Source: the human T2T-CHM13v2.0 reference genome, Homo sapiens. Taken from it: DNA of 64,000 bases. How positions within the stretch are numbered: position 1 is the first letter of the stretch; the number at the start of each line of letters is the position of its first letter. The stretch spans positions 42,720,001 to 42,784,000 of the forward strand of contig CP068257.2 in NCBI GenBank assembly GCA_009914755.4, given 5' to 3'. The notes under the pieces are model-generated. The model saw nothing but the letters and a program-made list of their open reading frames with translations, did no database searches and had not been told where the DNA came from. Below are positions 1-64,000 of the stretch, in pieces. The position numbers and the translations under genes were made by a program.

Positions 1-439
1 CACCATGCAGGCCACAGCCCTGCTCCTCCCAGGGAGACCAGCACCTCCAGATGCCTGGTGGACCCGGTGGGACCCACGTTCTGATGGTGACAGGCACTGT
101 GCTTGTGGGTTAACTGGACCTTCTTTAGTGACAATGCCACCACATGGTTGTTTTGAGGGCACCTAATGGCATTTCTGGATTTCACCCATCACCTTTGTGT
201 CTCTGCTAGGCCAATCCCGGCGGAGATTGCAGACCCCGCTGGGTCTCTTCAGACACAGCCCGCCTAGCGGAACAGGGAAAGTCCGCTGTGTACTTGGGAG
301 GGTCTCCTGGAGGACGGGGGGCCAGAGTGACGACAGAACCTGGGAGAGCCGTGTTCAGACGGGAGGCCGAGGAAGCTGGGCCCACTGAGTCCCCAGGACG
401 GGCCAGGGCACAGGGGCCACAGAGCAGAGGGGATAGGGC

Positions 440-493
440 AGAGGGGACAGGAGAGGGGACAGGAGAGGGGACAGGAGAGGGGACAGGAGAGGG
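440..493. repeat. (GGGGACAGGAGA)n 12-bp tandem repeat x~4.5
   Basis: gaggggacaggagaggggacaggagaggggacaggagagggg. Confidence 0.9.
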
Positions 494-924
494 GGCAGTG
501 CTGGGTGCACAAGGACAGAAGGGCAGAGACCCCGGTGCAGGAGCTGATTAGACCCGGGGGAGGCAGGGCCCAGGCGCTACGGCGGGAATTGGAGTCTGTG
601 CTGGCGCATGTTTGGGAGGCGCTCCCAAAATCGAGAGGAAGAGGAAAAAGTGGGTGCCGTGGGGGCACGAGGGCTGGGGGAGGTTTGCTGAGGGCGATCC
701 TGGTCCCCAAAGGATGGCCTGATGCTCCTGGCTTGGGCCTCTCTGCCTCCCTCTTCTCTCGTGATCTGTGCCCTGCCCACATGGGGACCCCTTTTCTGGG
801 TCTGAGCCGGAAAGGTGTGCGGTGTCTGCCGCCCGCTGGGGCCTCTCTGCATGGCCTGTGTGGGTCGGTGCTGTCCCTGACCACTGACACACAGGTTCCC
901 TCCGCCGTTTTCCCTTTCCCGCAG

Positions 925-1105
925 TACGTCCGAGTCTCCCAGGACACGCCCTCCAGCGTGATCTACCACCTCATGACCCAGCACTGGGGGCTGGACGTCC
1001 CCAATCTCTTGATCTCGGTGACCGGGGGGGCCAAGAACTTCAACATGAAGCCGCGGCTGAAGAGCATTTTCCGCAGAGGCCTGGTCAAGGTGGCTCAGAC
1101 CACAG
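925..1105 (+). CDS. TRPM2: TRPM2 coding exon (approx. exon 4; aa ~142-202)
   Basis: In ORF-track frame 505..1362 this translates YVRVSQDTPSSVIYHLMTQHWGLDVPNLLISVTGGAKNFNMKPRLKSIFRRGLVKVAQTTG, identical to the human TRPM2 MHR region. Acceptor ccgcag|TAC, donor ACAG|gtaac. Starts phase 0, ends with 1 nt of the next codon. Confidence 0.9.
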
Positions 1106-1360
1106 GTAACTCGGAGGCTGGAGGGACACGAGGCCCCGGCGGGTGGGGTGGGCTGTGGAGGCAGTGCTGGGGCAATCAGGGCCATCAGGACCCAAAAAGT
1201 CCCTGGGAGCCGCCGAGGCTGTGCCCCAGCCTGAGTCGGACCCATGCACCTCTCACCTGGGCACAGCTGCTCCCTGACGCCCGATGCTCCCACTGGCTTG
1301 CCTGTGGGCTGGAGATGGCTCAGTGCATGGCCCTGCTGGTGCCCAGGGCCAAGCAGAGAT

Positions 1361-1483
1361 GAGAACCTTGGTGGCCTGGGAACCTTGGTGGCCTGAGAAC
1401 CTTGGTGGCCTGGGAACCTCGGTGGCCTGAGAACCTTGGTGGCCTGGGAATCTTGGTGGCCTGAGAACCTCGGTGGCCTGGGT
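1361..1483. repeat. 18-bp tandem repeat x7
   Basis: gagaaccttggtggcctgg / gaaccttggtggcctgagaacc... copies, ~250 bp downstream of exon 4. Confidence 0.9.
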
Positions 1484-2299
1484 GCACGGCTGGGGCCAGC
1501 ACTGCAGGCCATTTGTAGGGGGTCAGCGAGAGTTCCCGGTCATCAAGCTTTCCATTATCGTGTTTTTCCATCAAAATCAGGGAAGGAGCATTATTATTTC
1601 CATCTCTTCACTTAAGGCAACTGCCTGGTTGGAGTCAAATCACCTCCCAAGGTTGCACCACTGGTGAGAGCCAGGCAGGGACCCAGTCCTGGTGGATGGT
1701 GTGAGATCCCAGGTGCCGTGACCTGGTGCCCCGCCCCACCCTAATTCCATGGGGAGGGGGCCCCAAGTCCTCAAGGCTCCCTGGGCCTCCCTGGAGGGGA
1801 CTGTGGATGAATAGTGAGGCCCTGAGGTGACTACTTGGCAATGTTGCGTCCGGATGGGCCTAGAGTCACCCTGCTCTTCCTGGGGTCTGGGGTCTGGTCT
1901 TTGCCTCGCAGTGGAGTCGTAACTGAGCCTGACTTGGCCTGCATGGCTCACAGAGTCCTCAGTTTCATTGTCTGCCTGGTGAGCGTGAGGCACGGCTGCA
2001 TCTTTTGACCTGTGAGTCCCACAGCCCTGCTTGTAAAATGACCAGACCTTTTCTCAGCCTGGTCACATGGGACTGGGTTTAACGCAGGTCACCATCCCAC
2101 AGGCTCTTTCTGAAGCTTTGCTGCCTCAAATAATGCCATGGATTTGTTCAGGTCTCACCTGCTCCAGGTCTTGATGTTGCATTTTTTTAGCTTTCAATAT
2201 CCGTGTCCTTGTTGTCCGCTTCCTGGCCCAAAGCCAGTACCACCTTTTCAATTGTTATCTTTCTATCTATCTATCTCCATCCTTCCATCCATCCATCTA

Positions 2300-2903
<604 letters not shown>

Positions 2904-3348
2904 GAGGTGTGTTTCTTACAGGGGTGGCTGCAAACCACCAGCAGCAGATGGCAGGTGGGAGGTGAGGGGCATCCTTCCTAGGGACCAGGCTGAGTGTTGG
3001 GAGCGAGGAAGCACTCTGCCGCACCTGGGTCCTGAAAGCTGGGAGGAAGAGGGAAAGCAAAATACAAGAATGCAGAGAGGTGCTGAGAACCGCGATCCTG
3101 AGACTGGGGCCTGAGGAGGCGGCAGGGACCGGGAGAGGGGCGGGGCCTGCTCCTGTTCCCACCCCACCTGAGCGCGTGGGAACCTCGGTTCCTTACACCT
3201 GATGCTGGTTTGAAAGCCCCTGAGTGAGGAGCTCTGCGTTGTTGGGGGCGGGGCATCGCTGAGCCTAGAAGGGCTCAGGCGTCAGGCTCCTGGGTGTCAG
3301 GGTGCCCCTCAGTGCTGTGGGGCCTGCCCACCCGTGCTCCTTCCCCAG

Positions 3349-3515
3349 GGGCCTGGATCATCACAGGGGGGTCCCACACCGGCGTCATGAAGCAGGTAGG
3401 CGAGGCGGTGCGGGACTTCAGCCTGAGCAGCAGCTACAAGGAAGGCGAGCTCATCACCATCGGAGTCGCCACCTGGGGCACTGTCCACCGCCGCGAGGGC
3501 CTGATCCATCCCACG
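3349..3515 (+). CDS. TRPM2: TRPM2 coding exon (approx. exon 5; aa ~202-257; contains Met215)
   Basis: ORF-track frame 3294..3533 gives GAWIITGGSHTGVMKQVGEAVRDFSLSSSYKEGELITIGVATWGTVHRREGLIHPT. Acceptor ttccccag|GG, donor ACG|gtgagt. ATG at 3387-3389 is Met215, the reported start codon of the short SSF-TRPM2 isoform. Confidence 0.9.
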
Positions 3516-3552
3516 GTGAGTGCGGCCCCCTAGGGAGGGGAGCCTAAGACCA

Positions 3553-3855
3553 GGGGTGTGGGTGAGGTCTGACTGGGCGCTGTGGGGAGCAGGTGGAGTG
3601 TACGGGGGCCGGGGTGTGGGTGACGTCTGACCGGGCGCTGCGGGGAGCAGGTGGAGTGTGCGGGGGAGGCGGGGTGTGGGTGACGTCTGACCGGGTGCTG
3701 CGGGGAGCAGGTGGAGTGTGCGGGGGAGGCGGGGTGTGGGTGACGTCTGACCGGGTGCTGCGGGGAGCAGGTGGAGTGTGCGGGGGAGGCGGGGTGTGGG
3801 TGACGTCTGACCGGGTGCTGTGAGGAGCAGGTGGAGTGTGCGGGGGAGGCGGGCA
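3553..3855. repeat. 60-bp G-rich minisatellite x5
   Basis: Unit ggtggagtgtgcgggggaggcggggtgtgggtgacgtctgaccgggtgctgcggggagcag. The array starts ~40 bp after the exon 5 donor. Confidence 0.9.
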
Positions 3856-5019
3856 CACTCAGGAGATTGGGTGCAACTCCCGGCCCACCCCTGACCCAGG
3901 TGACCCCGGACAAACGGCTAACTTGGCTGGACTCTGGTATCTCCCTCAAGGTTGTAAGAGGGGTCCACGTGACAGTCACTCGCTGCGAGGGTTCCGCTAA
4001 CAGAGCAGAGGGAGGGGGCGTGGCCAGCAGGCAGCTGGGTGGGGCTGAGCCAGGGCGATCCGACCCCGAACCGGAGCTTTTAGCACTTTGAGTCCCTGTA
4101 CTCAGAGGTCTCCTGCAGCCGGGAATCCCACTGTGCTGTGGTCCCTGGCAGCCAGCACCCACCCCCAGCTTCTCTGTCAAGGTTGAGGACGGAGCACTCC
4201 TGCCTCTGATTAACTGGACGCAGGAGAAGCAGTTGCTTTAATCCGGAGCCTTGAGTTGGGACAGATAATGAGTCATTCAACCAGATTTTCCAAGGACACA
4301 CTAACTTTGGTATGATGCGTGTGTGCCCCTGAATCCACGTGGTCAGGAAAGCCCAGGGAACACTGGCCTGTGACTCACTGAGCAGGTTCCCTTGTTACCC
4401 CGAGGGGTGATTTACTCCTCTGACAGTGACACGGACACTGTGCGTCCATTCCCCGGGCGGGCAGAGGACACTCCCAGATGCCCACGAGGGGCCCAGCAAG
4501 CACTGGCCAGCCCCAGCCCGGCCTTCGCCTTCCTTTGCGTCAGAATCATGAATGTGTCCGGCGGGGTCGGACTGGACCAGCTGTTGGGCTTTGTTTGCTC
4601 TTTTTACGAATTGAAAAACTGAAGCCAGGAGCGGCTGGGTGACGTCCCAGGTCACTCCTTACTTTCCTCCCCACGCTGAGTTCAGACGACTTCCCGTGAC
4701 ACCACTGTTGGTGGCGGAATGGGACTGTGGCTGCTTCCGCTCAGCCACGCTCCCTCTCTGTGGACGGCGGAGGGTGTGTGTCCCAGCCCGGCTGCCGCCC
4801 TCCCTTAGGTCTGTCTCCCGGGGCTGCTGTAACCCAGGCTCACAAACCTGGTGGCTTAAAGCAGCAGAAACTTAGTCTATCAGATCTGGAATCCGCGTCG
4901 ATTGGCCATCATCCAGCCATCGGTGTTGGCGGGGCCACCTCCCTCTAGGGCCTAGGGGAAGAGCATTCCTTGCTGCCTCCAGCGTCTGGGTGCTGATGGT
5001 ATTCCCTGGCCAGTGGCCA

Positions 5020-5412
5020 CCTCCCTCCAGTCGCTGCCTCCGTGTCCCATGGCCGCCTCCCTCCAGTCTCTGCCTCCGTGTCCCGTGGCCGCCTCCCTCC
5101 AGTGTCTGCCTCCGTGTCCCGTGGCCGCCTCCCTCCAGTGTCTGCCTCCGTGTCCCGTGGCCGCCTCCCTCCAGTGTCTGCCTCCGTGTCCCGTGGCCGC
5201 CTCCCTCCAGTCTCTGCCTCCGTGTCCCGTGGCCGCCTCCCTCCAGTCTCTGCCTCCGTGTCCCGTGGCCGCCTCCCTCCAGTCTCTGCCTCCGTGTCCC
5301 GTGGCCGCCTCCCTCCAGTCTCTGCCTCCGTGTCCCGTGGCCGCCTCCCTCCAGTCTCTGCCTCCGTGTCCCGTGGCCGCCTCCCTCCAGTCTCTGCCTC
5401 CGTGTCCCGTGG
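5020..5412. repeat. 36-bp minisatellite x~11
   Basis: Unit ccgcctccctccagtctctgcctccgtgtcccgtgg, with c/t variants. Confidence 0.9.
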
Positions 5413-5706
5413 CCTTCTCTGTGTGCCTGTGTCAAATCTCCCCCAAGAGTTCCGTAAGAACACTCGTGATGGCGTGTAGGTCCCACTAGGGTCATCTAGG
5501 GTGATGCCTTCATATCCAGATCTTTAACTGACATCTGCAAAGATGCTTTTCCAAACAAGGAAATGAGGAGCAGCACTTACCGGGTCCATGAGCAGGCCTT
5601 GATGTCTTTGGGTGGCCATGATTCAGCCAACTGCGGTCCTCCCTCTGACCTCAAAGATTTCTGTCCACTCCACAGGCAAAATATGTTCACACCATTGCCA
5701 GATCTT

Positions 5707-6004
<298 letters not shown>

Positions 6005-6077
6005 TGATCCCCTCCAACTACAAACCTGTTACAGCAGAAACTCCAAGATCAAAATCTCATGTAAATATCATAAGCTT

Positions 6078-6377
6078 GGCCGAGTGCGGTGGCTCACACC
6101 TGTCATCCCAACACTTTGGGAGGCCAAGGCAGGCATATCACCTGAGGTCAGGAGCTTGAGACCAGCCTGGTCAACATGGAGAAACCCCGTCTCTACAAAA
6201 AATTAGCCGGGCATGGTGGTAGGCGACTGTAATCCCAGCTACTGGGAGGCCGAGGCAGGAGAATCGCTTGAACCTGGGAGGCGGAGGTTGCAGCGAGCCA
6301 AGGTTGTGCCACTGCACTCCAGCCCAGGTGACAGAGCGAGACACCGTCTCAAGCAAAACAAAACAAACAAACAAAAA
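6078..6377 (+). mobile_element. Alu SINE
   Basis: ggccgagtgcggtggctcacacctgtcatcccaacactttgggaggccaagg..., with a (CAAAA)n tail. Confidence 0.85.
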
Positions 6378-6930
6378 TATCATCAGCTCAAAAGTCCCAA
6401 ATGTCATCATTTAAGTCAGGGACGCTGAAGACTCTGGGTCTGATCCATTCTGGGGCAGAATTTCTCTTCATATGTGCACCTGTGAGACCAGAAAACAAGT
6501 CACCTATCTCCAAAATACAAGGGAAGAGCAGGTGTAGCATCACAGCTGCAGACACTCTCATTCCCAATGGGGGAACACGGGAGGAACGAAGGCATCACCA
6601 GCCCCAGGCAATTCCAAAACCCGGCAGGCAGAATGCACTAGGTGATAAGACCGGGGAGACCCCTCTGTGGCTTGGGCACCCCCTACCCTGCTCTGTGTCC
6701 ACGGCCCTGCCTTCAGGACGATCCTTTTCCCTGAAGGTTATAGCTTTTAGTCTGCTTGAAGATTTTAAGGAGTCTGACGACCTTTCATTTTATCCCGTCT
6801 CTGTCCCTTTCAGTCCAAATTTGCAGTGTTGTTGTTGATATAACATTTGTGAAAACCTTGCAGTCCTCCTTTGAATGCCATAGGAATTTCTGCCAGTAGA
6901 CAAAAAGGGCTCTGCAGACCTTTCCTGTGA

Positions 6931-7342
<412 letters not shown>

Positions 7343-7397
7343 GTTGGCCTTCTCTTTAGAGTCTGCTTTTCGAACAGTGAATCTCTTTTCATTTTCT

Positions 7398-7451
7398 GCA
7401 TTATATGCGACCTGCATTATATGCGACCTGCATTATATGCGACCCGGATAG
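7398..7451. repeat. 18-bp tandem repeat x3
   Basis: tgcattatatgcgacc x3. Confidence 0.85.
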
Positions 7452-7605
7452 GCTGAGAATTTCCCACATCATCAAGTCCTGGTTCCATTTTGTCTGTCAG
7501 TTTTTCCCTCAATTTCTCTCTTTCCTTTTGCATTTTGTGAGAAGCAGCAAGAAAAAAAAGCCAGGCCACAACTTGAACACTTTGCTTGGAGATCTCTGCG
7601 GCTAA

Positions 7606-8673
<1,068 letters not shown>

Positions 8674-8737
8674 CTCTAGGGCAACAAAGCCCTCTCTGCC
8701 CTGCTCCTCACTTCCTTCTGAGCCCTTACTGCGAGTT

Positions 8738-9014
8738 GTTTTTTTTCTGAGACAGGGTCTCACTGTTGCCCAGGCTGGAGTATGTTGGTGCCATCCTCAG
8801 CCTTGACCTCCCGGGCTCAAGTGATCTTCCCATCTCAGCCTCCCAAGTAGCTGGGACTACAGGTGTGCACCACCATGCCCGGCTAATTTTTTCATTTTTG
8901 TAGACATGAGATCCGCTATGTCGTCCAGGCTGGTCTCGAACTCCAGGGCTCAGGTGATCCTCCCGCCTTGGCCTCCCAAAGTGCTGGGATTCCAGGCGTG
9001 AGCCACCGCGCCCG
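8738..9014 (-). mobile_element. Alu SINE
   Basis: Antisense Alu, ending gctgggattccaggcgtgagccaccgcgcccg. Confidence 0.85.
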
Positions 9015-9640
9015 TCTCCGCAAGGCCTTTAATACCACATTCCCACCAACATTCTCTTCAAGGACGTTGAGATGTTTTCCATTCATGGTGCTTCTAAATC
9101 CTCCCGTCGTCTCCCCATTGCCGGTTTCAATGCCACTTCCACATTTTTAGGTGTTTGTTGCAGCAGCAGCCCACTTCCTCACCCCAGACCTGTATCCGTT
9201 TCCTGTGGCTGCCGTAACAAATGGCCTCAAGCCTGAAACAGCAGCATTGTGGTCTCTCACGTGTCTGGAGGACAGAACTCTGAAGTCAGGGTCACACGTC
9301 TGTTTCCCCGCCTCCTCCACTCCTGGGGGGTCCGGCTTTCTCCACTTGTGGCTATGTCACTTGCCCCTGCCTCTGTGGTCCCTCGGCCTCCTCTCCTGTG
9401 TGTGTCCCCCACCACCTCTCTCCTGTAAGGACACCTGTGATGGTATTTTGGGCCCACTCGGATCATCCAAGTTAATCTCATGTTTCGATCACATGTGCAA
9501 AGTCGCTTTCTCCAATAAGGCCACGTCCACAGATTCCAGGGACTGGGACCTGGTCTCTGTGAGGGCCGGTGTTCAGCCTGCTCGCGTTAGAGAGGCAGAG
9601 CTTTCCAGAAGCAGTGTCTGACGCTTCCTGGCCATCCCAG

Positions 9641-9821
9641 GGCAGCTTCCCCGCCGAGTACATACTGGATGAGGATGGCCAAGGGAACCTGACCTGCCTA
9701 GACAGCAACCACTCTCACTTCATCCTCGTGGACGACGGGACCCACGGCCAGTACGGGGTGGAGATTCCTCTGAGGACCAGGCTGGAGAAGTTCATATCGG
9801 AGCAGACCAAGGAAAGAGGAG
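9641..9821 (+). CDS. TRPM2: TRPM2 coding exon (approx. exon 6; aa ~258-318)
   Basis: ORF-track frame 9569..9847 gives [61 protein letters not shown]. Acceptor catcccag|GGC, donor GGAG|gtaggg. Ends phase 1. Confidence 0.9.
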
Positions 9822-9845
9822 GTAGGGGAGCTTGCTTTCGAGGGT

Positions 9846-10066
9846 GATTGGGCAGAGAGCACAGTGGGCTGGTCAGAGTGTCAGGTACAGCTGGTCACGA
9901 CCAGGACGTTCAACAGGCCTGGCGTTTGGCAGAGAGTGCAGTGGGCTGGTCAGAGTGTCAGGTACAGCTGGTCACAGGTCATTCGTGGCACTCGGCAGAG
10001 AGCGCGGTGAGCTGGTCAGACTGTCAGGTACAGCTGGTCACAACCAGGATGTTCATGGTACTCGGA
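9846..10066. repeat. ~70-bp tandem repeat x3
   Basis: Unit ggcagagag(c/t)(a/g)cagtgggctggtcagagtgtcaggtacagctggtcac... The array starts 25 bp after the exon 6 donor. Confidence 0.85.
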
Positions 10067-10218
10067 ACGTCCTCAGAACACACCTGGGTTTCTTTCCCGT
10101 GTCTCTTTATACTTTGTTCCAGGAGGGTCATCTTCTCTTGCCCATTTTAGCCAGTGGGAGGGCGGTCTGGGGGGCTGGCAGCTCACCTGTGTGCTCGCAG
10201 GTAATGGGCCAACCTACA

Positions 10219-10353
10219 TTTTTTTTGGGACAGGGTCTGGAGCGCAGTGGTGTGATCTCAGCTCACTGTAGCCTCGAACTTCTGGGCTCAAGGGATCCTC
10301 CCATCACCCTCCCAAAGTGCTGGGATTACAAGCTTGAACCACTGTGCCTGGCC
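10219..10353 (-). mobile_element. Alu SINE fragment (internally deleted)
   Basis: gggacagggtctggagcgcagtggtgtgatctcagctcactg...ctcccaaagtgctgggattacaagcttgaaccactgtgcctggcc, only ~135 bp. Confidence 0.7.
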
Positions 10354-10690
10354 CTACAATTATTTTAAACCTTGATCATGGTCTGCTCTCAGGTTCAGAA
10401 ATCAGAATGTACGATAGTCAAAACTTAGGATTTGATACCTTTTTCCTCATAGGTGGGATGGGATGGGTTTGAGGACGTCGGGAGGTCAAGTGCGGGGTTT
10501 TGCATATCACTTGAGGAGGGTTCAAAGAGGAGATGGTGAACGGGAGGTGTCTGACCTGTGGCTGGGTGGGCTGGGGTCCCTTGCAGGGTTCCTTGTGCAT
10601 CGAACTCCCCTGGAGGGTTCCTCACCAGCTTGTGGGCCCCAGCCCCAGGGTCCAACTCAGCAGCTCCAGGTGGGCTGAGAACTTGCATTA

Positions 10691-10913
10691 GGAGCACGTT
10701 CCCTGGTGAGGGCGATGCTGCAGTTCAGGGACCAGGGACCACACTTTGAGAACCCTGCTTGACTAGTAGGAGCACGTTCCCTGGTGAGGACGATGCTGCA
10801 GTTCAGGGACCAGGGACCACACTTTGAGAACCTGCTTGACTAGTAGGAGCACGTTCCCTGGTGAGGGCGATGCTGCAGTTCAGGGACCACACTTTGAGAA
10901 CCTGCTTGACTAG
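10691..10913. repeat. ~74-bp tandem repeat x3
   Basis: Unit ggagcacgttccctggtgagggcgatgctgcagttcagggaccagggaccacactttgagaacc(c)tgcttgactagta. Confidence 0.85.
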
Positions 10914-11420
10914 GACATCTGGGGTGGGATGTGTGGGTGAGTGTGTGAAGACGATGGGCCCATGGGGGGCTCACAGACAGAGTTTGCTGCCTGGGGAAAG
11001 GGGTTGCCAAGTCCTTCTCAGGCTCCACTGCTGTTGGGCTGGATGAAGTTCAGGGTGGGGCTGGGCGGATGGACACAGGATGGACGTGCCGCATGCTGCT
11101 CGCATCCACGCGTGGCAGGTTGTGCCACCTGCTTGGGGCCTCAGCTCTGATTGTCCATAGCCCCTCTCCCTCCCTCCCAAGAAAGCAGGCAGGGGTGGAT
11201 GGGAAGCAAGCGAGCGGGGAAGTGTGGGTGGCGGGGGGCTCTTGAGTCTGCTCATTGATGTGGAACAGGCAGGTCCCCTGGGAATGTGGAGCTTTGACTT
11301 TAAACGGCGACTCAGCACTGGCAAGAGGCCTCCCAGCAGGTGCTTCAGTGTGTGGTTAGGCTGGAGCCAGCAGGGGGCAGGGGAGAGTGCCCTCAGTGCA
11401 GGGTCTTGCCCCCCACCTCT

Positions 11421-11519
11421 GTCCCCTCACTCGGCTCCATGCTTTGTTCAGGTGTGGCCCTCACTCGGCTCCGTGCTTTGTTTAGGTGTGGCCCTCACTC
11501 GGCTGTGTGCTTTTTCTAG
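11421..11519. repeat. 34-bp tandem triplication ending at the exon 7 acceptor
   Basis: ...ttcag|gtgtggccctcactcggctccgtgctttgtttag|gtgtggccctcactcggctgtgtgctttttctag|GTGTGGCCATCAAG. Each copy carries a pyrimidine tract, an AG and the first 8 nt of the exon. Confidence 0.85.
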
Positions 11520-11581
11520 GTGTGGCCATCAAGATCCCCATCGTGTGCGTGGTGCTGGAGGGCGGCCCGGGCACGTTGCAC
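11520..11581 (+). CDS. TRPM2: TRPM2 coding exon (approx. exon 7; aa ~318-338)
   Basis: ORF-track frame 11486..11692 gives (G)VAIKIPIVCVVLEGGPGTLH. Acceptor tttttctag|GTGTGGCC, donor CAC|gtgagt. The first 2 nt complete the Gly codon from the previous exon. Confidence 0.9.
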
Positions 11582-12804
11582 GTGAGTATGGCCAGGTGGG
11601 AGGGGGCATGTGTGGGCCCGTCCTGCTGCAGGCAGATGACTGTCCAAAAGTGCTTGTCTCAGAACTCAAGACTGTTGGCAAGAGGGCGATGAGCTTTCCC
11701 ACCAGAAGAAGAGAAAGAGCATCTACGCTGTGTCGGGGCTGCTTCTGGGTGGGTGGAGGACGGGTCGGAGGAAGGTGCCTGGAGGAGGAGGCTGGGCTTG
11801 GCTATGACTGGGCCATTGACCGGCGTGGAAGGAAAGGGTGGGGCCCCAGGGCCTGGAGTGAGTGGGGAGCCTCTGCTCCCAGGACCTGCTGGGGAGGCTG
11901 GGGGGTTTCTACAACTCTGCCCCCAAGATTCCTCCAGGAAGCATTTTTCAAAGTACAGGGCTGTGGCCCCCATCCCAGATCCGTGGTGCCAGCAGCTGTG
12001 TGACTGCAGATTTGGCAGGCAGCTTGAATGCGCTGCTCTGCCGGCCTTCCTTCCCGACCCTAACCCTAACTGCTTTGTGGCGTGCAGGGTGCGAGGTGAC
12101 CTCACCTGCTGTAGGAATGTACGAGGACATATAGCCTGAGGATCTGGAGCAAGAGTATGGGCTTTTGTGAAGGATGGGATCACAGGCAATGTCCCGTTTA
12201 TGTTTCATGATTGCAGGAGGTCAAAACAGAGCCTTGGGGGCTTGAGGCTGGATGGGAATCCATAGAGCACTGGGTCCTCACTCCCTATGCGTGCCGAGTA
12301 CCCTTCACGGCTCTTCTGCTGGGGCGGCTGCACCCGCCTCCTTACCCCAGGCCGATGCTCATGCACACGGCAGAGTCCTTCCTGCCAGACAGCTTTGTGT
12401 CCAGTCCCTTCCCGAAGTCCAGCACACCCTGGAGCCCAGGTGCCCTCCTCATGGCTCTGCTCTTACTGTGGGCTTTTATGAGGTCGGTAACTCCAGGTCC
12501 ATGCAGCGTCCCCTTTGCTGCGAGGCCCTCACGTCTGCAGGTCCATGGGCAAAAATGCTGGGAGTCTTTGATTCTGCTGGAGCTGAGGCCTGAGAGGTGC
12601 CAGGTGTGCAGCCCCCAGTGTGTTGGGGCAGCTCCCTCTTCCCCCAGAGCAGGGGACGCCACGAAACTAATAAGTGCTTTCAGTGGATCTCGGAGTAGTG
12701 TTAGCCAGCTCTGCCCTTAGCTGGCCTTGGAGAATTCTCCATTTCAGAAAGCATCGGAGCGGTGAGGACCCAGTCCCGGGCTCACACCCCCACCTGCCTT
12801 GCAG

Positions 12805-13005
12805 ACCATCGACAACGCCACCACCAACGGCACCCCCTGTGTGGTTGTGGAGGGCTCGGGCCGCGTGGCCGACGTCATTGCCCAGGTGGCCAACCTGCCT
12901 GTCTCGGACATCACTATCTCCCTGATCCAGCAGAAACTGAGCGTGTTCTTCCAGGAGATGTTTGAGACCTTCACGGAAAGCAGGATTGTCGAGTGGACCA
13001 AAAAG
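12805..13005 (+). CDS. TRPM2: TRPM2 coding exon (approx. exon 8; aa ~339-405)
   Basis: ORF-track frame 12799..13119 gives TIDNATTNGTPCVVVEGSGRVADVIAQVANLPVSDITISLIQQKLSVFFQEMFETFTESRIVEWTKK. Acceptor ccttgcag|ACC, donor AAG|gtgagg. 67 codons, phase 0 at both ends. Confidence 0.9.
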
Positions 13006-14690
13006 GTGAGGCTGACGGGCACGACGGTCACCAGCATGTGGCTGCTTTGCAGAGACACTGTCAGCCTGGTGGGCAGGACCAGGACTCACGGACCGATGCG
13101 GAGAACCCACTGGGTCTGAGTGGGTGCCAGAGCGATTTGCAGAGGGCAGGGCCCAGGTGGTAAACCTCCTGGCTGGGTTCCGGAGGTCAGATCCCAAGAC
13201 AGCACGTGAAAGGAGGGTGTGAACCTCACCCGCAGCACACCAGGGCGGGCTGGGAACGCTGCGGGGCTCAGTGGTGCTGTGAAAAGGGTCTGCTGGATTG
13301 GAGGGGTGGGAGGCAGGCGCTGGGGAGGCCTCAGCCGAGTCGGGCAGCAGGGCAGCTGCTGAGCAATGGCTGTGGGTCGCAGGGTCCAGTCCAGATTGTA
13401 GCCTCATAGGTGAGTTAATGGAGGCATGTAGAGTGGCCTCAGGAGGGGCCATTGCCCCAGTCCAGGGGTAGATTTTGGGTGGCCCCTGCCATGACCCCAG
13501 CCTCCAGAGGGGGTCCGTTGTGAAGGGCCGTGGTTGGCCAGCCCTGGCCACCCCACCAAGCCCTTGACCAGGGGGGTGGGCTCCAGTGGAGAGCCTCTCC
13601 CCTCCCTGTGCCTGCTGCTTCCAGGGTGACCTGACTCAATTCCTGGCAGGATTCTTTGCAGGGGCTGGCACTGGGGCCTTTTCATCCTCAGTTTCCCAGC
13701 AAGCCAGGGCCGGCAGAGCCCTCTGTCTGTGTCTTTCCTGCAGACCCGGGACATCTCCAGGTTCTGAGTGGCTGACATGCGCTTTCCACTGTGTTGAATT
13801 TGGGTTCTGTGGGCAGTGGTGACCCCCAGCTGCAGGCCGCAGGGACACACCTATTTGGCCAGATTGGGCCTGTGGAGAGTGGATTAAAAATGAGCACCCT
13901 CAGGAACCACGGGTGTCGGAAGGGCTGGGTGGAGGTCTTGGCCCCGTTGGCCGATTCAGAAGCAGAGTTTCTCTGACTGGTGATTTGTGGGTGGCACAGT
14001 GACCTTGTTTCCTTCTGTGCTTTGCGATGGTCTCAGAGTGACCTCGTTCTGCACAGATGTCTTCTGAGAGCGTTTTTGTCCGGCAGGAGAATAACATGAT
14101 GTAGCTGCAAGCGTCAGATCAGTTTGTGAAAACATCGTGGTCCGGCTGTGAGCGGCCGCTCAGCTCCCCATGTCAGGGCGGCTTTCCTTCCTTCCCGGTG
14201 CCATTGGGACTTGTCGGGCGGGCCCTGGAGCCCTCTCTCTGCTGGTTGATAAATTATTCAGGCAATTCTCAGAACTGAGTTTAATCTGCTGTTGTTGAAA
14301 GGTGCCTATTTTTAATGCACTCTCCATAGCCAAGCCAAGGCCCTGAAAGTGGTGCTTTCACACACAGCCGTCAGGCCTCAGCAGGGGCTCGGCATTCGCT
14401 GATGCTCCTGCTCAGTGGGGAGGGGCCCAGCCATGCAGCCAGGGTCAGTGCGCTCCTTTAACACGCCTTCTCAGAGTGTCCGTCTACACTGTGGAGGAGT
14501 TGCAGAGCTACCCTCGGGTGCTGCTGCTGGTGGGCGGCCCCGTCAGAGGGGCCCGGGGACCTCCCTGCAGGGGCTCACAGCTGTGGCCAGGAAGAAGTTG
14601 CCCACCCTCGCTCAGCCTTGCCTTTCTCATCTGTTAAGTAGGGGTACTGAGTGCTCGACTCAGACGAGGAAACGAGGCCCTGGCGTCCAT

Positions 14691-14826
14691 ATGGGCTCAG
14701 ACGCTGGGAGCTGCTTCACCCTATGAGGACAGGGCGGGCTGAAGTCCAGGAGACTTTTATGGGCTCAGACGCTGGGAGCTGCTTTACGGTATGAGGATGG
14801 GGGTGCTGAAAGCCAGGAGACCTTTG
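14691..14826. repeat. 68-bp tandem duplication x2
   Basis: atgggctcagacgctgggagctgctt(c/t)ac(c/g)(c/g)tatgagga(c/t)(a/g)gggc/tg... Confidence 0.8.
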
Positions 14827-15187
14827 GCTGCTGGATGAGGGTGGAGTTCGCCAGGGAGCTCAGGATGTGTTTTGGAGTTGTCATGAAAGCTGGACCCCGA
14901 GGGATGGGGCACCGTTGGGGTCTTAGGCATGGAGGTGGAGTGTGAGGAGCCCTCCAGGTGAGGGCAGAGTCTATGTGGAGGCAATGGGGCCAGGCTGCGG
15001 ACGAGGAGAGAAGCAGGGGAGGCCAGGTGTGGCTGGCCTGGGGAGCCAGAGGGAGAAGGCTGAGGCTTACTTTGGGAGCAGTGGGAGCCATGGGAAGATG
15101 CGTTTGTGGAGTTGCTCGCCCTGGACACAGGGGGAAGGTGCTTCAAGGAGGAGTAACTGTAGTAGACATACCTGCTAGGGATGCCAT

Positions 15188-16190
<1,003 letters not shown>

Positions 16191-16508
16191 TGGTGAGGAG
16201 TGGCCTGGGCTTAGCAGGAGGGCTAGGAGGAGCAGCCTCGCATGAAGCTGCACTATCGTCAGGGTGAAGATCCGTTGCCCTTGGATTGTGTTTTCCACCC
16301 AACAGACTCTCACGAACATGATGTATTTGGTCCCCATGGATCTTCATCTGCACCATCTAGGGCAAGAGGAGATGTGGTGGTGTCCTGGCCACAAGCGCAG
16401 GCAGGACCCAAGGCTCTGGCTGTGTCCGGGGCCTCAATTCTATGTGTCCTGGAGGAGGCAGGGGTTCAGGAGTCACTGTGTGTCTCACTTAGAAAATGCT
16501 TGTTGCAG

Positions 16509-16611
16509 ATCCAAGATATCGTCCGGAGGCGGCAGCTGCTGACTGTCTTCCGGGAAGGCAAGGATGGTCAGCAGGACGTGGATGTGGCCATCTTGCAGGC
16601 CTTGCTGAAAG
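16509..16611 (+). CDS. TRPM2: TRPM2 coding exon (approx. exon 9; aa ~406-440)
   Basis: ORF-track frame 16242..16682 gives IQDIVRRRQLLTVFREGKDGQQDVDVAILQALLK. Acceptor tgttgcag|ATC, donor AAAG|gtgagg. Ends phase 1. Confidence 0.88.
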
Positions 16612-18000
16612 GTGAGGGTCAGGGAACATGGGGGCAATGGGGTGGAGGCCAGAACGTGAGCTCTGAGGACGCCAAGTTCTAGTCTTGAAGTGCCATGATT
16701 CTGGGAACCAGAATATTCCTCCTTGGTCAGAAACCCTGGCCAGAGGGCAGCTGGCGACGTGCAGGTGGGCGCCTGCCTGTCACCTGATGTTAGAGGTATG
16801 AGCTCCTTTATTTGTAACTGGAATCCGAGTGCAGCCTGTGTCATTTTTACCTTTGTAGTGGTCATAATTTCTCATAAAACTTCAGGGTGGAAAGAAAGAG
16901 TGCAGAAGTTGCCTCTCTCAACTTCCTGCTTGCTGGCTGCTTTAGCTCCTCTACCTCTGATGCAGGAAAGAGTGTAGAGGTAGAGCAGGGCCTCAGGAAT
17001 GGTGCGATGGACTTGAGCTGTAGTGGCTCTCTGTGTAACTTCTGTTGCTTAGCCTGGCCCATTCTCCAGGCCACAAACATCACTGTCCTCTTCTCATGCC
17101 ACAGGAGAGAAGGCTTATGCCTCTTTGTCTTACCCAGCTGGCACCTGACACTGGGAAGCCTTGGTCTTATATGTGCTCCTCCCGCCCGATGCTGGGCTTC
17201 TCACCCTCCAGGGTCGGAGGCCCCAGGCTGATTCTGAAGGGCTCAGCAGAGTGGGCCCAGGCTGGGATCAGCAGGGAACTTTTGTGATAAAGGCCAGACT
17301 TTCATCTTGTTTCTGTGTTGATTTGAGACTCCCCTTATCAAGGACTTGATGTTGTGCATAAAACCTCACACAAACAGCGAGATGATAGACTACATATTAG
17401 ACCACAAATTAAGCCTTAATTTATCTCTCAATAGATTTAAGATAGATATTATACAAATTATCTTCTCTGACAACAAGATGAAGTTAGGAATTAATAATGG
17501 ATGTAAAAGTGGAAAATTCCCAAAGTTGTGGAAACTAAACGACACTACCTTACACAGCCAATGGATGAAAGAAGAAATCAAAAAGGAAATCAAGAAACCA
17601 ATGAAAACAAAAGCACAATATATCAAAGCTTATGGGACATAGCAAAAACAATGCTAATGGAGAAGTTTATAGCTATAAATGCTTACATTAAAAAATAAGA
17701 TCTTAAACCAACAACCTAACTTTACAACTTAAGTAATTAGAAAAATAAGAACAAATGAAATCCAAAAGTAGCAGAATGAAGGAAATAGTACAGATTAGAG
17801 CAGAGATCAATGACATAAAGAATAGAAAATTGCAGAGAAAATCAATAAAGTGAAAAATTGGTTATTTGAAAAGATCAACAAAATTGACACACATTTAGCT
17901 AACTGGACTAAGAAAAAAGAAAGAAGATTCATATTACTAAAATTAGAAATGAAAGTAGGGACATTACTCCTGACTCTACAGAAGTAAAAGGATTCTGTGA

Positions 18001-18462
18001 ATAATTGTATGCCAACATGTTGGATAACCTAGATGTGTTAGTCTGTTTTATGTGACTAAAACAGAATACCACAGACTAAGTACTTTATAAACTACCTAGT
18101 ACTTTATAAATCAATCACTGACCATCCTTGCCTTCCCAGAGGATGGTCAGCATCTGGCAAAATTGAGGGGCCAGCATCTGGCAAGGGCCTGCCTCATGTC
18201 ATTCCAGAATGGCAGCACATACATGCCCTTCCACTGGAAGGCAGAAGGGTAAGGGAGCACACAGATGCATGAAAGAGAGTAAGAAAGCAAGAGGGAGCTA
18301 AACTTGCTTTTTATAACAAGCCCACTCTTGAAATAACTAACCCACTCCCAAAATAAGACATTAATCCATTCATGAAGGCTTTGCCCTGTAATGGATCACC
18401 TCTATTAGGCCCCACCTCCCAACATTATTATACTGGGGATTACATTTACAACACATGAACTT
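18001..18462. mobile_element. Solo LTR (ERVL/MaLR-like) nested in L1
   Basis: The insert begins TGttagtctgttttatg and ends ...caagccatagCA, the TG...CA hallmark. It splits the L1 ORF2 sequence and is flanked by a duplicated 'ctagatg' (putative TSD). Family is uncertain. Confidence 0.5.
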
Positions 18463-19394
18463 TGGGGAAAACATTCAAGCCATAGCACTAGATGAAATGA
18501 ACATATTTCTAGAAGCACAAAACCTACCAAGACTAAATCATAAAAAAATCAAAACTCTGAATAGACCTATAAGTAGTAAGGAGACTGAATCAGTAATAAA
18601 AAATCTCCCCATAAAAGTTTTAGGGCTGATAGCTTCACTGGTGAATTCTACCAAATGTTTAAAGAACTAACACCAATCCTTCTCAAACTTTCCCCAACAA
18701 TTCAAGAAGGAAGGCTTCCTAATTCATTCTGTGAGGCCAGCATTATTCTGATACCAAAGACAGACACTACAAGAAAAGAAAACTACAGACCAATATCCAT
18801 TATGAACATTGATACGAAATTCTTCAACAAAATATTAGCATACAAAATTCAGTAGCATTAACAGGATTATACACTATGACTACATGAGATTTATTCCTGG
18901 AATGCAAGGATGGTTCAACATATGAAAATTAATCAATACACCACATTAACAGAATGATGGGGAAAAAACATGATTATCTCAACTGATACATTTGACAAAA
19001 TTTGACACCCTTTCATGGTAAAAACATTCAACAAATTAGGAATAAAAGGAAACTACCTTGATGTAATAAAAGCCATATATGAAAAACTCCCAGCGAATAT
19101 CATGTTCAATGGTGAAAGACTGGGACATAGCAAAAACAGTGCTAATGGAGAAATTTATAGCTATACATGCTTACATTAAAAAATAAGATCTTAAACCAAC
19201 AACCTAACTTTACAGCTTAAGTAATTAGAAAAATAAGAACAAATGAAATCTTTTCCTCCAAGATAGAAATAAGGGAAGGATGCATACTTTCACCACTTCT
19301 ATTCAACATTGCGTTGGAAGTTCAAGCCAGAGCAATTAGACAAGAAAAAGAAATAAAACTTATAAATTGGGAAGGAAGAAGTAGAATTATTTGT

Positions 19395-19795
19395 TCACAG
19401 ATGATATGATTTTCGTATTTGTCCATTTTCACACTGCTATAAAGAAATGCCCAAGACTGGGTAATTTATAAAGGAAAGAGGTTAAATTGACTCACAGTTC
19501 AGCATGCCTTGGAAGGCCTCAGGAAACTTACAATCATGGTGGAAGATGAAGGGGAAGAAAGGCACTGTCTTCACAAGGTGACAGGAAGAAGAGGTGCCAA
19601 ATGAAGAAGGAAGAGCCCCTTCTAAAACCATCAGATCTCATGAGAACTTACTACCATGAGAACAGCATAGGGGAAACTGTCCCCACAATCCAACTACCTC
19701 CACCTGGTCTCTCCCTTGACACATGGGGATCATAGGGATTATAATTCAAGATGAGATTTGGGTGGGGACACAAAGCCTAACCATATCAATTTTCT
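19395..19795 (-). mobile_element. THE1/MST-type MaLR LTR
   Basis: tgtccattttcacactgctataaagaaatgcccaagactgggtaatttataaaggaaagaggttaaattgactcacagttc...ttataattcaagatgagatttgggtggggacacaaagcctaaccatatca, the reverse complement of the THE1 LTR consensus. Confidence 0.75.
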
Positions 19796-19897
19796 ATGCA
19801 GAAAACTAAAGATTCTACAACATACCCCTGAACTAAGAAATGAATTCAGCAAAGTAGCAGGACACAAAATCAATACACAAAAATCTGCCACATTTGC

Positions 19898-20315
<418 letters not shown>

Positions 20316-20562
20316 TTAATTAAACCAAGGGGGTGAAAGACTTGTACAATGAAAACTGTAAAACATTGCTGAAAGAAATGAAAGAAGACATAAATAAATG
20401 GAAAGACATCCCATGTTCATGAATTGGAAGCCTTAATATTGTTAAGATGTCAGTACTACTCAAAGCAATCTACAGATCCAATGCAATTCCTATCAAAACC
20501 CCAGTGATTTTTTTTTTTTTGCAGAAATAGAAAAGCCCATCCTAAAATTCATGTGGAGTCTA

Positions 20563-20984
<422 letters not shown>

Positions 20985-22338
20985 CCCAAAAAGATATGGA
21001 GACCAATGGAATAGAATAGTGAGCCCAAAAATAAACCCTCGCATATATGGTCAAATGATATTTGACAGGAATGCAAAAATCATTCAGTGAGGAGAGGGAC
21101 AGTCTTTTCAACAAATGATGCTGGATAAACTGGATATCCACATGCCAAAGAATCAAGTTAGACCCTTACCTAACACCATATACAAAAACTAACTCAAAGT
21201 AGATCAAGGACTTCTGAATATAAGACCTAAACTCTTAGAAGAAAGCACAGGGCAAAAACTTCATGACAAAGGATTTGGCAGTGATTTCTTGGCCATGACA
21301 CCTAAGGCACAGGAAACAAAAGAAAAAATAGATAAATTGGACTTTATGAAAATTAAATAATTTTGTGCATCAAAAGATATTATCAACAGAGTAAAAAGGC
21401 AACCCATGGAATGGGAGAAAATATTTGCAAATCATACATATGGTAAGGGATTGGTATCCAGAATATATAGAGAACTCCTATAACTCAACAATAAAAAAAA
21501 AACACAATTCAAAAATGGGCAAAGGACTTAAATAGACATTTCTTTAAAGAAGTCGTACAAATGGCCAATAAGCACGTGAAAAGATGCTCAGCATCACTAA
21601 TCATTAGAGAAATGCAGATCAAAACTAAGAGATATCATTTCAAACACATTAGGATAGCTACTATAGAAAAGAACAGAAAATCACAAATGTTGGCCAGTGT
21701 GTGGAGAAACTGGAGCCCTTGTGCACTGCTGGTGGATATGTAACATGGTGCAGCTGCCGTGGAAAACAGGATGACAGTTCCTTAAATATTTAAAAATACA
21801 ATTCCTATATGATCCAGCTATTCCACTCCTCAGATACATATGCCACTCCCCACCCCCAAATTTAAAGCAGGGTCTGGAAGAGATATGTGTATACTCATGT
21901 TCATAGCTGCATTATCCACAATAGCTAAAAAGTGGAAGCAGCCCAAGTGTCCATTGACAGAAGAATAGATAAGCAAAATGTGGTCTATACCTACAATGGA
22001 ATATTACTGAGCTTTAAAAAGGAAGGAAATTCTGACACATGCTGCAACATGGTTGAACCCTTAAGACATTATGTTAAGTGAAATAAGCCAGTCACAAAAG
22101 GACAAATACTATATGATTCCAGTTACAAGAGGTCCCTGGAGTAGTCAAATTCATGGAGACAGAAAGTAGAATGGTGGGTGCCAGGATCTGGGGGAGAGGT
22201 GAATGAGGAGTTAATGTTTAATGGGGATAGAGTTTTAGTTTCCAAGATAAAAAGATATATGGAGAAGGACAGTGATGATGGCTGCACAACATTATGAATA
22301 TACTTAAGACCAGTGAACTGTACGCTTAAAAATATTTG

Positions 22339-22656
22339 GCTGGGTGAGCTGGCTCATGCCTATAATCGCAGCACTTTGGGAGGCTGAGGTGGGAGGATCA
22401 CTTGAGCCCAGCCTAGGCAACATGGAGAACCCTGTCACTACAAAAAAAAAAAAAAAAAAAAAAAACTAGTCAGGCATGGTAGCACACACCTGTACTCTTA
22501 GTTACTCAAGAGGCTGAGGTGGGAGGATTGCTTGAGCCCAGGACGTTGAGGCTGCAATAAGCCTTATGATTATAAATATGATCACAGCACTGTGCTCCAG
22601 CCTGGGTGACAGAGGAAGACCCTGTCTCAAAAACAAAAACAAAAACAACCCAAAAA
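22339..22656 (+). mobile_element. Alu SINE
   Basis: ggctgggtgagctggctcatgcctataatcgcagcactttgggaggctgagg..., with a long A-rich linker. Confidence 0.85.
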
Positions 22657-22929
22657 GTTAAGATGGTAAATTTTATGCTACACGTATTTTACCACAGTTT
22701 AAAAACATAATGAATTTTAAAATATCAACTTTATGAAGGTTCAGCTTAGAGACAATAAGCTCCCTCAATTCTAAATGTACTGTATAACAAGCACAGACAC
22801 CGTGACCCACCACAGTCTCCATACAGGACATCTCCCCTATCCTGAATATTCCCTCATGGCCCTTTGTAGTTAAGCCTCCCTCCAGACTGGCTCTGGAAAT
22901 CATCTGTCTGCTTTCTGTCACTCTAGATT

Positions 22930-24185
<1,256 letters not shown>

Positions 24186-24696
24186 TTAAAAAGTTAAACC
24201 AGAAAGGGAACACAGAAACTACTTGAGCAAAATAACTTGTCCTGAGAACCAGTGAGGTGGTTGTTACTGTTGAACATTTACAGGCAGTTGAGGCAGGAAA
24301 GGAAATGTGATGGCTTCTGAGTCCTGAGTTTTGGATGTTAGTGTAAGATGCCTGCCCTCCAGAGACCTATGTCTTCTTAAAACAGTGAGGCCCTTTTCTT
24401 GCTTACTGCCCACCTGTCGCTTAGGGGCCAGGGCATGGCCAGGAGGAGGGCAGGGGAAACAGGAGTGAGTGGACGTGATGACCAAAGCCCCAAGATTCAC
24501 TGATTCTGACTCCGAAATGGAACATGCTTTTGCAAGGCTGTGTGTATGGGAGGAGGTCACTGGGTGCTGCGCCTGTCACTTTGAATTGTTGAGAGGCAAG
24601 GGCTCATGACACATCCCTGACTCTGACATCATTTCCCTGGAGGGAAATGGCTTTGAGCTCCAGATCGAGGCCCAATATGCACCTGTTCATCTGCAG

Positions 24697-24818
24697 CCTC
24701 ACGGAGCCAAGACCACTTTGGCCACGAGAACTGGGACCACCAGCTGAAACTGGCAGTGGCATGGAATCGCGTGGACATTGCCCGCAGTGAGATCTTCATG
24801 GATGAGTGGCAGTGGAAG
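24697..24818 (+). CDS. TRPM2: TRPM2 coding exon (approx. exon 10; aa ~440-480)
   Basis: Manual translation gives (A)SRSQDHFGHENWDHQLKLAVAWNRVDIARSEIFMDEWQWK. Acceptor catctgcag|CC, donor AAG|gtaagt. Frame cross-checked against the GTG-initiated ORF at 24806. No direct ORF-track support, so coordinates are +/-2. Confidence 0.85.
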
Positions 24819-25064
24819 GTAAGTCTTCCAGAGCACCCCGTGGAGGGGCCTACTGGGCCCACATGCATTGCACCACTGAAGCAAGGGCAGGCAAAGTTCG
24901 CATTGTCTGGATCCCAGCCCTTCCCTTGAGGGTGGGTGACCTGGGCAGCTTTCATCCTCCCCAGGTTGGGGACAACAGCAGCCCCCATCTCCAGGGTCTT
25001 TGAGATCAGGATGACATGGGGTGATGACCAAATGCAACCGTCACTGCACAATGCTTGCTCTCAG

Positions 25065-25418
25065 CCTTCAGATCTGCACCCCACGATGACAGCTGCACTC
25101 ATCTCCAACAAGCCTGAGTTTGTGAAGCTCTTCCTGGAGAACGGGGTGCAGCTGAAGGAGTTTGTCACCTGGGACACCTTGCTCTACCTGTACGAGAACC
25201 TGGACCCCTCCTGCCTGTTCCACAGCAAGCTGCAGAAGGTGCTGGTGGAGGAGCCCGAGCGCCCGGCTTGCGCGCCCGCGGCGCCCCGCCTGCAGATGCA
25301 CCACGTGGCCCAGGTGCTGCGGGAGCTGCTGGGGGACTTCACGCAGCCGCTTTATCCCCGGCCCCGGCACAACGACCGGCTGCGGCTCCTGCTGCCCGTT
25401 CCCCACGTCAAGCTCAAC
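25065..25418 (+). CDS. TRPM2: TRPM2 coding exon (approx. exon 11; aa ~481-598)
   Basis: ORF-track frame 24936..25496 gives PSDLHPTMTAALISNKPEFVKLFLENGVQLKEFVTWDTLLYLYENLDPSCLFHSKLQKVLVEEPERPACAPAAPRLQMHHVAQVLRELLGDFTQPLYPRPRHNDRLRLLLPVPHVKLN. Acceptor ctctcag|CCT, donor AAC|gtgcgt. 118 codons. This is the CpG-rich exon that is internally spliced in the reported TRPM2-deltaN isoform. Codon ~543 is GAG (Glu). Confidence 0.9.
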
Positions 25419-25560
25419 GTGCGTGCTGGTAACGGGGCCCATCCTGGACTCGTCTTCGCGGGCTACTGCTATGTTCTTAGAGCTCTCTGTTTTTAAAATT
25501 AGCTTTTATTTTTATTAGAAAAGACACATGCTCTATCTTAGGCTGCTTGGGCTGCTGTAA

Positions 25561-26359
<799 letters not shown>

Positions 26360-26724
26360 CACCCCTCTTTTTATAAAGAGAACACACCTATCCACTTAGG
26401 AACCCACAATGTGGCCTCGTTTAACCTTAATTACCTTCTTAAAGGCCCTATCTCCAAATGCTATAGTCACACTGGGGGTTAGGGCTTCAACATATGAATT
26501 TTAGGGGGGACAGAGTTGCGTCCATAACATACCCTTTCTAAAAGTTCCAAACAGTACAAAAGGTTCTGCAGGGAGCGTGATCCCCCTGCCCTGAGCCCCA
26601 CTGCTGCCCACTATGTATGCTGGTTTTTTCCGACAGTCAGGTCAGTAACATTCCACCGTATTTTTGTGAGATGCCCAGGGTGCACTGCAGCTGTGGGAGA
26701 GTGGATGCTGTAGTCTGCACCCTG

Positions 26725-26985
26725 TGATTCAATGGGAGCCCTGCTCTAGTCTCACCTTTATTTAATGGTGAGACTGCCCCAGTCTCCAACCTTATTCAAG
26801 GGAACCCTGCTCTAATCTCCACCCTTATCCAATGGGAACCCTGCTCTAATCTCCACCCTTATTCAATAGGAACCCTGCCCTAGTCTCCACCCTGATTCAG
26901 TGGGAACCCTGCCGTAATCTCCACCCTGATTCAATGAGAATCCTGCCCTAGTCTGTTTACCCTTTTTCAGTGGGAACCTTGCAGT
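26725..26985. repeat. ~37-bp tandem repeat x~7
   Basis: Unit attcaatgggaaccctgctctaatctccacccttat. Confidence 0.85.
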
Positions 26986-27668
26986 GACTCAATGTCAGGA
27001 ATGATGCTGGATTTTGTATTTGTATTTCCTCTTGGGAGTATTTATCTCTGATTCATTAAGGTTTTACAAAGCAAAGCATCAGATGCCTTTGAGAAGATTG
27101 AGCTCCTTTTCTTCTTTGACCTATGAATTTGGTGAATTATTTTAATAGATTTTCTGATAGTGAAACATGTTTTTATCCCTGTTTTGAATTTCAGCTTGGC
27201 CTCAGTGCAAGTTTAATATACTGGATTCTCTTGGCAACATTTTCAGGATGTTTGCATCAGAATGCTTAAGGCTTTGATTGCAGTTTTATTTGGGGGGCTA
27301 TATTTGTCAGGCTCTGATATCAATTTTATGTTAGTTTTGTAAAAACCATTTGGGAAGCTTTCTTTCCTTCTCCGCTCCAGGACAGTTTATGTAGCTGGAG
27401 TTAACTACTTCTTATAAGCTTGGTCGACTCCCCTGTGAGTCCATCTGGACCCAGTGCCTTTTTTTTTTAATTGGTAATAGTTCTAGTAACTTTCTCAGTT
27501 TCTTTTCTGATTATTTTTCTGTTTAGGTTCTCTATCTCTTCTAAGATCACATTTTTTTTTTTTTCCTGCTAGAAAATTGTCTGTTTCCTCCAGGTTTTCC
27601 AATCGATCCATTGTTCCAGGTGAGCTCTGTCTGACTCTTGAGAAAGACATGGGTATGACTTGGTTTCT

Positions 27669-27964
27669 TTGTTTTTTGTTTTTGAGACAAAGTTTTGCTC
27701 TTGTTGCCCAGGCTGGAGTGCAATGGTATAATCTCTGCTTACTGCAACCTCTGCCTCCTGGGTTCAATTGAGTCTCTTGCCTAAGCCTCCCAAGTAGCTG
27801 GGATTACAGGCGCCCACCACCATGCCCAGCTAATTTTTTGTATTAGTAGAGATGGAGTTTCACCATGTTGGCCAGGCTGATCTGGATCTCCTGACCTTAG
27901 GATCCACCCATCTTGGCCTCCCAAAGTGCTGGGATTACAGGCGTGAGCCACCGTGCCAGGCCGG
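27669..27964 (-). mobile_element. Alu SINE
   Basis: Antisense Alu, ending gctgggattacaggcgtgagccaccgtgccaggccgg. Confidence 0.85.
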
Positions 27965-28048
27965 GTATGGCTTGGTTTTATACATTCACGATCTGCACTT
28001 CTTAAGTCCAGTGCGTTTATTTAAGACGCTCAGTTGGAATATGCTTAG

Positions 28049-28414
<366 letters not shown>

Positions 28415-29207
28415 GTATGGCTTGGTTTTATACATTCACAATCTGCGCTTCTTAAGTCCAGTGCGTTTATTTAAGACACTCAGTTGGAATATGCTTAGGA
28501 AGGTCCAAAGCAGAAGCTCAGGCTTATCTGTACCTGTGGTTTAGGAAGAAAAACACATTTCTTTATAATGAAAAACCTTCAGGAAATTTCTAGGATCACT
28601 TGAGGTGTGTTTTGTACAGTATGTGATGTGGGAGATGGTTTTTTTTCTACTTCTGGGGAGCGTTTCCCAGCTACCTGAGTACGTGTTTCCTGGTCCGGGG
28701 AAAAGCCTAGCCATGCAGGGAGGTGGGTCTGGGCAAGGTGCCCTGTGCTTGCTCGTGAGTGAGCCATATTGCCCACCTGACAGATCTTTCCTAGTGGCCT
28801 CTCTGCCAGAGACACTGCAGGAGAGTCCCTCAGGGAGAAGACAGTCACTGACCTATTAACATACTCCACTGTGCTAGAATTTTGCTTCGTTGAAAGCAGC
28901 TTTGATGCCATCAGATAAGACTGGGGAACTTGAAGTGCCTGGCATGAAACAAGAGTCTACACATGTTGGTAAAGGAGTTAGACGGGCGTTTCACTTTCTA
29001 GATGTCTCCAGAACAGTGTTTTAAAAAACTTCAGTGTGCATAAGAATGATCTAGGGTGTTGCTGAAAATGCAGGTTGTAGTTCTCCAGGGACAGTGAGAT
29101 CCTGAGAAGGTCGGGGCTGGGGTCAGGGCCTGCACCTCTGACAGGCTCCGCCAGTGACTCTGAGCCAGGCGGCCCGGCTGGGGCTCTGACAGTTCACTGC
29201 TCACCAG

Positions 29208-29345
29208 GTGCAGGGAGTGAGCCTCCGGTCCCTCTACAAGCGTTCCTCAGGCCATGTGACCTTCACCATGGACCCCATCCGTGACCTTCTCATTTGGGCC
29301 ATTGTCCAGAACCGTCGGGAGCTGGCAGGAATCATCTGGGCTCAG
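29208..29345 (+). CDS. TRPM2: TRPM2 coding exon (approx. exon 12; aa ~599-644)
   Basis: Manual translation gives VQGVSLRSLYKRSSGHVTFTMDPIRDLLIWAIVQNRRELAGIIWAQ. Acceptor tcaccag|GTG, donor CAG|gtaata. The end was fixed by the frame of the TTG-initiated ORF 29294..30385, so coordinates are +/-2. Confidence 0.85.
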
Positions 29346-29449
29346 GTAATAAGACTGGCTTCTCAGTCTCAGCAGACACAGCTATAGGCCAGCGGCCAGC
29401 TGGGGAGTGTGGCTGGAGAGAGTGGCTGGAGAGCCTGAGGCCAAGTGCA

Positions 29450-31055
29450 CGTGGAGGCTGTGGAGGGGTGTGGAGGGGTGTGGAGGGCTGTGGAGGATGT
29501 GGAGGGGTGTGGAGGGCTGTGGAGGGATGTGGAGGCTGTGGAGGGGTGTGGAGGGGTGTGGAGGGCTGTGGAGGATGTGGAGGGGTGTGGAGGGCTGTGG
29601 AGGGGTGTGGAGACTGTGGAGGGGTGTGGAGGCTGTGGAGGGGTGTGGAAGCTGTGGAGGGGTGTGGAGGCTGTGGAGGGGTGTGGAGGGGTGTGGAGGG
29701 CTGTGGAGGATGTGGAGGGGTGTGGAGGGCTGTGGAGGGATGTGGAGGCTCTGGAGGGGTGTGGAGGGCTGTGGAGGATGTGGAGGGGTGTGGAGGGGTG
29801 TGGAGGGCTGTGGAGGGATGTGGAGGCTGTGGAGGGGTGTGGAGGGGTGTGGAGGGGTGTGGAGGCTGTGGAGGGATGTGGAGGGGTGTGGAGGGGTGTG
29901 GAGGGGTGTGGAGGATGTGGAGGGGTGTGGAGGGGTGTGGAGGGATGTGGAGGCTGTGGAGGGGTGTGGAGGGCTGTGGAGGGGTGTGGAGACTGTGGAG
30001 GGGTGTGGAGGCTGTGGAGGGGTGTGGAGGGGTGTGGAGGGCTGTGGAGGGATGTGGAGGGCTGTGGAGGCTGTGGAGGGGTGTGGAGGATGTGGAGGGG
30101 TGTGGAGGGCTGTGGAGGGCTGTGGAGGCTGTGGAGGGGTGTGGAGGATGTGGAGGGGTGTGGAGGGCTGTGGAGGGATGTGGAGGCTGTGGAGGGGTGT
30201 GGAGGGGTGTGGAGGGCTGTGGAGGGATGTGGAGGCTGTGGAGGGGTGTGGAGGGGTGTGGAGGGGTGTGGAGGCTGTGGAGGGATGTGGAGACTGTGGA
30301 AGGGTGTGGAGGCTGTGGAGGGGTGTGGAGGCTGTGGAGGGGTGTGGAGGCTGTGAAGGGGTGTGGAGGCTGTGGAGGGGTGTAGAGGGGTGTAGAGGGT
30401 TGTGGAGGCTGTGGAGGGGTGTGGAGGGCTGTGGAGGGGTGTGGAGGGGTGTGGAGGCTGTGGAGGGGTGTGGAGGGTTGTGGAGGGGTGTGGAGGGGTG
30501 TGGAGGCTGTGGAGGGGTGTGGAGGGATGTGGAGGGATGTGGAGGGCTGTGGAGGGGTGTGGAGGGGTGTGGAGGCTGTGGAGGGGTGTGGAGGGATGTG
30601 GAGGGGTGTGGAGGGGTGTGGAGGCTGTGGAGGGGTGTGGAGGCTGTGAAGGGGTGTGGAGGCTGTGGAGGGGTGTAGAGGGGTGTAGAGGGTTGTGGAG
30701 GCTGTGGAGGGGTGTGGAGGGCTGTGGAGGGGTGTGGAGGGGTGTGGAGGCTGTGGAGGGGTGTGGAGGGTTGTGGAGGGGTGTGGAGGGGTGTGGAGGC
30801 TGTGGAGGGGTGTGGAGGGATGTGGAGGGATGTGGAGGGCTGTGGAGGGGTGTGGAGGGGTGTGGAGGCTGTGGAGGGGTGTGGAGGGATGTGGAGGGGT
30901 GTGGAGGGGTGTGGAGGCTGTGGAGGGGTGTGGAGGGATGTGGAGGGGTGTGGAGGGCTGTGGAGGGGTGTGGAGGGCTGTGGAGGGGTGTGGAGGGGTG
31001 TGGAGGGGTGTGGGGGGTTGTGGAGGGCTGTGGAGGCTGTGGAGGGTTGTGGGCG
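29450..31055. repeat. G-rich 10-bp-period minisatellite (~160 units, ~1.6 kb)
   Basis: (g/c/a)tgtggaggg / gtgtggaggg / ctgtggaggc iterations. The array starts ~100 bp after the exon 12 donor. Confidence 0.92.
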
Positions 31056-31116
31056 TCTCCAACACTGGGAAGGACTTGGGGCACCTGGAGTTGGAGAACA
31101 AAGAACTTAGCTCTAG

Positions 31117-31422
<306 letters not shown>

Positions 31423-31832
31423 CAGGAAAGGAATTTTTAAATTAAAAGTTCTGCTAAAAAAAACTGGTTCTGTGGTTATGTCCAGGGCCGAGTCTCACTG
31501 GGCACGCACAGGCCGGGTGGTGCCGCCCTCTGCAGCTCACACGGGTTCCGATGGGGGCTGGTGCATGTGCTGGGCCCGTGCTGTCCGTCAGGCTTTGCAG
31601 GGCAAGCAGACCCCTCCCACAGGCCACGCAGGAGCCTGGGCCATCATCAGAGGTTGTGTATTGACTGGGGTGGGGCTTAAGTTGTCTGTATAGATGTGGT
31701 CACACACAGTGATTGCCCAGTGGCCCGCACTGTCCCCGGGCCTCGTTTTCATCACCTGGGGCAGTGTGTTGGGTTCCTCAGGCTGGGTTGAGCCTGGCTC
31801 TTTAGTCTCACGGTGGCTCCTCTGGTCCCCAG

Positions 31833-31962
31833 AGCCAGGACTGCATCGCAGCGGCCTTGGCCTGCAGCAAGATCCTGAAGGAACTGTCCAAGGAGGAGGA
31901 GGACACGGACAGCTCGGAGGAGATGCTGGCGCTGGCGGAGGAGTATGAGCACAGAGCCATCG
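31833..31962 (+). CDS. TRPM2: TRPM2 coding exon (approx. exon 13; aa ~645-688)
   Basis: ORF-track frame 31857..32135 gives SQDCIAAALACSKILKELSKEEEDTDSSEEMLALAEEYEHRAIG. Acceptor ggtccccag|AGC, donor ATCG|gtgagc. Ends phase 1. Confidence 0.9.
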
Positions 31963-31994
31963 GTGAGCTCTGCCGGGCACGGGCTGCAGGCCAT

Positions 31995-32140
31995 GGCTCA
32001 GCCGTGCATGCCCTCACCTGGAGTTCCCATCCCTGGGTCTCAGCCCCATGTGCCCTCACCCTGGGGTCCTCGTCCCTGGGCCTCAGCCCTGCACGCTTAC
32101 CCTGGGGTCCTCATCCCGGAGTCTCGGCCCTGTAACCACC
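31995..32140. repeat. ~47-bp tandem repeat x3
   Basis: ...gccctcaccctggggtcctcgtccctgggcctcagccctgcacgc..., right after the exon 13 donor. A related copy lies at ~33186-33290. Confidence 0.75.
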
Positions 32141-32205
32141 CAGTGGGTTCGTCTTGCCTGCTGCTCAGATAGAGCCCATTTGTTAAGACAGCGAGATTGC
32201 AATAG

Positions 32206-32585
<380 letters not shown>

Positions 32586-33381
32586 GAGACTGGGGTTTTT
32601 TAAGGATAATTTGGTGGGTAGGGGGCCAGGCAGCGGGGAGTACTGATTGGTTGGGCCAGAGATGAAATCACAGCGGGTCAAAGTGGGTTCTTCTCACTGT
32701 CTACTATTCATGATCACAGGGGTCGAAGTGGGTTCTTCTCGCTGTCTGCTGTTTCTGCGTGTGGTCACAGAACTGGTTGCACCAGATCTCCAGTCGGGGT
32801 GGCGTCAGTGAAGCATCAGAATGCAGGCTTTCAAAATATCCTGGGTTTTCCAATAGTGATGATATTCCTAGGAAGAGTTGGGGAGGTTTGGAATCTTGTG
32901 GCCTCTGGCTGCGTGACTCCTAAACCATAATTTCTAATTTGTGGCTACTTTGTTAGTCTTACAAACGCAGACTGCTCCCAGGCAAGAAGGGGGTTCGTTT
33001 CGGGAAAGGGCCGCTATCATCTCTGTTTGGAAGTTAAACTATAAACGAAGTTCCTCTCAAAGTTAGTGTGGCCTATGCCCAGGAATGGACAAGGGCAGCT
33101 TGGAGGTTAGAGGCAAGATGGAGTCCATTAGGTCAGTTCTCGGTCCCTGTCTGAGTTTTCTCCCTGTTGTCATTTTTGTAGAGGCAGTTCCAGCCCTACG
33201 TGCCCTCTCCCTGGGGTCCTCGTCCCTGGGCCTGGGTGTTTTGAGACACCAGCCCCACATTTGCCCTGTGCCCTTCCCTGTGTCCTGGTGGTGCTGTCCC
33301 GAGTGGTTGCCCTCTGACCCGTCCCCAGGGCTCAGTGATTGTGACCTGCTGCTCTGACGGGGCTCTCATATCTCCGCCCAG

Positions 33382-33527
33382 GGGTCTTCACCGAGTGCTA
33401 CCGGAAGGACGAAGAGAGAGCCCAGAAACTGCTCACCCGCGTGTCCGAGGCCTGGGGGAAGACCACCTGCCTGCAGCTCGCCCTGGAGGCCAAGGACATG
33501 AAGTTTGTGTCTCACGGGGGCATCCAG
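33382..33527 (+). CDS. TRPM2: TRPM2 coding exon (approx. exon 14; aa ~688-736)
   Basis: ORF-track frame 33441..33662 gives (G)VFTECYRKDEERAQKLLTRVSEAWGKTTCLQLALEAKDMKFVSHGGIQ. Acceptor ctccgcccag|GG, donor CAG|gtgacc. Confidence 0.9.
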
Positions 33528-34344
33528 GTGACCTCCCAAGAGCCCCTTCCAGAAACAGACGCCTGTGGTGCCTGCAGGGCGGACACAGCCTCCTGTTCGT
33601 GCAGTTGGCACGCACACTCACACAGGCTTCAGGGCCCTCAGCAGCTCGGGGACAGCGCCTGACCCCTCGGCCACCTGCTCCAGGCTCTGGCCTCCCATTT
33701 TGCAGATGGGGGGAAGCTAACATGAAGCAAAAGCAGGAGCTGGTGGCCATGGAGATCGCAATTCACCTCCCCATGGATGTTCCTACCTGGGAGCGGCAGG
33801 CAGAAGCCCAGGTGGCTCTGGGAACGGCGTCTGCCCTCTCTCCCTGGAGGGATAAGCGGGACACGGCGTGTCCTCCCTGGAGCAGCAGGGGCTCCCAGGC
33901 ATGGCTGCCCTCAGCATCGCCCTGGAACCCCCGGCAGGGCCTGGCTCCCAGCGAGTGCCCCTTGCACGCTGGGCTTCCTTGGAGCGCCGAGCTATTGCCA
34001 AGTCCATGAGCTCCCGTCATGTCCTGGGCTGTGCCAGGCCTAGGGAGGCCTGGGGAAGGGTCCTGTCCCCCACTGCAGAGCTCAGAGGGGCCAGTGCTCT
34101 ACAGCCTGCAACTGCGGGGCCTTCGAAGCCAGCAGAGATGGGGTCCCATAGCTTGAGGTCAGGTGAAAGGCGGGATTGGACACCCAAAGCCCCAGGGCAA
34201 GCTCTGTGTCTTCACCACTTTCTGCTGTGAGACTGCAGGCTAGCTCTGTCCACTAGGCACCCCGAGTCCTCAGCAGACAGCTGACGGGCACCATCTGGGG
34301 CACAGGGCTGGGCACTGCCATCCTGAGACTGCCCCCATCCGCAG

Positions 34345-34457
34345 GCCTTCCTGACCAAGGTGTGGTGGGGCCAGCTCTCCGTGGACAATGGGCTGTGGCG
34401 TGTGACCCTGTGCATGCTGGCCTTCCCGCTGCTCCTCACCGGCCTCATCTCCTTCAG
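34345..34457 (+). CDS. TRPM2: TRPM2 coding exon (approx. exon 15; aa ~737-774)
   Basis: Manual translation gives AFLTKVWWGQLSVDNGLWRVTLCMLAFPLLLTGLISF(R). Acceptor catccgcag|GCC, donor TTCAG|gtgctg. The donor position was confirmed from the frame of ORF 34362..34679. Ends phase 2. Confidence 0.85.
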
Positions 34458-34520
34458 GTGCTGCAGGGCTGCGGGGCTGCGGGACTGTGGGGCTGCGGGG
34501 CTGCGGGAGAGGCTCCTGGG
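34458..34520. repeat. (GGGGCTGC)n 8-bp G-rich repeat x~6
   Basis: gtgctgcagggctgcggggctgcgggactgtggggctgcggggctgcgggag. Begins at the exon 15 donor GT. Confidence 0.9.
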
Positions 34521-35766
34521 GGCTCAGGATCTTCCCTAGATCCCCTCGCTGGGAGCAAGTCATGTGTCCTCAGAATTGTCCCTGGATCCTGGGGCTGTAG
34601 AGATGGGGGTGGGAAGCAGAGCAGGGCCCCACGTGCTGGAAGCACCTGCCTTGCCCCAGCCCCAGCACTGATCTCATGATGCTGATGAGCCCGTCCCTCA
34701 GCCACATCAGCCTGGGGTTGGGGAGGCCAGGAAAGATGGTCTCCTGCTCCTGCCGGCACTGTAGACCTGAGCCAGTCTGCGGCGTGGGCAGTTAGTGCAG
34801 GTCTGGGATGCGAGCAGCGAGCTGCGGCTGAGTGCCTCCCTGTCCTCGCAGCCGCAGAGCCTGTATTGATGGAATCGCTTTCCCTTATGAAGGAGGAGGA
34901 CACGGCTGGCCATGGTTGAAGACCTGGCCTGGCCTGGTGTCCCCACCTGCACCTCCTCAGAGGCTTGCTGGGGCGTTGTGGGATCTGCTGTGTTTTACTG
35001 AGGGCTGGATGGAGGCTCAGGGTCTCCTGGGAGTCAGGGCAGATTCAAGACCCCAGCGAGGTGGCTGAGCCCCTTCTGCAACCCGCAGTCCACACTGCCT
35101 GCCTCCTTCCCTTTCTCCTCACGGCCAGGATGGGTACTTGAGTGTTCAGGAATCCTGGTGGGAAACTGAGGCAGGGAGGAGCGGCTCAGGTGTCCTAAAG
35201 CAGTGCTGGCTTCTCTCCTGCTCTCCCGAGGATGGCAGAGCCGTGTCACTGATGGCCGCCTCTGCTCCCGTTCCAGCGGCCCGGGGATAGGGACCTGGGA
35301 TCAGGGCACACCACAGGGGGAGTGTGGTCAGCCCCACCCCCATTGAGGACGGCAAGGAAAGCCTGTCCCCATTTACAGGAGGGTGACTAAGGCCTGAGCG
35401 TCCACTGAGCACTGGGAGCTCTGAAGCTGGGGCCCACCCAAGGCTGGGCTTGGGGCAGGCTGGGCCTCCCTGTTTGCAGCCATTAAGGTCATGGCCATGG
35501 GCAGGGCGTCAGCGGGCATCCCTGTGTCCTCACTTTGCTGGGCTGTGGGGTCCAGCCCCACCCCGGTGGCTGTGTGTGAGGCTCCCAGGCTGTGCTGTGC
35601 CGGCTCCGCCTGTAGCTGCCGTTATGGCCCCGGATCCCTGAGTGCTTTTGCCTCTAAAAGCACATCTCTCTGAGGGGCACGGGGGATCACGGGGTGGCCA
35701 AAGCCTGTGGAGGTCAGGACCCTGGCCCTGGTGGTCACTGTCTCCTCTCTGCTGTGACGGCCGCAG

Positions 35767-35983
35767 GGAGAAGAGGCTGCAGGATGTGGGCACCCCCGCG
35801 GCCCGCGCCCGTGCCTTCTTCACCGCACCCGTGGTGGTCTTCCACCTGAACATCCTCTCCTACTTCGCCTTCCTCTGCCTGTTCGCCTACGTGCTCATGG
35901 TGGACTTCCAGCCTGTGCCCTCCTGGTGCGAGTGTGCCATCTACCTCTGGCTCTTCTCCTTGGTGTGCGAGGAGATGCGGCAG
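35767..35983 (+). CDS. TRPM2: TRPM2 coding exon (approx. exon 16; aa ~774-846; S1-S2 region)
   Basis: ORF-track frame 35642..36079 gives (R)EKRLQDVGTPAARARAFFTAPVVVFHLNILSYFAFLCLFAYVLMVDFQPVPSWCECAIYLWLFSLVCEEMRQ. Acceptor ccgcag|G, donor CAG|gtacag. Confidence 0.9.
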
Positions 35984-37545
35984 GTACAGCCCCACCCGCT
36001 TTTCCACGCCCCAGCCCGGGGCCACCCACTTGGCTGCATTCTCATAGGGGACCCATGGCTTAGAGCCCACCCCATCTAGCCTGCCCAGCTCCCTGCAAGC
36101 TGAGCAGAGCCGGTGTTTCCTCCCCAAAATGGGTGGCTGGGGCGCTGCCCTCCAAGCCCCTCCCTCCTCATGCCCCCTGCGCCTGCTTCCCTGCTTTCCC
36201 TCGGCCCAGGCATCCTTCCCTCCTGGAGACCGGCTGATCAGCTCAAGGTGGATGCCCTGACCTTGTGGACTATGAGTATGTCCCTTCCCCCAGGAAGAGC
36301 AGTGCAAGGTGTGGGGTCCCTAAGACCCCTCTCACGTTCAATAACGAGCCAGAAGGACCCACAGACGCTGGGGAGTGGCAATGCTCACTTATGGTTTATT
36401 AAGCAACAGTCTACAGACTAAACCAGCCAGGGGGAGGGACGCAGCTGCATCCAGGACAGCTCTGAGCCCAGGGCATCCGGCCAGTCCCTCCCTGTGGAGG
36501 TGTGGGTGGCACTCCATCCTCCCGGTGATGATGTGTGGCCTCATGCATGGAGGCACGTCCCCAGAGAGGCTCGCGGGCCTTGGTGTCTACTGGAGGTCAG
36601 TCACAGAGGCGAGGCTGACACCACATGGTTGACCTCAGTCTCCAGCCCTCCAAAGGTCAAACTGAAAACTGCCCGGGGCCCCACCCCAAATCACACTGTG
36701 GGACCACCTGGCATGGCCCAGGCCCCAGGAACAAAGACACCCTCATCAGGCGGACATTCCAAGGGCTCAGAGGCTATCTCCCTGGAGCTGGGCGAGGCCA
36801 AGCTGCCCCCCAGGTGGGGCGAATCCCTTACTGTGTGGGGTCTCCACTGTGCCCCCACGGTGCCTGCACCTGCTGGCAGCCGGTGAATGGGAACTAGGTC
36901 CTTGGAACCCTCAGGGCAGTGGTGAGGGGGTGGGGTCAGCCCACGGGGCAGTGGTCCTGGCTTAGACTTACCTCTGCTCTCTAACCTTGGTGGACCACCA
37001 GGCCCCCAGTTACCCCAGTTAGAAAGCAGTGTGCACTGTGTAAATACCACTGCCTACTGGGGCCCTGGGGGAGGCACCGGCGTCCCCAGGAAGGAAGATC
37101 AGGTCCAGGACTTGGCGGGGCCTGGGAGCTGTGCTGTGGCCCTGGCTCTGCTGGGCTCTCCTTGGCTCTCCTCTTGCCACAGGGCTTCTGCCACCAGACC
37201 CTCTCTACAAGGGGCCAGAGGCCTCCATGCACCCCCAGCCCCAGCCCCATGGGCAGCAGCCTGAGAGCAGAGGGGGCACTTCCTTCTCCCTGCATCTGTC
37301 TGTGATCCAGGGAGGGCCCTGGTTGGTCCTGCTGGTCACCTGCCCCACCTGTCCAGCTGCTGGGTCCTGGGGCCTGGGGCTAGGGAGGGTGTGGGGACTC
37401 CTGCCAAGTAGGCCAAATGGGGGCTCCCACAGCCCCTGCCAGGTCCTGCACTCTTGGCCTGCTAAAGAAACAGTGTGGCCCCTGACAGAACAAAGATCCT
37501 TGTGGGAAGGCAGCTGGCGCCTGACATTGAGGGCGCTGCTCCAAC

Positions 37546-38552
37546 ACACACACACATGCACACACATGCATACACATACAGGTACATGCACACACATGTA
37601 CACATGCACACAAATGCACACACACATAGGCACACACACATACATACATGCATATGTACACACATACATGCACACACATGCACACAGTACACACATAGGC
37701 ACACACATTCATGCATATGTATACACACATGCACACATGCACACACATGCATACACACATGCATACACATACATGCACACATATACACATGCATACACAC
37801 ATATGCATGGACACACATACATGCATATAGAGATGCACACACATGCATACACATATACATGCATGCACACATACAAATATACACAGATAAACACATGTAT
37901 ACACATGCACACACATGCATACACACATTACACGTGTGCATACACACAAATATACACATACATACACATGCACATACATATACAGCACACACATGCATAC
38001 ACACATACACATGTACACAATATACACATACACATATGCACACATACATACACACATGCACATACACATGCATACACACATACACATACACACATGCACA
38101 TACACAAATATACACATCACCCAAGCACATATACACATATACATACATATGCACATGAACAAACATGTACACACATACACACACATATATACATATGCAC
38201 ACATGAATGAACATACACATATGAACACACACATACAGACACATACACATATATACACATGCACACACAAAAACATGCAAATACACATATACACAGAGAC
38301 ACACAGATACACATACACATGCACACACACAAACATGCATACATACACAATACATGCAAATGTATGTGCATACACATATACATGCACACATACATGCACA
38401 TACACATATACACACATGCATACACATACAAATACATGCAGACACATACAGAATGCACACATACATACACACACATATGTGCACACATACATATTCACAC
38501 GTATACACACATACATGCAGAATATATGTACATACACATATATGCACACACA
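37546..38552. repeat. CA/TG-rich low-complexity tract (~1 kb; ACACATGCAC-like units)
   Basis: acacacacacacatgcacacacatgcatacacatacaggtacatgcacacacatgtacacatgcac... Confidence 0.9.
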
Positions 38553-38682
38553 GGTGCTGAGTGAGCAGGGGGCCGAGGTAGCTGCTGCCAGCGCTATTCT
38601 GCATTGTTCCTCCACGTCCTGTTCCCATCTCCCTCACTGACCCAGCTCTCTTCAGATCAGAACCAATGTTCGGATTTGCTGA

Positions 38683-39190
38683 CCGTGATGATAGTGATGA
38701 TAGTGATAGTGATGATAGTGACAGTGATGATAGTGACGGTGATAGTGATGATAGTGACAGTGACTGTGATTGTGATGATGATAGTGGATAGTGATATGAC
38801 AGCGATGGTGACAGCAAGGATAGTGATGATAGTGACAGTGATAGTGATGATAGTGACAGTGACTGTGATGATAGTGGATAGTGATATGACAGTGATGGTG
38901 ACAGCAAGGGTAGTGATGATAGTGACAGTGATAGTGATGATAGTGACAGTGACTGTGATGATAGTGGATAGTGATATGACAGTGATGGTGACAGCAAGGA
39001 TAGTGATGATAGTGACAGTGATAGTGATGATAGTGACAGTGACTGTGATGATAGTGGATAGTGATATGACAGTGATGGTGACAGCAAGGGTAGTGATGAT
39101 AGTGACAGTGATAGTGATGATAGTGACAGTGACTGTGATGATGATAGTGGATAGTGATGTGACAGTGACAGTGAGGATAGTAAGAGTGAC
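38683..39190. repeat. ~60-bp GATAGTGATG-type minisatellite x~8
   Basis: gatagtgatgatagtgacagtgactgtgatgatagtggatagtgatatgacagtgatggtgacagcaagg units. The array ends ~40 bp before the exon 17 acceptor. Confidence 0.9.
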
Positions 39191-39227
39191 AACCTGTCTG
39201 CCTTCCTACCGCCCCTCTTCCCAGTAG

Positions 39228-39346
39228 CTCTTCTATGACCCTGACGAGTGCGGGCTGATGAAGAAGGCAGCCTTGTACTTCAGTGACTTCTGGAATAAGC
39301 TGGACGTCGGCGCAATCTTGCTCTTCGTGGCAGGGCTGACCTGCAG
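39228..39346 (+). CDS. TRPM2: TRPM2 coding exon (approx. exon 17; aa ~847-886; S3 region)
   Basis: Manual translation gives LFYDPDECGLMKKAALYFSDFWNKLDVGAILLFVAGLTC(R). Acceptor is the distal AG of cttcccagTAG|CTC, donor TGCAG|gtgagt. 119 nt, phase 0 to phase 2. The donor was confirmed by the GTG-initiated ORF at 39347. Confidence 0.85.
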
Positions 39347-39748
39347 GTGAGTGGCCTCACCCCGATGGCGGGCCCGTCTGAGGCAGCCAGCCCTGCAGGG
39401 GATGAGCACAGGCCGGGCCCAGAACCAGCCACACCGGGTGAGGCTCAGCTCGTCTGTGAACCCTGGATTGTCATCTGTCCAATGGGTGTCCAGGCAACAG
39501 CGCCCCACCTACCCTTGGGATTGTTGAGGGAGCACAGAAGGGGCATGAGAGCTCCTGGCAGAGCTGAGATTGTCCATGTGCAAGGGGCCATAGATGGCAA
39601 CCTCTGGAATTGTCCCAGCTCCACGGACACGCGGCTGCCGCTTTCTCCCTCTGCCTCCCTACTGTGGGCTCACTGCACTGCCTGTGATGCTCTCGTGTCT
39701 CTGCGAGGCCGCGGCCCCCTTTCTCGGAGGCAATAGGGCCCTGGCTAA

Positions 39749-40369
<621 letters not shown>

Positions 40370-40679
40370 TAGGAGCTTTCCTCCTTGGTCACGGTTATGT
40401 CTGACCGCACTCATTCCTGGCCTCTGATTCAGCTCTAGGAGCTTTCCTCCTTGGGTCACGGTTATGTCTGACCCCTCTTGCACTTTGTGGTGCTAGCACA
40501 AAGATGTCGGCAGTCCACGAGGGTGTGGGGGCAGCCCCAGGACTGCTCCTGGGAGCCTCCTGCATGCCGTGTCTGTGCTGTGAGTGGCAGTGCTGTCTCC
40601 ACCGCTGCTGGGCCTGCCTCTGGGCCCAGTGAGCATCGGGGGCCAGGAGAGTGTAGCCCACACACTCTCTGTCCTGCAG

Positions 40680-40851
40680 ATGAAGGACGTCTTCTTCTTC
40701 CTCTTCCTGCTGGCTGTGTGGGTGGTGTCCTTCGGGGTGGCCAAGCAGGCCATCCTCATCCACAACGAGCGCCGGGTGGACTGGCTGTTCCGAGGGGCCG
40801 TCTACCACTCCTACCTCACCATCTTCGGGCAGATCCCGGGCTACATCGACG
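40680..40851 (+). CDS. TRPM2: TRPM2 coding exon (approx. exon 19; aa ~931-988; S5 region)
   Basis: ORF-track frame 40584..41072 gives MKDVFFFLFLLAVWVVSFGVAKQAILIHNERRVDWLFRGAVYHSYLTIFGQIPGYIDG. Acceptor gtcctgcag|ATG, donor GACG|gtagga. Ends phase 1. Confidence 0.9.
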
Positions 40852-41220
40852 GTAGGAGCCGGGCGCCATGGGAGCTCGGGTGGTGCTGCCGGGAAGCAGG
40901 AGAGAGGCTGGAAAGGGGCCGCATGAGTGGGAGTGAGGCCGGCTCCATCAGGGGGTCCTGCGGTTCCCACCTGGCCGGTGTCCTCCCTGGGGGCATTCAT
41001 TCCCCAGCTCCTGTGGCAGGAAGTAGAAGGGGCCCCACCAGGGGAGGGAGGAGGGGGGCCTGGTGGGGGTGAGTGGTGCCACGCAGAGGTCAGAGTGGGC
41101 CGAGGGCACCTGGGGCATCAGCTGACAGCCCCCTGAAATGGAATGTCACCCTGTATCCCCTTTCCCTCTCACCTCAATCAGAAATAACTTCCTTCTTCTC
41201 TTGATGGAAATAATTCATTC

Positions 41221-44210
41221 CTCCCTTCCTCCCTCCTTCCCTACCTCCTTCCCTTTCCTCCCCTCCCCCCTCCCTCCCTCCCTCCTCACTCCCTTCCTCC
41301 CTCCCTCCCTTCCTCCCTCCCTCCCTCCCTCCCTCCCTCCCTCCCTTCCTCCCTTCCTCCCTCCCTCCCTCCCTTCCTCCCTCCCTCCCTCCCTTCCTCC
41401 CTCCCTTCCTCCCTCCCTCCCTTCCTCCCTCCCTCCCTCCCTTCCTCCCTCCCTCCCTCCCTCCCTCCCTCCCTTCCTCCCTCCCTCCCTCCCTCCCTTC
41501 CTCCCTCCCTCCCTTCCTCCCTTCCTCCTCCCTCCTTTCCTCCCTCCCTTCCTTCCTCCCTCCCTCCCTTCCTTCCTCCCTCCCTCCCTCCCTTCCTTCC
41601 TCCCTCCCTCCCTCCCTTCCTCCCTCCCTCCCTCCCTCCCTTCCTCCCTCCCTTCCTCCCTCCCTCCCTCCCTTCCTCCCTCCCTCCCTCCCTCCCTCCC
41701 TCCCTCCCTTCCTCCCTCCCTCCCTTCCTCCCTCCCTTCCTCCCTCCCTCCCTCCCTTCCTCCCTCCCTCCCTTCCTCCCTCCCTCCCTTCCTCCCTTCC
41801 TCCTCCCTCCTTTCTTCCCTCCCTCCCTCCCTCCCTTCCTTCCTCCCTCCCTCCCTCCCTTCCTTCCTCCCTCCCTCCCTCCCTCCCTCCTTTCCTTCCT
41901 CCCTTCCTCCCTCCCTACTTTCCTCCCTCCCTCCCTCCCTCCCTCCCTTCCTCCCTCCTTTCCTTCCTCCCTTCCTCCCTCCCTCCTTTCCTTCCTCCCT
42001 TCCTCCCTCCCTCCTTTCCTCCCTCCCTCCCTCCTCCCTTCCTCCCTCCCTCCCTCCTCCCTCCCTTCCTCCCCTCCCTTCCTCCTCCCTCCCTTCCTCC
42101 CTCCCTCCCTTCCTCCCTCCCTCCCTCCTTCCTCCCTCCCTCCCTCCCTCCCTTCCTCCCTCCCTCCCTCCCTCCCTCCCTTCCTCCCTCCCTCCGTCCC
42201 TCCCTCCCTCCCTCCCTCCCTCCCTCCTCCTCCCTCCCTCCCTCCCTCCCTTCCTCCCTCCCTCCCTTCCTCCCTCCCTCCCTCCCTCCCTCCCTCCTCC
42301 CTCCCTCTCCTCCCTCCCTTCCTCCTCCCCCTCCTCCTCCCTCCCTTCCTCCCTCCCTCCTCCCTCCTCCTCCTCCCTCCCTCCCTTCCCTCCCTCCCTC
42401 CCTCCCTCCTTCCTCCCTCCCTTCCTCCTCCCTCCCTCCCTCCCTCCCTCCCTCCTCCCTCCCTCTCCTCCCTCCCTCCCTCCCTTCCCTCCCTCCCTCC
42501 CTCCCTTCCTCCCTCCCTCCCTCCCTCCCTCCCTTCCTCCCTCCCTCCCTCCCTTCCTCCCTCCCTCCCTCCCTTCCTCCTCCCTCCTCCCTCCCTCCCT
42601 CCCTTCCTCCCTCCCTCCCTCCCTTCCCTCCCTCCCTCCTCCCTCCCTCCCTTCCTCCCTCCCTCCCTCCCTTCCTCCTCCCTCCCTCCCTTCCTCCCTC
42701 CCTCCCTCCCTCCCTCCCTTCCTCCCTCCCTTCCTCCCTCCCTCCCTCCCTCCCTCCTCCCTTCCTCCCTTCCTCCCTCCCTCCCTTCCTCCTTCCTCCC
42801 TCCCTCCCTCCCTCCCTCCCTTCCTCCCTCCCTCCCTCCCTCCCTCCCTCTCCTTCCCTCCTCCCTCCCTCCCTCCCTCCTCCCTCCTCCTCCCTCCTCC
42901 CTCCCTCCCTCCTCCCTCCCTCCCTCCCTCCCTCCCTCCTCCTCCCTCCCTCCTCTCCTCCCTCCCTCCTCCTCCTCCCTCCTCCTCCCTCCTCCTCCCT
43001 TCCTCCCTCCCTCCCTCCCTTCCTCCCTCCCTTCCTCCCTCCCTCCCTCCTCCTCCCTCCTCCCTTCCTCCCTCCCTCCTCCCTCCCTCCTCCTTCCTCC
43101 CTCCCTCCCTCCCTCCCTCCTCCCTCCCTCCTTCCTCCCTTCCTCCCTCCCTTCCCTCCCTCCCTCCCTCCTCCCTCCCTCCCTCCTCCCTCCCTTCCTC
43201 CCTCCCTCCCTCCCTCCTCCCTCCCTTCCTCCCTCCCTCCCTTCCTCCCTCCTCCCTCCCTCCCTTCCTCCCTCCCTCCCTCCCTCCCTCCCTTCCTCCC
43301 TTCCTCCCTCCCTCCTTCCTCCTCCCTCCCTCCCTCCCTCCCTTCCTTCCTCCCTCCCTCCCTCCCTCCTTCCTCCTCCTTCCTCCCTCCCTCCTTTCCT
43401 CCCTCCCTCCCTCCTCCTTCCTTCCTCCCTCCCTCCCTCCCTCCCTCCCTCCCTCCTCTCCCTCCCTCCCTCCCTTCCTCCCTCCCTTCCTCCTCCCTCC
43501 CTCCCTCCCTCCCTCCTTTCCTCCCTCCCTCCCTCCCTTCCTCCCTCCCTCCCTCCCTCCCTCCCTTCCTCCCTCCCTCCCTCCCTCCCTTCCTCCTCCC
43601 TCCCTCCCTCCCTCCCTCCCTTCCTCCCTCCCTCCCTTCCTCCCTCCCTCCCTCCCTCCCTTCCTCCCTCCCTCCTTCCTCCCTCCTTCCTCCCTCCCTC
43701 CCTCCCTTCCTCCCTCCCTCCCTCCCTTCCTCCCTCCCTCCCTTCCTTCCTCCCTCCCTCCCTCCCTCCCTCCCTTCCTCCCTTCCTCCCTCCCTCCCTC
43801 CCTTCCTCCCTCCCTCCTTCCTCCCTCCCTCCTCCCTTCCTCCCTCCCTCCTTCCTCCCTCCCTCCTCCCTCCCTCCCTCCCTCCTTCCTCCCTCCCTCC
43901 CTCCCTTCCTTCCTCCCTCCCTCCCTCCCTTCCTCCCTCCCTCCCTTCCTTCCTCCCTCCTCCCTCCCTCCCTCCCTCCCTCCCTTCCTCCCTCCCTCCC
44001 TCCCTTCCTCCCTCCCTCCCTCCCTCCCTCCCTCCTCCCTTCCTCCCTCCCTCCCTCCCTCCCTCCCTTCCTCCCTCCCTCCCTCCCTTCCTCCCTCCCT
44101 TCCTTCCTCCCTCCTTTCCTCCCTCCCTCCCTTCCTCCCTCCCTCCCTTCCTCCCTCCCTCCCTCCCTTCCTCCCTCCCTCCCTTCCTCCCTTCCTCCCT
44201 TCCTTCCTTC
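41221..44210. repeat. ~3.0 kb polypyrimidine (CCCT/CCTT/TCC)n tract on the sense strand
   Basis: Continuous ccctccctccctcccttcctccctcc... with essentially no purines on the + strand for ~3 kb. Confidence 0.95.
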
Positions 44211-44212
44211 CA

Positions 44213-44476
44213 TTTTTTGACAGGGTTTTGCTCTGTCACCCAGGCTGGAGTGCAGTGGCACGTCCACCTCCTGCGCTCAAGTCCTCCTCCCACCCGTCTG
44301 CTGAGTAGCTGGGACTGCATGTGCACGCCAACACACCCGGCTAATTTTTGTATTTTTTGTAGAGATGGGGGTTTCAGCATGTGGCCCAGGCTAGTATCGA
44401 ACTCTTGAGCTCAAGTGATCCACCCCCTTGGCCTCCCAAAGTGCTGAGATTACAGGCGTGAGCCACCATGCCTGCC
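44213..44476 (-). mobile_element. Alu SINE (internally deleted)
   Basis: Antisense Alu directly abutting the 3' end of the polypyrimidine tract. Confidence 0.8.
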
Positions 44477-44982
44477 AGAGAGAACACTTTTCATATAGAA
44501 GGTTTTTTTTTTTTTTTTTTTTTTTTTAACAGCTTCATTGAGAGAAATTTCACCTGGATAAAGTGCACCTGTCAGTGGTTTTCAGTATCTTTACAGAATC
44601 TAACTTTATAACATCTGCATCACCCTGAAAAGACCCTGCATACTCACAGTCACTCCCGTTCCCCTCCCCTCAGCCACAGCCACCCACGAAGCTACTTGTG
44701 AGCTGCCTTTTCTGGGCGTTTCATAGAAACTGGATGATGTAATAGGCAGTCTTTGGTGTCTGACTTCTTTCACTTGATGTCCCGTTTTCAAGGTTTGTCA
44801 CCGTGTATCAGTATTTACTTCCCGTTTATGGCTGAAGAGGACCCCGCTGTGTGGACACACCACATTTTGTTCATCCATTCATCAGTTGGTGGACATATGG
44901 GTTGTTTCCACTTTTCCTTTTTTTAAAAAAAAATTAATATTTAATTTTTTAATTAAAAAATTTTAAATTAATTAATATTTAA

Positions 44983-45296
<314 letters not shown>

Positions 45297-45617
45297 CGTT
45301 TCCACTTTTCACATGCTGTGAATAACGTAGCATGAACAGTTATTTACAGGGTTTTGTGTGGGTATGTTTTTATTTCTCTTAGACACCTAGGAATGCACGG
45401 CTGGCTCATATGGGAACTCCATGTTTAAGTTTTTGTGGACGTGCTGGGCTGTTTTCCAAAGAACCGGCCGCATTCCACATTCCTGCCTGCCCAGTCCCAG
45501 GATTCCAATTTCTCTACCTTCTTGTCAACATTTGTTATTGTCCATTAAAAAAACAAAGCTCGCATCCCGGTGGGTGAGAAGTGGCTCTCCTTGTCGCTTT
45601 GACGGGCATTTCTCTAA

Positions 45618-46005
<388 letters not shown>

Positions 46006-46509
46006 CATCTTTGCCCATTTTTCAATTGAGTTGTCTTTTATATTATTGAGTTGTCTTTTATATTATTGAGTCGTAAGAGTTCTTTACGTAAGGATGCCAG
46101 TCTCTTACCAAAGGTATGATTTGAATTTTTTTTGTCAATCTGTGCACTGACTTGTTATTTTCTTTATGGTGTCATTTGATGCACGAGCTTTTGAAATTTT
46201 GATGATGTTCAACTTATCAATCTCTTTGATCATTGTGCTTTTGGTGTCCTAGCGAAAACCATTGCCGTGATTTATGCCTGTGTTCTACTAAGTGTTTTAT
46301 AGCTTTCGCTTTTTGTTTGCCCTGGTGTGCGGTAAGGGTCAGTCTTCGTTGTGGCTCTCCTGTTGTCCCAGCACTATTTGTTGACAAGACTGTTGTTTCC
46401 CCAGTGAAGCATCTTGGCATCCTTGTTGAAAATCAGTGGACCATTAACATAAGGGCTTATTTCTAGAGTCTCAGTTTGACTCCACTGATGTCTGTCCTTG
46501 TGCCAGAAC

Positions 46510-48150
46510 CACACTGTCTTGGTGAGCATAGCCTTGTAGTAAGTTTTGACCGCACTGTCTTGGTTGGCGTAGCCTTGTAGTAAGTTTTGATCGTGCTGTC
46601 TTGGTTGGCATAGCCTTGTAGTAAGTTTTGACCGCACTGTCTTGGTTGGCGTAGCCTTGTAGTGAGTTTTGACTGCACTGTCTTGGCGTAGCCTTGTAGT
46701 AAGTTTTGACTGCACTGTCTTGGTGTAGCCTTGTAGTGAGTTTTGACCACACTGTCTTGGTTGGCGTAGACTTGTAGTAAGTTTTGACCACACTGTCTTG
46801 GTGTAGCCTTGTAGTAAGTTTTGACTGCACTCTCTTGGTTGGCATAGCCTTGTAGTAAGTTTTGACCGCACTGTCTTGGTGAGCGTAGCCTTGTAGTAAG
46901 TTTTGACCACACTGTCTTGGCGTAGACTTGTAGTAAGTTTTGACCGCACTGTCTTGGCGTAGCCTTGTAGTAAGTTTTGATCGTGCTGTCTTGGTTGGCG
47001 TAGCCTTGTAGTAAGTTTTGACCTCACTCTCTTGGTTGGCGTAGCCTTGTAGTAAGTTTTGACCTCACTGTCTTGGTTGGCGTAGCCTTGTAGTAAGTTT
47101 TGATCGCGCTGTCTTGGTGAGCGTAGCCTTGTAGTAAGTTTTGACCACACTGTCTTGGTGAGCGTAGCCTTGTAGTAAGTTTTGACCGCACTGTCTTGGT
47201 GAGCGTAGCCTTGTAGTAAGTTTTGATCGCGCTGTCTTGGTTGGCATAGCCTTGTAGTAAGTTTTGACCGCACTGTCTTGGTTGGCGTAGCCTTGTAGTG
47301 AGTTTTGACTGCACTGTCTTGGCGTAGCCTTGTAGTAAGTTTTGACTGCACTGTCTTGGCGTAGCCTTGTAGTAAGTTTTGACCACACTGTCTTGGTTGG
47401 TGTAGCCTTGTAGTAAGTTTTGACCACACTGTCTTGGTGTAGCCTTGTAGTAAGTTTTGACTGCACTCTCTTGGTTGGCATAGCCTTGTAGTAAGTTTTG
47501 ACCGCACTGTCTTGGTGAGCGTAGCCTTGTAGTAAGTTTTGACCGCACTGTCTTGGCGTAGACTTGTAGTAAGTTTTGACCGCACTGTCTTGGCGTAGCC
47601 TTGTAGTAAGTTTTGATTGTGCTGTCTTGGTTGGCGTAGCCTTGTAGTAAGTTTTGACCGCACTGTCTTGGTTGGCGTAGCCTTGTAGTAAGTTTTGACC
47701 TCACTGTCTTGGTGAGCGTAGCCTTATAGTAAGTTTTGACCACACTGTCTTGGTGAGCGTAGCCTTGTAGTAAGTTTTGACCACACTGTCTTGTTGAGCG
47801 TAGCCTTGTAGTAAGTTTTGACCACACTGTCTTGGTGAGCGTAGCCTTGTAGTAAGTTTTGACCGCACTGTCTTGGTGAGCGTAGCCTTGTAGTAAGTTT
47901 TGACCGCACTGTCTTGGTGAGCGTAGTCTTGTAGTAAGTTTTGACCGCACTGTCTTGGTTGGCGTAGCCTTGTAGTAAGTTTTGACCTCACTGTCTTGGT
48001 GAGCGTAGCCTTATAGTAAGTTTTGACCACACTGTCTTGGTGAGCGTAGCCTTGTAGTAAGTTTTGACCGCACTGTCTTGGTTGGCGTAGCCTTGTAGTA
48101 AGTTTTGACCGTGCTGTCTTGGTGAGCGTAGCCTTGTAGTAAGTTTTGAA
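46510..48150. repeat. 41-bp VNTR (~40 units, ~1.65 kb) derived from L1 sequence
   Basis: Unit cactgtcttggttggcgtagccttgtagtaagttttgaccg, with 37-bp variants. It is embedded in, and homologous to, the antisense L1 segment '...ccacactgtcttg.ttactgtagctttgtagtaagttttgaaatcggg'. Confidence 0.92.
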
Positions 48151-50039
48151 ATTCGGAAGTGTGAGTCCTAATTTGTTCTTTTCCAGGATTGCTTTGGCCT
48201 CTGGGTCCCTTGGCTTCACAAGAATTTTTGGATCAGCTCATCAATTTCTCCAAAAAGGGCATCTGTGATTTTGATTGTGAACATGGGATGTCTTTTTGCT
48301 TATTTAATTCTTTAATTTCTCTCAATAATGTTTTATAGTTTCCAGTAATAAGTCTTAATGCTTCTTCTGTTAAATTTATTCCTAAATATTTTATTATTGT
48401 CCAAGCTATTATAAATAGAATTGTCCTATTGATTTCATTTCAAATTGTTAATGACTGGTATGTAGACATACATTGTCTTTTGTAGATTGATCTTGAACTC
48501 TGAAACCTTGCTAAACTTCTTTATTACTTTTAATAGTTTTTTAGTGGATTTGTCATATACGAGACCATGTCATCTGCAAAAAGAGAGTTTTACTTGTTCC
48601 TTTCCAAACTGGTTGCCTTTTATTTCTTCTTCTTGCCTAAGTGCCCTGGCTAGAACCTCCAGTACAATGTTGAACAGAAGGGACAATGGGGGACATCCTT
48701 GCTTTGCTCCTGATCTTAAGACGAGTCCACTGATCTTAGGGAACAAGCCTTTCACCATTAAGTGTGATGTTAGCTGTGGGGCTTTTATAAATGTCCTTTA
48801 TCAGGTTGAAGAAGTTCCCTTCTATTCCTAGTTTCTTGAGTGTTTTTATTGTGAAGGAGTGGTAGACTTTGTCAGCTGCTTCTCCTGCACTTATTCAAAT
48901 GTTCAGATGGTCTTTGATCCTTTTACTATTAATATGGTGCATTCCATCAATTGACCTTCGAATGTTAAACCAACTTTATGTTCCTGGGACACGTCCCACT
49001 TGGTCTTGGTGAATAATCTCTTTTACATGGTGCTGGATTCACTTTGCTAGCTGTTTTTTGATGATTTTTGCACCTATATTCATGAAGGTTATTGGTCTGT
49101 GGTTTTCTTTTCTTGTAATATGTTTGCCTAGTTTTGGCACCAGGATAATACTGGCCTCATAAAATGGCTTAGGAAGTAGTTCCTCCTCTTATATTTTGGA
49201 AGAGTTTGTAAAAGAGTGGTTTTAATTCTTCCGTGAACATTTGGTAGAATTCACCAGTGAACTCCTCTGAGTGTGGACTTTTCTTTGTGTGATGTTTTTA
49301 ACTTACTAATTCAATCTCTTTATGTGTTATAGGTCTATTTATATTTTCTATTTCTTCTCCAGTCACCTTTGGTAGTTTGTGTCTTTCTAGGAATTTGTCC
49401 ATTCATCTAGATCATCTAATTTTTTTAGCATACAATTTTCTCTAGGATTTCCTTTGAGTTCTTTTTCTTTTTGTAAGATTAGTAGTAATATCCTCTCTTT
49501 CATTTCTGATTTTAGCAATTTGAGCCTTCTCTCTTTTTTTCCTTGATCAGTCTTAGCTACAAGGTGGTAATTATTTTTGTTGCTCTTTTTCAAGAACTGA
49601 GTTTGGTTTGTTGACATTCATTGTTTTTGATTTCTCGATCTCATTTATATTCTAATCTTCATTCTTTCCTTCCTTCTGCTTGCTTTTGGCTTGTCTCAGG
49701 GAAAGCATCCAGTCTTTCCCACTGGGTATGATGTTAGCTGCAGGGTTTTTGTAAATGTCCTTTCAATCAAAGAGGTTCTCTTTGATTCCTAACTTCTTGA
49801 GTGTTTTTATTGTGAAAGGGTGGTTTGCTCTTCTTTTTCTAGTTTACTACAGTGGGAAGTTACGTTAATAATTTCAGCTCTTCTTTATTAATATAGGAAT
49901 TTATAGCCATCAGAGTGCGTTTCTATCTTAGAAAATTAGTAACACATTCAAAATAGGTTTGATTACCCAATAATGCATTGCTCATTGTTGAACAATTTTA
50001 AAATTCAAGATAAGTATAAGGAAAGAATGTTATTCATAA

Positions 50040-50804
<765 letters not shown>

Positions 50805-50941
50805 TGAGGTCACCCAAATGAGCAGCATCAGGCCTGCGGGGGACCTGGCAGTGACTGGAGGCCTCGAGGGCCCCCTCCTGCCAAGCTCCTCTTGACTCTG
50901 TGTTGTTTTCTTGGCTCACCCACCCCCATTCCCAACGCCAG

Positions 50942-51125
50942 GTGTGAACTTCAACCCGGAGCACTGCAGCCCCAATGGCACCGACCCCTACAAGCCTAAG
51001 TGCCCCGAGAGCGACGCGACGCAGCAGAGGCCGGCCTTCCCTGAGTGGCTGACGGTCCTCCTACTCTGCCTCTACCTGCTCTTCACCAACATCCTGCTGC
51101 TCAACCTCCTCATCGCCATGTTCAA
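50942..51125 (+). CDS. TRPM2: TRPM2 coding exon (approx. exon 20; aa ~988-1049; pore loop and S6)
   Basis: ORF-track frame 50911..51129 gives (G)VNFNPEHCSPNGTDPYKPKCPESDATQQRPAFPEWLTVLLLCLYLLFTNILLLNLLIAMF(N). Acceptor cccaacgccag|GT, donor TTCAA|gtgagc. Confidence 0.9.
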
Positions 51126-53775
51126 GTGAGCGCCTGGGTGGGGCTGGCGTGCAGGTGGGTGGGTGGGCGGCGTTCCTGGGCCGCAGTGGCCATGCTGTCT
51201 CCAGGGTCTCGTGGACAGTGTGGATGATGGGCTGGTGCACAGAGGCGCGTCACTCATATCCTGGTGGAGTGTGCACAGCCACTCTCTGTGGTCACTGCTG
51301 CGTCTCTTGAGCTGGCGTGAGTCTGTCTCTTGAGCTGGCGTGGGTCTGTCCTTGTGGCTGCTGGGGACCCGCGGTGCTGTGGATCCACAAGGGCCCTGCT
51401 CACGGTGCTGCTGCGGAGGCAGCCTCCTCCCGCAGGGCAGGGATGTTGGTGTCAGCCTCGTTCCTTCTGCGCAGGCGCAGCATTATTCATGGGCTCACTG
51501 CTCTACCCGGGGAGCGTGCTGGGGCCGCTGCTGCTCAGGGCTGTCCCCTTGTCACCCCAAGGGCTCTGCCTGTGTCTCCCTGTTACTGAGCAAAAGGGCT
51601 CGCTGCCCGATGTGCAGGAGGCCAATACTATGACACCAGGTTTTTGAGAAAAGAAAAGCTTTTATTCTAGGCCAACCCACAAGGAGACAGGGGCGCAGTT
51701 CACGTCTGTCTCCCCGCGCTGGCTTTAATGCAGTGTTTCTATTAGGGAAGGTTCGGGGGTGGGTTCTTGGATGAGTAAGTGGCTGGTGGAAGAAAAGGGG
51801 GTTCTGGAAAGTTATGTCTCCTCATAGGTCTCGTGTGCACATTTGGGCGGAGTTACTGGGACCCTGGGGTGGAAACTCGGGCTGTGCAGACTCCAGCTGG
51901 CCACAGTGGTTCCAGCTGTGACCTCAGCCAGTTCCAAAAGCTCCTGCAAGCGAGTCTCAGCATCCCAGCAGGTGGCTTCTTTTCCCGTCTGCCATCTGTA
52001 AGTGTGAGCATTTCGGTTAGTTGCTGGGTTCTTTAGCTCTTTGGGGCCGGTTCCCCAGCCCTAGACGTGTTCCTGCTGCCCCCACCGTGTGCCTCAGACG
52101 GCGCTGGCTCTGCGGTGCCTTCCCCAGAGCTCCGATCCATCTGTGGACGGCTCTGTGTCTGCCCTCCCGTGCCATTGGGGTCTTCCTCATCTGCACGTCT
52201 TCACGTGCTTTGCTGGTTTTGTGGATTTGCACACACGTGTCCACCTCCTCTGGGCCTGGTGTTTGTGGCATCTGTGGCAGTTTGAATAACAGCCCCAGGG
52301 AGGTCCACACTCGAACCCTGTGGCTATGGGGCCCTATGTGGCAAAAGGGACTGGGAGGGTGGGGTTAAGTGGAGGATCCTGAGGTGGGAAATTATCTGGG
52401 GTTATCTGCATGGGCCCGACATCATCATGAGGGGCCGTGGAAGAGGGAGGCGGAGAAGGAATGTGACGGTGGCAGTGAGCGTCGGCGGGAGGGGAGAGCC
52501 TCAGCCCAGGAATGCAGGCAGCCTCTGGAAGGCAGGAAAGGCAAGGCATGGAGGCTCCCGACCTACGGGAGGAGCACAGCCCTGCCGAACCTTGGTTTTA
52601 GCCCAGTGAGACTCCTGACCTCCAGGACTGAGAGAAGAGTCTGATTGCTTTAAGCTGCCAAGGCCGTGGCGGTTCACTACAGCAGCATCAGGAGACCCAT
52701 GCAGTAGCTGTTTCTTCTCTTTGAAAATGTCTAGGATTTTCTTTAAATCCTAGTGTCTTGAAGTCTTATCATAGAACTTTTGGAATGTTATTTGCTATTG
52801 TTGCTTTTGAAACAAGGAGTACAAAATAGGTGGCTGTCCATCCGGCCCCTGGTGGACGTGGTCCTCTGGGGTCGTATCTCTGATCAGCCGCAGCAGCTGT
52901 GGGCCCCAGGCTTTGGGGGTTCTGTTTTGCTCTTGCAGCTTTTAAACTTAGAACAAATTAAATGCTGAGGACCTCACACCAGAGGCAGCATAAAAAAGAA
53001 CTCCAGGGAACCAGGAGGCCACGCAGAATGAAAACACAGGTGTTTGGGGTCCTAGTGGGCCCCAGGGTTGGCTCTGGGGGTTCTGTGGCCAATTCCTAGC
53101 CCTGACAGTGGAGCTGAGGAGCCCAGCACGGCTGCGGAGCTGTCATGGTCCACAGAAAGCCCAGTCTCCCCACGTTGCCCCCATAATTCAGAAAGCCTCC
53201 CAGGCCCTCAGAGCCCTTCCCAGCATCTGCAGACAGACCCTGTGCTACCCAGGACTCTGAAAATCCTTGTGTTCCTGGTTTTGTTAGGAACCAACCGTTT
53301 CTCTTCTTGTTTCATTGGCTAAGTTGCTGAGGTTGCCACCTTTCAGAACGTGGGTTCTGAACATTGAGAGAACCCGAGCATGGGCCAGGACTGTCATCTC
53401 GAGGCCAAGGGGCTGGTGGCAGGACACTGTCCCTGCAGCAAGTATGGCACCCACACTTCCGGCTCCCACTGCGGAGGGCTCTGTGCCTGTCACCCTGAGA
53501 CACACCAAGGAGGCCCCTGCAGCCCTGCCCCTTCCACATGCACCCCTGGAGGGTCTGGCTCTTGTGCTCGTCAGAATCCACAGATCAGGTCCTAGAGTTC
53601 AGTGCCAGACAGTGTCTGTCTCCTGATAAACACCCACTTCGTGTTATTAGCCAGTGAGGCTTATAATATCGAAAGTCTGTGTGCTTCTCCTTTTTTCTTG
53701 CTTTGGTTCCCAGGAAGCCTGGAATTGTGAGGTCTGTGGGCTGAGTTCTGTGCCTGGAGCTGGCCTCCCGTGTGG

Positions 53776-54912
53776 CGTGGCTCTGCTCTCTGTGGCATCA
53801 CAGTGGGCACGTGGGCATGGCTCTGCTCTCTGTGGCATCACAGTGGGCACGTGGGCATGGCTCTGCTCTCTGGCATCACAGTGGGCACGTGGGCATGGCT
53901 CTGCTCTCTGTGGCATCACAGTGGGCACGTGGGTGTGGCTCTGCTCTCTGTGGCATCACAGTGTGCACGTGGGCGTGGCTCTGCTCTCTGGCATCACAGT
54001 GGGCACGTGGGCGTGGCTCTGCTCTCTGTGGCATCACAGTGTGCACGTGGGCATGGCTCTGCTCTCTGGCATCACAGTGGGCACGTGGGCATGGCTCTGC
54101 TCTCTGTGGCATCACAGTGGGCACGTGGGCATGGCTCTGCTCTCTGTGGCATCACAGTGGGCATGTGGGCATGGCTCTGCTCTCTGGCATCACAGTGGGC
54201 ACGTGGGCGTGGCTCTGCTATCTGTGGCATCACAGTGGGCACGTGGGCGTGGCTCTGCTCTCTGGCATCACAGTGGGCACAAGGGCGTGGCTCTGCTCTC
54301 TGTGGCATCACAGTGTGCATGTGGGCGTGGCTCTGCTCTCTGGCATCACAGTGGGCACAAGGGCGTGGCTCTGCTCTCTGGCATCACAGTGGGCACGTGG
54401 GCGTGGCTCTGCTCTCTGGCATCACAGTGGGCACGTGGGCGTGGCTCTGCTCTCTGTGGCATCACAGTGGGCACGTGGGCGTGGCTCTGCTCTCTGGCAT
54501 CACAGTGTGCACGTGGGCGTGGCTCTGCTCTCTGGCATCACAGTGGGCACGTGGGCGTGGCTCTGCTCTCTGTGGCATCATAGTGGGCACGTGGGCATGG
54601 CTCTGCTCTCTGGCATCACAGTGGGCACGTGGGCGTGGCTCTGCTCTCTGTGGCATCACAGTGGGCACGTGGGCGTGGCTCTGCTCTCTGGCATCACAGT
54701 GGGCACGTGGGCGTGGCTCTGCTCTCTGTGGCATCACAGTGGGCACGTGGGCGTGGCTCTGCTCTCTGTGGCATCACAGTGGGCACGTGGGCGTGGCTCT
54801 GCTCTCTGTGACATCACAGTGGGCATGTGGGTGTGGCTCTGCTCTCTGTGGCATCACAGTGGGCATGTGGGCGTGGCTCTGCTCTCTGTGGCATCACAGT
54901 GGGCACGCAGGC
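53776..54912. repeat. 37-40-bp VNTR (~29 units, ~1.1 kb)
   Basis: Unit gcatggctctgctctctg(tg)gcatcacagtgggcacgtgg. Ends ~65 bp upstream of the exon 21 acceptor. Confidence 0.92.
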
Positions 54913-54977
54913 GGTGAGAGGGGTCTGTTCTGGGTAAACACCCTGACCTCGAGGTGTTGCTTTCTCCTCCCTGACAG

Positions 54978-55159
54978 CTACACCTTCCAGCAGGTGCAGG
55001 AGCACACGGACCAGATTTGGAAGTTCCAGCGCCATGACCTGATCGAGGAGTACCACGGCCGCCCCGCCGCGCCGCCCCCCTTCATCCTCCTCAGCCACCT
55101 GCAGCTCTTCATCAAGAGGGTGGTCCTGAAGACTCCGGCCAAGAGGCACAAGCAGCTCA
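54978..55159 (+). CDS. TRPM2: TRPM2 coding exon (approx. exon 21; aa ~1049-1110; TRP box)
   Basis: ORF-track frame 53770..55434 gives (N)YTFQQVQEHTDQIWKFQRHDLIEEYHGRPAAPPPFILLSHLQLFIKRVVLKTPAKRHKQL(K). Acceptor cctgacag|C, donor CTCA|gtatgc. Confidence 0.9.
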
Positions 55160-55473
55160 GTATGCCAGCCCCAGTGCCTCTCCTGAATGTCCTGGCCACC
55201 CGGGTGCAGAGGGGGTGGAGATGGCATGGCAGCTCTGCCCAGAACCCTGGACGCTCAGCAGGCGTGCAGGTCACTCAGGCTGCTGGCCTTCTGCTGGCCT
55301 TGAGCAAGTGGTGGGGGCTGAGCCCAGAGGCCCCCTTGGGGGCAGGTGTGCGATGGGCTCTTCCTGCCACTCAGGACTGGCCCCCTCCCACGGGGCCCCC
55401 CCGGTGGGTCAGGGCTTCAGGGCCCACCTCCTGAGGATTCCAGGTCCCCTGGTCTGTCCGCCCACCCTGACAG

Positions 55474-55606
55474 AGAACAAGCTGGAGAAGAACGAGGAGG
55501 CGGCCCTGCTATCCTGGGAGATCTACCTGAAGGAGAACTACCTCCAGAACCGACAGTTCCAGCAAAAGCAGCGGCCCGAGCAGAAGATCGAGGACATCAG
55601 CAATAA
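55474..55606 (+). CDS. TRPM2: TRPM2 coding exon (approx. exon 22; aa ~1110-1154)
   Basis: ORF-track frame 55215..56165 gives (K)NKLEKNEEAALLSWEIYLKENYLQNRQFQQKQRPEQKIEDISN(K). Acceptor ccctgacag|AG, donor AATAA|gtatgg. The next TRPM2 exon (VDAMVDLL...) was not found in the window. Confidence 0.88.
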
Positions 55607-56570
55607 GTATGGGGGCTCCGGTGGGCCTGGGGGCGGGAAGCCTCTGGGGGACCTCCTGCAGGTCCACAGGCACCATGAGTACATGTCCCACCTGGGGAGG
55701 CCCAGCAATGCCTCACCGGTGAGGGAGCGCTGTATCCCGTGGCCCCTGCAATGCTGCAGGCATCCGGGCCTGTGCCCACAGCTGACCCAGGACCCTCTGC
55801 GGTCCTTAGGAAGGCTGGGCCCCACAGGGCGCAGGGTCAGAGGCTGGGAGGGAAGCCTTGGCGGCTGGGGGAGGGGCAGGTTGGCCCGCAGGATCCGGCT
55901 TGGAGGCCTGGGGGCATGTGCACACGGGGTCCAGGCTGGTTTGGGGGTGGTTTGCTCTGTGAGCTTGTTGGTGCACAGCCTTATTATAGCTTCTGCAGGA
56001 CCTCGGCAGCCCAGCCCTCGGGGTCAGCCATGCTCAGCACCGTCCTCCCTCTCAGCTCCTCCCATCTTGCTTCTTTCCAAGGTGCGAGGTCAGTGTTGGG
56101 GGAACATCTGCTCCCTTCTCTCCACTGCCAGGCCTTCCGCCCTGCTAGGTGTCAGCAGGGCCTAATGGCCCAGCAGCGGGCAGCAGGAAGGGCTGCCCCC
56201 AGTGTCCTGCTCTCAGTGTGCGTCTCACCATGGCATGAGAGGAGGAGGGGGAAATGGACACGGTGCCACCTAGTTATGGCCGTGTGGAGGCTCCTGCAGC
56301 CACAAACAGGAGCATCCTGGAGCTGGCAAGGGATGGCCAAGACCAGGCCAAGTGCCCTCCCCCTTAGAGACATGTATGTACTCCTGCCTTTCCATACCTC
56401 CCTCACCTTGTCTGTAAGATGGAGACACGATAGTCCCTGTCTCTTGGAGTTGTTTCCAGAATACAGTGGGGTCCTGACTGTAAAGAATTGAGCACATATG
56501 CTGGAACTATAACCAGGGATCTGCTAACGTGGCTGGTGCTTTTATCATCACCCTTACTTATGAGTAGTGG

Positions 56571-57172
56571 GGGCGGTGGTGGTGATGGTGATGATGGTGG
56601 CTGCGATGGTGATGGTGGTGGTGGTGGGGTGCTGGTGATGGTGGTGGATAGTGGTGATGGTGGTAGTGGTGATGGTGATGATGGTGATGGTAGTGGTTGT
56701 GCTGATGATGGTGGTGATGGTGGTGGTGAGGGTGATGATGGTTACGGTGGTGGTAGTGGTGGTGATGGTGGTAGTGGTGATGGTGATGATGGTGATGGTA
56801 GTGGTTGTGCTGGTTATGGTGATGGTAGTGGTGAGGATGATGGTGGTGATGGTAGTGGTAGTGATGGTGATGGTGATGGTAGTGGTGAGGGTGATGATGG
56901 TGATGGTGGTGGTAGTGATGGTGATGGTGGTAGTGGTGATGATGGTGATGGTAGTGGTTGTGCTGGTGATGGTGGTGATGGTAGTGGTGAGGATGATGGT
57001 GGTGATGGTGGTGGTTGTGCTGGTGATGGTGGTGATGGTAGTGGTGAGGGTGATGATGGTGATGGTGGTGGTAGTGATGGTGATGGTGGTGATGGTAGTG
57101 GTGAGGGTGATGATGGTGATGGTGGTGGTAGTGATGGTGATGGTGGTAGGGATGATGCTGGTGATAGTGGTT
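56571..57172. repeat. (GGTGAT/GGTGGT/GGTAGT)n satellite-like array
   Basis: ggtggtgatggtgatgatggtggctgcgatggtgatggtggtggtgg... Confidence 0.9.
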
Positions 57173-59452
57173 GTATTAGTCTGTTTTCATGCTGCTGATA
57201 AAGACATACCTGAGACTGGGAAGAAAAAGAGGTTTAGTGGATTCAGTGCCACATGGCTGGGGAGGCCTCACAATCATGGAAGGCAAGGAGGAACAAGTCA
57301 TGTCTTACATGGATAGTGGCAGGCAAAGAGAGAGAACTTGTGCAGGGGACCTCCTCTTTATAAAACCACTAGATCTCATGAGACTTATTCACTATATGAG
57401 AACAGCATGAGAAAGACCTGCCCCCATGATTCAATTACCTCCTAATGGGTCCTTGCCACAACATGTGGGAATTGTGGGAGATACAAGTCAAGATGAGATT
57501 TGGGTGGGGACACAGCCAAACCATATCATTCTGCTCCTGCCCCCTCCCAAATCTCATGTCCTCACATTTCAAAACTAATCATACCTTCCCAACAGTCCCC
57601 CAAAGCCTTAACTCATTTCAACATTAACCTAAAAGTCCACAGTCCAAAGTCTCATCTGAGACAAGGCAAGTCCCTTCCACCCATGAGCTGTAAAATCAAA
57701 AGCAAGCTAGTTACTTCCTAGATGCAATGGCAGTACAGGTATTGAGTAAATACATCCATTCCAAGTGGGAGAAATTAGTCAAAACAAAGGGGCTACATGG
57801 CCCATGCGAGTCCAAAATCTAGTAGGGCAGTCAGATCTTACAGCTCTACAATGATCTCTTTTGACTCTATGTCTCACATTGAAGTCACACTGATATAAGA
57901 GGTAGGCTCCCATCTTGAGCAGTTCCGCCTTTGTGGCTTTGCAGGGTACAGTCTCCCTCCAAGCTGCTTTCATGGGCTGGCATTGAGTGCCTGCAGCTTT
58001 TCCAGGTGCACAGTGCGAGCTGTCGATGGAGCTACCATTCTGGGGTCTGAAGAACAGTGGCCCTCTTCTCACAGCTCCACTAGGCAGTGCCCCAGTAGGG
58101 ACTCTGTGTGGGGACTCTGACCCCTCGTTTGCCTTCTGCACTGCCTTAGCAGAGGTTCTCCATGAGGGCCCCATCCCTGCAGTAAACTTCTGTGTGCACA
58201 CCCAGGCATTTCCATACATCCTCTGAAATCTAGGTGGAGGTTCCCAAACCTCGATTCTTGACTTCTGTGCACCTGCAGGCTCAATACCACATGGAAGTTG
58301 CCAACGCTTGGGGTTTGCACCCTCTGAAGCAACAGCCCAAGCTGCACCTTGGCCCCTTTTAGTCACAGCTGGAGTGGCTGGGATGCAGGGCACCAAGTCC
58401 CTAAACAGCATGGTGACCCTGGGGCCTGGCCCATGGGTCTTCTCTAGGCCTCTGGGCCTGTGATGGGAGGGGCTGCTGTGAAGACCTCTGACATGCCCTG
58501 GAGACATTTTCCCCATTGTCTTGGGGATTAACATTTGGCTTCTTATTATTTATGCAAATTTCTGCAGCTGGCTTGAATTTCTCCTCAGAAGATGGGATTT
58601 TCTTTTCTGTTCCATTGTCAGGCTGCAAATTTTACAAACTTTTATGTTCTGCTTCCCTTATAAAACTGAATGCCTTTAACAGCACCTAAGTCACCTCTTG
58701 AATACTTTGCTGCTTAGAAATTTCTTCTGCCAGATCCCCTAAATCATCTCTCTCTTTCAAGTTCAAAGTTCCACAAATCTCTAAGGTGGAGGCAAAATGC
58801 CACCAGTCTCTTTGCTAAAACATAACAAGAGTCACCTTTAATCCAGTTCCCAACAAGTTCCTCATCTCCTTCTGAGACCACCTCAGCCTGGACCTTATTG
58901 TTCATGTCACTATCAGCTTTTTTGTCAAAGCCATTCAACAAATCTCTAGGAAGTTCCAAACTTTCCCACATTTTCCTGTCTTCTTCTGAGCCCTCCAAAC
59001 TGTTCCAACTTCTGCCTATTACCTAGTTCCAAAGTTGCTTCCACATTTTCAGGTATCTTTTCAGTAACACCCCACTCTACTGGTACCAATTTACTGTATT
59101 AGTCCATTTTCACACTGCTGATAAAAACATACCTGAGACTGGGAAGAAAAAGAGGTTTAACGGACTCACAGTTCCACATGACTGGGGAGGCCTCACAATC
59201 ATGGCAGAGGGCAAGGAGGAGCAAGTCACATCTTACATGGATGGCGGCAGGCAAAGAGGGAGAACTTGTGAAGGAGAACTCCTCTTTATAAAACCATCAG
59301 ATCTCATGAGACTTATTCCCTACCACGAAAACAGCACAAGAAAGACCTGCCCCCAAGATTCAATTACCTCCCACTGGGCCCCTCCTATGACACGTGGGAA
59401 TTGTGAGAGTTACAATTCAAGGTGAGATTTGGGTGGGGACACAGCCAAATTT
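57173..59452 (-). mobile_element. Full-length THE1/MST-type MaLR element (LTR-internal-LTR)
   Basis: Two ~360 bp LTRs at 57173-57528 and 59094-59452. Each reads tgtattagtc...gagatttgggtggggacacagccaaa..., the reverse complement of the THE1 LTR. They flank ~1.56 kb of internal sequence. The element sits inside a (GGTGAT)n satellite. Confidence 0.75.
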
Positions 59453-59464
59453 TGTGTCCCCACC

Positions 59465-60678
59465 CATGTGATGGTGAGGATGGTGATGGTGATGGTGATG
59501 GTGGTAATAGTAGTGGTGGTGATGGTGATGATGGTGGTGATGGTGATGATGGTGATGGTAGTGGTTGTGCTGGTAATTGTGGTGGTGGTGATGGTGGTGG
59601 TGATGGTGATGATGATGGTGATGGTAGTGGTAGTGGTGGTGATGGTGGTGACAATGGTGTTTGTGATGGTCGTGACGGTAATGGTGATGATGGTGATGAT
59701 GGTGGTGGTAGTGATAGTCATGGTGGTGGGTGATGGTGATGGTGGTAGTGGTGATGATGGTGATGGTAGTGGTCATGATGGTGGTGATGGTGGTGGTGAT
59801 GATGGTGATGATAGTGGTTGTGCTGGTAATGGTGGTGGTGATGGTAGTGGTGGTAGTGGTGATGTTGGTGATGATGGTGATGTGGTGATTGTGATGGTGG
59901 TGCTGGTGGTGATGGTAGTGATGGTGATGATGGTGATTCTGATGGCTGTAATGGAAGTGGTGGTGATGGTGGTGGTGATGGTAGTGGTGGTGATGTTGAT
60001 GGTGATGATGGCAGTGGTGGTGGTGGTGATGGTAGTGGTGATGATGTTGATGGTGATGATGGCAGTGGTGGTGGTGGTGATGGTGGTGGTGATGGTGGTA
60101 GCGGTGATGGTGGTGGTGGTGATGATGGTGATGGTAGTGGTCATGATGGTGGTGATGGTGGTGGTGATGATGATGGTGATGATAGTGGTTGTGCTGGTAA
60201 TGTTGGTGGTGGTGATGGTAGTGGTGGTAGTGGTGATGTTGGTGATGATGGTGATGTGGTGGTGGTGATTGTGATGGTGGTGGTGTTGGTGATGGTGGTA
60301 GTGATGGTGATGATGATGGTGATTCTGATGGCTGTAATGGAAGTGGTGGTGATGGTGGTGGTGATGGTAGTGGTGGTGATGTTGATGGTGATGATGGCAG
60401 TGGTGGTGGTGGTGGTGGTGATGGTAGTGGTGGTGATGTTGATGGTGATGTTGGCAGTGGTGGTGGTGGTGATGGTGGTGATGGTGCTTCTGATGGTGGT
60501 AATGGTGGTAGCGGTGATGGTGGTGGTGGTGGATGGTAATGGTGATGGTGACAGTGGTGGTAGTGATGGTAGTGGTGGTGCTGGTGCTGGTGGTGGTGAC
60601 GATGGTGGATGTGGTGGTGGTGATGATAGTGATGATGGTGATTATGATGGCAATAGTAATGACGATGGTGACAATGTG
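59465..60678. repeat. (GGTGAT/GGTGGT/GGTAGT)n satellite-like array (continuation beyond the MaLR element)
   Basis: Same motif family as 56571-57172. Confidence 0.9.
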
Positions 60679-61679
60679 AGGACCTTAATGAACTAGCTGA
60701 TGTCAAAGCCCCTTCTAGCTCCCATTCTGAGTGAACTAGATACACGTGTCCTGTTTGCTTGAGTCTGGGCATGATGACTTCCAGTTGAGCCCTTGGCATG
60801 CTCTTTGCCTAGAACAGTCTTCTCCCAGAGAGAGTCAGGACTTGCTGTCTCTCTCTATTCAAGCCTCACTTCATTGGAGGGCCTTTCCTGCCCTCCACCC
60901 ACCCTGTCCCCATCCCCTGTCGTTCTGGAATCTGGATGTTGGTTGGTTGGCTGGTGGGTTTGTGGGTTGTGTCATGTCTAACTGCCAGGCTCCATGTGAG
61001 AGTAGGGACAGAGTCCCACATGTTCCCCATAGTATCCTGGGATGTAGAGCAGGCCCAGTGCCTAGAAGGCACTGAGGAAATCCTATGCAATTCTGGAACT
61101 GCTGTTAGTTCCTGGCCTGGCAGGGTTGCAGGAGGCTGGGGTCGCTGGTCTCCAGGCCTGCTCAGCCCTGACGTTTGGCTCTGATGGTCCACTTACAGAG
61201 GAGGGGGGCCTGGGGCCATGCAGTGCCCTGACAACCTTCTCTTACTTGCTGTCGCCAAGTACAGCTTTGATGGATGGCCTCGTCTGGGACTTTGAGCAGT
61301 GGCCATGCCCAGGGCCCAGATGCTGGGGGAAGGTGCTTGGGAGAGTTTCTGAAAGGCGGCCTCTGCATGTCAGGATGAAGCTGGAAGGCCACAGCTCTGC
61401 TGATGACCAACATAGTCAGGGCTGGAATATGATGGCTGGCATGTGTTAAGGGCTCATTGAGGACCACACCCTTCACCTGCATCATCTCGCTCAACCCTTT
61501 TGCAGAGGGAGGTATTTTTCCTTCCACTTTTACCCATGAGGAAGTGGAGGCCCAGGAAAGTGAGAGAGGTGGCTCAGCTTCCACCACTGGCCAGCGGTGT
61601 GGCCTGGAATGCAGGCCCCAGCAACTTTGCAGCCTCCTGCCTTAAGGGAGTGGGCTGGACCCCAAATGAATCAGTCCCA

Positions 61680-61990
<311 letters not shown>

Positions 61991-62130
61991 TCAGCTCCTG
62001 CCCTATCCCAGACATCTTAAAGCTCAGAGCTGGTCTGCTGCCTATTTCCCAGCCTAGGTGCTCAGTGGAAGTTGGGCGCCTCCAGTTATTTTCTGAGGTT
62101 GAAAAAGCTTAACTAAAATATAAATTTGCA

Positions 62131-62560
62131 GGCCAGGCACAGTGGCTCATGCTTGTAATCCCAACATTTTGGGAGGCTGAGGTGGGAGGATTGCTCGAGC
62201 CCAGGAGTTCAAGACCAACCTAGGCAACATAGTGAGACCCCCATCTCTACAAAAAATAAAAATAACAATTAGCCAGGCACGGTGGCTCATGCCTGTGATC
62301 CCAGCTACTAAGGAGGCCACAGCAGGAGGATTTCTTGAGGCCAAAAGTTTGAGACCAGCCTGGGTAACATAGTGAGACCCCATCTCTACAAAAAATAAAA
62401 AAACAACAACAAAAAAGGAAAGAGTAGCCAGGTGTGGTGGTGCACATGGGGTCAGAGTCCCAGCTGCTCAGGAGGCTGAGGCCAGGGGTTCGAGGCTGCA
62501 GTGCGCCATGATGGTGCCACTGCACTGCAGCCTGGGTGACAGGGTGAGACCCTGACTCTA
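62131..62560 (+). mobile_element. Composite Alu-family element (extra monomer plus Alu)
   Basis: Three consecutive Alu-monomer-like units separated by A-rich linkers: ggccaggcacagtggctcatgcttgtaatccc..., then agccaggcacggtggctcatgcctgtgatccc..., then agccaggtgtggtggtgcacatg...gcagcctgggtgacagggtgagaccc. Confidence 0.7.
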
Positions 62561-63364
62561 ATGCATATTTGTATGTGAGTAGAAGTTTTCCCAAGATGAG
62601 CCTGCAGAACGTGTTTCCGCTGGGCCGCTGGCTGGTGTGCTGAGCTGTCACTCCCATTGGTCAGCAGCTCTTGCTCATCCGCAGAGGGGCCTGGGACAGA
62701 AGCTGATGTGCTTCAGTCGACCTGATCTTGCAGAACACGGGCTCCAGGGAAAGTGAGGAAAGAGCTCCTCAGCCCGTACCAAGGGCCCTAGCCTGGTCAC
62801 CGTCCCCTCCTCCAGTGAAGAAGCTGGGCACCTGGGAGGCGCATGAGTGTGGGGTGCCATAACCTTGCAGCACTGAGGTGAGCTGAGTTCACCAAAGCTC
62901 CTCGCCCACAGGGCAGGGCTGGAGCTTTGGGGGTCAAGGACAAGCTCTGTCTGCAAATCTAGACAGTTCCTGCATCTCACGGTGGTGGAATCACGCGGGT
63001 CCGAGAAGGCTCCAGTAACCACCCTCGCATGTTTGCAAGGCTGTCTGGGAAAACATGGCAGGTGCGGTTAAGCGGCTTTTGTGGGATTAAGCAAAATGAA
63101 ATGTGGGTGAAAGGAGATGCCCAGGCCTGGAGCGAAATCACTTTCTTCCCTCTCCCTAGATAACTGTTTAAAGTGGGTCATATCCCCAGAAAGTTTCTGT
63201 GTTACTAAAATAGTTGCTCAGTGTATTATAAGAATATCACTTGCAGTGGGCGCTGTGGATGAAAGGAAGTGAGGGAGCCCAGGGGACAGCGGATGAGAGC
63301 TGGAGACTCGGGTTTGCCCACAGAGTTATTTTAACCATAAACACAGCAGGCCGAGGCTGGGCGA

Positions 63365-63770
63365 AACAAAATAAGACAGAAACCAAACATTTCCAGAATA
63401 ATAGCGCCGCTCTACAACCCCACAAAATAAGACAGAAGCCAAATACTCCCAGAAAAACAGCGCTGCTCCACAACCCCCACAAAATACGACAGACACCAAA
63501 CATCCTTAGAACAGCAGCACTGCTCCACGACCCCCACAAAATAAGACAGAAACCAAACATTTCCAGAATAATAGCGCCGCTCTACAACCCCACAAAATAA
63601 GACAGAAGCCAAATACTCCCAGAAAAACAGCACTGCTCCACAACCCCCACAAAATACGACAGACACCAAACATCCTTAGAACAGCAGCACTGCTCCACGA
63701 CCCCCACAAAATAAGACAGAAACCAAATATTCCCCAAGCAACAGTGCCGCGCCACATCACCCCCAAAACA
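63365..63770. repeat. Higher-order tandem repeat (~56-bp subunits in ~168-bp units, x~2.4)
   Basis: ...ccacaaaataagacagaaaccaaacatttccagaataatagcgccgctctacaacc... repeated with subunit variants. Confidence 0.8.
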
Positions 63771-64000
63771 AAACCAACCTCTGCTGTGCCCAGAGGAAGT
63801 TTCATTGTTTGTGACCTGTCACCTGGCCCTCCCTCAGTTCACTCACCTCCCCCTCTCTCCTGGGACCGACAGGCTGCCAGAGCTTGCCATGTGAGCCTCG
63901 GCTGTCCGTCTGCTGAGACATCTTCCCCTCTGGGGCCCTGGGCAGTTTGGTTCTATGGGAGAAATGCATGTTAGAAATAGTTTCATATTAAGAGGAAGCA

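What the first reader, a model, noticed from the sequence alone, without database searches (positions are those of the whole stretch)
41221..44210. ~3 kb uninterrupted polypyrimidine tract in the intron between the S5 and pore exons
The + (sense) strand is essentially pure C/T for ~3 kb, built from (CCCT)n, (CCTT)n and TCC units. Tracts of this purity and length are rare. They are known elsewhere (e.g. the PKD1 intron 21 polypyrimidine tract) to adopt H-DNA/triplex structures, stall polymerases and be length-polymorphic. Here it sits 340 bp downstream of the exon encoding S5, abuts an Alu at its 3' end, and is the largest single feature of the window. It would be transcribed into a 3-kb CU-rich pre-mRNA segment, a possible PTB/hnRNP sponge.
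Basis: seen in the sequence. Interest (0 to 1): 0.6.

Follow-up and report, generated by a model that had tools for sequence, protein, structure and literature searches.

The report
Overgrown Alu tail in TRPM2 intron
The 3-kb pure C/T stretch is real, but it is most likely the hugely expanded tail of an old Alu element inside an intron of the human TRPM2 gene. It belongs to a known kind of unstable repeat, is absent from the other vertebrates I could compare, and shows no sign of a conserved function.

Summary
Window 41218-44211 (2,994 nt) is 99.87% pyrimidine on the + strand, with 4 purines and a longest pure run of 2,015 nt. It is a degenerate period-4 microsatellite of 764 units: TCCC 514, TTCC 132, TCC 89. 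The gene is human TRPM2. The tract starts 368 nt into a 10,090-nt intron. The upstream exon encodes S5, the pore helix and the filter region; the downstream exon encodes the rest of the pore loop and S6.

The flanking Alu is on the minus strand, and the tract sits where its poly(A) tail should be. Read on that strand the tract is (GGGA/GGAA/GGA)n. A non-human orthologous contig shows the empty site, and a decayed target-site duplication brackets tract plus Alu. Orthologous introns in three other vertebrate contigs are far smaller or lack the tract.

The Alu body carries about 5-6% transversions; the tract carries 0.13%. So the array is recent or continually homogenised.

The triplex idea is plausible, and there are also 110 G-quadruplex motifs on the template strand. 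The PTB-sponge idea is weak: UCUU occurs once and CUCUCU never, against 526 CCCU.

The closest analogues are the RFC1/CANVAS Alu-tail expansion and the PKD1 intron 21 tract. This is a new member of a known kind, of modest interest.

The parts
40680..40851 (+). TRPM2 exon (172 nt) encoding residues 931-988: S5, pore helix and filter region (FGQIP). Acceptor CCTGCAG|ATG, donor CG|GTAGGA.
   Evidence: The 58-aa translation matches human TRPM2 chains 6mix/6puo/7vq2 over its full length (E about 4e-34); identity in all 58 positions is shown in the printed 7vq2_A alignment. Pore residues E960, Q981 and D987 fall in this exon (PMC2562080).
40852..50941 (+). Host intron, 10,090 nt. It contains the tract, at least four minus-strand Alus and a 41-bp minisatellite.
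41207..41219 (+). GAAATAATTCATT: putative decayed left copy of the Alu target-site duplication (or a remnant of the distal tail). It is absent from the empty site in L001.
   Evidence: 8 of 13 positions match the right copy. The probability of 8 or more matches over all window 13-mers is 0.005. The L001 alignment shows GATG|GAGAGAAC with nothing in between.
41220..44211 (-). Expanded Alu-tail microsatellite, read on the minus strand as (GGGA)514, (GGAA)132, (GGA)89 plus minor AnGm units. On the + (TRPM2 sense) strand it is the polypyrimidine tract.
44212..44476 (-). Alu element, AluJ-like and about 14-17% diverged, with an internal deletion in the right arm. Its 5' end is at 44476. Its 3' end, with an A6 remnant (T6 at 44213-44218 on the + strand), abuts the tract.
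   Evidence: Rfam Metazoa_SRP hit at 44365-44476 on the minus strand, E 2e-6. There are 26 Alu-family matches in the window.
44478..44490 (+). GAGAGAACACTTT: right copy of the target-site duplication. It ends in a T-run, as expected for L1-endonuclease-mediated insertion.
   Evidence: It is homologous to the single-copy GAGAGAACCCTCTTTT in L001 and matches the left copy at 8 of 13 positions.
50942..51125 (+). Next TRPM2 exon (184 nt): VNFNPEHC...LLNLLIAMF, the outer pore loop and S6.
   Evidence: It is conserved in L006 and L007.

Best explanation
The tract is a lineage-specific, hyper-expanded, degenerate AnGm microsatellite. It grew out of the poly(A) tail of an old Alu that inserted in antisense orientation into this TRPM2 intron.

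Shown:
- The Alu is on the minus strand, and the tract lies exactly between its 3' end and the flanking target site.
- An unoccupied orthologous site exists in another mammal-like contig.
- The orthologous introns of other vertebrate contigs are small and lack the tract.
- The tract has about 40-fold fewer transversions per site than the Alu body.

Inferred:
- A-to-G changes in the A-tail produced GGAA and GGGA units. Replication slippage then expanded these to about 764 units.
- Slippage still homogenises the array, so it is probably length-polymorphic.
- The tract is most likely a tolerated, near-neutral by-product with no selected role.
- Its physical consequences would be those of G-rich homopurine/homopyrimidine repeats. 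These are H-r triplex and G-quadruplex formation on the purine strand, which here is the TRPM2 template strand, with orientation-dependent polymerase stalling and fragility.
- The pre-mRNA would carry 3 kb of completely unpaired C-rich RNA, which would bind poly(C)-binding proteins rather than PTB.
For: Anatomy:
- Rfam places the Alu left monomer at 44365-44476 on the minus strand.
- Read in the Alu's 5'-to-3' direction, the body ends ...CCCTGTCAAAAAAT and is followed by GGAAGGAAGGAAGGGAGG....
- Other Alus in the window end in A-rich, (AG)n or (AAAC)n tails at the same position.

Empty site:
- L001 aligns to window 41098-41208 and again from 45295. The interval is about 409 bp in L001 and 4,087 bp in human.
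- L001 reads GATG|GAGAGAACCCTCTTTT. Human reads GATG + GAAATAATTCATT + tract + Alu + A + GAGAGAACACTTTT.
- The two putative duplication copies match at 8 of 13 positions, P about 0.005.

Lineage specificity:
- The whole orthologous intron is about 440 bp in L006 and about 1,015 bp in L007. L035 also lacks the tract. The longest purine or pyrimidine run in any of these loci is 22 nt or less.

Youth or turnover:
- The Alu body has 13-16 transversions in about 263 aligned sites (4.9-6.1%). The tract has 4 in 2,994 (0.13%). At the Alu's rate about 147-183 would be expected.
- There is no higher-order repeat beyond what shuffling the units gives, which fits unit-level slippage.

Structure potential:
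- 110 G-quadruplex motifs lie on the minus strand, against 33 in the other 61 kb on both strands.
- 91% of the tract is covered by mirror repeats.
- The sense RNA folds with an energy of 0 and no base pairs.

Precedent:
- The RFC1 AAGGG expansion lies in an AluSx3 tail, with CCCTT in the host intron (PMC6612533; PMC11373605).
- (A2G3)n forms an H-r triplex and G-quadruplexes, and stalls polymerases when the purine strand is the template (PMC11077069).
- Long mirror repeats arise by short-tandem-repeat expansion (PMC12214015).
Against: - The target-site duplication is decayed (8 of 13), so on its own it is only suggestive.
- No primate orthologue could be retrieved. The order of events (Alu first, expansion later) and the timing are therefore inferred, not observed.
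- The species of the comparison contigs are unknown.
- A CT-rich seed, (CTCC)3, lies 10 bp upstream of the insertion point in L001. A local pyrimidine-rich context therefore pre-existed.
- Neutrality is argued only from absence in other lineages. A primate-specific function is not excluded.
- No structural, CLIP or population data could be examined.
Confidence: 0.75

Rival explanations
1. The tract is a selected cis-regulatory element of primate TRPM2. It could act as a 3-kb protein-binding platform on the pre-mRNA (for PTB, PCBP or hnRNP K). Alternatively it could act as a triplex or G-quadruplex brake on RNA polymerase II that tunes elongation, splicing of the pore exons or premature termination.
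For: - It lies 368 nt downstream of a 5' splice site, between two exons that are essential for the pore.
- It has 526 CCCU motifs in fully unpaired RNA.
- It has 356 GGGAGGG motifs and 110 G-quadruplex motifs on the template strand.
- PCBPs are known to bind C-rich polypyrimidine tracts and affect splicing (PMC4797308).
- Its extreme purity could in principle reflect constraint.
Against: - It is absent from every non-human orthologous intron retrieved. Two of these are only about 0.44 and 1.0 kb long in total, so the channel is spliced normally without it.
- Optimal PTB motifs are essentially missing.
- The purity is explained more simply by slippage turnover.
- According to its abstract, comparable CCCTT expansions in RFC1 do not alter RFC1 splicing in neurons (PMC11373605, abstract as listed).
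- No paper linking TRPM2 to such an element was found.
Confidence: 0.1
2. The tract arose independently of the Alu, from a local CT-rich seed. The Alu then either landed next to a pre-existing polypyrimidine tract or is merely adjacent to it.
For: - L001 has CTCCCTCCCTCCCT about 10 bp upstream of the insertion point.
- Elsewhere in the window, an Alu at 15437-15716 appears to sit inside a pre-existing (GATA)n array, because GATA repeats lie on both sides of it. Alus can therefore land in microsatellites.
Against: - The human counterpart of that seed (CTTCCTTCTTCTCT, 41190-41203) is still present and unexpanded. It is separated from the tract by GATGGAAATAATTCATT.
- There is no tract sequence on the far side of the Alu.
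- The purine strand of the tract continues the Alu sense strand directly from the A6 remnant.
- The sequence next to the Alu's tail would have to serve as a target-site duplication, but it does not match the right flank.
Confidence: 0.08
3. The tract, or its length, is an assembly or sequencing artefact of a low-complexity region.
For: Homopurine/homopyrimidine repeats are hard to clone and sequence. A 2026 preprint title reports long-read sequencing bias against simple satellites that form triplexes (bioRxiv 10.64898/2026.07.13.738322, listed; not read).
Against: - The array has an irregular, non-periodic pattern of unit variants and four unique purine interruptions. It does not look like a collapsed or artificially repeated block.
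- Both junctions join cleanly to sequence that is orthologous to other species or belongs to the Alu.
Confidence: 0.04

Closest known systems
RFC1 intron 2 (AAGGG)n / CCCTT expansion in the AluSx3 poly(A) tail (CANVAS)
   Same: - It is an antisense Alu in an intron whose tail has become a G-rich AnGm repeat, so the host pre-mRNA carries the C-rich pyrimidine strand.
- It is kilobase scale: pathogenic alleles have about 400-2,000 units (PMC11667243).
- It is both an H-motif and a G3-run array. The (A2G3)n repeat forms an H-r triplex or G-quadruplexes and stalls polymerases when the purine strand is the template.
   Different: - The unit here is mainly the tetranucleotide GGGA, mixed with GGAA and GGA, rather than a pure pentanucleotide.
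- The expanded state here is the allele present in the sequence given, not a rare non-reference disease allele.
- The Alu here is older and AluJ-like.
- No disease link is known.
PKD1 intron 21 polypyrimidine tract (PyRE, 2.5 kb)
   Same: - It is a kilobase-scale sense-strand polypyrimidine tract inside an intron.
- It is a cluster of many short H-DNA mirror repeats (23 perfect and 4 imperfect). [quoted passage not shown]
   Different: - The TRPM2 tract is longer (3.0 kb) and purer (99.87% pyrimidine).
- It is a true period-4 microsatellite. The PKD1 tract is described as 'not a strict tandem repeat'.
- It has an identifiable Alu-tail origin.
- No instability or structural data exist for it.
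FXN intron 1 (GAA)n within an Alu
   Same: It is an intronic homopurine/homopyrimidine mirror repeat that arose inside an Alu and expands by replication errors.
   Different: - The FXN repeat arose in the central A-rich linker of the Alu, not the 3' tail.
- It is A-rich, with no G3 runs and so no G-quadruplexes.
- Its expansion silences the host gene.
TAF1 intron 32 SVA (CCCTCT)n hexamer (X-linked dystonia-parkinsonism)
   Same: It is a retrotransposon-borne C/T-only repeat in an intron, listed among H-motif repeat disorders.
   Different: - It has tens of units, not hundreds.
- It is part of an SVA 5' end rather than an Alu tail.
C-rich polypyrimidine tracts bound by PCBP1/2 (alphaCP)
   Same: These are C-rich, U-poor pyrimidine RNA of the kind PCBPs recognise (PMC4797308).
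   Different: - Those tracts are short and sit immediately upstream of 3' splice sites.
- This one is 3 kb long and lies 6.7 kb from the authentic acceptor.
- Binding here is untested.

Membership tests
Alu poly(A)-tail-derived microsatellite | The repeat directly continues the 3' end of an Alu, with its A/G-rich strand on the Alu sense strand. | tested here: met
   The Alu is on the minus strand. Read 5' to 3' it ends ...GTCAAAAAAT and is followed by GGAAGGAAGGAAGGGAGG....
Alu poly(A)-tail-derived microsatellite | The repeat lies inside the element's target-site duplication. | tested here: inconclusive
   GAAATAATTCATT (41207-41219) matches GAGAGAACACTTT (44478-44490) at 8 of 13 positions, P about 0.005. 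This fits a decayed duplication around an old Alu but is not decisive alone.
Alu poly(A)-tail-derived microsatellite | An orthologous empty site in a lineage without the Alu lacks the repeat. | tested here: met
   L001 reads GATG|GAGAGAAC with neither Alu nor tract. L006, L007 and L035 also lack it.
Alu poly(A)-tail-derived microsatellite | Intermediate states (an ordinary A-rich tail or a short AnGm repeat) occur in related primates. | not testable with these tools
   No primate sequence could be retrieved.
H-DNA-forming motif (homopurine/homopyrimidine mirror repeat) | Strand-pure homopurine/homopyrimidine composition. | tested here: met
   2,990 of 2,994 bases on the + strand are pyrimidines.
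H-DNA-forming motif (homopurine/homopyrimidine mirror repeat) | Mirror symmetry with arms of at least 10 nt and a short spacer. | tested here: met
   There are 973 overlapping perfect mirror repeats with arms of 10-30 nt and spacers of 8 nt or less, covering 91% of the tract. This is no more than the composition itself gives.
H-DNA-forming motif (homopurine/homopyrimidine mirror repeat) | A triplex actually forms (S1 nuclease or chemical probing, S1-END-seq). | not testable with these tools
   This needs experiment or public S1-END-seq or permanganate data.
G-quadruplex-forming sequence | At least four G3+ runs separated by loops of 1-7 nt. | tested here: met
   There are 110 non-overlapping motifs on the minus strand, 68 of them (GGGA)3GGG. 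ViennaRNA with its G-quadruplex term folds a 300-nt piece only as G-quadruplexes.
G-quadruplex-forming sequence | Folding in K+ in vitro, or a G4-seq or BG4 signal. | not testable with these tools
   No such data are available here.
PTB (PTBP1) binding platform or 'sponge' | A high density of UCUU, UUCU or CUCUCU motifs. | tested here: not met
   UCUU occurs once, UUCU once, and CUCUCU and UCUCU never in 2,994 nt.
PTB (PTBP1) binding platform or 'sponge' | CLIP occupancy over the tract. | not testable with these tools
   No CLIP data are available here.
Poly(C)-binding protein (PCBP1/2, hnRNP K) target | Repeated single-stranded C-triplets (CCCU/UCCC). | tested here: met
   There are 526 CCCU and 526 UCCC motifs. 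The RNA is fully unpaired. That these proteins recognise such motifs comes from established knowledge and from PMC4797308.
Poly(C)-binding protein (PCBP1/2, hnRNP K) target | Demonstrated binding by CLIP or in vitro assay. | not testable with these tools
   No data are available here.

The most novel reading that the evidence does not exclude
The normal human TRPM2 allele carries a CANVAS-sized G-rich Alu-tail expansion. Its length might vary between people and act as a cis 'rheostat': longer alleles would form more triplex or G-quadruplex structure on the template strand. That could slow RNA polymerase II just after the exon encoding the filter region, and so change TRPM2 dosage or produce truncated, pore-less isoforms. 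It could also create a fragile site at 21q22.3. If so, the tract would be a hidden structural variant behind TRPM2-linked traits.
Probability: 0.06. Interest if true: 0.65.

Novelty: new member of a known kind. Interest (0 to 1): 0.3.

Why it matters
If the reading is right, this is one of the largest and purest homopurine/homopyrimidine tracts inside a human gene, longer and purer than the much-studied PKD1 intron 21 tract. It is also a natural, apparently tolerated counterpart of the RFC1/CANVAS Alu-tail expansion. It would show that a 3-kb G-rich Alu-tail repeat, with its purine strand as the transcription template, can sit 368 nt from a splice donor of an essential exon without disabling the gene. 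That is relevant to the debate on whether such repeats cause disease through loss of host-gene function.

Practically, the tract is a likely source of length polymorphism, of drop-outs in sequencing and PCR, and of replication stress in TRPM2. No paper addressing it was found in the library searched.

It does not reveal a new mechanism.

Tried and rejected
- Human or primate copies of the locus. The human ORF spanning the exon, tried with four alternative starts, is not in the protein collection. The 14 homologous ORFs found are all non-human, at 80-95% identity.
- Junction scans. A 19-mer from the left junction was scanned in metagenome and GTDB genome contigs. It gave only chance bacterial hits, with no homology beyond 21-24 nt and no purine or pyrimidine run longer than 20 nt.
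- Higher-order repeat structure. The longest exact internal repeat is 69 nt. Shuffling the units gives a mean of 54 and a maximum of 67. Autocorrelation shows only the period of 4. So there is no evidence of large internal duplications.
- Exceptional mirror symmetry. The longest perfect arm is 30 nt, no better than unit shuffles (mean 33). The tract is a cluster of short H-motifs, not one giant one. For scale, the longest perfect H-motif reported in the T2T genome has 797-bp arms (PMC11879447).
- PRDM9 hotspot motif (6 matches) and EWS-FLI-type (GGAA)n runs of 4 or more units (none; one run of 3). Neither is notable.
- Species of the comparison contigs. Recalled SINE signature sequences gave no hits.
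- Literature. No paper links TRPM2 with polypyrimidine, H-DNA or VNTR features of this intron. Bacolla et al. 2006, on long homopurine/homopyrimidine tracts, is not held. The review of TRPM2-AS gives no coordinates, so I could not establish whether antisense transcription crosses the tract.
- Alu exonisation. The first AG after the tract (TTCCATTTTTTGACAG|G, 44222-44223) resembles the classic antisense-Alu acceptor, but the donors within this Alu are weak (for example CAT|GTGCAC). This remains untested speculation.
Full report
**1. Is it there?**

Yes. Window 41218-44211 (2,994 nt) contains C 2060, T 930, A 3 and G 1 on the + strand. The four purines are A41243, A41288, A41917 and G42196. The longest uninterrupted pyrimidine run is 2,015 nt (42197-44211). 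The longest purine or pyrimidine run anywhere else in the 64-kb window is 28 nt.

Tandem Repeats Finder calls one array at 41220-44208, with period 4, 762 copies and 86% matches. It is the longest tandem array in a window that is rich in minisatellites.

Parsed as T-run plus C-run units, the tract has 764 units:

| + strand unit | Count | Share of bases | Minus strand |
|---|---|---|---|
| TCCC | 514 | 69% | GGGA |
| TTCC | 132 | 18% | GGAA |
| TCC | 89 | 9% | GGA |
| rarer variants | – | rest | GGAAA, GGGAA and others |

There is no higher-order periodicity. The longest exact internal repeat (69 nt) is about what shuffling the units gives, which is a mean of 54 and a maximum of 67.

**2. Where is it?**

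The upstream exon (40680-40851) translates to MKDVFFF...FGQIPGYIDG. This matches residues 931-988 of human TRPM2 in PDB entries 6mix, 6puo and 7vq2 over its full length, with identity at all 58 positions in the printed 7vq2_A alignment.

The next exon (50942-51125) encodes VNFNPEHC...LLNLLIAMF. The intron is 10,090 nt. The tract starts 368 nt after the donor and ends 6,730 nt before the acceptor.

Residues E960, Q981 and D987 are experimentally defined pore residues. [quoted passage not shown] All three are in the upstream exon. The intron therefore splits the pore loop after the filter region; it does not separate 'S5' from 'pore' exons.

**3. What is it?**

Rfam's SRP model matches 44365-44476 on the minus strand. 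The element aligns over its whole length with 25 other Alu matches in the window. It also aligns with a window-derived consensus and with AluJo and AluSx consensus sequences recalled from memory. It resembles AluJ slightly more, and is 14-17% diverged.

Read 5' to 3', the Alu ends ...CCCTGTCAAAAAAT and runs straight into GGAAGGAAGGAAGGGAGGAAGGGAGG.... The tract therefore occupies the position of the Alu's poly(A) tail. Other Alus in the window carry A-rich, (AG)n or (AAAC)n tails at that position.

A contig from another, unidentified mammal-like genome (L001) supplies the empty site. It was reached through an ORF that covers the orthologous exon.
- L001 aligns with window 41098-41208 and resumes at window 45295. 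It spans about 409 bp where human has 4,087 bp.
- L001 reads ...CCCTAGATG|GAGAGAACCCTCTTTTGG....
- Human reads GATG, then GAAATAATTCATT, the tract, the Alu, an A, and then GAGAGAACACTTTT.

The 13-mers on either side match at 8 of 13 positions. Only 0.5% of all window 13-mers match as well. The right-hand copy ends in a T-run next to where the tail would have been primed, which fits L1-endonuclease target-primed insertion (established knowledge). I read these 13-mers as a decayed target-site duplication that encloses Alu plus tract.

A CT-rich seed, (CTCC)3, lies 10 bp upstream in L001. Its human counterpart (41190-41203) is unexpanded and is separated from the tract, so it is not the tract's source.

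**4. Lineage and age**

In L006 the entire orthologous intron is about 440 bp, and in L007 about 1,015 bp. L035 also lacks the tract. No purine or pyrimidine run in any of these loci exceeds 22 nt. The tract is therefore not needed to splice these exons in vertebrates generally.

The Alu body has 13-16 transversions in about 263 aligned sites (4.9-6.1%). The tract has 4 purines in 2,994 sites (0.13%). At the Alu's rate about 147-183 would be expected. So most of the array is far younger than the Alu, or slippage continually purges interruptions. Either way the array is dynamic, and it is likely, though untested, to be length-polymorphic. All four interruptions lie in the third of the tract farthest from the Alu. 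The 2,015 nt next to the Alu are perfectly pure.

**5. How it most likely works**

Origin (inferred, with strong precedent). A-to-G changes in an A-tail generate AnGm units, which expand by replication slippage. The RFC1/CANVAS repeat is exactly such a case. There, (AAAAG)11 at the 3' end of AluSx3 is replaced by (AAGGG)exp, and the complementary CCCTT lies in RFC1 intron 2 (PMC6612533; PMC11373605). In that system expansion propensity rises with G content (PMC11077069). Genome-wide, long mirror repeats are explained by short-tandem-repeat expansion (PMC12214015).

Physical behaviour (inferred from sequence and precedent):
- 91% of the tract lies in perfect mirror repeats with arms of 10-30 nt. 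[quoted passage not shown]
- The minus strand has 110 canonical G-quadruplex motifs, including 68 copies of (GGGA)3GGG. The remaining 61 kb has 33 on both strands.
- G-rich (A2G3)n forms an H-r triplex or G-quadruplexes depending on the ions present. It stalls polymerases and replication forks only when the purine strand is the template. PKD1 tract fragments behave the same way (PMC9142560).
- In TRPM2 the purine strand is the transcription template.

RNA. The sense transcript of the tract cannot base-pair at all; its folding energy is 0. It has 526 CCCU motifs but only one UCUU and no CUCUCU. The PTB-sponge idea is therefore poorly supported. Poly(C)-binding proteins are the more plausible binders (PMC4797308, plus established knowledge of KH-domain C-triplet recognition). 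Binding is untested.

Function. My best reading is that there is no selected function. The tract is lineage-specific. A comparable intronic CCCTT expansion in RFC1 is reported in that paper's abstract not to alter RFC1 splicing in neurons (PMC11373605, abstract as listed).

**6. Comparison and novelty**

The tract works like the RFC1 Alu-tail expansion and the PKD1 polypyrimidine tract, and it meets their sequence-level criteria. Structure formation, protein binding and polymorphism could not be tested.

It differs in four ways. It is mainly tetranucleotide. It is mixed rather than pure in unit type. It is longer and purer than the PKD1 tract. And it is the allele present in the sequence supplied rather than a rare disease allele.

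I found no paper that describes it. It is a new member of a known kind.

**7. Verdict**

Triplex potential and adjacency to an Alu are right. The link to the Alu tail and the G-quadruplex potential were missed. The PTB reading is weak, and the exon labelling is imprecise.
- Interest is modest at 0.3. This is a striking but explicable repeat. Its main value is as a natural 'tolerated CANVAS-like' allele and as a probable hidden structural polymorphism in TRPM2.

Noticed in passing
window 46508-48149: A 41-bp minisatellite of about 41 copies at 89% identity lies in the same TRPM2 intron, 2.3 kb downstream of the tract. It is probably a VNTR.
   Followed up: no
window 29451-31052: A G-rich minisatellite (GTGGAGGGGT)n of about 164 copies, with higher-order periods of 39 and 49. 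It is 1.6 kb long and G-rich on the + (sense, non-template) strand. That is the opposite strand polarity to the tract.
   Followed up: no
window 53769-54907: A 40-bp VNTR of about 29 copies at 93% identity ends only about 70 nt upstream of the acceptor (around 54976) of the exon encoding YTFQQVQEHTDQIWKFQRHDL..., the TRP-helix region.
   Followed up: partly
window 56567-57157 and 59468-60650: Two long degenerate (GTGATG/GGTGAT)n arrays, 0.6 and 1.2 kb, lie in downstream introns. A related 21/90-bp GATAGTGAT-type array lies at 38713-39174.
   Followed up: no
window 15400-16177: A plus-strand Alu at about 15437-15716 has an A16 tail that is followed by a 435-bp (GATA/GATG)n array. GATA repeats also occur just upstream of the Alu (15400-15436), so this Alu may have inserted into a pre-existing microsatellite. 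That contrasts with the TRPM2 tract, which lies on one side only.
   Followed up: partly
window 44503-44527: A T25 run lies immediately right of the Alu flank. The orthologous position in L001 has only TTTTTT within an old shared repeat, which looks like an L1 3' end from memory. So this mononucleotide run also expanded in the human lineage.
   Followed up: partly
L001 7522-7535 vs window 41190-41203: The non-human contig has CTCCCTCCCTCCCT where human has CTTCCTTCTTCTCT. This is a short CCCT-type seed just upstream of the insertion point, and it did not expand in either lineage.
   Followed up: yes
window 44222-44223: The tract plus the T6 remnant is followed by GACAG|G, the classic antisense-Alu cryptic 3' splice-site configuration, now preceded by a 3-kb pyrimidine tract. 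The candidate donors inside this Alu look weak. I could not check whether an Alu exon is ever used.
   Followed up: partly
window 45111-45162, 45823-45874, 50408-50459, 45747-45806: There are sub-threshold Rfam matches to mir-1268, mir-3135 and mir-1285. All lie within the same spans as the minus-strand Alu (Metazoa_SRP) matches, so they are most likely Alu-derived similarity rather than microRNA genes.
   Followed up: no
window 3553-3853, 5013-5414, 10689-10889, 26711-26982: There are further minisatellites in the upstream part of the window: 60 bp x5, 36 bp x11, 78 bp x2.6 and 34 bp x8. The whole window is unusually dense in tandem repeats, as expected for distal 21q22.3 (from memory).
   Followed up: no
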